Source: Rhynchopus sp. YZ270_cl-10 (lineage: Eukaryota). From it: a stretch of 64,000 bases of DNA. The notes beneath the pieces are model-generated. The model saw only the letters and a list, made by a program, of their open reading frames with translations, was not told where the DNA came from and ran no database searches. The first letter of the stretch is position 1, and each line of letters opens with the position of its first letter. This document shows, in pieces, positions 1-64,000 of the stretch. A program made the position numbers and the translations under genes. The stretch spans positions 558,001 through 622,000 of the forward strand of contig OZ037839.1 of NCBI GenBank assembly GCA_964035575.1, given 5' to 3'.

Positions 1-179
1 ACCGGGTGTACAATTGTACACACAAAAAATACCCGATTTTTTGGAAAAAACCAAAGGGGGGACCCTTTGGTCGTCGAAATTCCCCAGCCAAAATTGGTCG
101 CAAAATCGGCCGATTTTTCAAAAATCTCAAAAAAAAAAAAATCCCAAAAATTTTTTTTCACAAGTGTTTTTGAGGCCTG

Positions 180-900
180 TTCACTACACCCTAGGCACCC
201 TCCTGGGACCAAAAAGTCAAAAAAAGCAAGAATTGAGCTGTTTTGAGCATCTAGAGTTTATTCCCCAGCCATTTTCTGCACCACCAGTGCACTTTGTATG
301 GGCCAGCGCCTTGTCAAAAAATCGAAAAATCTCAAAAAAAAATTTTTTTTTTTCGGGAAAATTTCGACCCCTGAGTTGGGTTTTTGGGCACCAAAAAGTG
401 CAAAAAAACGCAAAAATCGGGTGTTTTGACGATCTGGGGGTAAACCATATGCATTATGCACCTTATGCATTACTACAGGGCCCACAATTTCGGCTTTTCC
501 TTAGCAAATTCCGCCACAATTTTTTTTTTTTTTCGATTTTGGCAAAGGCAAATCTCAGGCAAAAAGAAATCACCCCGATAATGGGTCCTTGGGTGTCCAA
601 AGATGCCAAAAACACAAAAAAAATTGATGTTTTGACCATCGGTGGGCACCTAAAACGCACTTTTCTGCCCAAAAAATGAATATCGATTTTTCTTAGCGTT
701 CTTATAGCCGTGATTTTTCAGTTTTTTTTCGCAAAGGTGAAAAAAAAATTCACCCAAAATAGTGGGTCCTTGGGAGACCAAAAACGCAAAAAAACGCAAC
801 ATTTTGGTGTTTTGACCCTTCAGAAGCACCCAAAACGCACTTTTGTGTACCAAAACACGCATATTTCACATTTCCTTAGCAATTCCTTTCACAAGTACAA
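180..900. repeat. Degenerate ~180-200 bp tandem repeat (about 4 units)
   Basis: A motif resembling CACCC..GGGTCCTTGGG..CCAAAAA..CAAAAAAA..TGTTTTGA recurs near 187, 367, 571 and 751. The ORFs here are low-complexity K/F-rich noise. Confidence 0.55.
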
Positions 901-1808
901 GGCGATTTTTGACCAGACAAAAAAATTTTTATTGCCCAAAAACGGGCGTGGTAGGCACCCGAAGTCATAAAATGGCCCAAAGAATCCAAAAAACCTCAGA
1001 AATACATGTTCGTGAATAAACATTTGCAAGTCAAAATTCAACCACAATACGGTCATTTTGTGCATACCCTGTAGCTGTAGTGGCTAGAGAACACGCATGC
1101 AGACCTGTTCCTTGCAATTTCCAGTGTTGTGTTTATCAATGCATGCATCCAGAGGACCTCTGGTTTGCGGAATCGTAGGCACTCCTGAGCAAAAATGAAA
1201 TCGGTTTTTGACCCAAAATCGGGGTGTGTGGGCCCTAATTTGCTCCAAATTTGGCCGAAAATTGGGATTTTTCTGAAAATTTCATTGTGCTCAGCAAAAA
1301 TCCTTGCTTTTTTGAAGAATTTTCCAAAAAATATGCTATACCCCCTATGACTGGACCCAACTCCCCTCACCCTTTTTTTTTTTCACCCAAAAGGGCCGGA
1401 AATTTTACACACGAATACACAAACTTACGGACCCCCCGGTGGCGGAGCACAAAAGAGGTAAAATGAAAAACATATCGGGTGGGGTCTCTGATCTAATCTG
1501 TGCGACGAATATATTTCCCCTAACACGCCATGTTTGGCCAGGGCCTCTCCAGCGCGTCAGTTGCAAAAGAAATTGTTATTTATCTTGTTCGCGTGCTGAA
1601 ATACGGGGGGGAGGTGGAGCAAAGGGGGAAGGGGAAAACGGTAAGACTCATGGTAACCGAAGAAAACACGTCTTTCATTTCCAGACGTATTGCATACTCG
1701 TACAAAAGAAAATTCGAAAACTCGAAAATTGTATTAACCCTTTATGACGAAGTGGTGAGAGGGTCACAGTCACAGCAGACAATCCCGAGGGACACTCATC
1801 CACGAACG

Positions 1809-2904
1809 CTATTGCGATTGCTCATCCCCCCTACTCGCTTCGGGGTACAGATGTCTTGTCAAAATGCCACCCGAGGACCGAAACACAACCACACGCGAAC
1901 ACGGCGATATCGCAAACGACACACTTGAGACATCCGGGATTATACGCACACAGGACATGGTCGCCACATCGTACTGGCGCAGCTGCTCCGCAGCAACCTT
2001 GACCACAAGGTACTTCCCACACGGGGTGAACTGCGTGTACCCATTATACCCCACATCATGCACATCAACACTGTGAAGAGCCACACCACTCCAAGCATAG
2101 AGCTGTACGCTGTTTCCTCCCTCCACAGCAAAGACAGAGGCAGACCGTGAAAGCGCCACTTGGAATTGACCCCCCGAAGGCACACATGCCACAGCTTCAC
2201 CTGTGTTCACATCCCACAGACAGGCGACCCCCATATAGGAGGAGGTGAGCACCCACCCACCACAGTCCGACACTGCCACATTCGCACACCACTCGTACGA
2301 GAGAGAGCGGAGCAGCGTCAGGTCTTCGTCATACACAGAGACACCGTCGTCACCCTGGGAGACAACAACACTGCCACAGACGAACACTGCTCTCGAGATG
2401 TCGTTGACTTTGCGGAGCACCTCCCCATCCGGAAGCGCAACCTTGAGAAAGTAATCCCCATACGGCACGTAGCAGTGTGTCTTGCACCGTGAGACGGCAG
2501 GTGCGCCTGCACATCTGTTGCTCACTGTGATTTGGAAGGCAGTGTCGAAGGTTTCTGTGTCCAAGCCACGAATATATGATGGGCTGCAGTAGAGGCACAG
2601 CGCTCCACAAGGAGACAACGAAAAGTATCCAAAGTTACTCTGTACACTGTACCCAGCAGGACACTTGATGTCGGCAAAGCGAGGGCAGGCAAGCACAACC
2701 TGCACCCCTGCATCAAACGCAGTGTCCTGCAGACAGGCACGTCCCCTCCAGCACCTCAGTGCCGATGCGCATCTCGACAGACGCAGGCGAGACAGCAAGC
2801 GCCGTGCACGCAACCTCCTTTGCCGCTGCAGCGTTTGCCTCGCACGGCACCTCCACTGTCGCAGTCACGCCTGACTCTTCCAGCACAAAGGTCACATCCA
2901 TCAT
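1809..2904 (-). pseudogene. Ubl-domain + WD40/beta-propeller-like protein, frameshifted copy
   Basis: ORF 2713-2904 (MDVTFVLEESG...) and ORF 1809-2813 (...LQDTAFDAG...) together match the paralog at 13776-14858. There is one extra A at ~2735 (agacaggcac vs agacggcac in the paralog). Confidence 0.75.
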
Positions 2905-3702
2905 ATTGTTAAGGGGTCTGTTGTGTTTGATGTGATGGTTGGTGGTGTCATTTCACAACAACAAATAAGGTTGGTTAAATAGGCGTTTCAACAAACTCTG
3001 ACGAAGTAAGCAATTTGAAGAGACCCTGCAACACAGGAGATGTGTGCCAAAAGAAACCTCAGGACCTGCCATGACAACGCTAGCGACGACCGCCAGGCAG
3101 AACGCAAAGCAAAAGTGGGTATGGATATCGGAGACTTTTTTTTTGAAAAAAGGTGTCGTTGAGAAAAACAAACAACGTGTGTGAAAAAACGAGTGCGTTT
3201 CTCTTCGCGTGATAGTTTGTGGAGTATAAAACATTATGAAAAAAGCTCGTTGCATTCCCACTGTCATTTCCGCTGCGTTCCCACTACGTTTCCACTATAA
3301 GAAAAGTGAAGTTGATAGTGCAAACGCCTCTGGGACGCAGGCACTGACACTCCGTGAAATAATAAAAACCCCTTGCATATTTTGCTTAGTTAGTACGCTA
3401 CGTCACGCTCAAAAAAAAAGAGTTGACCGAAATACAAAGCCATCTCATGGACAAAAAACACATCATAAATATTGTTTGCTGTGTGTAGTGCGACATCAAC
3501 TGAATGAGCAACTCCTACAGGTAAGATGGGCATTCTGTTTCAAATAAAACTGCCAAAATCGCATTTCATTCGACCTGCCCCAGCACACCTCGCACATCAC
3601 CCACACGAGGGATACCATCAGCCGCTTCCCCTCCAGATGATCACACACACCACACCAACGACACCTACCCCAGTCCGTCCCAACACCCCTGTCCGGTGCA
3701 GC

Positions 3703-4692
3703 CTAGCCGATGATGCAGGTACGGCCTGGGGACTTCTGTTTGTGCTTTCCGGGCACACTGCGGGTGACGACATTGCACGCTCCGGTGAGGTTGACGTCGG
3801 TGCATTGGTTGCTGTGCTTGAGGAAGTCCTTGCCCACATACGTGACACTACTCCACCCGGATAAGTCTAGCGTCTCAAGAGATCCGCAAGTATTAACAAA
3901 GCAGTCCCCAACGTAGTCAAGCTTTGACATCCCTGAGAGGTCAAGACGCCGCAGTTCGCTGCAGTTGAAAACAAAGTTGTTCTCAATGTCGTGCACACTC
4001 GTCATGGCGGAGAGGTCCAGCGTTGTGAGCTTCGTACAGCTGTAGAGAAAGTTTCTTTCAATGTACGTGACGTTGCTGAACCCTGATACATTGAGCGCAG
4101 TCAGCGCGACGCAGCAGTTGAGGAACCAGCTGCCGATCCGCGTCACCTTCGTCATCGCGGAAAGGTCTAATTCCTTCAGCTTCATGCAGTTGGAGAGGAA
4201 TTCCTCGCCTATCTCCGCGACATTTCTAAACCCTGACACATCAAGAGATGTAAGATGGGTACAGTTGCTGAGAAAGCTGCCCTCAATTTTCGTCACAATC
4301 GACACAGCGCTGAGATCAAGTGCAGTCAGGGAAGTACTATTTAACAAAAACCCCTTCGGAACCGTCGTCGTAACCTCCGCCTGCAGAAGCAAACACGCCA
4401 CCTTTGGGCTTACCGTCACAAAGAGTCGCTCTGCTGTGATGTCCTGCACACCCAGTGCATGAAGTGCTGTGATGGCTTTGTATTTCTGCGTTTTCGCCAA
4501 CACGACAGAGTCTCCAGCACTCAGCTGCGTGATGTCCTCTCCTTCCTCCTTCCCTCCGAAGCCCATATGAAAGCTGTCTTCGCACAACCCTGTTGCAGAC
4601 GCCACCTTCTCCCGCATCGTCTCCGTTGTGTCATCCTCACCCACCTCAATCACGTACTTCTCTTCTCCAAACCCCTGAACAGTCAGTTCCAT
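3703..4692 (-). CDS. Ubl-LRR protein copy 1 (329 aa; BspA-like 25-aa LRRs; C-terminal CIIG)
   Basis: The N-terminus has a ubiquitin-like pattern (MELTVQ..IEV..DT..KVA..G..F.G), followed by LxxLDLSxxxxVxxIxxxFLxxC repeats. Intact ORF, conserved across four copies. Confidence 0.88.
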   Translation of the reverse strand: MELTVQGFGEEKYVIEVGEDDTTETMREKVASATGLCEDSFHMGFGGKEEGEDITQLSAGDSVVLAKTQKYKAITALHALGVQDITAERLFVTVSPKVACLLLQAEVTTTVPKGFLLNSTSLTALDLSAVSIVTKIEGSFLSNCTHLTSLDVSGFRNVAEIGEEFLSNCMKLKELDLSAMTKVTRIGSWFLNCCVALTALNVSGFSNVTYIERNFLYSCTKLTTLDLSAMTSVHDIENNFVFNCSELRRLDLSGMSKLDYVGDCFVNTCGSLETLDLSGWSSVTYVGKDFLKHSNQCTDVNLTGACNVVTRSVPGKHKQKSPGRTCIIG

Positions 4693-5232
4693 TTTGTGTC
4701 TCTCTTCTGTTGGTGTTGTGGAGTGAGAGACTATATCAGGTCTGAAAATGGAAAAGCTGCCGCCAAAAATTTGAAGAAAACAATGAAGAAAAGTTTAGAA
4801 GATGACCCTAAGCCTAGCCACCTTGCAAAAAAAAGGGGGAGTAGCGTTGTAATACAAATAACAAGGGGAGTTTGCATGCTTAACAAAAAAAGTGAAGTTG
4901 ATAGTGCAAACGCCTCGGGGACGCAGGCACTGACACTCTGCAAAAATAGAAACTACCTTCAGGTTCTGAATAAAAAGAACACAATAAAAAACAACTTTTT
5001 TCGTTTATTCGTCCGCAAACTTGATGTGTTTTTTCGCTGAACTCCTACAGGTAAGATGGGCATTCTGTTTCAAATAAAACCGCCAAAATCGCATTTCATT
5101 CGACCTGCCCCAGCACACCTCACATAACACCCACACGAGGGATACCATCAGCCGCTTCCCCTCCAGATGATCACACACACCACACCAACGACACCTACCC
5201 CAGTCCGTCCCAACACCCCTGTCCGGTGCAGC

Positions 5233-6222
5233 CTAGCCGATGACGCAGGTACAGCCTGGGGACCTCTGTTTGCAGGTTCGGGGCACACTGCGGGTGACGA
5301 CATTGCACGCTCCGGTGAGGTTGACGTCGGTGCATTGGTTGCTGTGCTTGAGGAAGTCCTTGCCCACATACGTGACACTACTCCACCCGGATAAGTCTAG
5401 CGTCTCAAGAGATCCACAAATATTAACAAAGCCGTCCCCAACGCAGTCAAGCTTTGACATCCCTGAGAGGTCAAGACGCCGCAGTTCGCTGCAGTTGAAA
5501 GCAAAGTTCCCTTCGATGTCGTGCACACTCGTCATGGCGGAGAGGTCCAGCGTTGTGAGCTCCGTACAGCTGTAGAGAAAGTTTCTTTCAATGTACGTGA
5601 CGTTGCTGAACCCTGATACATTGAGCGCAGTCAGCGCGACGCAGCAGTTGAGGAACCGGCAGCCGATCCGCGTCACCTTCGTCATAGCCGAGAGGTCTAA
5701 TTCCTTCAGTTTCCTGCATTCTGAGACGAATTCCTCGCCTATCTCCGTGACGTTGCTAAGCCCTGACACATCAAGAGATGTCAGATGGTCACAGTTGCTG
5801 AGAAAGCTGCCCTCAGTTTTCGTCACAATCGACACAGCGCTGAGATCAAGTGCAGTCATAGAAGTATTATTATACAAAAACCCCTTCGGAACCGTCGTCG
5901 TAACCTCCGCCTGCAGAAGCAAACACGCCACCCTTGGGCAAACCGTAAAAAAGAGTCGCTCTACTATGATGTCCCGCACACCCAGTGCATGAAGTGCTGT
6001 GATGGCTTTGTATTTCTGCGTTTTCGTCAGTAAGACTACGTCTCCAGCACTCAGCTGCGTGATGTCCTCTCCTTCCTCCTTCCCTCCGAAGCCCATATGA
6101 AAGCTGTCTTCGCACAACCCTGTTGCAGACGCCACCTTCTCCCGCATCGTCTCCGTTGTGTCGTTCTCACCCACCTCAATCACGTACTTCTCTTCTCCAA
6201 AACCCTGAACAGTCAGTTCCAT
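5233..6222 (-). CDS. Ubl-LRR protein copy 2 (329 aa; C-terminal CVIG)
   Basis: Tandem paralog 1530 bp from copy 1, same length and architecture. Confidence 0.88.
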   Translation of the reverse strand: MELTVQGFGEEKYVIEVGENDTTETMREKVASATGLCEDSFHMGFGGKEEGEDITQLSAGDVVLLTKTQKYKAITALHALGVRDIIVERLFFTVCPRVACLLLQAEVTTTVPKGFLYNNTSMTALDLSAVSIVTKTEGSFLSNCDHLTSLDVSGLSNVTEIGEEFVSECRKLKELDLSAMTKVTRIGCRFLNCCVALTALNVSGFSNVTYIERNFLYSCTELTTLDLSAMTSVHDIEGNFAFNCSELRRLDLSGMSKLDCVGDGFVNICGSLETLDLSGWSSVTYVGKDFLKHSNQCTDVNLTGACNVVTRSVPRTCKQRSPGCTCVIG

Positions 6223-6778
6223 TTTGTGTCTCTCTTCTGTTGGTGTTGTGGAGTGAGAGACTATATCAGGTGTGAAAATGGAAAAGCTGCCGCCAAAAAT
6301 TTGAAGAAAACAATGAAGAAATCGTTATAAAGATGACCCTAAGCTTAGCCACCTTGCAAAAAAAAGGGGGAGTAGCGTTGTAATACAAATAACAAGGGGA
6401 GTTTGCATGCTTAACAAAAAAAGTGAAGTTGATAGTGCAAACGCCTCTACGTTTCTATTTCCTATTGTCAAGTACCTTGATGTACAACAAAAAAAGAGTT
6501 GACTGAAATACAAAGCCATCTCATGGACAAAAAACAGATCCTAAATATTTTTTGCTGTGTGTAGTGCGACATCAACTGAATGAGCAACTCCTACAGGTAA
6601 GATGGGCATTCTGTTTCAAATAAAACCGCCAAAATCGCATTTCATTCGACCTGCCCCAGCACACCTCACATAACACCCACACGAGGGACACCATCAGCCG
6701 CTTCCCCTCCAGATGATCACACACACCACACCAACGACACCTACCCCAGTCCGTCCCAACACCTCTGTCCGGTGCAGC

Positions 6779-7768
6779 CTAGCCGATGATGCAGGTACAG
6801 CCTGGGGACTTCTGTTTGTGCTTTCCGGGCACACTGCGGGTGACGACATTGCACGCTCCGGTGAGGTTGACGTCGGTGCATTGGTTGCTGTGCTTGAGGA
6901 AGTCCTTGCCCACATACGTGACACTACTCCACCCGGATAAGTCTAGCGTCTCAAGAGATCCGCAAATATTAACAAAGCAGTCCCCAACGTAGTCAAGCTT
7001 TGACATCCCTGAGAGGTCAAGACGCCGCAGTTCGCTGCAGTTGAAAGCAAAGTTCCTCTCAATGTCGTGCACATTCGTCATGGCGGAGAGATCCAGCGAC
7101 ACCAGTTCCATGCAGTTGCAGAGAAAGTTCCTTTCAATGTACGTGACGTTGCTGAACCCTGATACGTCGAGGGCAGTCAGCGCGACGCAGCAGTTGAGGA
7201 ACCAGCCGCCTATCCGCGTCACCTTCGTCATAGCCGAGAGGTCTAATTTCTTCAGCTTCACGCATTTTGAAAGGAAGTCCTCGCCTATCTCCGTGACGTT
7301 GCTAAAGCCTGACACATCAAGAGACGTCAGATGGGTACAGTTGCTGAGAAAGCTGCCCTCAATTTTCGTCACAATCGACACAGCGCTGAGATCAAGTACA
7401 GTCAGAGAAAAACTGTCTATCAAAAACCCCTTCAGAACCGTCGTCGTAACCTCCGCCTGCAGAAGCAAACACGCCACCTTTGGGCTTACCGTCACAAAGA
7501 GTCGCTCTGCTGTGATGTCCTGCACACCCAGTGCATGAAGTGCTGTGATGGCTTTGTATTTCTGCGTTTTCGTCAGTAAGACTACGTCTCCAGCACTCAG
7601 CTGCGTGATGTCCTCTCCTTCCTCCTTCCCTCCGAAGCCCATGTGGAAGCTGTCTTCGCACAACCCTGTTGCAGACGCCACCTTCTCCCGCATCGTCTCC
7701 GTTGTGTCATCCTCACCCACCTCAATCACGTACTTCTCTTCTCCAAAACCCTGAACAGTCAGTTCCAT
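6779..7768 (-). CDS. Ubl-LRR protein copy 3 (329 aa; C-terminal CIIG)
   Basis: Tandem paralog 1546 bp from copy 2. Confidence 0.88.
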   Translation of the reverse strand: MELTVQGFGEEKYVIEVGEDDTTETMREKVASATGLCEDSFHMGFGGKEEGEDITQLSAGDVVLLTKTQKYKAITALHALGVQDITAERLFVTVSPKVACLLLQAEVTTTVLKGFLIDSFSLTVLDLSAVSIVTKIEGSFLSNCTHLTSLDVSGFSNVTEIGEDFLSKCVKLKKLDLSAMTKVTRIGGWFLNCCVALTALDVSGFSNVTYIERNFLCNCMELVSLDLSAMTNVHDIERNFAFNCSELRRLDLSGMSKLDYVGDCFVNICGSLETLDLSGWSSVTYVGKDFLKHSNQCTDVNLTGACNVVTRSVPGKHKQKSPGCTCIIG

Positions 7769-8254
7769 TTTGTGTCTCTCTTCTGTTGGTGTTGTGGGGT
7801 GGGAGACTATATCAGGTGTGAAAATGGAAAAGCTGCCGCCAAAAATTTGACGAAAACAATGAAGAAATGGTTATAAAGATGACCCTAAGCCTAGCCACCT
7901 TGCAAAAATAAAAGGGGGGGAAGCAAAGTAGTAGCGTTTAAAAAGAAGAAGAGAGGAGCTTGCAGCATTTTGTATTACCCAGGTTAGTGTCTCTGTTATC
8001 ATCTTAGTATTTTTTCTTCGTTTTTGTTTTTCTTTTTTTGATAAATTGTTGAAGTAAAATAGTCTCAGTTGTGTTGCCACTGTTGGTGCAATCTCCACTT
8101 TTTATTTTGTTGGGAATCTGTTGTTTTAGCGGAGCTGTCTTTTTTTCAGTTTTTCACTATTTCGATACATCGCGGTGTTCGCTCTTTGAGATCCAAGCAC
8201 AGAGAGGATGGCGCAATCTCTCTTTCATGCATATCCCTCACGGAGTGAAAGGGA

Positions 8255-8988
8255 ATAACTATTTATCTGGTGAAATAAAGTGCACTTTATTTCACGAGTG
8301 AGTGGATCTGCAGATTTGCGTACTTTTCGTGACGAGCGAAGCGAGTCACGAAAAGTATTCATTTTAACGAGCGCAGCGAGTTCAAATGAGAATGCAAATC
8401 TGCAGATCCACTCACGAGTTAAATGAAGTGCGCTTTATTTCACCAGATACGAGATTTTATCTGCCGGTGAAATAAACGAGTGCAAATTCGCGATATTTGG
8501 CTGTGCGGAAGAGTGAAATTAATATGGCCTTTATTTCACGAAAGTTTGGCCTACAATTACCGGCAGAGCGAGGTAAAGTGATAATAAGCAAAGGGTATCA
8601 CACAAAATGTTCCTCGCGCAGGGATGTTGTCCTCTTCATGTCCGAAAACGAAAGGAACTCAGTCCATTTCGTGCGTGGCGCATACCAGCTGTATCTCGGA
8701 GAGCTAGGAGTGTATCTCCTGCATCTGGTCCTTCTTTGAACGGGTCATTGTTTTGATAGGTGGAAAAGTGTGGGTAAAATGAAGTATTTGTAGTCACTGA
8801 TCATTGAGTTTATTTCACTCTCCCGATCATTTTAGGCCAAACTACTTTTTTTCACTCTTTTCCCACTTTATTTCACTCTCCCGGGTAACTGTAGGCCAAA
8901 CTTGAGTGAAATAAAGACCATATTATTTCACTCTTCCGCACAGCCAAAATCGCGAATTTGCACGAGAACTTTATTTCACTAGGTAGAT
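8255..8988. mobile_element. Foldback insertion: T-shaped hairpin plus long inverted repeat
   Basis: Absent from the duplicated copy, whose empty site aagggaaaacaaac is at ~11301-11314. Stem 8264-8449 has two arms capped by GCGAAGC (8336) and GCGCAGC (8371). A second IR pairs ~8457-8580 with ~8865-8990. Confidence 0.8.
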
Positions 8989-9533
8989 AAAACAAACATT
9001 TTCATTTATTTTTTGTTATGTCAACATCTCACCAAAGCACCCATTGTGGTAGGAAACTTCTGTCTGCCCTCCCTCCCTCTTTTTCTCTTTCTTTGTTGTG
9101 TCGACAACCGCCTGCTTGGAACCCTTTTTTGCTTGACTTGAGACTCGTTCAACGAAATAATACATAAAATTAGTTTCACCGTTTCGTTCACGACATCCGT
9201 TCGTTTTGACCACCCCCGTGAGTAAAAAAAAAATGTAAATTAGGACAGAAACAAGGTACTCGACGCCCTCACCCCCACCCCCACACACTCGCCCTTTTTG
9301 TAAAGGCACAAAAGCTGTTAGAATACTCTAAGTGTCTACCAACAAATATTGTTTAGTTTTAGACAGGAAAGACCTGCCACTGGTATTTGAAAAATAAAAT
9401 TTGTACATGCCACTCACATTTTTTTTACAACCACATTGGCAGCTTCTTTTTACTGTAAACTCCTGCCACACTGCCATTTGTGGCATTCAGTTTGGTTATT
9501 TTGCATACCCACAATGACTATGTATCTTTGTAT

Positions 9534-9693
9534 CCACGGTGGACCTAGTCAGGGAGGACTGCTATCGTGGAAGTACTAGTTATGACGGCCACTGCTAAAC
9601 TAGTAGTGTTCCTGGTATAATACTAGTCGTGAAACAGTAGTCATTTGGACCAGTAGTACTACTGGTAGTCCCCCTGATTAGGTCCGCCGTATA
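9534..9693. mobile_element. Small TIR element (ACTAGT-rich MITE-like family)
   Basis: Ends cacggtggacctagtcaggg / ccctgattaggtccgccgt are inverted. Related copies at ~11838-11999 and ~51719-51876. Confidence 0.55.
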
Positions 9694-9810
9694 TCCCCCC
9701 ACACATCCCAGCTATATTTTTTGCCATCTTTACTTTTTTTTACAAAAAATTCTAAACACCCCGTCCCTTAGTTTACTTCCCCGACGTCGAACACCCCTGT
9801 CCGGTGCAGC

Positions 9811-10800
9811 CTAGCCGATGACGCAGGTACGGCCTGGGGACTTCTGTTTGTGCTTTCCGGGCACACTGCGGGTGACAACATTGCACGCTGCGGTGAGGTT
9901 GACGTCGGTGCATTGGTTGCTGTGCTTGAGGAAGTCCTTGCCCACATACGTGACACTACTCCACCCGGATAAGTCTAGCGTCTCAAGAGATCCGCAAGTA
10001 TTAACAAAGCATTCCCCAACGCAGTCAAGCTTTGACATCCCTGAGAGGCCAAGACGCCGCAGTTCGCTGCAGTTGAAAGCAAAGTTCCTCTCAATGTCGT
10101 GCACATTCGTCATGGCGGAGAGGTCGAGCATTGTGAGCTCCGTACACCTGTAGAGAAAGTTTCTTTCAATGTACGTGACGTTGCTGAACCCTGATACATT
10201 GAGCGCAGTCAGCGCGACGCAGCAGCTGAGGAACCAGCTGCCGATCCGCGTCACCTTCGTCATCGCAGAAAGGTCCAATTCCTTCAGTTTCCTGCATTCT
10301 GAAAGGAAGTCCTCACCTATCTCCGTGACGTTGCTAAGCCCTGACACATCAAGAGACGTCAAATTGTCACAGCCGCTGAGAAATCTGCCCTCAATTTTCG
10401 TCACAATTGACACAGCGCTGAGATCAAGTGCAGTCAGAGAAAAATTATCTAACAAAAACCCTTTCAGAACCGTCGTCGTAACCTCCGCCTGCAGAAGCAA
10501 ACACGCCACCTTTGGGCTTACCGTCACAAAGAGTCGCTCTAATGTGACGTCCTGCACACCCAGTGCATGAAGTGCTGTGATGGCTTTGTATTTCTGCGTT
10601 TTCGCCAACACGACAGAGTCTCCAGCACTCAGCTGCGTGATGTCCTCTCCTTCCTCCTTCCCTCCGAAGCCCATATGAAAGCTGTCCTCAGCCAACCCCG
10701 CTGCAGACGCCACCTTCTGCCGCATCGTCTCCGTTGTGTCATCCTCACCCACCTCAATCACGTACTTCTCTTCTCCAAAACCCTGAACAGTCAGTTCCAT
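9811..10800 (-). CDS. Ubl-LRR protein copy 4 (329 aa; C-terminal CVIG)
   Basis: Paralog of copies 1-3, part of a segmental duplication with its upstream region. Confidence 0.88.
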   Translation of the reverse strand: MELTVQGFGEEKYVIEVGEDDTTETMRQKVASAAGLAEDSFHMGFGGKEEGEDITQLSAGDSVVLAKTQKYKAITALHALGVQDVTLERLFVTVSPKVACLLLQAEVTTTVLKGFLLDNFSLTALDLSAVSIVTKIEGRFLSGCDNLTSLDVSGLSNVTEIGEDFLSECRKLKELDLSAMTKVTRIGSWFLSCCVALTALNVSGFSNVTYIERNFLYRCTELTMLDLSAMTNVHDIERNFAFNCSELRRLGLSGMSKLDCVGECFVNTCGSLETLDLSGWSSVTYVGKDFLKHSNQCTDVNLTAACNVVTRSVPGKHKQKSPGRTCVIG

Positions 10801-12097
10801 TTTGTGTCTCTCTTCTGTTGGTGTTGTGGGGTGAGAGACTATATCAGGTGTGAAAATGGAAAAGCTGCCGCCAAAAATTTGACGAAAACAATGAAGAAAT
10901 GGTTATAAAGATGGCCCTAAGCCTAGCCACCTTGCAAAAATAAAAGGGGGGGAAGCAAAGTAGTAGCGTTTAAAAAGAAGAAGAGAGGAGCTTGCAGCAT
11001 TTTGTATTACCCAGTTTAGTGTCTCTGTTATCATCTTAGTATTTTTTCTTCGTTCGTTCCCTTTTTTGTTTTTTTTCTTTTTTTTGATAAATTGTTGAAG
11101 TAAAATAGTCTCAGTTGTGTTGCCACTGTTGGTGCAATCTCCGTTTTTTTTCTTTTTTTTGTTGGGAATCTGTTGTTTTAGCGGAGCTGTCTTTTTTTCA
11201 GTTTTTCACTATTTCGATACATCGCGGTGTTCGCTCTTTGAGATCCAAGCACAGAGAGGATGGCGCAATTTCTCTTTCATGCATATCCCTCACGGAGTGA
11301 AAGGGAAAACAAACATTTTCGTTTATTTTTTGTTCTGTCAACATCTCACCGAAGCACCCATTGTGGTAGGAAACTTCTGTCTGCCCTCCCTGACTCTTTT
11401 TCTCTTTCTTTGTTGTGTCGACAACCGCCTGCTTGGAACCCTCTTTTGCTTGACTTGAGACTCGTTCAACGAAATAATACATAAAATTAGTTTCACCGTT
11501 TCGTTCACGACATCCGTTCGTTTTGACCACCCCAGTAAAAAAAAAAAATGTAAATTAGGACAAAAACAAGGTACTCGACGCCCCACCCCCACCCCCACAC
11601 ACTCGCCCTTTTTGTAAAGGCACAAGCTGTTAGAATACTCTAAGTGTCTACCAACAAATATTGTTTAGTTTTAGACAGGAAAGACCTGCCACTGGTATTT
11701 AAAAAATAAAATTTGTACATGCCACTCACATTTTTTTTACAACCACATTGGCACCTTCTTTTTTATTGTAAACTCCTGCCACACTGCCATTTGTGGCATT
11801 CAGTTTGGTTATTTGCAATGACCATTTATCTTTGTATCCACAGCGGACCTAGTCAGGGAGGACTGCTAATGGAACTACTAGTTATAACGGCTACTGCTAA
11901 ACTTTTTTGTAGTGTTCCTGGTATAATACTAGTCGCGAAACAGTAGTCATTTGGACCAGCAGTACTACTGGTAGTCCCCCTGATTAGGTCTGCCGTATAT
12001 CCCCCCACACATCCCACTTTTATTTTTTTGCCATCTTTATTTTTTTTTTACAAAAAATTCTAAACACCCCTTCCCTTTGTCTACTTCCCCGACGTCA
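10801..12097. repeat. Intergenic segment duplicated at ~7769-9789
   Basis: Long near-identical stretches, e.g. 8071-8254 vs 11115-11305 and 8990-9770 vs 11306-12075. Confidence 0.85.
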
Positions 12098-13403
12098 GCA
12101 TGCCCAGAATGTTTGTGATACTGACGATCGAGTAGGGACGCTCCATCGAGTCCACAATGGCAGCACGGTGCAGCTTTTTGGTCGCACACTTTGCGAGGGT
12201 CTCCCAGAGAGTCATATCAGGGGTGAGGGTCACTGGCTTTTGCGGGTCTCCGTATCCTTCAATTGAGCTGAGGAGGACGGGGAAGGAGTTCATCCCTCTG
12301 AGATCCGAGGCTGCCAGGTGACGCACGATCTGCGAAGTGGACGGCTCAATCACGGAGAGCGAATGGGCGTTGTACTTCGCCATTTTGTGAAAGGCGTATA
12401 GCAGGGAGGAGGTGCGGTTCGTCACAACGACCTTCCTGCTGTCCAGCTTCAACTCCCTCAGGGTCTTCTTCGCCGAAGGCGATGCTGCCTTAACGTGCGC
12501 CTCCTTTGTGTACAAATACCGCAGCATGTCACTCTGGCTCACTAAAGCCTTCAGGTTTCCGTCTTCATTGAGCAGTACTACACGGTGAACTCTGCGGCCG
12601 TCTTGGGTTCTGCTTGTCAGAAATAACTCGAGAAGTTCTTGGACGCTCGCAGAGGCGCTGATGTGGGAGACTACGGAGCCGTCTGCGCCAGCGCGATTTG
12701 CGAGAACCTCAGAAATGCGTGTGCTCGACAGCGCCTCTTTTCCTTTCACTTCTAAGGCATGCCACGTTGCAGCGTCTGCAACCTCATCGCGTTTCGGCGT
12801 TTTCGTCTTCAAAATCTCTTCCGTTGTGAAAAGAGATACTATGAATTTGACCAAATCCAACATCTCAACCATATCGACATACTTCCCTTCTGTGTCAACC
12901 ACCGGCACTGCGAGGATCTTATGCTTCGACAGCAAGGCCAGCGCGCTGCCCACTGTCGTATCTTTGGAGACAATAATCAGCTGCTTTTCGATGTACCCAG
13001 CCGGGGCAAGCTCCTTCAGCATCTGCAAGATCGGGACCGTGAGGATTCCACCAAGGCTTTTCGCGTCCGGTTGGTGAACTGGAGACATCCCACCACGGAA
13101 ATACCCGGGAGATTGGTTGGTCGACACCGAAGGTGAACGGCCTCCGTATGCTGGCGATGCAGCGTAATTCGGCGATTTTGCGGAAGGGAGGGGTACCAGC
13201 TTCAGACGCTTTGCTGGGGACCGTGCCTGCTCTGCCGTGCGCTTGCCTGAGGTCGTCGTCGTAGTTGCGGAAGAGGAGGAGGAAGAGGAGGTCTGCGTGT
13301 TCTCAGTGTCCGCAACCTTCCCTGGGGACTGAACCGAAATCTGAGGCGGCTCGTCGTCAACCTTCCGCACCTTCGAGATTTTCAACCTAATTTTCGGCGC
13401 CAT
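12081..13403 (-). CDS. CBS-domain protein (AMPK/SNF1 gamma-subunit-like), 440 aa
   Basis: A disordered S/T/P-rich N-terminus precedes CBS-type motifs: ALALLSKHKILAVPVVD, VHRVVLLNEDGNLKALVSQSDMLRYL, AFHKMAKYNAHSLSVI, LHRAAIVD..SIVSITNIL. Confidence 0.82.
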   Translation of the reverse strand: MAPKIRLKISKVRKVDDEPPQISVQSPGKVADTENTQTSSSSSSSATTTTTSGKRTAEQARSPAKRLKLVPLPSAKSPNYAASPAYGGRSPSVSTNQSPGYFRGGMSPVHQPDAKSLGGILTVPILQMLKELAPAGYIEKQLIIVSKDTTVGSALALLSKHKILAVPVVDTEGKYVDMVEMLDLVKFIVSLFTTEEILKTKTPKRDEVADAATWHALEVKGKEALSSTRISEVLANRAGADGSVVSHISASASVQELLELFLTSRTQDGRRVHRVVLLNEDGNLKALVSQSDMLRYLYTKEAHVKAASPSAKKTLRELKLDSRKVVVTNRTSSLLYAFHKMAKYNAHSLSVIEPSTSQIVRHLAASDLRGMNSFPVLLSSIEGYGDPQKPVTLTPDMTLWETLAKCATKKLHRAAIVDSMERPYSIVSITNILGMLTSGK

Positions 13404-13775
13404 ATTTTATAAGAAAAATGTGTATTTTTCTGTGTTGTTTTTAGTAATATCTATGCGGGGTTATCGTGTGTGCTTGGAAAAGTTGGAAGGGTTGGAAATA
13501 CAAAGTCCTCTCGTGAACAGTGTACCCTTGGTGCACCGGGGTACCCCTACTATGCTATATCCTACATCCATTTTGAGGACTGAAAAAAAAACAAAAATAA
13601 GGTTTAAGGCAAAAATGAAAGGGAGGCGAAAGGGATGCTGTGTGGTCGTTGTCCTCAAAATGTCTGAAAATGAAATATTCTCACACAGGGCTAGGTGAAT
13701 AGGTAGAGGGCACAACGTAAATACCGATGCAACGCAGGATCGCAACAGACCTTTGCATAGTGGACGGCACACCAC

Positions 13776-14858
13776 TCAGTAGGGGAACAGATGCCTTGTC
13801 GAAAGGGCGGAACTGTTTGATGACTCAAACATAACCACGCGTGAACACGGCGATATGACAAACGCACCGTAGACCTGCCGTATCATACGCACACATGACA
13901 TGGTCGCGACATCGTACTGGTGGAGTGCAGTATATTCGCCTCCGTCACCCCCCTCCTCAAACTCAACCACGAGATACTTCCCACACGGAGTGAACTGCAC
14001 CCCCAAGGCGCAACACTGCTCCTCCTTAAAGCTGCCAAGAGCCGCACCACTCCAGTCATAGAGCCGCATTTCGTTAGGGAAACCCACAGCAAAGACAGAG
14101 GCAGACCGTGAAAGTGCCACAAAGCCCTTATCCGCAGGCACACATGCCACAGATTCACCTCTGTTCACATCCCACAGGCGCGCGTTCCCCGTGGAGGAGG
14201 AGGAGAGCACCCACCCACCACAGTCCGACACCGCAACGGCACTACATCCTTCATGCGAGAGAGAGCGGAGCAACGTCAGGTCTTCGTCATACACAGAAAC
14301 GCCGTCGTCACCCTTCGAGACAACAACACTGCCGCACGCAAACACTGCGGACGAGGGGCCGTCAACTGTGCGGAGCACCTCCCCATCCGGAAGCGCAACC
14401 TCGGCAAGACGTTGCTCAAACGCCAGGTAGCAGCGTGTCTTGCACCGTGAGATGGCAGGTGGAAACAACACATGGTCCTCTACGGTGAAGTGCTCAAAGG
14501 CAGTGTCGAAGGTTTCTGTGTCAAAGCCATGAACATGCCGCCCACGCACGCAATAGAGACACAGCGACCCACAACGCGAGAGTGACAACATACAGTATTC
14601 CCGTACATTGTACTCAGCAGGACACTTGATGTCGGCAAAGCGGCGGGCAAGCACAACCTGCACCCCTGCATCAAACGCAGTGTCCTGCAGACGGCACGTC
14701 CCCTCCAGCACCTCAGTGCCGATGCGCATCTCGACAGACGCAGGCGAGACAGCAAGCGCCGTGCACGCAACCTCCTTTGCCGCTGCAGCGTTCCCCTCGC
14801 ACGGCACCTCCACTGTCGCAGTCACGCCTGACTCTTCCAGCACAAAGGTCACATCCAT
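13776..14858 (-). CDS. Ubl-domain + WD40/beta-propeller-like protein (360 aa), intact
   Basis: The start Met is taken from alignment with the 2904 paralog. Blade-like motifs: AVAVSDCGGWVLSSS..ARLWDV, VQFTPCGKYLVV, FVISPCSRVVMF. Confidence 0.78.
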   Translation of the reverse strand: MDVTFVLEESGVTATVEVPCEGNAAAAKEVACTALAVSPASVEMRIGTEVLEGTCRLQDTAFDAGVQVVLARRFADIKCPAEYNVREYCMLSLSRCGSLCLYCVRGRHVHGFDTETFDTAFEHFTVEDHVLFPPAISRCKTRCYLAFEQRLAEVALPDGEVLRTVDGPSSAVFACGSVVVSKGDDGVSVYDEDLTLLRSLSHEGCSAVAVSDCGGWVLSSSSTGNARLWDVNRGESVACVPADKGFVALSRSASVFAVGFPNEMRLYDWSGAALGSFKEEQCCALGVQFTPCGKYLVVEFEEGGDGGEYTALHQYDVATMSCVRMIRQVYGAFVISPCSRVVMFESSNSSALSTRHLFPY

Positions 14859-16528
14859 TGTTTTGTAAAAAAAGTTGGTAAACTGCGGAAAACGCAAAAC
14901 AAACTCGCGAACAAAAAAAGTGTTTTTTTCTGCGAAGTGTGTGTGGGGGAGAATAAAACGTTACAAAAAAACCTCCACTATCATTTTGCAAGCTTCATTT
15001 CCGTTTTGGTTTTCTCTTCACAGAAAAATAATAAAACCTACATTCTTGAACTCTTCTACACGACGTGATTTTCATTGGACGCATCCCCTTTTTTGAAACG
15101 CTAATAACTTTTTGGCTCCCCTCTGTAAGTGTTGGTTGAATTAGAATAGGAGCACAAACAAAGGGCAATGAAAGGAAAACAATGAGTACAAGAACAAGAT
15201 AGAAGAGCCAGTATTTACTTTTACGAACTACACACACAATTCCAATCATTCGAACCGAAGACGCCCAAACATTTCGGTTTGCTATTTCCTTACAACCGTT
15301 TCGTCTGTCGTAAGCTAAGCTTGTAGGAATAAAAAATAAAACTCTTCCTTTTTTAGATAGATATTCAGTAAAAAGAAACGAAAACAAGGAAAAAAAGAGA
15401 GAAAGTTTTTTCGTTGATCGCTCGAATTAGTGTCCCTGAGTGAATGAATCTGGGGAGTAATTCGGCAAGCACTATCTAAAAACAGAGTTTTATTTTTATA
15501 TGACGATTCTCGTATATTCAAAAAAAAAAATCGGGTTTTTTGTAGGCAAAACTCGGTTAGAAAGTTATTGCCGTGTCTCTTACCGTGCTCTTTGTCGTTA
15601 AGTTTCGTATCAATCTTTTGTTGTTTTATTGTCGTTATGTATTACGGGGATGGGGAAGTGAAGCAATATGTACCTCAGCCTCTTGTACAAAGGCACCTTC
15701 AAAAACAAAAATGATGTGGCTCCAAACCTGCCTTTTGCACCACAAAAGAAGTACCAAAGATGTACAAAATGGCTACGGTAATATTTTCAACTACACAAAA
15801 ATAGAAAAATACAGTCGACCCCCAAAAAACAGAAGAATCTCTCCCAGGGGGCCAAACAAAAAGTTCTGTTGCAGTGATCAGCAGAACATTTTTTTTTTGG
15901 CAATGCACTGCTTAAGGAAAAGATACTAATGGCCAACTGTTTCCAGCGCATAACGCCAAAAGGCTTTCCCCTGGATGGCAAATGAAATCAAAAGCAAATG
16001 AGACGCGTTACTTTCTCTTTTTGAAAGCATTTGAACAACGACATGGAGTGCCACTTGGAACAAATGGCAGCCCGACGCCTTTGTGATTGAGTCCAGGGGA
16101 TTGGTTTGTTGTTGGTTTGAAGATGTCGTATACGAAATATAAAGCAGTGCACAATTCAAGACAATGTTACTTTGTACTACGGAAGGTATAGACGTAGATC
16201 GTCCTCAACCCTTGAGAGTACCTTTTGTTTCTTCACACATTTCACTGTTTCCAATTTCACGGTGTTTTTTTTCTCTTTTTTCTTTCTTTGAAAAATTGTG
16301 GGAATAGTGTAGTTGCCACCTGTGCAAGGTTCACTTTCCCTTTGTTCTTTCTTTTTGCCAAACTATAACTCATTAAAAGCGACCCCAAAAAACAGAAAAA
16401 GTTCTTCCATTTTTTAAATATTGTACAGCATGCTCTGCCCCCAAGAGGAAACGAAACACCTATCACGCAGCATGCTGGGTCGCACTGCGTTTCGGACTGG
16501 GCTTACGACTTCCTCTGCTGGCCGTTCC

Positions 16529-18148
16529 TCACTGTGCTCGACACAACATCGCTGCAGCCTGTCCCAGACCCTGACCCTCCAAATACCCTTGCTTGCCATG
16601 CTCCTGTTTGCCCAGTTCCTGCTTGTCCTCGTCCTCTTTTGCTTGCATCGAACCGTCTCCTTCTTGTCCTGCTTTCAATGCAATACATTGTCTTGCACTT
16701 CCAGACACGTCTGTTCGTACCAGAGCTTCTGTCCGCACACCTCCGAACTGTTCCGTAAACCTTGCGTAAATGTCACGCACACGTACATGGAAGGTCTTCG
16801 TGACGCCAAAGCCATGGTTCTCTTGGGCTTCATTCGGGAGAGACATCTCGTGAATGTCGATGTTGCCTGGCAAGACGACTGTTGTGAGTGCGTTGCAGTT
16901 GTGCAGGAAGCCGTACTCTATCTCTGTGTCAGTGCCGATACCTGATATGTCCAGCGTGGTCAAGGATGTGCACTCTTGCAGGAAAGATTCACAAATGTTC
17001 TCAACATTGCTCAGTCCTGATAAGTCTGCTGTTGTCAACGCGGAGCACTCTTGCACCCAGTTTTGCTCAATGCGCGCGATGCTGCGCAGCACTGATAAAT
17101 CGACTGTTTTCAATGATGAGCAGTGACTAAGAAAGCTGTGCCCAATGTCTGTGGCATTTCCAAAAGCTGAAAGGTCGATACTTGTCAGCGAGGTGCACCT
17201 CGTAAGAAAGCCGTACCCTACCTTCACAACCCCGCGCAATGCTGTCAAGTCAATCGTTTCCAACGAGGTGCAGTCAGTACAAAAGTTGTTCGTAAGTTCC
17301 GTCACATTCGTCATCCCTGAAAAGCTGATGGCGGTCAACGACGTGCAGTTGAAGAGAAATCCGGAGCCGATCTTCGTGACACTGCAAAAAGCTGATAAAT
17401 CAACGGTTGCCAACGAGGTGCAGCTCGACAGGAAGCTGTCCTCAATGTGCGTGATTCTGCGCCATCCTGAGATGTCAAGACTTTGCAACGAGCTGCAGCG
17501 GTGGAGGAAGTGCCTACCAACCGTCGTCACGCTCGTCATATGGGATAAGTCAAGCTTTGTTACGCCACTTCCTTTGAGGAACCTGTTCTCTATCACCCTC
17601 ACACCAGTGAACCCTGACACGTCAAGGCTTGTCAACGATGTGCAGTCAAAGAGACAGTCATTCCCGATGTGCGTAACGTTGCACAATCCCGACAAGTCAA
17701 CGGTTTCCACCGACCTACACGCGAAGAGGAAGCCATGCTCAATTCGCGTCACACCAGACACAGCAGAGAGATCAAGTCTCGTAAACGATGCTCTGCACAA
17801 GAACCCAGCAGGAATAACAGTCGCAACCTCCGCCTGAAGAAGCAGAGAAGCCACCTCAGGATTCTTCACATCCGCCAACCTCGCTTCGGAAATGTCTGTC
17901 TCACCCAAGGCACGAAGTTCCTCAACGGATTGGTACTTAGTAGTTTTCGTCAACACGACAGAGTCTCCAGCACTCAGTTCTGTGATGTCCTCTCCTTCCT
18001 CCTTCCCTCCGAAGCCCATGTGGAAGCTGTCTTCGGCCAACCCTGTTGCAAACGCCACCTTCTGCCGCATCGTCTCCGTTGTGTCCTTCTCACCCACCTC
18101 AATCACGACTTTGTTTGCATCATCATATCCCTGCACACACAGTTCCAT
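16529..18148 (-). CDS. Longer divergent Ubl-LRR protein (~539 aa; ends CRAQ)
   Basis: MELCVQGYDD..IEVGEKDTTETMRQKVA..GFGGKEEGEDITELSAGDSVVL is near-identical to the Ubl of copies 1-4. About 14 25-aa LRRs follow. The start is set by homology. Confidence 0.85.
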   Translation of the reverse strand: MELCVQGYDDANKVVIEVGEKDTTETMRQKVAFATGLAEDSFHMGFGGKEEGEDITELSAGDSVVLTKTTKYQSVEELRALGETDISEARLADVKNPEVASLLLQAEVATVIPAGFLCRASFTRLDLSAVSGVTRIEHGFLFACRSVETVDLSGLCNVTHIGNDCLFDCTSLTSLDVSGFTGVRVIENRFLKGSGVTKLDLSHMTSVTTVGRHFLHRCSSLQSLDISGWRRITHIEDSFLSSCTSLATVDLSAFCSVTKIGSGFLFNCTSLTAISFSGMTNVTELTNNFCTDCTSLETIDLTALRGVVKVGYGFLTRCTSLTSIDLSAFGNATDIGHSFLSHCSSLKTVDLSVLRSIARIEQNWVQECSALTTADLSGLSNVENICESFLQECTSLTTLDISGIGTDTEIEYGFLHNCNALTTVVLPGNIDIHEMSLPNEAQENHGFGVTKTFHVRVRDIYARFTEQFGGVRTEALVRTDVSGSARQCIALKAGQEGDGSMQAKEDEDKQELGKQEHGKQGYLEGQGLGQAAAMLCRAQ

Positions 18149-18301
18149 TGTTTCGAGTGGAGTGTTTGCTCTGTTGTGGGGGAAGACTAAGTGTTGAGAA
18201 GGAGGCAGGTAAATAGTTGCTTTGTTGTACTTTTCATTTTTTGAGCTGCTGTGGTTCTGGATGTGCAGAACAGTCACAGGGGAGATGGCTTTCTCTTGCA
18301 T

Positions 18302-18359
18302 CAGGCCGTACCGTTAACCGCAATAGGTCTCCCAGGCTAAAAGCCTCTGGCCGACAGAA

Positions 18360-18405
<46 letters not shown>

Positions 18406-18425
18406 AAAGGATTGGCTCCGAGGGT
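18302..18425 (+). rRNA. Orphan fragment of LSU (28S-type) rRNA, not a complete gene
   Basis: Contains the conserved LSU core GAACAATGTAGGTAAGGGAAGTCGGCAAA..GATCCGTAACTTCGGGAAAAGGATTGGCTC. The sequence to ~18545 may be an adjoining expansion segment. Confidence 0.85.
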
Positions 18426-20102
18426 ACGTGTAGATTGCTACAGGGTTCGCGTTAGTATAGGGTTGATGTGGCTGCGGTCGCGCTCTCGGGTGCAACTGCG
18501 GCCTCTGATTCTCTAGAGGGTTCGCGTCAGTAGGTCCAGCCACCGTATCAAGCTAATATTCTGCTTTCTGCAGTATCCGTGGAAAAGAAGCCGCTTGATA
18601 TTGAGTTGCTCTACCGTACTACAAGGGGTGGTTTTTTTGGGGGGGGATTCAAATAAACGAAATAGAAGAAGCCATTTTTGTTTCTCTTTTTCCAAAACAA
18701 TGACAAAAGTATAAACATATTGACCGCAGAAAGGTCTCTTTTAGCTTCTGCCCCACTGCAGTGTTGCTATGGAAATAGCAACGCGACAGCAGTGGGATCA
18801 CTTAAACAAAGTTGACTTGAAATTCAAAAGCCCTCTCATGACAGTGTACTTTGGTACGCCATTGGGGTGGACCCCCAACGCAGTCCTACATCAATTTTGA
18901 ACAAAGCAGGCGGTGTTGGGGGGACACCAGTGGGGGAGGTGTGTGGGTAGTGGGTGGGTATCGGCAACTCTAACTTAGGGTTCACATTCCCGGGCATTGC
19001 CTTGCCTTAGCTGCAAACAGGCAGTCACCAGTGGAGCTGAGTGGCTGCCAAAAAAGCTGCCCCTCAGCGTCACAGCTACATCGCAGTTACCGTGGAAAGA
19101 AAAAAGGTAAAGTTGAGAGTGACGCCGAGGGAGAAAAAAAGGGGGAAGGAGGGGGGTGTGCGCACAATGTGTACACGGGGGTACTCCTACTCAGAGCTGT
19201 CAAAACGCTCCGTACTATAGGGATTGGAACGGTCGCCTCCCTAAAAAGAGAGAGAGATCCTGCACAGCAACGTCGCCACTGTTCGTGGGATGCGCAAAAA
19301 AAAACTGTGTGCGTGCGTCGATCGATCACTGACAAAAGGGGGGAAATGTGGCAAACAAAATGGCTCTAAGGCTCTCATGCTTGGTCAACCCTTACAGTTA
19401 CAGTCCTACAGCAAAACGCCAAAAAAAAAAATAGATTTTAGTTTTTACCCCTCCCGTGCTTTGTTGTGTGGTTGTGTGTGAGTATTACAGAGGTTTCTTA
19501 GGTAGAGGAGGCTAGAGAACAGACAGGAGGAGCTGAGATGAGGAGACTCTTTCACATTACAGTCAATAAAACAAAATAATACTACTGTAGTACAGTGTCA
19601 ATATCTATCTTCACCTCAACACAGGACAAGATGGAAAATGAAATCTTAACGTACACTCTCTGTTGATTCTAAAACGGGGGAGGGTAAAAAAGCGCGAAAG
19701 GTAAATTGGGGAAGAGGTTGAAAAGTTGGAACGCTTCCTCACCCCAGATCACACTCACACAATTTAAAAAAAAATAAAACTCCTCTCGAATTTGTTCAAG
19801 ATTGAACTGAGAGAAAGAAGAAACCCCAAACCCTCCCAGACCAAACGGTCTAACCTGTTGTATTGACATAGTGTGGGGAGAATGAGGAGCACAAGAATCG
19901 TCTTCGCGCATACTAAAAGATTTCCTACGATATGTCACAAGTGTCATGTCACCGAAAAAAAAAAAAGGGAGGTGATTTTTGTTAGTTGTACGCTTTCCAC
20001 GAACTACAGATGGATGATGTGAGAAGGGAGGAGCACAAAAAATGAGGGTGAAAAAAAAAAAAACAGTTAGCGAGCGACCGGGAGCATTTACCGCCCTGGA
20101 TC

Positions 20103-20177
20103 CATACAATGCAACGAGGCCGGGTACAGCCTGAAAATGCTCATGTCGAGGCCGACTCAGCCTCGTTGCATTGTATG
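20103..20177. repeat. 75-bp hairpin / mini-TIR element
   Basis: Perfect 18-bp IR: catacaatgcaacgaggc / gcctcgttgcattgtatg. Confidence 0.7.
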
Positions 20178-21164
20178 CCTGTCTTACTGCGTTTGACCTC
20201 TAATAAAAAGAAGCAAAAATCAAAGTTAGCTTGAAATACAAAGCCTTCTCGCGAACAGTGAACCTCCGTATCAAATGGGGGCAGTTAACCAAGGTCTTTC
20301 CAAAATCATGTTTGGTCGTTTTGCAAACGCCTTAAACCAGATGAAGCGCAACGATCCCCTGCCGAGGCTATAATAGATTACCCTATGTTCTAGGGAACAC
20401 GAATCGCCACACATATTGTGGAAGATTCTGGATATTTTCCAAGAAAAAATCCAACATCTGGAAAACAAATTTTCCCCGCATTATAAACAAAAACGCATAA
20501 CAATAGAGATAAAAACGTCTAGACAAGCATGCGAGGGAAGTCAGACAGCACCCTTGCTTGGAAACCCAAAAAAGGGAAGTTGGAAGTGCAAATGCCTCAC
20601 CGTTCATAGGCGGACACAGGCACTGGTTCTCCGTGGGGTTATCGAACCCCAGAGAGCACTTCGTTGCGATGCAGCGCAAATGATCGTGGAGAAACACAAA
20701 AAATATATATTAAAGTTTTGCTACGACCCTCAGTAGACCCTTTAAATAAATGGGGAGAAGAGGAGGAGGAGGGGGAGGAGAGGGGACACAAAGAAAAGAA
20801 TCGTCTAGCTAACAGACCTGATACGCAACAGATGTATAATAAAAATACCTCCCCTTCACACACACACACACACATTTTGGAACCTTGGTATTTGCCAGGA
20901 TATGGGATGACCAAGGGCACCCTCAAATGTTTTAGCCAAAGCCTTTTGTACGGAAGGTATAAACCAAATTTTAGCAACTTTTACAAAAGGAACCTTCCAA
21001 CGGAAGTCCGTCGGCGGGGATATGATCTGTTTTCAATTTTGAAGGGACCCACCCTTTCTTTCCAAAAATTTCTTTTTGGTTTTTTAAAACAATTCTACAG
21101 TGTCAATAACTATCTTCACAACACAGAAAAAAATTGGAAAACGAAATAGGGGGAGAGTTTGTTA

Positions 21165-21586
21165 CAGGGGGGTAGCCAAATAAAAGGGGCGCCGCTCTTA
21201 TTCGGCGTGCCTAATCGCAAAGTATTGGGTTTTCCGAGCTTTCGGGGTCAACTTGGGGGGCCCTGTACAAAACCTTAAGGGGGGTCCAAAAAAAATTTTC
21301 CCGCCAATTTTTGCCCACAAAAAAGTCATTTCTGAGCGCAAAGTGACCCCATCACAGCACGCACAGACTCCCGAGAATCAAAAAAAAAAAATTTTTTTTT
21401 TCGATTTTTTGTGGGCAAAAATCGGTCGAAAATTTTTTCAGGCCCCCAACCAGTACCTCCCTTAAGACTTTGTACAGGAGGGGGTGCCCCTCTTATTTTC
21501 CAGAGTTCGCCAGATCCCAGGGTGCCGCTCTTATTACCCCTGCCGCTCTTATTCGGCATGCCGCTCTTAATAAGCCCCCCCCCCTG
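21165..21586. mobile_element. TA-flanked MITE (Tc1/mariner-type TSD)
   Basis: TA|cagggggg...cccccctg|TA with internal GCCGCTCTTATT repeats. An empty-site homolog (gggggagggtttgt-TA-gttgtacgcttcca) is at ~34151-34180. Confidence 0.8.
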
Positions 21587-21625
21587 TAGTTGTACGCTTC
21601 CACAGAACCCTCACAATATTTTTTT

Positions 21626-22810
21626 TCAACGAGTTGCATGGAACTTTCTTCTTGCGAGGGGTGGGAGGGGGTTGGTTGTGATGTTGGCAGAGTGGGGTTT
21701 TGGGGCACTTGCATCTGGGGAAAAGGCCGCTGTCGGACGCGCAACCATTGTACCACTGAGCTGCGCAGACTTGCCGTTCCTGCGGGCATGCAGAGGGCCC
21801 AGGTCTATACCCGCCAGCACCGCTACACCACGCCGAATACGCATCACCGCGGTCACAGCACAACGTGAGCACGTCACCTCCTTGCAGGATGGGTCCAGCG
21901 TACGCACAACCTCGAGATGCGAGTGGTCGCACATCCGCTGCAGTGGGGTGGCCTCGCAGCTCCGCTTCAGCTCCTTCCGGTACAGCGCCACCCTCGCCTC
22001 GGCGCCTTCTTCGCTTTCCTGCCGCTTTGCGGGGTGTGCCTTCGCCCACTCCTCCAACCCTTTGCTGCTGCTGTCAATCGCATTCAATCCTTCCAGCAGC
22101 TCATCCACCTGCACGGCCCCTTCTTCAGGAGATGTTGCGTACTCTTCACATAGTCTGGTTTGCAGCTCGGTGCAGCCTTTGGCCGTAGGCGTTCGAGAAA
22201 CGCAGCAAAGCAGTCTGCAGCGGACCCGGTAGTCCCGTATATTTTCGTCGACCCCCCCGAGGCGTTCGAAATGGATTTTCCATAGTGCCTGAACGTCGAA
22301 GGCGGAGAATAATGTCTTGTTTGTGCTTAGCAATGTGTAGTGTTCCCGTAGGGTTAAAAAGGGAGTCAAATGGGTGGCCAGGTCTGTGAGGAAGAGGGGC
22401 GCCTTGTGGTGGGGGAGCGGTGGGGACGGCGGGAGGCTCGCGGGCTCTGGGGGTGCTGGGGTGTTCGGGACGGAGGAGGCGGAGAGGCTGGCGTTCTCGC
22501 TGCTGTTGCTCCAGGTGGCTTGCAGGTCTTCTTCTGTGTCGGTGGTGGTGGTGGTCGTCGTGGTGGTGGCGTGAGTGGTAGCTCCACGTGTCCCCCCACG
22601 GCTCAACAACCGCCGCAAAGAAGCGACAGAGTTCATCTCACCCGATGCAGCCCGTTGCTTACCAGGATGCGTCGTGTCCATGTGTCCAGGTGTGTCCCCC
22701 GGTGCATCGTCCGGTGCGTCGTCCTCCATCTCTATGACAATCGGGGTGGCCTGAACAGGAGACATCATCGCGATGGAATACATTCCTGACAGCGCGCGGT
22801 CTCGCGTCAT
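21626..22810 (-). CDS. Putative F-box-like protein (394 aa)
   Basis: GC-rich ORF. A disordered N-terminus precedes LTDLATHLTPFLTLREHYTLLSTNKTLF...LWKIHF (F-box-like pattern) and a Cys/His-containing C-terminal part. The 3' end is uncertain. Confidence 0.55.
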   Translation of the reverse strand: MTRDRALSGMYSIAMMSPVQATPIVIEMEDDAPDDAPGDTPGHMDTTHPGKQRAASGEMNSVASLRRLLSRGGTRGATTHATTTTTTTTTDTEEDLQATWSNSSENASLSASSVPNTPAPPEPASLPPSPPLPHHKAPLFLTDLATHLTPFLTLREHYTLLSTNKTLFSAFDVQALWKIHFERLGGVDENIRDYRVRCRLLCCVSRTPTAKGCTELQTRLCEEYATSPEEGAVQVDELLEGLNAIDSSSKGLEEWAKAHPAKRQESEEGAEARVALYRKELKRSCEATPLQRMCDHSHLEVVRTLDPSCKEVTCSRCAVTAVMRIRRGVAVLAGIDLGPLHARRNGKSAQLSGTMVARPTAAFSPDASAPKPHSANITTNPLPPLARRKFHATR

Positions 22811-24079
22811 ATTACAATAAGAAGAAAAAGGTGTGTTTCTGTGTTAGGGAGAATTTTGGATGATGTAGGAGAAATGAAAGAAGTAGAGCTGCAATACAAA
22901 GCCCTCTCGTGACAGTGCACCTTAAAGAAAGAGTTGGCGTTAAAGGGGCAAGCCCGGAAAACTGACTGTTCCATGAATACGTTTAGACTGGAGATCATGT
23001 GTCCTCAACTTCAGAGTCAAAAAAGTTTTCAAAAAAAAAAATGACAGAGGAGGAAACAGGGGTTGTTCGTTGTTGTTGTCTTTTTTTGTTTCTTGTTTTT
23101 TCTTCTTTTTTTTTCTTTTTTTTCTTTTTTTTCGCGAGCACTTTTTTTTTTGGAGGTTTTTTGTTTTGTTTTGTGCCAAAGAAATAACAAGGATGGGGTG
23201 GGCAATGAGAAAAAAAAAAAAATTGAAAACAAAAAAAAGGTGAAAGAGGGGGAGAGAGAGAAAGAAAACGATGAAACTGGGTTTGTAACACTTTCGTCAC
23301 CTTAGTGTTTTGACGCCTTTATTTTTTCTTCTTTTTTAAACAACACAACAGTATGTAAAATAGCTGCGCCCCATATGCACAGAAAAGTGCACAAAGCGTC
23401 AGCTCGCATCCACGCAGATGGGGGGAAATGAACAAAAAAAAAAATCCCCCCTTTTTCCCTTTTTTTCCAGCCGTTCAATATCTCCGTTGAACGTGTAGTG
23501 TACTATCGCCACACCTTGTACTGGGATGTATCTCGGGGTGGTTCAAACAAGGAGCAACAGATCACAACTTCATATACTCACTTCTCCAGAGGAAGATGAA
23601 CATAAAAAAAAAAGTAGTGGAGCACACTCTAGGGTGGCTACACTAATACAACCAAGTTTTCAAAAAAACAAGAAAAAAAAAATACTTGAAAGATGAATGT
23701 GCTTCTCGCGCGCACATAAAAAAACAAAACGGTTACTTCAAGAGAGAGCCAAATGTAATTTTTTTTTTTTTTAACGATTCCTTTTTTTTTTTGTTTTTGT
23801 TTTTTTTGTTGAAAAATTGATAAACGTATAACCACCTCGCTAATTCACACATCCTATCATTTTCTGTTCATCGCCTTTTTTTTGTTTTGTTTTTGTTTGT
23901 TTTTTTTGTAAGTTCGTCATAATTGTACATAAATGTATGGTAGTAATACGCGGCTTTTGCGTAGCCCGAATACCCAGAGTCTTCGCTATCATGTACCGGG
24001 GGTACCGTCGGTACCTCCAAGGAAAAAAATCGGGGTGAAAAAAACTCGATTTTTAAGGGGTAGTTTGAAAATGTTTTTT

Positions 24080-26444
24080 CATACTGTGGGTGTTATAACG
24101 TTATGGATAACGTTATTTTTGTTATAACGTTATTTTTGTTATAACGTTATCCAATAACGTTATAACAAAAAATAAAAGTGTTATAACGTTATCGATAACG
24201 TTATAACACCGTTATAACTGTTATTTTTGTTATTGCGTTATGGTACCCAGGCACCCGGGCACCCAGGTACCCAGGTACCCAGGTACCCAGGTACCCAGGT
24301 ACCCAGGTACCCAGGTACCCAGGTACCCAGGTACCCAGGTACCCAGGTACCCAGTACACAGTGCCGGTGTACCTGGGTACCTGGGTACCTGTGTACGTGG
24401 GTACCTGGACCTGGGTGCCTGTGCCTGGGCACCTGGGTACCATAACGCAATAACAAAAATAACCCCCAATGACATAACGAAGTATCGCTTGAAAGTACCG
24501 TTCAATATACCTTTCTTGGTGTGCATGAAGTAGCACACAAGCATTGCCAAGGTATATCAACCGATAAATCAATCAGATAAACGTTACATCATTGGAAAAT
24601 TGTTGGCACCGCCCCCCTGTCTTCGTATTTATTACGTCGACAGGCCAAACAGCGTTGGGCTCAGAAGAAGCAGTGCAAGACACTGGGGATCAACATGAGA
24701 ACCAACTCCCAACAACACAGGCTACCGAAGTAGCAGGTGGGGTGTTGCGGGTGTTTGGGGTGAAAGAAAATCGATTTTGGTAAGTTCCAGCAGAAAATTC
24801 TTAAGTTTGCACTAGTCGAGAAGGGTTACCACTTGCCTACTAAATCTTCGTGCATGTGCACCCATTTAAGGGTGGAGAAGCGTGACACGCACATACAAGT
24901 ATGCACGTTACTTCAACAAAGGCTGAATTCTGGTAATTCTAAGGGATGTGAATTACAGCCACCACATGGTTGTCATTAGGCTACTACCTTCGTCGTAGAC
25001 GTATACAAAGGTTTCGCCCCCTTCTCTTTCATGCAAACTTAAGAAAATTCTGAAGTAACTACAACCTGGCGTGCGGGTACAGATGCATTGCTTTGTTCTT
25101 TCCTCAAAGTCATGTGTGATCTCTCGGGTCTGTACTAAAGTCAGTGTTTAGATAAGCATCCACTTGACTCGTTCTAACAACCGTTGAAATCTAGAACAAA
25201 ACAATACACTGCCCCTTCTCACACCAAGCCGCCATGCTTCAAGAGCATGCCCTGGGCAAAAATTACTGTGACAAAAACTGGTTTCTGGGGGAACGCAATA
25301 TTTTCTTGTGCCTAGTCCTCCGCGAGCAGAGGACAGACTTTCCAGAAGGTTTCCAAAGTCGAATTTCTTGCACACGCTATGCTCCCTGGGTTAAATGGCT
25401 ATAGCAGTGACTGACTAAGAGTTTCATAATAATTAGGGTGGTCTATGGGGGTGGTGTAAAACAAAACTAAAATCAATGATGAGTGATTTATTAGAGTATT
25501 ATTAGAGTTTTGTAGATTATTACAAGCTCTTGGCAAGCTCTTGTGATGGGTCTAGGTCTGGGATTTTTCTGTGGAAAATGAGTGGAAACTGTGTAATTAA
25601 GTATTTGTAATTACACGCTTCCACTCCAGACCTGCACAACATATCAGGCAGCAAAAATAAAAAATTCTCAATTTTTTGTGGGGGAAAATTGCTGGGGAAA
25701 ATATTTGGTCTCAAAATCAGCGAGCCGGGGTGACCAAAACAACGGAGGTCGTTGGTTCAATGAAGAAGTGCAAGCGATGACCCATCTGGGACGGAGGAAC
25801 GCGTCTTTATGTATCCTGCATTACGCGGGTACGTCGACCAAGCTCTCCCGGGGTCCTCCAGACCCCCCTTGCACTTTTCACCTCCTCCCTCCCCTTCACC
25901 TACCACCATCGCTTTAGGGAGGCGTCTTTAGCGGTTACACATTGCACGCCTGTAACAGGATTTTGTGCTCGTCAATAATTGCGCGTCAATGAAAACTACT
26001 AATTGTAAGTTATGTTTTGGAAGAATTTTTAAATTGGAACTTTTTTGAGAGTGGCTATTTTTGGGACTCATTTTTTCTCGGGACACATTTTTGGTGGATT
26101 TTTGGTGTGTAGGAGGTAAAAATATGTAACTTTCGGCCATTTTTGGTATTTTTGTTGGCAAAATCTGGCGTTTTTGGCATTTTTGTGGGAAAAAATGTTG
26201 AAAATAACACTCAAATAACACTCCAATAACACTTTTTTTGTTGGATTTTTTTTAAAATATGAAAAAAACATGTTTTTGGGGCATTTTTTTTGTTGTAACC
26301 CCCCCAAAAAAATTTTTTGGGGGGTTTTGGGCACGTTCCGAACCACTCCTGGCCCTTAGAAGTAGATAGGAAAAAAAATAACAAAAATAACACTTTTAAT
26401 AACGTTATTAACGTTATAGATAACGTTATAACACCCACAGTATG
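24080..26444. mobile_element. ~2.4 kb non-autonomous TIR element with decayed interior
   Basis: TIR catactgtgggtgttataacgttat / ataacgttataacacccacagtatg, inserted in a T-run. An empty-site homolog is at ~29071-29160. It is nested in an outer IR (gggggtaccgtcggtacc ~23998 / ggtaccgatggtaccccc ~26533). Confidence 0.75.
24220..24463. repeat. (CCAGGTAC)n 8-bp tandem array folded into a hairpin
   Basis: About 14 units at 24241-24352, then inverted units to 24440, enclosed by IR gttatttttgttattgcgttatggtac / gtaccataacgcaataacaaaaataac. Confidence 0.85.
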
Positions 26445-28112
26445 TTTTTTGTATGTTTTGAAAGTGCTTTGTGCTCTGTTTAATTTTGCTTGATAGTTTT
26501 TTAGACGTGGGGTTGGAACTCAATTTTTAAGGGGTACCGATGGTACCCCCAACGGTACTTCAGCGTCTAGGGCGGAAACTTCTTTTTTTATTACCATACA
26601 TCTATCACTGTTGAAAAACACCCACGCAGCGGAAAAAAAAGGGGGAAGAAGGGGAAAGGGAGAAACAACCTGTTATGTGGACACAGCCACATTACCTTCT
26701 AATTGTAAGATGATCCCACATCTGTTTTAAGTCACCTTTTGAAGGGATTTAAAAAGTAGGGTAAAAGTGTCACTTTGTCGTTCCCTCACCCTCCCCTTTC
26801 TTGTAGTTTTTTTTATGCGTTGACGCTTCCACACACACTATATCTCACCTGTAGGGTGGTAGTGTTGCGGAGCAGGGTTGGGGTGAGGGTGAAACGACGT
26901 GACACTTTCCGCTCACAAAGTAGTGTGCGTAAAAAAAGGGAGGGGGGGGGAAATGGTTGGTTTTTCTCTGTCTTTTTGCTCTTAAAGCCACCAATTTAGG
27001 GGGATCTGTCTATCTACTGAAAGAAAGCTCTTTGTTTTTTTTTGTTTTTTGTTTTTTTTTTTTTTTTTGCAAAAATGGGTGTGCGTTTGTTTTTTTTTTT
27101 TTTTTTGGTCGTGCTTCAAGGCGCTTCGCTCGCGGGAGGGGATGATAATTTTTATTAAAAAATCACTTTTTTTTTTAGAAAAATCTTTTGAGAGAGAGAG
27201 AGAGAGAGAGAGGGAGGGAGGGGGTAAGTCCAAAAACCATTTTGTTATTTACTGTGCTTGTATTAACATTGGGGCATAAATATATTTTTGACACAAATAA
27301 TTTTTCGGGAGGAGTAAAAAAAATAATAATTGAGCCTATCTTCAAAGCCCAATTGGTTTTTGTACTCCGAATTTTGTGTTTAGAGATTTGGTCTTTTTTA
27401 TAATATTTTTTTCTGAAAAAAGAATTTTTTTTGCCATTCCTTTTACGGAACGGAGCAATGTTATGTACGGTCCTGGAAACTCCAAAAAAAAATGGAAGTC
27501 GGCCAGCGAAAGAAGGTGTTGCCTTTCTTTAAACAAACTGGCAAACAAAAGGGAGAGGGGTGTCATCACTCACCATGGCACATCATTGAAATCACATTGC
27601 TTTACCAAGGGTTTTTGAGAAGGGTCAAAAATTTTGTCCATTTTTTTTCGTACAATATCATTACAAGCACAGTACTATTTTTCTCTCTGGTTAGGACTTG
27701 TCGTAATAAGAGGGGATGTAAGGGGAGATGGGGGCTGTTTTATGTGACAGGGGGAATCCGAAAAATGGAAAATAAAAATGGGGGAGGAATTTTTTTTTTT
27801 GAAAGATAAAAATGGGACGGGAGAATAAAAGACGCCCTCACCCAACCACTATCCCCTTTTCAGCTCACTTGTTTTCTCGCTTTTTTTCTGTAAAAATTTC
27901 CCCCTCCCCTGGCCTGAAAAGGGGTACGAAAAATGGTTGATGCGGTCTCGTGCGGAATCACCTTTAAAAAAAGCGCTTGAAAAGATGAAAAAACCTCTGA
28001 TTCACACATCTGAAACGAAAAAAAAAAAGTATGCTTGTGTCTCTCCTTCTCTTTTTTGATCGTTCTTGTTTTGCATTGATGCATCCACCATTTTTAGGGA
28101 CCTTGCACATCC

Positions 28113-28221
28113 CACCTGATTTTTTACCCCGCGTATAGCGTATAGGCGCGTAAAGGCTGGGAAAAACGGGTGGGGTTTGTCCTATCTTTACGCGCCTATA
28201 CGCGGGGCAAAAATCAGGTGG
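28113..28221. repeat. Hairpin / mini-TIR element
   Basis: ccacctgattttt..ccccgcgtata..ggcgcgtaaag pairs with ctttacgcgcctatacgcgggg.aaaaatcaggtgg. Confidence 0.65.
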
Positions 28222-28435
28222 ATATCCCTAAAGGAAAAAGAGAGAAAAATCAGGGCAAAAAGGGCGGGGGAGAGAAAAAAAAATGTGCAGAACTTCCTCA
28301 GTCTTCACGAATCTGAACAAGAATTTCAAAGAAACAAAAGCACGGTTCAGAAGGACTCAAAACGAACTAACCAAGAGGCACATTCCAGCACACAAAAATG
28401 AAATACCATCCCCCCCTTCTTTATTCGTTGTTTGT

Positions 28436-28933
28436 TGGTGCTTCCCGGGGGGTATGCATTTCACAAATTTTCAATTCAATTCACAACTTTTCACAACTAT
28501 TCACCACCCTTTTTTTCTTCGTTGGTGAAGCTTTTAAATGCCGGCATTTGCATTTCCGGAATCCGTCCGGCCAGTGGTGGGGTCAATTTGCCGAAATGGA
28601 CAAGTTCTCGTCATTTCCGCACAGTACGCAGTACACAGGTACACAGGTACACCACATCACGTTCTATCTTGTGAATCCCAAAATACCCCTCAATGGGTGG
28701 GCCACCACCCAACCCAAAAAAAAAACCCCCAAAAAAAATAAAATCAATTCACAACTTTTCACAACTTTTCACAACTTTTCGCACTTTTCACAACTTTTCA
28801 CAATTTTTCACCATTTTTCACCATTTTTCACCAGCCTTCACAATTTTATAGCGGTTTTCGTGTTGTGAAAATTTGTGAAAACTTGTCACATTTTGTGAAA
28901 ATTTGTGAAATGCATACCCCCCGGGAAGCACCA
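28436..28933. mobile_element. MITE with ~38-bp TIR and apparent 5-bp TSD (TTTGT)
   Basis: TIR tggtgcttcccggggggtatgcatttcacaaattttca and its reverse complement. Internal 11-bp TTTCACAACTT tandem. Segment 28541-28610 recurs inverted at ~60097-60166. Confidence 0.75.
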
Positions 28934-30001
28934 TTTGTTGTTTGTTGCATCCATCCAAATAGACTGTGACTTCAGGGTATGACAACATGAATAGAAAGTG
29001 TCACTTCCTCTTCCCTCCGCGTGTAGTTAGTGTGTGATTTACGCTTCTGCACACACCATCTCACACTGTAGGGTGGTTTGAAAATGTTTTTTTGTATGTT
29101 TTGAAAGTGCTTTGTGCTCTGTTTAATTTTGCTTGATAGTTTTGTAGACGTGGGGTTGGAGGAAGGCCTGTAGGGTGGTTCGACCCCACGAAGTAACATC
29201 ACTTTGTTTGTTTGTGCGACAAAAAAACCAGAGGGGGGGAGAAGAAAAAAAACGCAGAAAATATAAAAGACGGAGGTGAAGGCAGCGAAGGGAAGGAGTT
29301 GGAAAATCACCTAAGTGACCACCTAGGTGGCGCAACTAGGGTCTGTACTCAATGTTGTGGCCGAAAGCTTTTTTATTTTTATTTTTGTACCACTTTATAT
29401 TTTTGTAGTTTCGACAATCACCTGTCTGAGGACGGGTTCTGTACACAAAGTTTTTTTTTTATAGTGTCAAAATCGCTTGGGATTTATATTTTTTTGGGAA
29501 GAAAGCTCGCTATTGATCATGATCGACATAATCACCCACTGAGGGTGGGTTATGTGCTCAAATAACACAAAAAGATTTTTTCTGGAATAATGTACTTTGT
29601 TGCACATCGCTTTTTCATTTTTCATTTTTTCTTCATTTTCATTTTTTGTTGTTTTTTCTTCTTTTTCGGAATAATTCTTTTTTTTGTTTTTGTTTTTGTT
29701 TTTGCCTTTTAAAGTTTTTTATTTGCACCCCTTTTCTGTATATTTTCAATACCAAAAATTTTTTTTTGAACGAAACTACCCAGGGAAATAGCTTGGTTTC
29801 CTCCCCCCCCCCCGGGTCGCCCCTCTCCCCCCAGCACACCCCATGCATTTCAACAGATTTTTTTTTTTTTTTTTTTTTTTTTTGGTAATTTTGCATTTTT
29901 TTCCAATCATTTTCTCACCCTCCTCCCCCCCCTCTTTCCCCTTCTGCTTCTGCTTCTCCTTCTCCATTTTTTTTTTTTTTTTTTTTTTTGTATTTCTATT
30001 T

Positions 30002-30907
30002 TTAAAACCTTGGTGAATTGCAGGTTTCAGCGAGGGTAGGTGAGCCGGGTTCGTCGACGGTACCAGCGTCAAGTCTAACATTGTCAAAACCTGTTTGAAA
30101 CCAGCTGTGGCGGATGACTGCTTCAATGCTTAGACGCGACTCTGGGTTGCGGACAAGCATCTTGGAGATGATATCCTTTGCGCCTGAGGAGAAGTCCCGG
30201 CTCATGTCGTACTCCCCTTTCATGATCTTCGCCAGCAGAGTAGGAATATGAGGGTCCACGAAGGGCAGGTACCCCGCAAGCGTAACATACAAGATCACAC
30301 CACAGGACCACACATCCGCGCTAAAACCGTTGTACCCTTCCTTTTCTAAGACCTCTGGGGCAACGTAGTTCGGCGTTCCGCACACAGTCTGCAGCTGCAT
30401 CGAGTCAACCACCTGACCAGATTCCGTTGTAGGCTGAATATTTGAAAGACCAAAATCACTGATTTTGAGACCCTGGTCGGAAAGAAGGATGTTCTCTGGC
30501 TTCAAATCACGGTGCGCCACCCCCTGTTGATGCACGTATCGGACACCCAAAATGAGGTCCTGGAAATACGATCGGGCGATCGATTCTTCGAGACCTTTCC
30601 TCGTGTCGACAATTTTTTGGAAGAGTTCGCCGCCCTCGACGAGCTCCATGACCATGTAAATGTTATTGCTAGTCTGCAGGGTGTCGTAGAGGTTAACCAC
30701 GTTGGGGTGGCTCAGAGACTTCATAATGGAAATCTCACGGTACAGCTGCTTCGCCGTGCGCGTATTCCTGCACAGCATCTCCTTTTTCATGATCTTGACT
30801 GCAACCTTCTTGCCCGTTTCTATCTCGTATCCACGCTTCACCTCTCCAAAGCTCCCTTTACCAAGCACACTCTCCTCCAACCTAAACCGTCCAATAATTT
30901 TTCCCAT
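30002..30907 (-). CDS. Ser/Thr protein kinase, SNF1/AMPK/CIPK-related (CAMKL-type)
   Basis: Motifs GKGSFGEV, VAVK, HRDLKPEN, DFG, LQTVCGTPNYVAPE and DVWSCGVILY. It may have further 3' exons that I could not find. Confidence 0.92.
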   Translation of the reverse strand: MGKIIGRFRLEESVLGKGSFGEVKRGYEIETGKKVAVKIMKKEMLCRNTRTAKQLYREISIMKSLSHPNVVNLYDTLQTSNNIYMVMELVEGGELFQKIVDTRKGLEESIARSYFQDLILGVRYVHQQGVAHRDLKPENILLSDQGLKISDFGLSNIQPTTESGQVVDSMQLQTVCGTPNYVAPEVLEKEGYNGFSADVWSCGVILYVTLAGYLPFVDPHIPTLLAKIMKGEYDMSRDFSSGAKDIISKMLVRNPESRLSIEAVIRHSWFQTGFDNVRLDAGTVDEPGSPTLAETCNSPRF

Positions 30908-33110
30908 TTTTTTGTGTTGTGTTGTTTTTCTGAGTAGGTTTGTTAATATACTTTAGGCAGAAGGGCGAAAAGAGGGTTCCAAGAAGGGGGTGCTTGGCTG
31001 CAAGCATGAAATCTTCGCCTTTTTTTTGAGGATGACATTCCATTTGTTTTGGATTCCCTCAAGCGCGCTGACAGGAAGGCAGGCAACCACCGCTGTGTTC
31101 ATATGATGAAAGTGGACCTGTCGCACAGGGTCCGGGAAGAAATGCAGCAAGAATCCGGACGACGCCGAGAGCTGAGGGCTGAGGGCGCTCCACGGGGAGT
31201 AGTGTCTGCGCAATCTCATCCGCTCACATACCCCATACGGGTCGTAGCGATTGGAAGCACAAAACCGCGTAAAGGGAGCCTCCAGTATGCGGAAGCCATG
31301 GGAATTTTTTGAAAGAAAAAAATGGACGACACGAACAACCTGGGAAAAAAGCTTTTTCCATGTCTCAAGGAAGGAAGGAAGTGTAAAAAATATGCGAACA
31401 TCAGGAGGACAGCACCGACACGTGGCTCTCATGGGAGAAAAGGGAGTCTATGCTTGACGTTGTGATATGTGGACGCAGGCTGGATGCGAAATAGAGGGAA
31501 GAAAACAAAGAGAAAAGGGGTAATGTAGTTTATTTAACTTCCGTCGTTTGTCCTTTTAATGTTACTTTTTCTGTTTTTTGTTTGTTTGTTTTTTTTTGTG
31601 TTAATCGCTGCACTCCCCGACCTACCCCCCTTCACCGCCACGAAGGCGTCTTCGTTGCTACAAAATGTTGCAAATAATTTGTATTTTTTTCCACTTTTTT
31701 TGTACCAATAAAAGAAGGACCCTGTCCTTGGTGATTGGTTTTCCAAAAAGAAAAACGAAACCCCCCTGCATTTAGTGCCTGTTTTTTTTTTTTTTTCTAT
31801 TTATTTTTTTTGCTTTTGTTTTGCTTTGTTTTCTTCCAATGTGGCAACAATGCACCCCACCACTGTTGCACTAATTCTTTTAATTTTTTCGTCTTCCAAG
31901 AGAAAAAAAACAAATGTTAAAATGGCTAGATAAAGGATGTTACGGAACGACACTTTTTAGGGTCTCGCTTTTTTATTTTGTTTTGTTTTTTTATATTTTT
32001 TTTTAATTGTCTCGAGATCCGCTCTTCTCTTAGTCACCTTTAAAAAAACAAAATCTAAGCAGAACACAGTCTCAAAGTTTGCCAAAAAAATAAATCTTTT
32101 TCAGCACACTTTTTTTAAACGGTCACCACCAAATTGGGCTGCACTACGTTAGCCCCTTTGTATAAAAAATCACAACCGCCCCGCCTGAAACCACACTGAG
32201 AGGTATGCCCCCTCCCCCCGAAACGTTAAAATAAAGCGCGGTACAGCCCTGAAGAAAAGAAATTTTGGTGAAGTGGAGATTAAAAGAATCAGAAGACGAA
32301 AGTTAGGGGGGAGGGTTGAGGGGGGGAGGGAGGGGGGAGGAGGGTTGGGCTGTGTTCATGAGTCAGCGAGCCTTTACGGAAAAAGATTAAATTCAGAAAA
32401 GCTTCCGAATTATGGAAAAAGAAAGCGTTTTTTTAAAGAAAAATCGTCAAGATGAACGTCGCATCGTCTCGTTGAGTCCACCTGATTTTTTTTTGAAAAT
32501 TTTGGAGTTTAGTGGTGTTTTGTTTGGGGGGTTTAAATCCCACCAAATTCCATCCATAATTCAATTTCCATCAAAAATCAAATGCAAAAATGTTGCTTTC
32601 TTCAAAAAAAAATATCCATTTAAAAAATACTCCCCTCCCCAACGGATGTGCCCTGCCTCTCCTGGTTAGAGCCGTGGGAAGCTTGAACTGGGGAGAAAAA
32701 AAAAATCAAACAAAAAAAATTCTGGGCGAGAGGGAGGGACCGATTGGAGAGGGGACAAAAAAAAATGCAAAGGAGCAAAACAAAGCCATTGTTAGAACTG
32801 CCCTCCCCTTATTTTCTTTTTTCAAAAAAATTGAACGTGTAGTCAAAAAAACACCATCTTATGTGATCACCCACGCAGATGGTGTGTTTTTTTATCATTA
32901 TGTGTATCACCTTCCTCCCTGGGGGTTGGTTTGACACAAAAAAAAAGTTTGTAAGATGAAATTTAAGCCCACAGAATCACGCTATCCTTCACACCCGATG
33001 GGGTACAGAATCTGAGTCTGGACCCAAAGCTGGAGTCTCTAGTTGAGACTCCATATTTTTTCTAAGGGTCTGGAGAGGGGGTACTGGGGCTGCAGGAGAT
33101 CACCTCCCGA

Positions 33111-34903
33111 TCACGCCTTAGACTTGGTCTTGTTCTCCTCTGCGTCTTCGTCGGCCTCGACTTCCTGTTGATGTGAGGGGAGGGGTTTGGAATGGGTTTT
33201 TATGAAGTTTTTGTTATGTTTGCTTTGTGCTCTTGTTTTTGTTTTGTAACATATTTGCTTTTGTTTGTTTTTTTCTCTTTTTTGTTTTTGAAAACTTGGT
33301 TGTATTAGTGTAGCCACCCTAGAGTGTGCTCCACTATAACTTTTTTGTTGATGTGAGGGGAGGGGTTTAGAATGGGTGGAGACGGAGAGAGGGGTTCCTT
33401 TTGCTTTTGTTTGCAAAAAAAACAACAAATACCTTCACGATGACTGCAAGCTCGTCGTCGGTGATGAATCTGGGTGCCTTCCCCTTCACAAGCTGCACCA
33501 CTTCGATATTGCGCGAACCTGAGAGAGATATGTCAATTCATATGTTTTTGTTTTGAAAATTTGGTTGTATTAGTGTAGCCACCCTAGAGTGTGCTCCACT
33601 ATTTTTTTTGTTTTTTGAAAACTTGGAAAAATCACGTGTCGCAACAGAATATATCCACGCCACGCCCGTTTTTTTTGGCACGCAAAAATTGTGCAAAAAT
33701 GCACCGTCAGATCGAACCCCATTTCCCCTTTTTTGTGTCAGAACGAAGACATACCCTGGTCCACCACCTGGGAAAGCCCGCGGACCGCCATCTTGAGCGT
33801 GTCGTGGTCGTTCATGTCCTCCTTGTAGTTCTTCTGCATGTAGCCTTGCGCCTTCATGTGGTAGCGGCCGCAGGCGACGGCGTTCCAGCGTGCGACGTAG
33901 CCACTGGGCTCTGTCTGGTAGATGGAGGCTGTGCCGTCCTCGTCAATGCCGGCAATGAGGGTGCTCACTCCGAAGGGGCGACGGCCACCGGACTGCGTGT
34001 AACGCTGTGGGGGAGGGGTTTGATCAAATAATACAACACTAATTGTGGTTAGTGAACAAATCGACTGCAAATGGGTTAAAATAGGGAAATATGAGGAAAT
34101 ACTACGGTGTAGCTATCTTCACCCACACATGAAAAAACGGAAACGAAATAGGGGGAGGGTTTGTTAGTTGTACGCTTCCACCAGGTAAATAATTTGCATG
34201 GAATGGCACAGAAGCCGCTTCTGCTACGCCACCTTTACAAAGAAACGTTTGCAAACATGAAACTGAAGCCTCTCGTTTGCTTCGTAACCTTTTGATTATG
34301 ATCGTCTCAAAGCATCCACTGAAATTGCAGAGCGCTTTTATGATGACCAATCCGTAATCAATTCTTTCTGTGGCGACGACGGTGGCGACGTCCATCCTAT
34401 CTCAACACCTCCCAAATAGACAGCATTCTAACATACCTGCTGTGTGTGTGCGACGAACTTAGCGAGCGACTCAGTGTCGATCTTTTCTTCGTAGTTGTAG
34501 TTGAAGCTTTGGCACTCCATACGGGCACGTCCCGCAAGCACACGCGCATCAGCAGTCAGACCTGCAAACGCAAGGTAGATGTTGTCGTCGATGTGCAGGA
34601 TCTTCTTCACTGTTCTCGAGTCCTGCAGCTGCGTTGCCGACTTGACTTCTGCTGCCAACACCTGAACGGGGGTTGTGTTTTGTGTTTTGTGTCATATTTA
34701 TAAATCTCCACACAGTTACACTCACAGTACTCCAAAATAAAGTTTGCCATGCTTGACGATTTTTTGGGGGGTAATCATACCAAGGAGTCCTTCCCCTTCA
34801 CAGCCACAGCGCACGTTCCCTTCTGCACTGCCTCTGTGGCGTACTCAATCTGGGCCAAGTGTCCGTTCGGGCTGAACACGGTAAGCGCACGGTCGTAAGA
34901 CAT
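33111..34903 (-). CDS. PSMA7: 20S proteasome subunit alpha-4 (alpha type-7), 5 exons, 245 aa
   Basis: Exons 34903-34781, 34661-34437, 34004-33755, 33518-33433 and 33164-33111 are joined by GT-AG introns and keep frame. Motifs [33 protein letters not shown] and [14 protein letters not shown]. Confidence 0.93.
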
Positions 34904-35840
34904 ATTGCTCGGTCTGTCTTTTTTTTGTTAGTTCCTAAAGAAAAAGTGTAGAGTTCCTTTTGGTGTGTAGTGGGGAAGAGGGAGGGAGGGGGGGACTCGG
35001 GAGGGGAGGGAGATCTCTACCGATTACACATCGAAGAGCTTCCTATCGGTCGGATGAAAGGGGATGCAGAGCCACGAGTGAGGGGCCAATCATCTATTTC
35101 GTGGTTTACCTCTGACATCTGATATGCGCTACTCCAGCTTCCACTCATCAACCAGATGAATGAAAGCATCATTGAAGACACAAGGGTAATTAGGCCTGTG
35201 TTATGTAGGGTCCGGTTGGTAATCATGATTGTGCAGGGGTGGACATCGTACGCAGAAAAACAACATTAGCTAACTGTAGGCACAGACTGCTCGAGGCGTG
35301 GGGTTTTGTACTTAAAAGAAAGGAATCCACCAAATACGATGTCTTGCCTGTTGAATGTTTGTCATCTAACTTAGGTGGGGGATGAGGGGAGAGGTGTGCG
35401 CGCTGAAGAACTGCGTCCCAAACGGAGGGAAGGGGTGACCGAACGGGTCACCGTTGACCAGGATGGATGCCACTACTTGAACATCCTCCCCACGCGGGTG
35501 AAGAACCTGCAGAGGACGGCCCTGCAAGGCGATGTCAGGAGGTGTGTCGGAGGTGCTCGAGGAGCAGTACACCTTACCACAACCGCGACGAGAGGGGGCT
35601 TCACCCAGGGGGGAGACGGAGAAAGAGGACGACGGCACTGCATAAAACCCCCTTTCATCTTTAGTTCAGTTGGTACGCTACCCACGCCAGACGCTTGTCG
35701 CCTCGAAGACTATATGTACTGGAAAAAAAGGGGGGAAGGCGGCAAATAAGCATCATACGAATAATACGTGATACGTGGTATATTTCTTTTTTTGCAGTTT
35801 TCCCCTATTTGTATTACCCTTACATACACCTCTGTTCTCA

Positions 35841-38800
35841 CTAATAAACATCGGCATCAACAGATTGTAGTTCTGCTCCTGCATGCTGACGTGACTCTGC
35901 CATGTGTTCCCATGTCGCACGCATTGTGAGAAGTTTGTTGCGCAAGAGTTCCTTCTCTGCTGAATCTGTGCAATCAGTGAATCGCTGAATCAGTTCTTTC
36001 TGCACTTCCTGCTGCATGCTGACAACTCCGCGCAGTGTGTTGGAGCCTGTTCTGTTTGTCACATCTGTTCTGGAAACATCGGTATCAACAGGTTGTTGTT
36101 CTGCTCCTGCATGCTGACGTGACTCTGCCATGTGTTCCCATGTCGCACGCATTGTGAGAAGTTTGTTGCGCAAGAGTTCCTTCTCTGCTGAATCTGTGCA
36201 ATCAGTGAATCGCTGAATCAGTTCTTTCTGCACTTCCTGCTGCATGCTGACAACTCCGCGCAGTGTGTTGGAGCCTGTTCTGTTTGTCACATCTGTTCTG
36301 GAAACATCGGTATCAACAGGTTGTTGTTCTGCTCCTGCATGCTGACGTGACTCTGCCATGTGTTCCCATGTCGCACGCATTGTGAGAAGTTTGTTGCGCA
36401 AGAGTTCCTTCTCTGCTGAATCTGTGCAATCAGTGAATCGCTGAATCAGTTCTTTCTGCACTTCCTCCTGCATGCTGACAACTTGACGAAGTGTGTTGGA
36501 GCCTGTTCTGTTTGTCACATCTGTTCTGGAAACATCGGCATCAACAGGTTGCTGCTCTGCTCCTGCATGCTGACGTGACTCTGCCATGTGTTCCCATGTC
36601 GCACGCATTGTGAGAAGTTTGTTGCGCAAGAGTTCCTTCTCTGCTGAATCTGTGCAATCAGTGAATCGCTGAATAAGTTCTTTCTGCACTTCCTCCTGCA
36701 TGCTGACAACTTGACGAAGTGTGTTGGAGCCTGTTCTGTTTGTCACAGCTGTTCTGGAAACATCAACAGGTTGTTGATCTGCTCCTGCATGCTGACGTGA
36801 CTCTGCCATGTGTTCCCATGTCGCACGCATTGAGAGAAGTGTGTTGCGCAAGAGTTCCTTCTCTGCTGAATCTGTGCAATCAGTGAATCGCTGAATCAGT
36901 TCTTTCTGCACTTCCTCCTGCATGCTGACAACCCCACGCAGTGTGTTGGAGCCTGTTCTGTTTGTCACATCTGAGCTACAAACATCAACATCAACAGGTT
37001 GTTGCTCTGCTCCTGCATGTTGACGTGAATCTGCCATGTGTTCCCATGTCGCACGCATTGAGAGAAGTTTGCTGCGCAAGAGTTCCTTTTCTGCTGAATC
37101 TGTGCAATCAGTGAATCGCTGAATCAGTTCTTTCTGCACTTCCTCCTGCATGCTGACAACTCCACGCAGTGTGTTGGAGCCTCTTCTGTTTGTCACATCT
37201 GTTCTGGAAACATCGTCATCGTCAACAGGTTGCTGCTCTGCTCCTGCATGTTGACTTGACTCTGCCAATCTCCAGCTTTCGGATATCTCCTCGATGGTAA
37301 GAACTTGACGAAGTGTGACAACTTCAGCAGCAACAAGTGGAAGCTCCGGTGCGGAAAGGGACGTCGCCATGTGTTCCCAAGCAGCACGAATTGGTTCAAG
37401 TTTCTCCCGCAAGCGCTTCTTTGCTGCTGAATCCATTTGACGCAGTTCGCTGAGTGCTGCTGTGTTTGTCACATCTGCCTGGATGTCGGCAACGTCGGCA
37501 TCAACGACGCCACCTGCCTGATCCACTTCCTGCCCCACGCCTACCATAAGATAACGCACAGTCTCCGTGCCTCCCTCTTCCGCAGCAGTAATCAGACATG
37601 TCACCTTCTGTATTTTATGTTCTTTTCTGTCCCCTGCAGCAGCTTCAAAGTGCTGTGAGAGCTCCTCGATATGTTCTGTGACACGCAGTTCCGCACCAGC
37701 TTCCACCAACAGATTCACAATGTCGCGGTTCTCTCCCATGCACGCACAGACAAGAGGCGAAGGTCCTCTGTCGTCCCATTTCTCGATGCGTGCACCTGAA
37801 TCAATAAGCTCCTGCACCTCAGCTGCATATGATTTGGGGTAACGCGCTGCTGCATCGAAACGGATATTGCCATTGCCCTGTATATGCAGCCGTGCACCCG
37901 CTTCAAGCAACATCCTCACGATATGGACCTCACCCGCCCGACAAGCCATCATCAGAGGCGAACAGACCAACTCGCTCTTTGCTTCCACGTCTGCACCTGC
38001 ATCAATAAGCACCTGCAGCACAGCTGCATGGTTGCTGGCCACTGCGTAGTGCAACGCAGTCCAGTGCTGAGCATCAACGAGGTCCACATCCACCTCTGGC
38101 GTGCACAGAAGGCTTTTCACAGTCGCCGTGAATCCACCAGCAGACGCAATCATGAGACATGTCTTGCCATCTCGGTCTCTTGCACCCACATCCGCACCTG
38201 CTCGAACCAATACCTTCACAGCATCATTCACGTCTGCCTTGCAACCCAACAGCAGAGGCGTGCATTGCCTCGCATCCTTTTTCTCGATGTCTGCACCTGC
38301 ATCAATGAGCACCTGTACCACATCTGCATGGTTTAGCTTGACTGCCTCGTTCAATACAGTAGTTGCATACAGCCCACCTACCTGATCCACATCCACCTGA
38401 CCCAATCCCACAAGATAGCGGACAGTCTCCGTGAATCCCCCACGTGACGCAACGATAAGACATGTGTCGCCGTGGCAGTCTGTGAGACGCAGTTCCGCGC
38501 CAGCTTGCACCAACATCTTAACAATGTCGAGGTACCCGCTCATGCACGCAAGGAGAAGAGGCGTACGTCCTTCAGAGTCCTTTCTCTCGATGTCTGCCCC
38601 TGCATCAATGAGCACCTGCACTACATCAATATGGTTGTAACGTGCTGCCTTGTGCAACGCTGTGCTGCCGCTCAAACCTACCTGATCCACATCCACCTGC
38701 CCCACGTCCACAAGATAGCGCACAGTCTCCGTGTGTCCCCAACGCGTAGCAAGGATAAGACATGTGTCGCCGTCAGTGTCTGCAACACTCAGTTCCGCAC

Positions 38801-39311
38801 CAGCTTGCACCAACATCATCACAGTGTCGTGGAAGCCTCTCATGCATGCAAGGAGAAGAGGCGTATATCCAAAAGAGTCCTTGTTGTCGATGTTTGCCCC
38901 TGCATCAATGAGCACCTGCACCACATCTGCATGGTTTAGCGTGACTGCCTCGTGCAACGCGGTGACGTTGTACTCGGTCCCACCTACCTGATTCACATCC
39001 ACCTGCCCCAATCCCACAAGATAGCGCACAGTCTCCGTGTATCCCGCACGTGAAGCAACGATAAGACATGTGTCGCCGTCGGCGTCAGCAACACTCAGTT
39101 CCGCACCAGCTTGCACCAACACCTTCACAGTGTCGAGCCAACCCACCAAACACGCAAGGAGAAGAGGCGTACGTCCATTATAGTCCTTTTCCTCGATGTC
39201 TGCCCCTGCATCAATGAGCACCTGCACCACATCTGCACGTGCTTCTTCCACTGCCTCGTGCAACGTAGTGTTGCTGTGGTTGTCTGCGTCTTGCCCATGT
39301 GTGTTGCCCAT
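35841..39311 (-). CDS. Ankyrin-repeat protein (~17 ANK) with C-terminal 76-aa tandem repeats, 1156 aa
   Basis: TALHxA / TPLLLAC / DTCLIxA ankyrin triplets, then about six 228-nt units. Confidence 0.88.
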   Translation of the reverse strand: MGNTHGQDADNHSNTTLHEAVEEARADVVQVLIDAGADIEEKDYNGRTPLLLACLVGWLDTVKVLVQAGAELSVADADGDTCLIVASRAGYTETVRYLVGLGQVDVNQVGGTEYNVTALHEAVTLNHADVVQVLIDAGANIDNKDSFGYTPLLLACMRGFHDTVMMLVQAGAELSVADTDGDTCLILATRWGHTETVRYLVDVGQVDVDQVGLSGSTALHKAARYNHIDVVQVLIDAGADIERKDSEGRTPLLLACMSGYLDIVKMLVQAGAELRLTDCHGDTCLIVASRGGFTETVRYLVGLGQVDVDQVGGLYATTVLNEAVKLNHADVVQVLIDAGADIEKKDARQCTPLLLGCKADVNDAVKVLVRAGADVGARDRDGKTCLMIASAGGFTATVKSLLCTPEVDVDLVDAQHWTALHYAVASNHAAVLQVLIDAGADVEAKSELVCSPLMMACRAGEVHIVRMLLEAGARLHIQGNGNIRFDAAARYPKSYAAEVQELIDSGARIEKWDDRGPSPLVCACMGENRDIVNLLVEAGAELRVTEHIEELSQHFEAAAGDRKEHKIQKVTCLITAAEEGGTETVRYLMVGVGQEVDQAGGVVDADVADIQADVTNTAALSELRQMDSAAKKRLREKLEPIRAAWEHMATSLSAPELPLVAAEVVTLRQVLTIEEISESWRLAESSQHAGAEQQPVDDDDVSRTDVTNRRGSNTLRGVVSMQEEVQKELIQRFTDCTDSAEKELLRSKLLSMRATWEHMADSRQHAGAEQQPVDVDVCSSDVTNRTGSNTLRGVVSMQEEVQKELIQRFTDCTDSAEKELLRNTLLSMRATWEHMAESRQHAGADQQPVDVSRTAVTNRTGSNTLRQVVSMQEEVQKELIQRFTDCTDSAEKELLRNKLLTMRATWEHMAESRQHAGAEQQPVDADVSRTDVTNRTGSNTLRQVVSMQEEVQKELIQRFTDCTDSAEKELLRNKLLTMRATWEHMAESRQHAGAEQQPVDTDVSRTDVTNRTGSNTLRGVVSMQQEVQKELIQRFTDCTDSAEKELLRNKLLTMRATWEHMAESRQHAGAEQQPVDTDVSRTDVTNRTGSNTLRGVVSMQQEVQKELIQRFTDCTDSAEKELLRNKLLTMRATWEHMAESRQHAGAELQSVDADVY
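35844..37170 (-). repeat. Coding minisatellite, 228 nt x ~6
   Basis: gcatgctgacgtgactc recurs at 35881, 36109, 36337 and onward. The unit encodes TLRxVVSMQEEVQKELIQRF...NRTGSN. Confidence 0.95.
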
Positions 39312-40144
39312 GTGTGTCTCGTTGCTGTGTCTTATGTTGTGTGTCTGTCAGTGGTGGAGTGACGTTACTCTTTGTGAAGAGGTGTGTGGACAGAGGAGAG
39401 GATAAGCACCCGGCATCACGCAGTATGGCTTCACTGTGCAACTGCAGTGAAGGACGCCTCCAAATGAGATGTGCGTTCTTCGGGATATTTCATGAGTCTT
39501 TACCCAGGATGGGTGCCATCAGTAAACAGTGAACAGTAAGCGAATAAATAGAGAAAGGGTGGGGGTATTTCACTTTGTTTAAGAGTTGACTCTAGATATG
39601 AACGGGGTGGGGTGTGCATGGGTAGGGAGGTTGAGGGAAATGAAAAGAAATGTGACTTGAAATACAATTCCCTCTCGTGAACAGTGTACCTTGGTACAAA
39701 TGACCTGTGCACCGTGGGGTGGACCCCAACAAGCAGTCCTACATCCATTTCGTGGTTTACCTCTGACATCTGATATGCTCTACCCCCGCTTCCTCTCATC
39801 AGTCAGATGAAAGCATGCATCGTTCGAGACGTATGGTTGATTAAGTCTGCGTGATGCAGGGTCTGGGAAGAAAATACTATAAAGATGACCCCAAGCCTCT
39901 CATGCTTGGTCACCTTGAACAAAAGGAGGTGCTACGTGGCATGCAAACAGTTTACCCTGTGAGAACGCTCAACCCTGACCCCTAAAAAAAAACAAATAAA
40001 TGCTATCCGGAAAACAACAACGGGGTGTGCTGTGGATATGGGGAGGCTCGATAGCCACTCATGTGCAGAAGCAGACTCAGCGTGTTCCAGCACGTAGTCG
40101 TCATCCGCAGACGCCATGCGCACCCTTCAAACTAGGTTTTGTGA

Positions 40145-43100
40145 TTACGGAAACGGCACACTGACCTTGCCGTTGGTGGACATCTCCACGAGGGAGCCAT
40201 CGTCATCAAGCAGGCATCTTCCTGTCAGCTTCGCATCGCTGCGTGCGTACATGATGGGTGCAGGGAGGGCCACCGGACCGGTCCAGTTGTAGTACAGGGA
40301 CGCCAGGTCGTTCGCCATCTTCTGGTATTTGTCGGCCTCGAGCTTCTTGCCTTCGTAAACGAGGCATTTGTACTTAATGGACTGTGGGGACCCAAGGCTC
40401 GCTTCCTGCGACAGAAGGTAGAACTCCATACCACGTGGGTTCACCACACCGGTGTCCATCACTGTGCCCACCGGTGGTGCCTTGCTCACGGTTGCCTTCC
40501 TGACGCTGCCCTCAATGAAGGTGTCGACACTAGCCACACGCATGTGAGAGTTTCTCATGACAAGGAAGAACACGATGTCGACCTTCTTGCCAGGAAGGGT
40601 CTCCAGCACCTTGCGCAGGGCCGCAACCTCGAGCTCCAGGATCAGAGGGATCTCACCCTCAGACCCTCCTTCGCGGAAGAAGACAATCTCCAAGGGTGCC
40701 TTGCCACCGTTCTTTGTCTTGAAGATGTCCACAAGCTCCTGGAAGGGTGCCGCAAGGTTGTTCGCAATGGTTTTGCCAGCGTCCAGCACAACACGCTTCG
40801 TGTTGTACGCCTTCAGCTCTGTGTCCCACGAGGCCGCAATCGACATGACACTCTTACGCTCACCACGTCCAGCACCATCGCCTGCATGCGACATCGCAAT
40901 GCCCACAGCCATCGTGCCTTCGAACCTGCATCCCTGCTTCCTCCACAGCTGGTTCCCTGCCTTGGTGTGGATCTGCGCCGCCACGTTGTTGCAAACACTC
41001 CACCCCTTCTTACCCTCAAGCGAAGACGGGCGGACCACCTGGCAAACAACGCCGTGCTTACTACTACACACCTTGGCAGCTTTGTATGCATCTGCGTTCT
41101 TCGGCGAGTCACCCGCGTCCGTCACAAACAGGTAGGCGTCGGGCTTGTTTTTGTACTCTGCGAACACACGCGTCACCTCGTCTGCAGAGAAATCCGCCAT
41201 GTCAATGAGGCGCACAGCAGGGTTCTTTCCGTTCGAGAAGTGCTTCACTGAGTCACTCAGGAACGCCGAGTTCTCCTGCCAGCACGTCTTCGCCCCCCTC
41301 GGACATGCCACAAGCAGCTGCTTGATGTCCCTCACGTTCTGAATGGGCTTGGCCGTCGTGTTCACGCGTCTGTTGATCTTGTACCTCCAGCTGGTGCCCT
41401 CTTCCACAAGACCGTTCGACTGCTCAATCACTGGCCCCTTGAGCTGACGGGCCTGCTCCATAACAAACCCTGCGGCAGGTGCACAGCCCCACTTTCCGCC
41501 CAGTTCCTTGAACGGTCGAAGCACAGCACCCGCTATGTCCTTGATTTTCTGGAAGCGAACGCCTGGTTTCACGACACAGCGGTCTGTCATGAGCTGGCGC
41601 ACGTCTGACCCGTACACCTCAGGCACAATGCCTGTGAGGCGCAGCACAGACGGAAGGTAGTACTCCACCTCGGCAACTTCCTGGCCCTGTGTGTTGTGGT
41701 TGTGGTTGTGAGTGTCTGGTGTTGCACATACCTGTCTCATGGGCTTCTTGTGCACAAGAAGCGGCTGTCCCTTCGGCACCTTCAGGCCGTACTGCGTCTC
41801 GAAGTACTGCTTCACGCTCTTCCCGTCAAGCTGCAGCAATTGTGTCGTGGTGAAGGTGTGGTGCTGCACAGGTACATACCTCCTTCAGCGGGGTCGACTC
41901 ATCCTTCGTGGGGTCGACATCGTCGATGCGCACAGTGCGCTTCTTCTTGTCCTTCCCGTCGTACGTCGTCAGGCAGATGGTGCCCCGCACCTTGAAACGC
42001 AGGGTCTCCCTCGCCTTCTTGTCGGACGCGGCACTCAGGTTCAGCTCCTCGAAAATTGTCTGCTTGCTCACAATCTTGTGCTGCACGTCGATCTGCAGGG
42101 CAAGTCCAGACCCGAAGTTCGTGGGGCGCAGTGTCAGGTGCACACCAGGCACAACGTCCAGCTTCTTCCCAGGGAGCTGCTGTGCCTTCGTGAGGTCGAA
42201 GTAGCTGCGGTTGATCTTCTGCATGCACCCCTCGTCAAGCACACTGCGGAACAGCTTCGAGAACACTGTGATCAGGTCCTGCGTGATCTTCGTTGTGGTC
42301 ACTTCGCGCACAGACTTCACAGTGACCTTGAACCTGTCACTAATCTTCTTCTGCCTCTCCTCCGTTGGGGAGAAGTCCACCTCCGTTGCTTTGATGTTCT
42401 GGTTTGCAAAGACGATGTCTCCTGCGACGATGCACGAGAAGTTCGGTCCCATCTCTGCCGAGAGGGCCTCCTGCACGAGACATCTGTGTGTCTTCCTGCT
42501 CTTCACCTCGGGCGACACCTTCACGTCGTACTGGCCGATCACAGTGTTCTCTGCGAAGGTGAGCTCAACTGTGTTGGTGACGACATCCACGGGTGTGCCG
42601 TTGATGCCGCTTGCAGGGTGCGTCACAGCATCCAGGGCGGACACAACTCTGTTGCGCGCCTCGTCCACATCCTTCGCCTCACGGCCCTCCGTGTAGCGCG
42701 GTGCCTTCTCCCCAAACTCGTACACAGGCACGTAGCGATCGGCCGGGTGCTGCAGCTTCAGCTGCGAGCGAACAGGCACATCAGCACTGGCACCGCCACC
42801 ACCACCCTTGCCCTTCCCGGAATCTCCCTTACCTCCCTTACCCTTCTTACCCTTGCCGCCCTCCTCGCCCTTGAAGCCCTTGACTCCTTTCCCCCTATCC
42901 GTTCCCTTTCCTCCATGCAGTGTGTTGGAGCCTGTTCTGTTTGTCACATCTGTTCTGGGAACATCGGCATCAACAGGTTGCTGCTCTGCTCCTGCATGCT
43001 GACGTGACTCTGCCATGTGTTCCCATGTCGCACGCATTGAGAGAAGTTTGTTGCGCAAGAGTTCCTTCTCTGCTGAATCTGTGCAATCAGTGAATCGCTG

Positions 43101-46100
43101 AATCAGTTCTTTCTGCACTTCCTCCTGCATGCTGACGACTTGACGAAGTGTGTTGGAGCCTGTTCTGTTTCTCACATCTGTTCTGGTAGCATCGGCATCA
43201 ACAGGTTGCTGCTCTGCTCCTGCATGCTGACGTGACTCTGCCATGTGTTCCCATGTCGCACGCATTGAGAGAAGTGTGTTGCGCAAGAGTTCCTTCTCTG
43301 CTGAATCTGTGCAATCAGAGAATCGCTGAATCAGTTCTTTCTGCACTTCCTCCTGCATGCTGACGACTTGACGAAGTGTGTTGGAGCCTGTTCTGTTTGT
43401 CACATCTGTTCTGGTAGCATCGGCATCAACAGGTTGCTGCTCTGCTCCTGCATGCCGACGTGCCTCTGCCATGTGTTCCCATGTCGCACGCATTGAGAGA
43501 AGTTTGTTGCGCAAGAGTTCCTTCTCTGCTGAATCTGTGCAATCAGAGAATCGCTGAATCAGTTCTTTCTGCACTTCCTCCTGCATGCTGACGACGTGAC
43601 GAATTGTGTTGGAGCCTGTTCTGTTGGTAACATCTGTTCTGGAGGCATCGGCATCAACAGGTTGTGGTTCTGCTCCTGCATGCTGACGTGACTCTGCCAT
43701 GTGTTCCCATGTCGCACGCATTGAGCGAAGTGTGTTGCGCAAGAGTTCCTTCTCTGCTGAATCTGTGCAATCAGTGAATCGCTGAATCAGTTCTTTCTGC
43801 ACTTCCTCCTGCATGCTGACTACTTGACGAAGTGTGTTGGAGCCTGTTCTGTTTGTCACATCTGTTCTGGAAACATCGGCATCAACAGGTTGCTGCTCTG
43901 CTCCTGCATGCTGACGTGACTCTGCCATGTGTTCCCATGTCGCACGCATTGAGAGAAGTGTGTTGCGCAAGAGTTCCTTCTCTGCTGAATCTGTGCAATC
44001 AGTGAATCGCTGAATCAGTTCTTTCTGCACTTCCTCCTGCATGCTGACGACGTGACGAATTGTGTTGGAGACTGTTCTGTTGGTAACATCTGTTCTGGAG
44101 GCATCGGCATCAACAGGTTGTGGTTCTGCTCCTGCATGCTGACGTGACTCTGCCATGTGTTCCCATGTCGCACGCATTGAGAGAAGTTTGTTGCGCAAGA
44201 GTTCCTTCTCTGCTGAATCTGTGCAATCAGTGAATCGCTGAATCAGTTCTTTCTGCACTTCCTCCTGCATGCTGACGACTTGACGAAGTGTGTTGGAGCC
44301 TGTTCTGTTTGTCACATCTGTTCTGGAAGCATCGGCATCAACAGGTTGCTGCTCTGCTCCTGCATGCTGACGTGCCTCTGCCATGTGTTCCCATGTCGCA
44401 CACATTGAGAGAAGTTTGTTGCGCAAGAGTTCCTTCTCTGTTGAATCTGTGCAATCAGTGAATCGCTGCATCAGCTCTTTCTGCACTTCCTCCTGCATGC
44501 TGACAACTTGACGAAGTGTGACAACTTCAGCAGCAACAAGTGGAAGCTCCGGTGCGGAAAGGGACGTCGCCATGTGTTCCCAAGCAACACGAATTGGTTC
44601 AAGTTTCTTGCGCAAGCGCTTCTTTGCTGCTGAATCCATTTGACGCAGTTCGCTGAGTGCTGCTGTGTTTGTCACATCTGCCTGGATGTCGGCAACGTCG
44701 GCATCAACGACGCCACCTGCCTGATCCACTTCCTGCTCCACGCCTACCATAAGATAACGCACAGTCTCCGTGCCTCCCTCTTCCGCAGCAGTAATCAGAC
44801 ATGTCACCTTCTGTATTTTATGTTCTTTTCTGTCCCCTGCAGCAGCTTCAAAGTGCTGTGAGAGCTCCTCGATATGTTCTGTGACACGCAGTTCCGCACC
44901 AGCTTCCACCAACAGATTCACAATGTCGCGGTTCTCTCCCATGCACGCACAGACAAGAGGCGAAGGTCCTCTGTCGTCCCATTTCTCGATGCGTGCACCT
45001 GAATCAATAAGCTCCTGCACCTCAGCTGCATATGATTTGGGGTCACGCGCTGCTGCATCGAAACGGATATTGCCCTTGCCCTGTATATGCAGCCGTGCAC
45101 CCGCTTCAAGCAACATCCTCACGATATGGACCTCACCCGCCCGACAAGCCATCATCAGAGGCGAACAGACCAACTCGCTCTTTGCTTCCACGTCTGCACC
45201 TGCATCAATGAGCATCTGTATCACGGTCTCATGTTCCATGAACACATCATGTCTAGCCACTGCGTGGTGCAACGCAGTCCAGTGCTCAGCATCAACGAGG
45301 TCCAGACCCACCTCTCCCATGCACAGAAGGCTATTCACAATCGTCGTGAATCCACCAGCAGACGCAATCATGAGACATGTCTTGCCATCCCGGTCTCTTG
45401 CACCCACATCCGCACCTGCTCGAACCAGTACCTGCACAACATGATTCCCGTCTGAGCTGCAATCCAACAACAGAGGCGAATACCAGGAGGCATCCTTTTT
45501 CTCGATGTCTGCACCTGCATCAATGAGCACCTGCACCACATCTACATGGTCTCCACCAACTGCCTTGTGCAACGCAGTAGTTGAGTACTGCCCACCTACC
45601 TGATCCGCATCCACCTGCCCCAAGTCCACAAGATAGCGCACAGTCTCCGTGTGCCCCTCACTCGAAGCAGCGATAAGACATGTGTCGCCGTTGCTGTCTG
45701 TGACACGGAGGTCCGCACCAGCCCGTACCAAAACCTTCACAGTGTCGAGGTAACCTTCCTCGCACGCAAGGAGAAGAGGCGTACGTCCTTCAGAATCCTT
45801 TTTCTCGATGTCTGCACCTGCATCAATGAGCACCTGCACCACATCTGCATGGTTACCACCAACTGCCTCGTGCAACGCAGTGTCTGCGTCCGGCGCACCT
45901 ACCTGATCCGCATCAACCTGCCCCAAGCCCACAAGATAGCGCACAGTCTCCGTGTGTCCCTCACTCGAAGCAGCGATAAGACATGTGTCGCCGTTGGTGT
46001 CTGTGACACGCAGTTCCGCACCAGCTTGCACCAACACCTTCACAGTGTCGAGGCACCCTTCCAAACACGCAAGGAGAAGAGGCGTACGTCCTCGAGAGTC

Positions 46101-47120
46101 CTTTTTCTCGATGTCTGCACCTGCATCAATGAGCACCTGCACCACATCTGCATGCTTCACGGAAACTGCCTTGTGCAACGCTGTCATGCCGAACCTACCT
46201 ACCTGATCCACATCTACCTGCCCCAAGCCCACAAGATAGCGCACAGTCTCCGTGTGTCCCTCACTCGAAGCAGCGATAAGACATGTGTCGCCGTTGGTGT
46301 CTGTGACACGCAGTTCCGCACCAGCTTGCACCAACATCTTCACAGCGTACCCTTCCTCGCACGCAAGGAGAAGAGGCGTACGTCCTTGAGAGTCCTTTTT
46401 CTCGATGTCTGCCCCTGCATCAATGAGCACCTGCACCACGTTTGTATGGTATAGCTTAATGGCCTCATGCAACGCAGTGGTTGCGTCCTGCCCCCCTACC
46501 TGATCCACATCCACCTGCCCCAAGCCCACAAGATAGCGCACAGTCTCCCAGTGTCCCTCACTCGAAGCAGCGATAAGACATGTGTCGCCGTGGAAGTCTG
46601 TGACACCCAGATCCGCACCAGCTTGCACCAACATCTTCACAATGTCGAGGGACCCTACCAAGCACGCAAGGAGAAGAGGCGTACGTCCTTCAGAGTCCTT
46701 TTTCTCGATGTCTGCCCCTGCATCAATGAGCACCTGCACCACATCTGCTTTGTTGTGACGTACTGCCTTGTGCAACGCTGTGTTGACTCTCCAGTTCGTA
46801 CCTACCTGATCCACATCCACCAGCCCCAAGCCCACAAGATAGCGCACAGTCTCCGTGTGTCCCTCACTCGAAGCAACGATAAGACATGTGTCGCCGTTGC
46901 GGTCTGCAACACTCAGTTCCGCACCAGCTTGCACCAACACCTTCACAGTGTCGAGGTACCCTTCCATGCACGCAAGGAGAAGAGGCGTACGTACAAAAGA
47001 GTCCTTTTCTTCTATGTCTGCCCCTGCAGCAATGAGCACCTGCACCACATCTGCACGTGCTTCCTCCACTGCCTCGTGCAACGTAGTATTGCTGTTGCTA
47101 CCTGCGTGTTGCCCAGACAT
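40145..47120 (-). CDS. Ankyrin (~23) - 76-aa repeat (x7) - GK-rich linker - Piwi/Argonaute (N-PAZ-MID-PIWI) fusion, ~2293 aa, predicted slicer-inactive
   Basis: Exons 47120-41880, 41830-41732 and 41686-40145, with GT-AG introns of 49 and 45 nt, both phase 0. PAZ: SVKQYFETQYGL..QPLL. MID: YKAAK..VCQVV..QIHTKAG..LW. PIWI: PPVGTVMD, EFYLLSQ, LYYNWTGPVALPAPIMYA. Confidence 0.85.
42920..44520 (-). repeat. Coding minisatellite, 228 nt x 7
   Basis: Same unit as 35844-37170, seven copies directly upstream of the Piwi moiety. Confidence 0.95.
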
Positions 47121-47518
47121 TACTTGTGTCTCGTTGTTGTGTCTTGTGGTGTGTGTCTGTCAATGGTGGAGTGACGTTACTCTTTGTGAAGAGGTGTGTG
47201 GACAGAGGAGGGGATAAGCACCCGGCATCACGCAGTATGGCTTCACTGTGCAACTGCAGTGAAGGACGCCTCCAAATGAGATGTGCGTTCTTCGGGTTAT
47301 TTCATGAGTCGGGAGGTGCGTCGGAGGTGCAGGAAAAAAATGAGGGAGGGGGGCGTGGGGGTTTCTTCTTGCTTACAGTGCACGCTGCGAGACTAAAATT
47401 GAGGATGACACGCAGCAAATAGAATAAACACAATTTCAAACAAAAGAATGCACAACCGCCTCGCCGACAAAAGAATCATAGGAAAGATGACACTGTACAG
47501 GACACCTCCATCGTCTAC

Positions 47519-47590
47519 ATCCTTTTCCCGAAGTTACGGATCTAGTTTGCCGAAGTTTGCCGAAGTTTGCCGGACAGAGGCTTTTAGCCT
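47519..47590 (-). rRNA. Rearranged ~70-bp LSU rRNA fragment (pseudogenic)
   Basis: The reverse complement reads aggctaaaagcctctg..(cggcaaact)x3..agatccgtaacttcgggaaaaggat, matching the 18333-18412 fragment. Confidence 0.75.
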
Positions 47591-49496
47591 ATCATACCCA
47601 CAGGCGTTGCCGTGCTGCACGTGGAGCACGCTGAAATGGGAACAATTTTTTTTTTGTCTCATTTGACTACCAGAGAGATGCTGCTCATGACACTGTCGTC
47701 ACATCATCTGCACTGATACGCTGTTCTTGTATGCCACACTTATTGACACTTATTCTGTGCAAACCACCGGGAAATTATTTTTGACTTGCAATACAAAAGC
47801 CTTCTCATGAACAGTGTACCTTGGTACAATGACTGGGGGATGCATCCATTTTTTTTTGAGGTTGACATCTGAAAATAATGAACACCTCGGTCGTCCTTTG
47901 CTTAGTTGGTACGCTACCCACGTCAAATACGTTCTTTGTTCCATTTTCTCTTTTTGCCTGAAATACAAAAATGAGGTGAGTACACAAGGGCAGGGGGTGA
48001 CGAAAGAGAACGAAACGAAAGCACTCTTGGAGCCTTCATCATTTCCGTTCACAAAAAAAATTGGAAGACAAAATGAAAAAAAAATGAAAACAAATTTAGA
48101 CAAGCTATAGTGCACAAAACCCTGAGATAAGCATGTGTAGAAAGACACAGCAAACCGTATCGCCCATTCACCCCACCCCCCATCCCACAGTGCAGCACAG
48201 TGACTCACTCGATGAACACACCTTGGAAGGTTCCGAAATAAAAATAAAAAAAAAATTGTAAGATGAATGAGCCTCTCGACACACACCCACCCATCAGGGA
48301 TATTCTGCACAAAGAATTACCCCTATTAGTTATCAAACACAAACACATACATCATTTACCACTCTCGTTTTTCGCGCTGTAACACGCTAGGTTTGAAAGA
48401 TGGGCTGTCCCTTCGTCACAAAGACGGTTGCCGTTGTAATAGAAATATCAGGGATAGGGGAAAACTGGACAGAGTTTGGTGTCGACACACACTTTCCGCG
48501 TCGTACTAAATACAACAGACGGTCTTAGCATGAGCCGACAGGGCAGCACCTCAACGTAGACCTACACAGAGGGGAGGGAAGGAAGCCAACCTCAGTGCAG
48601 GGAACAAATGAACAGACAGAAAAGGAAAACTAAATGGAAGTTGAACACGTAGGGGGGGAGAAGGGGGGGAGAGAGGCAGGGGGTGTTACAATATTCTTGT
48701 TTCATCATATAACACACTGTGTGGGCCCCCTTTGTATCGTTGTATACACCGAATAGGTGGTTTATTGTTGCCCCCAAAAAAAATCCCCCACATTTCCAAA
48801 AAAGAGGAACACATTTTTTTTTTCGTCATATTACACACGGAAACACATGCCCGGACCCCTAAAAAACCATAACAAGTCCTCCCCTCATTTGGTGTTCTTG
48901 TTGTATTGCAACCCCGGGCAATTTGCAACCCCCCCAAAGAAGTCGGGTATCTAAAACGTAATGTAAGAGACTAGGACAACTATTCACAAGACTCAGTCAC
49001 TGCACACTTCAGCCCTAAAAGAGTGTGAAATATGAGACGTGAAGAAGCTCTCCCTCAGTCCCTCCCTTTTTGAAAACCTTGTACCTTTCTCCACAAAAAA
49101 AAAGGGGGGGTCTGGGGGAGTTGTTCTCTGAGTGTCCCATTGTCTGCTGTTGCCGTGGCTAAGGCGGAACTATAGTTGCTTTCTCTTCATCTCAAAATCC
49201 TAAGCCTCATCTCGGGAGATCAAAAAAAAATGTATCAAAACGAGAGAAAAAGGTTTGATACACATATTAGGGAAATGGGTTCAAAATGACAACTAAAAAA
49301 CGTCAAAAAGTTGCTATTTCAATGATTTCGCCAGAAATTTCACACAAAATCCCAAAATTTCCCCAAAAAAAATGACTTGAAATACAACAGCCCTCTCATG
49401 ACATAGTAGGATGTACCGAGGTGGACCCTCCATGCAGTCCTACATCCATTTCGTGGTTTACAAAAAAAGAACGTTCACCTCACTCTGTAACCGTCT

Positions 49497-50981
49497 CTAG
49501 AAATGAACGCTCTTCAGCATCAGCTCCATTGCGTAATCTTCAAGAACATAACGCCCTGTGAACGCTAGCGCTACACCGAGGAATATCGAACATGGCAGTG
49601 CGGGGAGGGGACGGTGCAATGCTGCTAGACCAAGCAGGGTCGCACACATGCCTACTAGGACTCCTATGAACGAAACCGACCACGCTAGAAACCCCGTACT
49701 AGCCGCCCTCGCAACGAGAAGACTGTAAAATACAAAGTCTCCAAGCCCCAGTTTGTACCTCCTGCTTTCGTAGACTAAGGCTGGGATTGGTTCGTCGCGA
49801 CGGACAGACTCCTCCACCAAAACCTTTAATGGCCCGCAGCAAACCGCAAATATATCATAAAATGCGACAATAATGAGCAAACACCACGTCGTCCACTCCG
49901 GCAACCTCGTCATATACCATGCCATAACTGCTGAGGTTGCGATATGATAGCCTCGTGTAACAGAAGGGTGGCCACGGTAGTAAATACTGATAAGCCCTAC
50001 CACAGAAAAGTTGTAGGTGATCATTATAAAGCTGATCCAGTCGAGGGCGATCTGATAGCGTACGCACATCCGTTCGATGAAGAGAACGCAGACCCCAATC
50101 AGAACCATTGCTGTGGACGCAACGAGCCACATGAACATAACAGAGAGACAGCGCAGTTTGTAAAGACAAACAAACATTAAGGTGAGAAAGACGATAAGCG
50201 AGGTGATGATGACAGCGTTCAGCAGGGCGCCGCCGAAACGCTTCCCGCTGCTCTCGCTGTTTGAGGGGTTGCCTGCAAAGGAGATAACCGATTTGCTGGA
50301 GGTACTGGTTCCATCTATGAGGGACCCATCGTATACGTCAATCTGCTTAAACACCAACGTCAAAATAACGGCAGCAAACATCGTCATACTGACGGGGATG
50401 ACCAAATAGTTCATGTATTGGGAATGTCTTTGGGCAACGGAGTCGCCCCCTTTTGGTCGTTTTGGTGGTTTTACCTTGGGGACTTTAACTAATATCTTCG
50501 CTTCTTCGTCATTATCAGGGACAATCTGTGGATGTTCCTCCATCAGCTCGCTTTCCGCATCGCTGTCTGGGTTTGCTTCGAAGGAAGGTTCGATGAAGGT
50601 TATGGTAACTTCGGTTCTCGCCTGGCCGGCTTCTCTCATTTGCGCTAAAGTGTTTATTTCGTTTCCGTTCATGTGTGTCAGGTAGTGGTCGATATACTTT
50701 GCTACCCCGCACCGTGCTGCAGGCGAACCCTTCGCTACGGTACGCAGCCGAAGCCTTAATGTGCCATCTGGGAGCTCCACATCGAGCACACCGATTCCAA
50801 GCTTTTCATTCATCTCCTTTACTACCGACACTTCAACAGGCTCGGGTGGAGGTGGTGGAGGTGGCGGTGGCGGTGGACTTTCAGACACATCGTCATACCC
50901 TCTCCCGCCACCACGCAATAAGGGCATACCCTCACGATCACCTTCCGCACGACTCACCTGAGAGTCATTCAGGTGCGGCAT
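49497..50981 (-). CDS. PSEN: Presenilin (GxGD intramembrane aspartyl protease) with N-terminal PDZ-like domain, 494 aa
   Basis: Multiple TM segments and LPEWTTW, with catalytic FYDIFAV and KLGLGDFVFYS and the PALP motif. Confidence 0.92.
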   Translation of the reverse strand: MPHLNDSQVSRAEGDREGMPLLRGGGRGYDDVSESPPPPPPPPPPPEPVEVSVVKEMNEKLGIGVLDVELPDGTLRLRLRTVAKGSPAARCGVAKYIDHYLTHMNGNEINTLAQMREAGQARTEVTITFIEPSFEANPDSDAESELMEEHPQIVPDNDEEAKILVKVPKVKPPKRPKGGDSVAQRHSQYMNYLVIPVSMTMFAAVILTLVFKQIDVYDGSLIDGTSTSSKSVISFAGNPSNSESSGKRFGGALLNAVIITSLIVFLTLMFVCLYKLRCLSVMFMWLVASTAMVLIGVCVLFIERMCVRYQIALDWISFIMITYNFSVVGLISIYYRGHPSVTRGYHIATSAVMAWYMTRLPEWTTWCLLIIVAFYDIFAVCCGPLKVLVEESVRRDEPIPALVYESRRYKLGLGDFVFYSLLVARAASTGFLAWSVSFIGVLVGMCATLLGLAALHRPLPALPCSIFLGVALAFTGRYVLEDYAMELMLKSVHF

Positions 50982-52459
50982 TTTAAAATCTAAACGGATG
51001 CAGATAAGAGGGGGTGTTATAGAAAAGGTGTATATGTGAAAGGACCACGAGAGGTTGGGGGGGAGGGGGTGGTCTCTGTGGGAGGGGGGGGGTGAGGTGC
51101 GATGCGTTTAAAATAAAAGAAAGTGTAGAAGCTGAAAGGCTGTGTGTGTGTGGCGGTAACGTCACCCCCTTTTTGATTGCATTGGAAGGCGATGGGGGAA
51201 CCCTTCCCAGCGTACCTCTAGCACTGAGAGTTTGACTTTGCAATATAAAGTGCCTCTCATGACACATCCCATTTCAAGGTGAACAACATATGAAGTAAAC
51301 ACCAAAAAAGACCCTCCTTTTTTTAATAAAAACTCAACTGACAAAAAAACGAGTTAAAAATACGATTGGGGGGGATTTTGTTAGCCATGGCAAGCCTATT
51401 TTCTTTGGCACGTTCAAGAATATGGGGGGGGAAAGTATTTCAAGAATCAACTGCTTTCCATTCGTAAAATAGGTACTAAATGTACCCAAACTTTTTGAAA
51501 GCGGATTTTTTTGTTTTTGATAGCAACGTAAGAAGACGGGAAAAAAGAAAAAGGAATCGCCTTTTTTGATTGCACCTCCTACTGACCCACTGTACGATGC
51601 CAGCCATCCGGATGAAAGCACAAAAGTAGGGCCACTTTAAAAATGACTTTTGACCTACTGTTAACTGCACAATGTAGTACAACGAGGGGCAAAAAGAGAG
51701 GGTAAAAGAATTGTAGGGTACACGGCGGACTAGTCAGAGAAGACTACTAGTGGTGCTACTCGTCCACATGACTAGTGTTTTACAACTAGTGTTACACCAG
51801 TAACACCACCAGTGTAGCACCAGTCGTTACGACTAGTAGTTTCGCTAGTAGTTCACCTGACTAGTCTGTCGTATACGTGGTGTTCCGGAGGGGGGGGATA
51901 TTGACAGGTCCTGAAGGGGGGTCCACTTTGGGTTTGCCCCCCTATATTGACAGGTCCTTGACTAGGTTTCAGGAACACCAATATGTGATCCTACACTTTC
52001 CCCTCACTCTGCAGGGTTCATGTTGGGTTTTTGTTTTGTTTTGATAAGCATTTTGGGAAGAAGAAGAAAAATATGTACCAATTTATGCCACTGATTTTGC
52101 CTGAAATTTTGGAGGAGTTTGGTGGGTATTTAAACCCTCCAAACTGCACTAAAATTTCAGGAAAAAATTTGGTGGATCATTACAAAAAAATAAAAACTGT
52201 TATCTGAGTTTAAGCTAGTCTGATAAAGAAAGAAACGAAATCAGAAAAAGAATTTTTCGTTGATCGCACCGGATTTTTGTGGAGTGTGTAGGGACAAAAT
52301 CAAAAACTTTTCTGTGAATAAGTTGTGTCGTGTTTACATCGCTCACACCAAAAAAATTCGGGCACAACTCAGATATGTTTTCATTTCCTCCCCTACAACC
52401 TTTGCAAGGCAGTTGTCACAAAAAAAAATGGCACCTTTTTTTTTTTTGCTTGTTCCCAC

Positions 52460-53161
52460 CAGGGTCCTCAGCCTGCACCCCCCTGTGGGAATTTTAGGGG
52501 TGCAAAATTTTTTCTGTACAAAACCCTTCAGAAAAGTCCATTCCGAGCTTTCTCCCCACACAAGCGGTCGTCGCGCGCGCTTCGCGCGCGCTCCTCCCTG
52601 ACAAAGTTGGGAGAGGCGTGAAAATTCACGGGAAAATGGGAAACCAGGGCCTGACGCTATTTTTTGGGTTTTTGTGAAATCGTGGTTGGCTCAAAAAAAT
52701 TTTCCCGCGCCCGTTTTTTATTTTACATTGGGGTGTCTTTCCGTGAGCGAAGCGAGCGGAAAAAATTTTTAAGGTGTACCTCCGCGAGCGCAGCGAGCGG
52801 AAAATTACACTCAGTACCCATGCATAAAACGAAATACACTTCCACGTAATCACTTCGCTTGCTTTCCTGGAACTGCTATAGGTGGCGACAATCGCAGGGA
52901 GCATCCCTGGCACCACTTTCACACATTGTGAGTGTGACAGCCACCGAGTGGTGCTTGGCTGTGTCCGTTGTGGTACTGACGAAAAGCCAGAGAATCCCTG
53001 CTGAAGTGTGAAATTCCCCCTCAAAAAAATTTTTTCGTCCCAAAAAAGCTTTTTTTTTTTTTTTTTGGGGGGGTGCAAAAATATTTTTTGCACCCCCCCG
53101 ATTTTTTTTTTTTTTTTTTTTGGGTGCAAAAAATTTTTTTTGCACCCCCTTGAGGACCCTG
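52460..53161. mobile_element. hAT-type MITE (702 bp)
   Basis: TIR cagggtcctca / tgaggaccctg. Exact 8-bp TSD GTTCCCAC at 52452-52459 and 53162-53169. Confidence 0.88.
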
Positions 53162-53933
53162 GTTCCCACGTTCATCAGAGGTTTGAAGCAGAAAAAGAAA
53201 AAAAGATTGTTTCATATACGAACTATTCTACTGAATAGAAGGTATAATAGGGTGCACTAAATGTACCCAAACAAAGAGAGAGAAAAAAACAAAAGAGACG
53301 GGTGTGCCTTCTTTGTACACATTGAAAAGAAAGTTGACTTGAAATACAAAGCCCTCTCGTGAACAGTGTACCAAGAAATGAGACTCTTCCTAAAAAAAAA
53401 ATTCCCCCTGATGAACGGTTGCAGTTGGACCGAGCCCTCAAAATACAAAAATAAAAAAAAAAGACAATTTTGACAAAAAAAATACGTTTAAAAGTTGATT
53501 TGAAATACAGCACCGTGGACCCCCCCCCTCCCAACCGTGCAGCCCTACGTCCAGTTTGTGGTTTAAAAATATTTCGTTATAAAAAGCCTTCTATTGACGA
53601 CTCACCTCTCGGGTGTGCCACCCAAAAGACGAGGGGGGACTACAGATGGAACACTCATCCTTGACAGGTACAGCAGAGAGATGAGGCAACAACCATGTGT
53701 AACAGAGGGGTCTTAAGGGACTGTACAATTCGCCGACTCCTCTGTCAGTGCTGTGGTATAGTACCATTGTAGTGTAGCTGTCACACCCATATAAAAAAAA
53801 GAAAACAAAACAAAACAAAAAAGGAAAACTTTGTATGAAGGTGCCTCTTGGGCATGCACATCTCAAAAACGATACATAAAAAAAAAAATGTGGGGGAGCA
53901 AAAAAAAAAATCTGATTTCTATTCCTTCTTTGA

Positions 53934-54555
53934 TAGTATGGGGTGGCCCGGGGTCACGGCGTTTTTTTTTTTCAAAAATAAAAAAAATAAAAAAAAAAAA
54001 TCACAAAAAATCACGAAAAAATAATAGAAAATAATCACGGCAATCAAAAAAAAAAATCACAAAAAATCACAAATAATCACAAAAAATCACAACAATAAAA
54101 AAAAATCACAAATAATCACAAAAAGTCACAAATAATCACAGCAATCAAAAAAAAAATCACAAATAATCACCAAAAATCACAACAATAAAAAAAAGTCACA
54201 AATAATCACAACAATAAAAAAAAAAATCACAAAAAATCACAAATAATCACCAAAAATCACAACAATCAAAAAAATAATCACAAAAAGTCACAAATAATCA
54301 CGGCAATCAAAAAAAAAATCGCAAATAATCACAAAAAGTCACAAATAATCACAACAATCAAAAAAAAAATCACCAAAAATCACAACAATCAAAAAAAAAA
54401 TCACAAAAAGTCACAAATAATCACGACAGTAAAAAAAAAATCACAAAAAATCACAAATAATCACAAGATTTTTTGTGATTCTGTTGCGCCTCTTGTGATT
54501 TTCTCCGAAAAAAAAGAACACAATTTCAGCCGCGCCCACGGGCCACCCCATAGTA
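53934..54555. mobile_element. TIR element filled with an AATCAC-based degenerate tandem array
   Basis: tatggggtggccc / gggccaccccata ends, with an (aatcacaaa..) array at ~53998-54465. Confidence 0.72.
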
Positions 54556-56020
54556 TATTGTTTTTTTTTGCCTAGCACCCCAAAAAAAAAAAAGTGCAAA
54601 CTGTTGTTCAGCTACACAAAAACCAAAAAACAGAATAAAAAAAAAAACAAGAAATTGCTATCGAAAAAAAAAAAAAATAACGGGGTGTGCTGTGGATATG
54701 GGGGACTCACGTCTCCTGGAACTCCATCGTGTAGAAATAATCTACAACACGCCCCAGCGCTCTGCAGGGTGATGCGAAAAAAGCTCGACAGCGTTCACCC
54801 CTACAGGGGTGAAGGAAGGTTGTGGAAAATGAGATATGTCTCTCGTGCACATCTTCAAAAAAAAAGTTGACTTGAAATACGTGACAGTGTACCCCCCCCA
54901 AAAAAAAAACAAAAGGGAGTGGGGTAAAGTTGAGATGTGCACTTAACGTCTCTTGGACGATAACGCACATACGCACCACGGGTTTTATCGAAACCCTGGG
55001 GGGGTAAAAGAAAAAAAGCTCCTGAGCTCACGAGATGAATCTAAAAACCATTTTTCCGTCCAAATCGGGTAGGAGTAGGTCCTAAAAGGTCCTTCGTTTC
55101 TCTGAGGGTGATCAACGGTGTATACATAGAACACTCCATCTGGCATACGGTTTTTCCACGAGGGAGGTTTTCTTTTAATATGCAGGTAGCATAATTCATT
55201 GCACCCCAAACCGCAGTGCAACGCAAACGCTCCGCGGTGTGTGATCGAAACTCCTCAGAAAAAAATTATTTCATGTGCTTTCTATTCTACTGAACAGGGG
55301 GTTTGAAAAAGTTTTTTTCAACTTTGTTGTTTTTGTTTTTGTTTTTGCATTTCATTGTAGTACTTTGTAAGTTGTTCATGTACGTTCTATTCTACTGAAC
55401 AGGGGGTATATGAAATAACCTCGGAAAAGAAAAAAGGAAAAAAGAGAAAAATAAAATAGTAGTTGAAACGTGCTAAAACGCATTTCAGTCGAGCTCATTA
55501 CAAAAGGGTGGGACGGTGAAATAAAAAAATATTTGATTTTTTGGAATATCACACAAAAAAAAGATAGCGAATTTTCTTCACAGGATCCTTAAAAAAGAGA
55601 GAGCAAAATACAAGGAGTACGCTTTTGCAGTAGGAGGTGTCAGAATCCTTCTCTAAAAAATTTGAAAATAAAAGTTTATAAAATGACGTTTGAAAGATGC
55701 ACATCCTGTGCGCAAAAGAGAGGGGGCAAAAAAAAGGGGCTTTCTCTTTCATACTCAACGCCCCAAAGGAGATTAGAGAGGTTCCTAAAAACCCAAAAAA
55801 AAAACCCCAAAAAAATAAAATGGACTTAAAATACAGCCCTCGAGACAAATAAAACACAAATGAAAAAAAATCAAAAATGGTGTGACCACCCAAACCGATT
55901 CTCCGAGGTTCTTCCGTGGTTCTTCCGTAGGTACTCCGGTAAGGGGGGTATACTTTTTTTTTGTTGTTTTCGGTTTTCGCCACCCGGGGGGCTTCGAGAC
56001 CTGGCAACCGCACACGTACC

Positions 56021-56421
56021 ACACAGTATACACAGTATACACAGTGTACACAGTATACACAGTATACACAGTATACACAGTATACACAGTATACACAGTA
56101 TACACAGTATACACAGTATACACAGTATACACAGTATACACAGTATACACAGTATACACAGTATACACAGTATACACAGTATACACAGTATACACAGTAT
56201 ACACAGTATACACAGTATACACAGTATACACAGTATACACAGTATACACAGTATACACAGTATACACAGTATACACAGTATACACAGTATACACAGTATA
56301 CACAGTATACACAGTATACACAGTATACACAGTATACACAGTATACACAGTATACACAGTATACACAGTATACACAGTATACACAGTATACACAGTATAC
56401 ACAGTATACACAGTATACACA
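56021..56421. repeat. (ACACAGTAT)n 9-bp microsatellite, ~44 units, inside a TIR element (~55944-56596)
   Basis: Near-perfect array, enclosed by IR gggggtatacttttttttt.gttgtt / aacaacaaaaaaaaagtataccccc. Confidence 0.92.
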
Positions 56422-57097
56422 CTATACGGGCGGTTCATTTTTTTGCAACGGATTTCTCCCGTTATTTTCGCGCGAAAATGCCATTTTTGGCACGTTTCAA
56501 CCAATACAAACCCGTGGTGACTTCCCTCAGTCAAATTTGTGGTCATTTCCCCCTTGTGACAGAAACTGAGAACAACAAAAAAAAAGTATACCCCCTAGCA
56601 GTTCTCCGAGGTTCCTCCGTGGTTCTTCCGTGGGTTCCCCGTACCCCTTGAATCACACCAAAAAAGAAAAAAAAAAAATCAACACACCTCGAAGCTACCC
56701 TACAATGAAAAGACCCCAGATGTGTGAAGCTAGCCTGGCCACACGGCTGAATCTATGGGGTAACGAATGGCTGTATCTTGTGTATCCTGGGTGTATTATT
56801 TGAAAACAGAAGAAGAAAAAAAAACACCGAGAAAAGCTAAGGCACGATATACTGTTCCATAAACGATTAATTAAGGAACAATAAAGTTAAGGAATGCCCA
56901 AAATTAAGTCGGTAAGAAACGATTCCAAAAAAATAAAAATAAAAAGATCGAAATCATCAGAACACAATTGTATTGCGCGTATTCTGACAACTTCTGACAA
57001 GAACTTCAAAGTGCAAACACCTCATGTTTTAGGAGACGCAGACACTTACATTAGGAAATGTAAACTGACATTTCCTGGCCAAAGAACTTGGTTATAA

Positions 57098-58446
57098 GGG
57101 ATAAGGACAGTCTGGCCCACTACGTTTGACTTTTGGACAGTATGGGCCCAACATGTTTCGATAAAGACAGTTCAGCCCCAAACGTTTGCAAAAAAGACAG
57201 TTCAGACCCAAAACGTTTGTAAAAAAGACAGTTCAGACCCAAAACGTTTGCGAAAAAGACAGTTCAGACCCAGGCAGCGGTAGGGAGTACCCCCCGCTGA
57301 ATCTGGCACTGGGTGCCCAGGCACCCAGATACGCAGATACGCAGGTACACACGTACACGTACCCCAATTGCCAGAGTCGACGCAACAAAAAAGTCCAAAA
57401 GACTTTGTTGGTGGCCTTACTCATTTGGATCACAACAATTTTGGCCCAGGCACGCTCTTGAAGTATGACAATTTAGTGTGTATGGGGCAGGGTGTTGTTT
57501 TTGTTCTGAATTCTCTTTGGTATAACATCTATCTAGCATCAAAATTGTGGAAAACTTTGCACCCCAAACCTCAACAACGCCCGCCAAAAGGCGCCCCTTG
57601 TTTCTGGGAGTTGGTTCTCATGTTTGATACACTGCACAGCGGGCATTCCTCTGAGTCCAACGCATGTTGGCCTGTCTGCGGCGTTGTACTTAAGGTGCAC
57701 GAAGACAGGGTCTGGTGGTAAATTTTGCGTAGTACTGCGACGTGGTACTGCGTGGGTCTGGGAATATGGGTACCTGGGTACAGGATATTTGTTGTCAAAG
57801 ACATCTTCCACCATGCATTGAGGAGGGTAAGACAGTGGTCGCAGTTTGTACTTGATAGCATTACAACATTTAACTTCTCCACGGGGGTCTTGGGCCGTTC
57901 ACTCGGTTCTACCTTGACTAGCGGAAGAGGCCTTTTTGGTCTCTAGAATATCCGGTCTTCCCGAACGGAGGCACACTTTGTGTGTTACTACGACCTGGCA
58001 ACTTCTAGCAGTAGGTTAAGTAATCTTTCTTGTAAATTGTTGGATCATTATCTCCTCAGTGCATGAATGCCCCACGTGACTGGACACTTTTGTGTTTGTC
58101 ATGTGGAGCTGTGGTTGCTCTTTCACGACTTTTTTCCTTGTACACCAGTGTACCGTGTCCCTGGGTACCTGGGTCGCATGGGTACGTACCGGTAAATGTG
58201 ACCAAATACCTGGTCATGACCAGGTGGTCTGACCAGGTATACCTGGTCAGACCTCTGACCAGCGCACGGTGATAGCCGTGCCCAAGGCCCACTCAGGGGT
58301 GGCATTTTTGGGCTCAGGTGGGTGCAGCTGCCTGGGTCTGAACTGTCTTTTTTGCAAACGTTTTGGGTCTGAACTGTCTTTATCGAAACATGTTGGGCCC
58401 ATACTGTCCAAAAGTCAAACGTAGTGGGCCAGACTGTCCTTATCCC
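57098..58446. mobile_element. Mutator/Foldback-like non-autonomous element (1349 bp)
   Basis: TIRs longer than 100 bp start gggataaggacagtctggcccac and contain 29-bp subrepeats. Exact 9-bp TSD TGGTTATAA at 57089-57097 and 58447-58455. Confidence 0.9.
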
Positions 58447-58712
58447 TGGTTATAATAAAGAAAATAATACATAGGAACACAGTACAGCTACCTATTCGTG
58501 AGAAGGGGGTTTGTTTTCATTGTATCACGGAAAAATATTCCGGTTGGCTTATCCTCGAAAAACGACATACCACAGACTTGACACGCACATAATAACATTG
58601 CTTGATTTTTCCCATTCGAACAAAATAAAAAAATGACGTTGAATCAAAACTTGATAAAAAAAAAACGGTAGTTTTTGATGCAGGGGGGGTACAATCTCCG
58701 ACGGACCCAATC

Positions 58713-61408
58713 CAGGGCACTAGCTAGGTGCTTTTTTGCGGTTTCAAAACCGCAAAAACCCGGTTTTGCGGTTTACAGGCTGTATCCTAAGTCGGGAAAA
58801 AACCACCATTTTCGGACCCGTCGTGTCCCAGAATTTTTTTTCCCAAAAAAAAAAAAAAAAAAAGACAAAAAAAAACCCATTCCGAGCTTTCGGCCCCGCA
58901 CGTTGGCGGGGCATCTCCGCTCATATGTGGCCCGGTAAACTCATTCCGAGCTTTCGGCCCCGTACGTTGGCGGGGCATCTCCGCTCATATGTACAAAATT
59001 TTGGTGATTTAAATTTCCGCAAAATATGAACCCATCCTCGTAAACAATAGTCATTTTCAGGCTGAGAACCATGAAATTGTGGTGTTTTGACTGGGAACAG
59101 GTAGCGCCGCAGGCGCACGGTACCCAACTTTTGCCTTTTTCTTTTCCCTTTTCCCTGCCTTCTTTTGATTGCGCGAGCCGATTGCTCGGTGAGGTCGCAT
59201 GTGCGTGTAAAAACACTCTAACGCACCCTTACTATGAAATATGAGATTCTCTGGTTTTAGTAAGGAAAAACGTACCGAGCAAAATCACCAAAATCTACGG
59301 TAGTCGGTAGTAATCCAGCGCGACCCCTGATAGGGAACTGCATTTTTTTTATGGCGCCGCAGGCGAAAAAAAATTAGAGTACGGTGTACGAATATAGCTA
59401 TTGATACAAGTCACTCAACGAACCCTTTTTGCGGAGCAAAAAAGGAAAAATGGCGCCGCAGGCAAAAAAAATTAAGGTACAGGATGCAACCCAGTTCCCA
59501 GGTGCATATCCTGGAAGGAAATTTATTGCCTGAGGGAAATTTATTGCCGGCCGATTTTTTTCTTTCTTTTGGCTAAAAAAATCGCCACGTACCACGAAAA
59601 AAAAAAAAAAAAAAGCGGGAAAAAAAAAAAAAAAGCGTGTCCCAGAACCCAGAAAAAAAAAAAAAAGGGTTGAAAACGGGCCGAAAAAACGTGTCCCAGA
59701 ATCCAGATTAGGATACAGCCTGCGGTTTGGCGAAAAAAAAAAAAAAAAAACGGAAAATCTCGGGCAGAGCTCGCGCTAAAGTCCATCCCTCATCCCGGGA
59801 TTTTTGGGGGTTTTGGTAGGAACGTTTTTTTTTTGCAGTACGGGGATTTCATTAAGAAACCAGAAGTTCTAATATTGTTGAGTAAGACCACCACATAGTG
59901 GACTTGCATATACATGTGACCCCGCCGCGGAACGCAATTGGCTCGGAAAGTCAAAAGAAAGAGGAGAAAAAAGAAAAGGAAAAAAAAAAAAAAAAGTTGG
60001 TTACCGTGCGCCTGCGGCGCTGCCTGTTCCCTTCCAGTTTCTACAGGCAAACACTTGCCCCCTTTACCTTACACTGACGGGTTTTGACCAAAACCAAGAA
60101 CTTGTCCATTTCGGCAAATTGACCCCACCACAGAACGGACGAATTCCGGAAATGCAAATGCCGGTGTTTTCGCGCATTTTCATGTTGCAAGACGTCAGGA
60201 TCAGGGAGAGAAAATCTGGTTGTGGGATTTACATTGGCCCTCTTTACCCACATGGATTTTGACCAAAACCAAAAAATTGGCCATTTCGGCAAAGTGACCC
60301 CACCACAGCGCGGACGGATTCCGGAAATTCCAATCGCGGTATGTTTTGGGGCTGAAAACCCACTGATTTTCAGGAGAAAAATTGCTTCCAAATCTCGGAA
60401 TTTTCCGAATTTTCCTGAAAATGACCCTTGTTTACGACTATGGGTTCATATTTTGCGAAAATTTAAGTCACTAAAATTTTGTCCATTTTTCCGTATATAC
60501 CCCACCACAAGCCGGGATTGGCCCGGAAATGCCACAAAACGGGGTTTCCGGGCCTCCCCAGCTAACCTTTTCAAGGAACGTTTTTCCGTACCCGAAATCC
60601 ATTTTTTCCCCATTTTTTCCCATAATTAGCGCGACCACTGATCTCGGGGCAGGAAAAAAAAAAAAATGTGGGGGGTTTTGGGCACTGTTGGGGCCCCTCG
60701 CCCGACCCCCAGATGACTGGCATGATAGCACCTTAATTTTTTTCTGCTCGCTGCGCTCACGGAAGTACACCCCAAAAAAATTTCCGCTCGCTTCGCTCGC
60801 GGAGTTAACCCATATTTTTTTTTGCCTGCGGCGCCATTTTCCTTTTTTTGCTTCGCAAAAAGGGTTTGTTGAGTGACTCTGGTGTAAAACCGGCATCTTT
60901 ACACCGTACCCTAATTTTTTTTTGCCTGCGGCGCCATTTATTATTTTACAATGTCTTCGGGAATCCCCTTGCAATTTGGACAGTTGCATTTTGCAACCGA
61001 AAATGCAATCGATTCGGGTAGAGGGGTGGTCCACGATCGGTGAAATTAAGTCAGAGCATAGTGAGCCGGCGTGCCACCGCGGACATGGAGGAGTATGTAA
61101 TAGAATGGTCGACAGCAAACAGGAGACTGGGGGGGAGTATGTGCGAACGTCGGAAGCTGTGCAGACCATGCGGCAACACATGCTCACGCACAGAAGCATT
61201 CTGATACATGCAATGAAGTTGGCAGGAGATTCCACCAGGGGTCAGTCGGGTTTAGCCCCGTAAAAAATGCCCTGTAAATAACCCCTTCCCAAAATCTCCC
61301 CGTCCCTCATTCGTGTGTTTTCCCTTCTAGTTTGTCGCCGCGTGAAAATTTTTTTGAAACCGCAAAACCGCAAAAAAACGGGAAAAAAAAAGTCTAGCTA
61401 GTGCCCTG
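58713..61408. mobile_element. hAT-type non-autonomous element (2696 bp) with nested insertions
   Basis: TIR cagggcactagctag / ctagctagtgccctg with exact 8-bp TSD ACCCAATC. Nested IR element at 58776-59722 (caggctgtatcctaa / ttaggatacagcctg). Confidence 0.88.
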
Positions 61409-61710
61409 ACCCAATCCCGGATGAAAAAAAAAATCTATTTATTCGACTTTTTATACAGTAGTTTTATTTTGCGATAATTTCACGCTAATTTTCGATGCGA
61501 GTGTGGTTAATTTGCCGAGCGAAGCGAGGCAAATTGAGCTCACGAGCATCGAAAATTAGCGTGAAATTATCGCAAAATAAACTACTGTATAAAAATTCGA
61601 ATAGGTGATTTTAATTTGCGTGTTACATAAAGTTCTAGTGGGGGCTCTGTTGGAAAAGGGTAACTTATTTGTTGTGCAATCCATTAATGCTGTTTTTCCT
61701 GTACAAAAAT

Positions 61711-62348
61711 CAGGGTATTAGGGTGGTTAAAAAAACTGGTTTTGAAAACCAGTTTTTCCAAAAACTGGTTTTCAAAAAAAAAAAAAAAACAGAGAAATCT
61801 GGAGGGGAAAAAAAAACCGACACTTTTCACCAGGCCTTTCTGTAAATGTCGTCCCCAGATTAGGGCGGACTCGATTTTTTTCCCCGCATTTTCCCCCCGC
61901 CTGGTAGAACCGTGGTTGAACCACGGGAGTGCCATTTGGGAAATGGCTGTTCCTTGATTTTTTTTTGCCTGCGGCGCCATTTTTCATTTTTTGCTCCGCA
62001 AAAAAGGGTTCGTTTGAGTGGCTCTGTGGTGTAAAAAGCTAGATTTTTACACCGTACCCTCAAAATTTTTCGCCTGCGGCGCCATTTTATATTATTTTTT
62101 TGCCCCGCAAAAAAGAAAATACAGTCCCTCTGTTCCCAATGTCTACCCTGGGTCAGCAGCGCCGAAAAATATTTTGAATCTGGATTCCTGGATAAGACAC
62201 TGACCCCACCCCCAAAAAACCCGAAAAAGGTGACTGTGTCCGTCAACGGTGGAGGTTTTCGCCAGAAACACTAGTTTTTGCCGCCCAGGAGAGAAAACCA
62301 GAAAAACCAGTTTTTTCCGGGATTTTGGATTTTCACCCTAATACCCTG
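61711..62348. mobile_element. hAT-type MITE (638 bp)
   Basis: TIR cagggtattagggtg / caccctaataccctg with exact 8-bp TSD ACAAAAAT. Confidence 0.88.
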
Positions 62349-62395
62349 ACAAAAATACAGTGAAAAAAAAAAAAAAAAAAAAATCACGCCACTGG

Positions 62396-63550
62396 CAGGG
62401 GTGCTCATAAAACAGGGGTTTGGCGGGGTCATAAGTCATATCTCGAATTCGAGATATGACGGTTTTCAGATATGAGATATGATCCAAAAAAAAAAAAAAA
62501 CCCTGGTGGAAAAAAATTTTTGGTGGTGAAAAAAAGGGGTATGGGGTGCATTTTTGGGCGTTTTTGTCGATCGCATCGTCCGATTCGGTGCGATTGCAGA
62601 AAGTGATGGGGTCATTTTGGAAAAATGGACAAAAATTTATTGACTTAATTTTTTTCAAAATATGAACCCATACTCGTAAACAAGGGTCATTTTCAGGTTT
62701 GAAAACCCAACTTCAGATGAAATTGTGGTGTTTTGAGTGGGAACACAGTAGCGCCGCAGGCGCACGGTACCCAACTTTTGTCTTTTTCTTTTTCCCTTTT
62801 CTCTGCTTTCTTTTGATTGTGCGAGCCGATTGCTCTCCACGGTGGGGTCATATGTGTGTGCAAAAACACTCTGAAGTACCCTTCCTGTGAAATATGAGAT
62901 TCTCTGGTTTTAGTAAGGAAAAACGTACCGAGCAAAATCGTCAAAAATCTACGGTAGTCGGGGTGCGGGATTCGTGACCCAAAACATCGGTTTTTGGCAT
63001 TTCTGAATCTTTTCCAGAAAGCGGTGGGGTCATTTCGAAAAAATGGACAAAATTTTAGTGACTTAAATTTTCACAAAATATGAACCCATACTCTTACTGG
63101 GGGGGGTCGAATAAAGCACGTACGTGTTTTATTAGGCGTCCCTACACTTCAGATCCTGAGGTTTAAAAAAAAAAAAAAGTTCGAAAAGGCGAATAAAGCA
63201 CGTACGTGCTTTATTCGCCTTTTTGAACTTTTTGGAAAGTTTTTCCAGTCGCAATTTTTTTTTCGATTTTTTTTCGCCCAAGAGGTGATTTTGCTGCATT
63301 TCCGAGCCAATCCCGGCTTGTGGTGGGGCATATTCGGAAAAATGGACAAAATTTCAGCGACTTAAATTTTCACAAAATACGAACTACCTTGTCACAACAC
63401 AGGAAAAGTTCAAAAAGTCGAATAAAGCACGTACGTGCTTTATTCGACGCAAAAAAAAGCAAAAACCCCATTTTTCAAATGCGTGCTTTATTCGACGTAC
63501 GTGCTTTATTCGAATTACCTCGTTTATTCGGCCCCCAGTAAACAAGGGTG

Positions 63551-63581
<31 letters not shown>

Positions 63582-63615
63582 GGATCATATGTCATATCTC
63601 GTATGAGCACCCCTG
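62396..63615. mobile_element. TIR element (1220 bp) with 9-bp TSD
   Basis: TIR caggggtgctcata / tatgagcacccctg. TSD CGCCACTGG at 62387-62395 and 63616-63624. Confidence 0.85.
63097..63538. mobile_element. TA-flanked MITE nested in 62396-63615
   Basis: TA|ctggggg..cgaataaa ... tttattcggcccccag|TA, with a repeated palindrome gaataaagcacgtacgtgctttattc. An empty-site homolog (tgaacccatactcgTAaacaaggg) is at ~62663-62686. Confidence 0.82.
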
Positions 63616-64000
63616 CGCCACTGGCGTGAAAAAAAAAAAAAAAAAAAATCACGCTCCTACGTATTTTCCCACAGAAAATAAAAACACAAGTGAAAAAAAG
63701 TGAAAATACAGTAGTTTTATTTCCACAGAGACAAATTATCGACAATTAAAATTACCCTTTTCCAACGGAGCCCCACTAGAACTTTATTTAACAAGTGAAT
63801 TAAAAAACAAAAATAAAAAAATAAAATCAAAAACACAGTCAAAAGATGACTGTCTTCCAGTACTCTGGTCACTATTGTAAAGAAACATTGTTGAATAAGC
63901 AGTTTTTTTTTGTATGAGACACACACAATTTTGCTGCTTAAACCCTGTTTACCGCCAACTGTGGTGGGTTGTATTCGACCCACCAACAGCTGTGAGTGAA

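What the first reader, a model, noticed from the sequence alone, without database searches (positions are those of the whole stretch)
40145..47120. Giant ankyrin-array-Piwi/Argonaute fusion protein (candidate novel RNA-guided scaffold)
Seen: one uninterrupted frame runs from ~23 ankyrin repeats through seven 76-aa repeats and a GK-rich tract into Argonaute N and PAZ sequence. Removing two small GT-AG introns (41831-41879, 41687-41731) joins it in frame to MID-PIWI, giving ~2293 aa. No in-frame Met and no obvious polypyrimidine/AG acceptor lie at the start of the Piwi part. Established: eukaryotic Ago/Piwi proteins normally carry only a low-complexity N-terminal extension, and QIxxKxGxxLW and LYYNWxG are Piwi-clade-like. 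I do not know of a described ANK-Piwi fusion. Inference: a small-RNA-guided module is wired to a variable protein-binding array, possibly for defence or for recruiting effectors.
Basis: partly seen in the sequence, partly recalled or inferred. Interest (0 to 1): 0.93.

Follow-up and report, generated by a model that had tools for sequence, protein, structure and literature searches.

The report
Ankyrin gene captured a Piwi copy
In the genome assembly of a marine diplonemid protist, an ankyrin-repeat gene runs in frame into a complete copy of a small-RNA-binding Piwi gene; this is likely a young recombination product of a repeat family that also joins to other genes, and whether it is expressed or useful is untested.

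Summary
One frame runs from about 22 ankyrin units through seven 76-aa repeats into a Piwi-like Argonaute, giving 2293 aa after two GT-AG introns; both splice sites match cDNA-derived orthologs.

The interpretation needs trimming:
- Diplonemid orthologs are 830-910-aa stand-alone proteins that mostly start M-G-G. Here that site reads H-G-G, so the whole Piwi was likely captured from codon 2 through a short microhomology with the repeat.
- A 97%-identical second copy lies on another contig, and public DNA contigs show a second copy with a different 5' end.
- The neighbouring ankyrin paralog has no Piwi.
- The 76-aa array is joined to unrelated sequences in 9 of 16 family proteins, so the Piwi join is one of many.
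- The slicer residues are lost throughout this diplonemid clade; the guide-binding pocket is kept.

No RNA data were found, no listed contig bridges the junction, and no ankyrin-Piwi fusion turned up elsewhere. Verdict: most likely a real, young, single-lineage chimeric gene. The architecture was not found in the papers searched, but nothing yet shows a selected RNA-guided scaffold.

The parts
47121..47310 (-). 5' leader shared with the paralog ANK2; holds a pyrimidine-rich tract and AG sites (likely spliced-leader acceptor, inferred)
   Evidence: self-BLAST 45810-47310 vs 37989-39498, 82%; sequences
44700..47120 (-). Ankyrin array (aa 1 to about 805), about 22 units in about 101-aa triplets, degenerate at the end
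   Evidence: Pfam Ank 18 stretches; 22 cores; TRF period 303
42919..44520 (-). Seven 76-aa (228-nt) repeats; predicted helical hairpin plus flexible linker; high-copy in the genome
   Evidence: TRF; copies differ at 2-13 of 216 nt; AF2 pLDDT 58, no fold match; summed contig depth about 120-320 times single copy
42910..42922 (-). Junction: the repeat ends N-T-L-H-G, and the Piwi part begins G-G-K where orthologs begin M-G-G
   Evidence: the NTLHG-V variant occurs 4 times in family member P0018; ortholog N-termini
42790..42913 (-). Gly/Lys-rich tract, the native N-terminus of diplonemid Piwi
   Evidence: same tract in P0001, P0010, P0030, P0036-P0038
41880..42789 (-). Argonaute N domain, L1 and first part of PAZ
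   Evidence: ArgoN, ArgoL1; 44% to D. japonicum Piwi
41831..41879 (-). Intron 1, GT-AG, 49 nt
   Evidence: ortholog alignment; retained in DNA contigs
41732..41830 (-). Exon 2 (PAZ)
41687..41731 (-). Intron 2, GT-AG, 45 nt (1-nt insertion in the second copy)
   Evidence: gene calls P0006 and P0007 begin with intron-like sequence at this site
40145..41686 (-). Exon 3: end of PAZ, L2, MID, PIWI; MID Y-K-Q-K kept, slicer residues replaced
   Evidence: Pfam Piwi; alignment; PDB and Foldseek best hit Siwi
35841..39311 (-). Tandem paralog ANK2: ankyrin array plus about six 76-aa repeats, ends in a stop, no Piwi
   Evidence: 82-95% nt to ANK1
39622..39987 (.). Very high-copy non-coding sequence between the Piwi 3' end and ANK2; pieces recur near ANK2's end and upstream of ANK1
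   Evidence: summed depth above 200,000 in one bin; self-BLAST to 35091-35215, 47782-47833, 49420-49461, 53323-53372

Best explanation
An ankyrin gene with a 76-residue repeat array runs in frame into a whole Piwi-like Argonaute, and this is likely a young chimeric gene made by DNA-level recombination rather than a long-selected machine. Shown: the in-frame join in the assembly, the two retained introns, a 97%-identical second Piwi on another contig, a Piwi-less tandem paralog, and the repeat array joined to other unrelated sequences. Inferred: (1) a Piwi duplicate, introns included, was copied into one member of the high-copy ANK-repeat family; (2) the crossover used a few shared bases between the repeat's T-L-H-G codons and the Piwi M-G-G start, replacing Met with His and keeping the frame; (3) the chimera would be transcribed and trans-spliced from the ANK gene's leader; (4) the protein would load small-RNA guides through its intact MID pocket and PAZ but, like all its diplonemid orthologs, would not cut targets, and would carry a 1400-aa protein-binding head on a long helical spacer; (5) the second copy likely does the ordinary job, so the chimera is tolerated and under relaxed constraint, at most relocalising or soaking up guides.
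For: Six of seven close orthologs whose N-termini were printed start M-G-G plus a GK tract, as does metagenome locus L001; the window has H-G-G. The NTLHG variant of the repeat exists in P0018 on the same-length contig, so no assembly indel is needed to explain the junction. Second copy: P0006, 97% identical, on a 955-kb contig. Piwi-body depth is up to about twice that of the copy-specific contigs in X1 and X2. Family promiscuity: 9 of 16 repeat-bearing proteins have a foreign flank over 100 aa, including a kinase fragment (P0021) and a P-loop region (P0025); 11 of 16 lie on the window's contig length. GC3 changes from 0.46 in the repeats to 0.75 in the Piwi part. Of 16 differences in 513 aa between the copies, 11 can be polarised and 9 are derived in the fused copy (two-sided p 0.065). 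No ankyrin in 139 of 139 Piwi-N hits or 25 of 25 metagenome loci.
Against: No listed contig bridges the junction. The 2293-codon frame is intact and differences are mostly synonymous: 27 synonymous to 9 non-synonymous codons among 38 listed sites tested (40 listed of 85, a biased mix of copies and strains), and a rough pN/pS of about 0.4 in MID-PIWI. That fits selection on the fused copy as well as selection before the fusion. Window-type Piwi sequence is present in both studies (41026-41189 with no differences in all four runs), so it is not private to one data set. The two copies could be alleles rather than paralogs; ploidy is unknown. The 9:2 skew is weak and uses distant outgroups. The absence searches are weak: the representative library did not return the window's own protein.
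Confidence: 0.66

Rival explanations
1. The fusion is expressed and selected: a slicer-dead, guide-loaded Piwi uses its ankyrin head to bring partner proteins (or a foreign protein it senses) to RNA or chromatin targets, as one output of a repeat-driven domain-shuffling system.
For: Intact frame, whole Piwi captured, MID pocket kept. Mostly synonymous divergence. Several partners of the repeat look like signalling domains. An ankyrin protein, GASZ, recruits the Piwi protein MILI in mice (PMC12507516, passages), although through its first 20 residues, not the ankyrin units.
Against: Seen in one assembly only. The named orthologs are unfused, apart from a different fusion in Namystynia. Derived changes pile up in the fused copy. 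Several family chimeras look like gene fragments (the kinase match covers profile positions 103-148 of 263).
Confidence: 0.13
2. The junction, or the link between this ankyrin head and this repeat array, is an assembly artefact.
For: The repeat has on the order of 100-300 copies; a close paralog lies 650 nt downstream; no listed record bridges the junction; X4 lists only the other copy at 42795.
Against: A mis-join through the repeats would still need this Piwi copy to be preceded by repeats. Copy-specific window sequence is present at single-copy depth in all four runs. A depth budget of bin 42794-42915 leaves about 89, 105 and 108 unexplained in X1, X2 and X4, i.e. about one copy of window-type sequence up to the junction (rough). 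The seven units differ from each other, so the array is not collapsed.
Confidence: 0.12
3. The DNA join is real but the giant protein is not the main product: spliced-leader addition inside the repeat array gives a near-normal Piwi starting at an in-frame Met of the last repeat (34-aa tag), or the locus is silent.
For: In-frame ATGs at 43130, 43037 and 43016. Essentially all D. papillatum mRNAs carry a spliced leader and clustered genes are processed from polycistronic RNA (PMC10161547, passages).
Against: The one repeat AG scored correctly has 6 G in its upstream 25 nt, against 0-3 at the intron acceptors (five of six intron positions fell on the AG). ANK1 has the same leader as ANK2. All ATGs between 43016 and 42452 are out of frame.
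Confidence: 0.09

Closest known systems
Diplonemid Piwi proteins (D. papillatum 'Piwi' P0001; R. euleeides P0008; R. humris P0030; Flectonema P0010; D. japonicum P0036)
   Same: 43-58% identical in MID-PIWI; same GK-rich start, same non-canonical slicer site; one clade with 100% SH-aLRT in a quick tree.
   Different: They are 828-912 aa and stand alone; this copy lacks its own Met and has 1402 aa in front.
Animal PIWI clade (silkworm Siwi, 5GUH) and AGO clade
   Same: N-L1-PAZ-L2-MID-PIWI order; best sequence and fold hit is Siwi (82.8 bits; Foldseek E 2e-25).
   Different: Human AGO1 scores nearly as well (73.4 bits; AGO2 E 9e-25). The D-E-D-H slicer site is replaced. Membership of the PIWI clade is not resolved.
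GASZ/ASZ1-MILI (mouse piRNA pathway)
   Same: An ankyrin protein tethers a Piwi protein through its low-complexity N-terminus (PMC12507516, passages).
   Different: Two separate proteins; four ankyrin units; binding is through GASZ residues 2-20; conserved and tested.
Plant Argonaute gene models with extra domains (e.g. FvAGO1 with an alpha-crystallin domain before PAZ)
   Same: Single-species Argonaute models with a foreign N-terminal domain (PMC4181786, one passage).
   Different: In-silico models, no ankyrin fusion stated in the passage read; no shuffling repeat family described there.
PIWI-tryp of trypanosomatids
   Same: A divergent euglenozoan AGO/PIWI group (PMC9935688, passages).
   Different: No PIWI-tryp sequence was compared here; a relation is untested.
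Effector-fused prokaryotic Argonautes and plant NLRs with integrated domains (recalled, from no call)
   Same: A catalytically dead guide-binding module joined to another module; a repeat receptor that picks up foreign domains.
   Different: Those are conserved, tested immune systems; here only one genome and no function.

Membership tests
Eukaryotic Argonaute/Piwi family | N-L1-PAZ-L2-MID-PIWI domain order and fold | tested here: met
   Pfam ArgoN, ArgoL1, PAZ (weak), Piwi; Foldseek probability 1.0 to Siwi and AGO
Eukaryotic Argonaute/Piwi family | MID 5'-phosphate pocket (Y, K, Q, K; role recalled) | tested here: met
   Y201, K205, Q216, K242 of exon 3 invariant across 11 sequences including a fish PIWIL2 and an unnamed AGO-type protein
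Eukaryotic Argonaute/Piwi family | Binds small-RNA guides | not testable with these tools
   needs immunoprecipitation and small-RNA sequencing
Slicer-active Argonaute | Catalytic D-E-D-H/D residues | tested here: not met
   first Asp is Ala (Ala or Ser in all 9 diplonemid rows), second Asp is Glu in all 9, His position is Arg
PIWI clade proper | Groups with animal PIWI to the exclusion of AGO | tested here: inconclusive
   quick tree only, one animal PIWI, long branches, midpoint root; score margin over AGO is small
Diplonemid Piwi ortholog group | Monophyly with diplonemid Piwis and shared motifs | tested here: met
   10-row clade, SH-aLRT 100 (quick tree, 32 rows; L014, L019 and L023-L025 left out)
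Conserved ANK-Piwi fusion family | Same architecture in other species | tested here: not met
   0 of 5 longer hits, 0 of 139 and 0 of 25 carry ankyrin; the 5 near-length hits are too short to hold one; searches are of limited reach
Young chimeric gene | Both parent types present and closely similar; junction explained by local homology | tested here: met
   ANK2 at 82-95% nt; second Piwi 97% aa; NTLHG variant. The parent's 5' sequence itself was not read.
Young chimeric gene | Junction present in raw reads | tested here: inconclusive
Young chimeric gene | Transcribed across the junction | not testable with these tools
   needs long cDNA reads or RT-PCR from this organism

The most novel reading that the evidence does not exclude
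The 76-aa repeat array is a gene-capture hub that lets this diplonemid couple a variable ankyrin sensor to interchangeable outputs (kinase, P-loop protein, membrane segment, Piwi), and the ANK-Piwi member is an expressed, non-cutting, RNA-guided recruiter of proteins: a eukaryotic Argonaute covalently wired to a receptor-like array.
Probability: 0.13. Interest if true: 0.85.

Novelty: new variant of a known kind. Interest (0 to 1): 0.45.

Why it matters
If expressed, it would be a natural test of whether a eukaryotic Argonaute tolerates a 1400-aa folded head, and a rare gene fusion caught with both parent types still present. Two by-products may matter more than the fusion. One is a diplonemid-wide Piwi lineage that lacks the canonical slicer residues. 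The other is a high-copy coding repeat that appears to shuffle domains in one genome. If the locus is silent or mis-joined, the fusion itself is only a curiosity.

Tried and rejected
- No whole genome is held for this window, so the second Piwi locus could not be read directly.
- Sequencing runs: no RNA holder listed; this is no evidence on expression. A closer read-level view of the junction was not obtained.
- Idea that a lost G in a homopolymer hides a native in-frame ATG at 42916: set aside, because the NTLHG codons exist as a repeat variant; not excluded without reads.
- Retroposition: rejected, both introns are present.
- A joint 39867 to 43074 in three runs looks like an empty site, but both sides are high-copy and only 30 letters lie on the short side, so it was not used.
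- Two window genes found in the collection have no transcriptome-derived cluster mates; a third was not found. No transcriptome of this species was available to me.
- The 76-aa unit gave no Atlas hit, a low-confidence model and no fold match. Its Pfam hits (XRCC4_CC, DUF5770, TetR_C_19 and others) have zero passing stretches and were rejected.
- A junction hot spot at N-T-L: 4 of 16 arrays end there, about 3 independent events, but the profile also ends near there, so this is only a hint.
- The careful tree did not finish.
- Three look-ups of earlier findings returned nothing.
- Supplements of PMC10161547: 7 files searched, 0 hits. Its Additional file 1, which holds the RNAi section, was too large to read and may describe the Piwi clade and its catalytic site.
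- In one search four of ten acceptor coordinates missed the AG and were not used.

Full report
Observation. The minus strand holds a stop-free frame 41826-47159 and a second frame 40145-41884. Pfam places 18 ankyrin stretches, ArgoN and ArgoL1 in the first and Piwi with weak PAZ in the second. Removing GT-AG introns at 41831-41879 and 41687-41731 gives 2293 aa. The splice points match transcript-derived diplonemid orthologs, and the second genomic copy has a 1-nt insertion in intron 2. There are 22 ankyrin-type cores and 7.0 copies of a 228-nt unit.

Organism and context. The closest named proteins are Piwis of Rhynchopus euleeides (57%), R. humris (52%), Flectonema (44%) and Diplonema papillatum (43%), so the host is a Rhynchopus-like diplonemid (inference). 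D. papillatum has five Piwi and three Argonaute genes, and essentially all its mRNAs carry a spliced leader (PMC10161547, passages). Directly downstream lies a tandem paralog, ANK2 (35841-39311), with the same leader, a shorter ankyrin array and about six repeats, ending in a stop with no Piwi.

The Piwi part is a whole, ordinary diplonemid Piwi. Six of seven close orthologs whose N-termini I printed start M-G-G followed by a 45-55-aa Gly/Lys tract; the seventh (R. euleeides) lacks the tract. The window reads N-T-L-H-G-G-K at the junction, so the GK tract is the native N-terminus, and the gene was captured from about codon 2 (inference). The repeat variant N-T-L-H-G-V occurs four times in family member P0018, so the bases up to H-G come from the repeat and a short microhomology explains an in-frame crossover. 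GC3 is 0.46 in the repeats and 0.75 in the Piwi part. Both introns are retained, so the copy was made at DNA level.

A second copy exists. P0006 is 97% identical over exon 3 and lies on a 955,373-nt contig; the window's proteins lie on a 1,487,168-nt contig. Four public contig sets from two studies, which retain the introns and so look like DNA, cover the Piwi body. In X1 and X2 shared stretches reach about twice the depth of copy-specific ones. I read this as an unfused copy; its 5' sequence was not shown. The copies could be alleles. One of the two studies may be the source of the assembly.

Is the junction real? No listed record bridges it, but only 32 of 8219 pieces were shown and short-read contigs stop at a repeat of 100-300 copies. 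Window-type sequence at 41026-41189 is present without differences in all four runs. A rough depth budget for 42794-42915 leaves about one copy's worth of depth in X1, X2 and X4 after subtracting the other copy and the listed repeat contigs. X4 lists only the other copy at 42795, which counts against. The seven units differ at 2-13 of 216 nt. I put the chance of an artefact near 0.12.

The repeat array is promiscuous. Nine of 16 have a foreign flank over 100 aa: Piwi, a kinase fragment (P0021), a P-loop region (P0025), a hydrophobic tail (P0020) and unassigned sequences; one has repeats before the ankyrins (P0022); P0015's tail resembles P0024's head, 45% over 106 aa. These look like intron-blind gene calls, so some flanks may be read-through. 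The Piwi join is one product of a shuffling family.

What the protein would do. The MID pocket residues are invariant with a fish PIWIL2 and an AGO-type protein, and the model matches Siwi and AGO folds. The slicer positions read Ala, Glu and Arg in place of Asp, Asp and His; the first two replacements are shared by all nine diplonemid rows, so loss of slicing predates the fusion. If made, the chimera would bind guides without cutting and carry an ankyrin head on a helical spacer of about 570 aa (low-confidence model). The two copies differ at 16 of 513 aa; 9 of 11 polarisable changes are derived in the fused copy (two-sided p 0.065). Listed base differences are mostly synonymous (27 to 9 codons; 38 sites tested of 40 listed, 85 in all), which fits selection before or after the fusion. 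A short product from the in-frame Met at 43016 is possible.

Comparison and novelty. No ankyrin was found in 139 of 139 Piwi-N hits, 25 of 25 metagenome loci or the 5 longer homologs. These searches are weak; the representative library did not return the window's own protein. Six paper searches gave no described ANK-Piwi fusion; of their hits I read passages of PMC10161547, PMC4181786 and PMC12507516 and saw the rest as listings only. PMC9935688 was read as passages; one search was a listing only. The library lacks most subscription journals. GASZ-MILI is the nearest functional analogy but is a two-protein interaction not mediated by the ankyrin units.

Verdict. Young chimeric gene from a recombination-prone repeat family, 0.66; selected RNA-guided scaffold, 0.13; assembly artefact, 0.12; short or no product, 0.09. 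New variant of a known kind; interest 0.45.

Noticed in passing
P0002 (Namystynia karyoxenos transcript, 1411 aa): A second fusion in this Piwi clade: Rrp15p domain (aa 93-228) before the GK tract and Piwi, plus about 200 extra C-terminal residues, in two Trinity isoforms. Its sister L001 starts normally. May be an assembly chimera or read-through of a polycistronic precursor.
   Followed up: partly
alignment A1: All nine diplonemid Piwi rows lack the canonical slicer aspartates yet keep an invariant R-E-G-G-S-E-G-E stretch; seven or more keep a downstream Asp two residues after the usual His position. A non-slicing or altered-site lineage.
   Followed up: partly
P0011-P0026: A 76-aa helical repeat of no known family, 100-300 genomic copies, joined to ankyrins, kinase fragments, a P-loop region and other tails; mosaic pieces are shared between members. 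P0016's tail looks like a nucleotide-cyclase fragment (recalled resemblance, untested).
   Followed up: partly
window 39622-39987: Non-coding sequence with summed contig depth above 200,000 (about 2000 times single copy) and many divergent variants; pieces recur at 35091-35215, 47782-47833, 49420-49461 and 53323-53372. Possibly a SINE- or MITE-like element.
   Followed up: no
window 3703-10902 and 16529-18313: Tandem family of five genes with a ubiquitin-like-looking N-terminus and leucine-rich repeats (names by eye, not scanned); two further related beta-propeller-like ORFs at 1809-2864 and 13776-14960 share a similar N-terminal layout.
   Followed up: no
window 49497-51107: Intronless presenilin (Pfam E 1.7e-77) with a weak N-terminal PDZ-like hit (E 0.043).
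   Followed up: no
window 33112-34903 and 30002-30907: A proteasome alpha-subunit-like gene with four GT-AG introns (read by eye) and an intronless SNF1/CIPK-like kinase (by eye).
   Followed up: no
window 56021-56427 and 53991-54466: A 45-copy 9-nt satellite (99% matches) and an A-rich 10-nt array.
   Followed up: no
runs X1-X4: Depth of the other Piwi copy relative to the window copy is about 1:1 in X1 and X2 but about 2:1 in X4, hinting at copy-number or presence-absence variation between samples. Contig depth is a poor measure.
   Followed up: no

Follow-up and report, generated by a model that had tools for sequence, protein, structure and literature searches.

Argonaute proteins that no longer slice are already common; the catalytic tetrad is degenerate in Drosophila Piwi and in the nematode WAGOs. 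Together with HsAGO1 and HsAGO4, these proteins (PDB 6KR6 for Drosophila Piwi) share a bilobed organization, a degenerate tetrad, and an intact guide pocket with the diplonemid Piwi proteins described here. According to the part of PMC10772731 considered, slicing needs two metal ions that are bound by the tetrad, position 1 being a direct ligand, and HsAGO4, which carries Gly at position 3 and Arg at position 4, is deficient in slicing. The position-4 Arg of HsAGO1 and HsAGO4 is also found in the copy described below, but the diplonemid clade differs from slicer-deficient eukaryotic Argonautes in being altered at all four positions and in that this state spans a whole protist class. Inactive long-B and short prokaryotic Argonautes, in the parts of PMC10620215 and PMC12477606 considered, resemble the present case as guide-binding sensors that work via partners, and that part of PMC12477606 contains no mention of diplonemids or euglenids. 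These proteins belong to an unrelated lineage, however, and the partner in the present case is an ankyrin scaffold in a singleton fusion.

Diplonemids are among the most abundant marine protists. In the part of the Diplonema papillatum genome paper considered, functional RNAi is inferred from Dicer, Piwi, Argonaute, and RdRP homologs, "five Piwi proteins" are given as RNAi components with no comment on catalytic residues, and three "Argonaute family" proteins are counted besides them (PMC10161547); the supplements other than Additional file 1 contain no mention of Piwi, Argonaute, or slicer. Five near-identical Piwi accessions of this species (KAJ9445222/3/5/6/7) lie on one 89.6-kb contig, and both distinct sequences (the P0016/P0020 cluster) lack the tetrad. 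D. papillatum Piwi belongs to the same clade as the Piwi part described here (approximately 43% identity, 380/876) and shares with it a Gly/Lys-rich start, Ala and Glu at tetrad positions 1 and 3, and an intact MID pocket. It differs in its own Met start, the lack of ankyrin repeats, Gln at position 4, and a Glu beside the finger Gly, which among the named orthologs aligned occurs only in this species. Neither an ankyrin-Piwi fusion nor a class-wide slicer-dead diplonemid Piwi was found in the literature searched, the scope of which excluded subscription papers and Section 9 (RNAi) of Additional file 1 of PMC10161547.

The window, i.e., the whole 64-kb stretch of DNA analysed, is part of a diplonemid nuclear contig of Rhynchopus sp. 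YZ270 and carries an ankyrin-Piwi gene on its minus strand. Among named proteins, that of R. euleeides is closest to the Piwi part (approximately 62% identity). The gene is spread over two overlapping minus-strand ORFs (41826-47159 and 40145-41884), which together encode a full Piwi-type Argonaute preceded by ankyrin repeats and seven copies of a 76-aa repeat (Table 1). The 76-aa repeat is likely a coiled coil, judging from its sequence and weak Pfam coil matches, and the Pfam scan found no enzyme domain in the fused ankyrin partner. An earlier reading of the sequence alone (the sequence-only reading) had described the frame as fully intact. This holds for the MID-PIWI part but not for the whole gene, in which the frame 41826-47159 terminates within PAZ and two predicted introns of 49 and 45 nt have to be removed; the spliced model then encodes 2,293 aa, of which the Piwi share is 892 aa, with no internal stops. 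Intron 1 is supported by the transcript-derived R. euleeides protein, which reads KELDGKS, and by the genomic ortholog P0013, which loses frame at the same site. No RNA run was among seven public runs with matching sequence, a result that has no bearing on expression. The predicted protein has the long eukaryotic Argonaute architecture N-L1-PAZ-L2-MID-PIWI, based on a strong Pfam Piwi match, a PAZ domain that was called in orthologs and aligned across the predicted introns, and the MID-PIWI fold; Pfam matches to ArgoN and ArgoL1 in the N-terminal part were weak and under the cut-off.

Table 1. Positions of the ankyrin-Piwi gene, its active-site residues, and neighbouring genes within the 64-kb window.
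Feature	Position	Strand	Basis
Exon 1 of predicted 2,293-aa protein (ankyrin, 76-aa repeats, Piwi)	41880..47120	-	Open frame, ATG at 47120
Ankyrin-repeat region	44760..47120 (lower bound approximate)	-	Pfam Ank_2 E 2.9e-138
Tandem period of 303 bp in ankyrin region	45493-47092	-	TRF
76-aa (228-bp) repeat, seven copies	42919..44520	-	TRF 7.0 copies, 95% matches
Fusion junction SNTL/HGGKG	42909..42920	-	Shares 4 nt (GGAG) with repeat units of the paralog type
Piwi N-terminal part: Gly/Lys-rich tract, N domain, L1, PAZ start	41880..42917	-	Ortholog alignment
Predicted intron 1, 49 nt, GTATGT...CAG (GT-AG)	41831..41879	-	PAZ frame restored (KE/LDGKS)
Exon 2 (PAZ)	41732..41830	-	Predicted intron boundaries, ortholog alignment
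Predicted intron 2, 45 nt, in frame	41687..41731	-	Insertion relative to orthologs
Exon 3: PAZ end, L2, MID, PIWI, terminal Pro	40145..41686	-	Pfam Piwi E 3.1e-44
MID 5'-phosphate pocket, intact: Tyr 41086, Lys 41074, Gln 41041, Lys 40963	40961..41086	-	
Tetrad position 1, Asp to Ala	40895..40897	-	phmmer and family alignment
Glu-finger position, Lys/Thr, no Glu	40769..40774	-	Loosely aligned column
Tetrad position 3, Asp to Glu	40670..40672	-	phmmer and family alignment
Tetrad position 4, His/Asp to Arg (Gln in most orthologs)	40241..40243	-	Family alignment
Unfused tandem paralog of ankyrin + 76-aa-repeat gene, downstream of Piwi	35841..39311	-	81% aa identity, 1,187 columns
Four 363-aa BspA-type LRR genes in array and a longer one	3703-10902 and 16529-18313	-	
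Presenilin gene	49497-51107	-	
Protein kinase gene	30002-30952	-	
CBS-domain gene	12081-13406	-	
Two WD40-like genes	1809-2864, 13776-14960	-	

Every annotated gene of the window is read from the minus strand, an arrangement that resembles a polycistronic cluster. On the plus strand, an intergenic element that starts with TGACTTGAAATACAA is dispersed over eight sites (18813, 20227, 39653, 47782, 49373, 53335, 53496, and 54868), always in the same orientation. Contig depth in the bin over one copy was far above that of the Piwi gene in four runs, although depth was not taken as copy number. Rfam gave no matches in the 64-kb window, this element included, and it could represent either a short mobile element or a signal for 3'-end processing.

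The motifs on which slicer loss had been proposed (GIAMSH, REG, YAR, and AGKTIANNL) all lie within the minus-strand ORF 40145-41884. Alignment to Siwi, human AGO1, and 129 PIWI-like proteins confirmed the positions of these residues. In the phmmer alignments, GIAMSH fell on GYDVCH of Siwi and GADVTH of human AGO1, FREG on YRDG and YARSD on YAHKL/YARLV of these two proteins, and AGKTIANN on SGEELSSH of Siwi; the register was also set by alignment to 159 homologs. The substitutions of Asp by Ala, Asp by Glu, and His by Arg thus stood as first read, as did the Y/K/Q/K residues of the MID pocket, and the lack of Glu at the finger is the weakest of the four tetrad calls because its column aligns loosely. 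The window copy lacks the DEDH/DEDD tetrad of slicers and retains the Y-K-Q-K guide pocket. An intact tetrad at a shifted register was rejected; the pairwise, family, and structural comparisons agree on the positions. The C-terminal 414 aa were modelled with AF2 from 88 sequences (pLDDT 91.5, pTM 0.91; an earlier model from 9 sequences, pLDDT 50.9, was discarded). In this model the first RNase H strand contains the Ala, a later strand has the Glu at its end, and the last helix carries the Arg. The top Foldseek match of the model was Siwi (5guh, E 8.8e-29), which is the best PDB match both by sequence and by fold. These comparisons and the model support well the view of a putatively slicer-dead protein with an intact guide pocket.

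The codons were further checked against contigs of public sequencing runs, one of which may be the source sample. The Ala and Glu codons were unchanged in contigs X3 record 19 and X4 record 26, and the Arg codon was unchanged in contigs X1 record 1, X3 record 18, and X4 record 25. Sequencing error as the origin of the substitutions was rejected; the public-run contigs carry identical codons.

Of the 35 MID-PIWI positions with at least 90% invariance among the 129 outgroup proteins, the window copy retained 27. The eight altered ones include both catalytic Asp residues; the loss is therefore selective and not a general decay. The conserved MID pocket, together with PAZ, predicts guide binding. 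The C-terminal carboxylate also takes part in the 5' pocket of Argonautes. The window copy ends in Pro (an end matched by contigs in X2 and X4) instead of the hydrophobic residue of guide-binding Argonautes; Leu, Ile, or Val is found there in 128 of 129 outgroup rows, in P0004, a second copy from the same species, and in 15 of 17 other clade rows, the two exceptions being one extended and one frameshifted end. The terminal Pro may thus be regarded as an extra caveat for the predicted guide competence of the fused copy. The PIWI sites 40555 and 40480 showed clade-specific changes at outgroup-invariant positions, namely KR/KK to RN, where Lys became Arg in 17 of 18 clade rows, and the Asn before PxxGT, which is Ala or Val in most Diplonemidae. 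Both changes may mark an altered target channel.

The clade comprised nine named species in two families (Diplonemidae and Hemistasiidae), namely Rhynchopus euleeides, R. humris, Flectonema neradi, Lacrimia lanifica, Diplonema japonicum, D. papillatum, Sulcionema specki, Artemidia motanka, and Namystynia karyoxenos, the proteins of which normally begin with MGG. Its monophyly with the named diplonemid Piwi proteins received a support of 1.0 in two trees (17 and 13 rows), from which the S. specki fragment (P0025) was left out. In a FastTree analysis (83 rows, 406 columns), a split with support 1.0 set PIWI apart from AGO proteins, and the clade fell with the former, as did one divergent AGO-set row. 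A domain scan found PAZ in the clade orthologs. Asp was present at position 1 or 3 in none of the 18 clade rows, which include the window copy and isoforms: position 1 was Ala in 13, Ser in four, and Gly in one, and position 3 was Glu in 14, Gln in three, and Ala in one. Position 4 was Gln in 10 and Arg, Ser, or Ala in two each, never His or Asp, with P0023 and P0025 unaligned there. In the outgroup of 129 PIWI-like proteins, by comparison, position 1 was Asp in 128, position 3 Asp in 126, and position 4 His in 115. The MID Y-K-Q-K residues occurred in all 18 clade rows. The residue count left out P0009 (the window's own protein), P0013 and P0017 (N-halves), P0021 (a 608-aa D. papillatum record, unaligned), and P0169 (an isoform of P0022), and P0026, P0030, and P0146 (D-D-S) were excluded from both the clade and the outgroup tallies. 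We infer from these residue states that tetrad loss is older than the split between Diplonemidae and Hemistasiidae.

The N. karyoxenos transcript P0022 (1,411 aa, two isoforms) encodes a clade Piwi with an Rrp15 domain in front and approximately 185 extra residues behind, and may be a transcript-assembly chimera via Gly/Lys-rich sequence or a second independent fusion. It was the one longer clade member among the best 150 of 4,091 matches in an all-length profile search, and it has no ankyrin. A JGI metagenome scan gave 241 pattern matches and no relatives.

Diplonemid Piwi might still slice weakly or by a non-canonical route, relying on the Glu that remains and on conserved acidic residues close by. 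Position 3 is Glu in 14 of 18 rows, an invariant Glu follows four residues past it, and 13 rows carry an Asp two residues past position 4. Toxoplasma Ago (TgAgo), with E/S/E, is reported as weakly active in the part of PMC9935688 considered, and T. brucei AGO1 is called a slicer in the corresponding parts of PMC3359990 and PMC3447711, the latter naming it the sole slicer. On the other hand, position 1, the direct metal ligand (PMC10772731, in part), is Ala, Ser, or Gly in all 18 rows, and position 3 is Gln or Ala in four. As 124 of 129 outgroup rows likewise have an acidic residue at the site of the downstream Glu, this Glu is not a replacement. The extra Asp lies two places along a helix in the AF2 model and is missing in the four hemistasiid-side rows. 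Residual slicing of this kind is thus considered improbable. Slicing by diplonemid Piwi is unlikely because the first Asp is gone too, beyond the changes at positions 3 and 4 as in HsAGO4. The three further Argonaute family proteins of D. papillatum mean that no claim is made that diplonemids lack every slicer.

The sister clade of the diplonemid clade (support 0.84 and 0.91 in two trees) includes one Tbor-labelled protein, which we take to be from the kinetoplastid Trypanoplasma borreli; the search returned no T. brucei protein, and any orthology with TbAGO1 would be putative. Unlike the diplonemid proteins, those of the sister clade mostly kept the first Asp (11 of 13 rows), but the third-residue Asp was absent in 13 of 13, although TbAGO1 has been called a slicer. 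The diplonemid clade shares a low-complexity Gly-rich N-terminus with kinetoplastid AGO1 of the TbAGO1 type, and the loss of the third Asp with the sister-clade proteins; TbAGO1, a reported slicer, differs in carrying RGG repeats instead of GK repeats. Trypanosomatid PIWI-tryp is not known to have a recognisable PAZ, a domain that the diplonemid clade possesses. The protein of the euglenid Ploeotia vitrea formed the next branch with weak support (0.72, 0.79) and is D-D-S. The series from euglenid D-D-S through kinetoplastid-side D-S/A-x to diplonemid A-E-Q suggests a stepwise erosion of the active site in Euglenozoa, because the sister clade lacks the third Asp while the euglenid keeps both.

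The sequence-only reading had considered that guide binding and action through partners fit the ankyrin fusion; on such a view the Piwi would have lost its tetrad while specialising with the ankyrin fusion. The position-4 Arg is indeed confined, among the clade rows, to the two copies of Rhynchopus sp. YZ270, but one of these is the second copy P0004, which is 97% identical, lies on another contig (955 kb), and has the same Ala, Glu, and Arg. Full-length unfused orthologs of Rhynchopus, Diplonema, Lacrimia, Flectonema, and Artemidia begin at their own Met in transcriptomes or genome annotation, no ankyrin domain was found in seven scanned orthologs, and the absence of either Asp extends to the unfused orthologs. 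Tetrad loss therefore predates the fusion, and the proposed link is refuted unless the orthologs were misassigned, which leaves it a negligible probability. The predicted ankyrin extension is likely a recent add-on and not the cause of tetrad loss.

At the junction, the last repeat unit ends in SNTL and the Piwi part starts with HGGKG at 42917. Six of the seven named full-length aligned orthologs begin with MGG, R. euleeides being without the Gly/Lys tract; as HGGKG stands where these have MGG, the junction falls at the Piwi start position. The unfused tandem paralog and the fused gene have a 186-bp 5' stretch in common (39313-39498 and 47125-47310, 96.8%), which, together with their 81% identity, places the Piwi duplicate within a tandem pair. 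Many divergent contigs over 39000-39350 and 44418-47126 indicate that the ankyrin gene is one of a large multicopy family in this organism. The junction reads CTG-CAT-GGA-G and the repeat units of the paralog read CTG-CGT-GGA-G, which fits a putative join at a 4-nt GGAG match and one later transition.

Clustering left the fused ORF (unspliced 1,764-aa product) as a singleton, confined to one 1.49-Mb contig. In X1, X2, and X4, contigs diverged from the window at 42830 and continued for approximately 458 nt; this extension starts with further Gly/Lys codons and has no match to the ankyrin gene, pointing to a copy without the fusion. We infer that P0004 and this 5' contig are one locus. Among the contigs of four runs over 42600-43000, none listed spans 42838-42907 or the junction, a result counted neither way because filtering leaves gaps. 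The window copy deviated at six of 164 columns that are invariant in six other rows, compared with 8 to 26 in those six orthologs. The fused copy is either subject to selection or of very recent origin, and its decay was rejected.

It is conceivable, with a probability that is appreciable yet clearly below even, that the fused frame is not one functional protein, the junction being an assembly or single-base artefact or the gene a young duplicate that is silent or trans-spliced into two messages, one for the ankyrin part and one for Piwi; the slicer-less state of the family would be unaffected. The junction coincides exactly with the Piwi start, its bases C-ATG-GA-GGA being one G short of the family-type ATG-GGA-GGA, and it adjoins the seven-copy tandem repeat; the fusion was seen in a single assembly, and the window copy ends in Pro. 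However, the junction can be explained without an indel by a paralog-type CGT-GGA-G unit, one G-to-A change, and a GGAG join, and the frame is open for 5.2 kb across it. The bases upstream form a purine-rich repeat without a pyrimidine tract, the window-type 3' end and flank were found in runs X2 and X4, and the fused copy has few deviations at conserved columns.

The explanation that we favour, and hold to be probable, is that a diplonemid-wide, tetrad-less PIWI-type clade binds guides and silences via partners without cutting, the ankyrin extension being a recent and unrelated chimera. The tetrad would have been lost before Diplonemidae and Hemistasiidae separated. Guide loading could proceed with no slicing of the passenger strand. 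T. brucei RIF4 may serve as a precedent in the sister lineage, guide maturation there being uncoupled from slicing and carried out by this exonuclease in the part of PMC3359990 considered. Targets would then be held while other factors, whether for translational block, decay, or chromatin, are recruited. A duplicate of an intron-containing Piwi gene would later have been joined to the repeat tail of one gene of the ankyrin tandem pair, presumably by DNA-level recombination at the short GGAG microhomology, which replaced the Piwi start codon. If the fusion is expressed, a Piwi that was already non-slicing could gain a module for protein binding from the ankyrin repeats, although the family manages without them. 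The stronger proposal that diplonemid Piwi silencing is entirely slicer-free as the end point of the erosion in Euglenozoa, with an expressed ankyrin scaffold in one copy here, is unlikely.

If diplonemid Piwi cannot cut, silencing would be either slicer-independent or reliant on the three Argonaute family proteins, which bears on the feasibility of RNAi knock-down in diplonemids and on the origin of the disputed chemistry of kinetoplastid AGO1. As D. papillatum is the model diplonemid, the question is testable there. For the present, the ankyrin fusion is best regarded as a curiosity; if the copy is expressed, it would be a eukaryotic parallel to the partner-fused inactive prokaryotic Argonautes.
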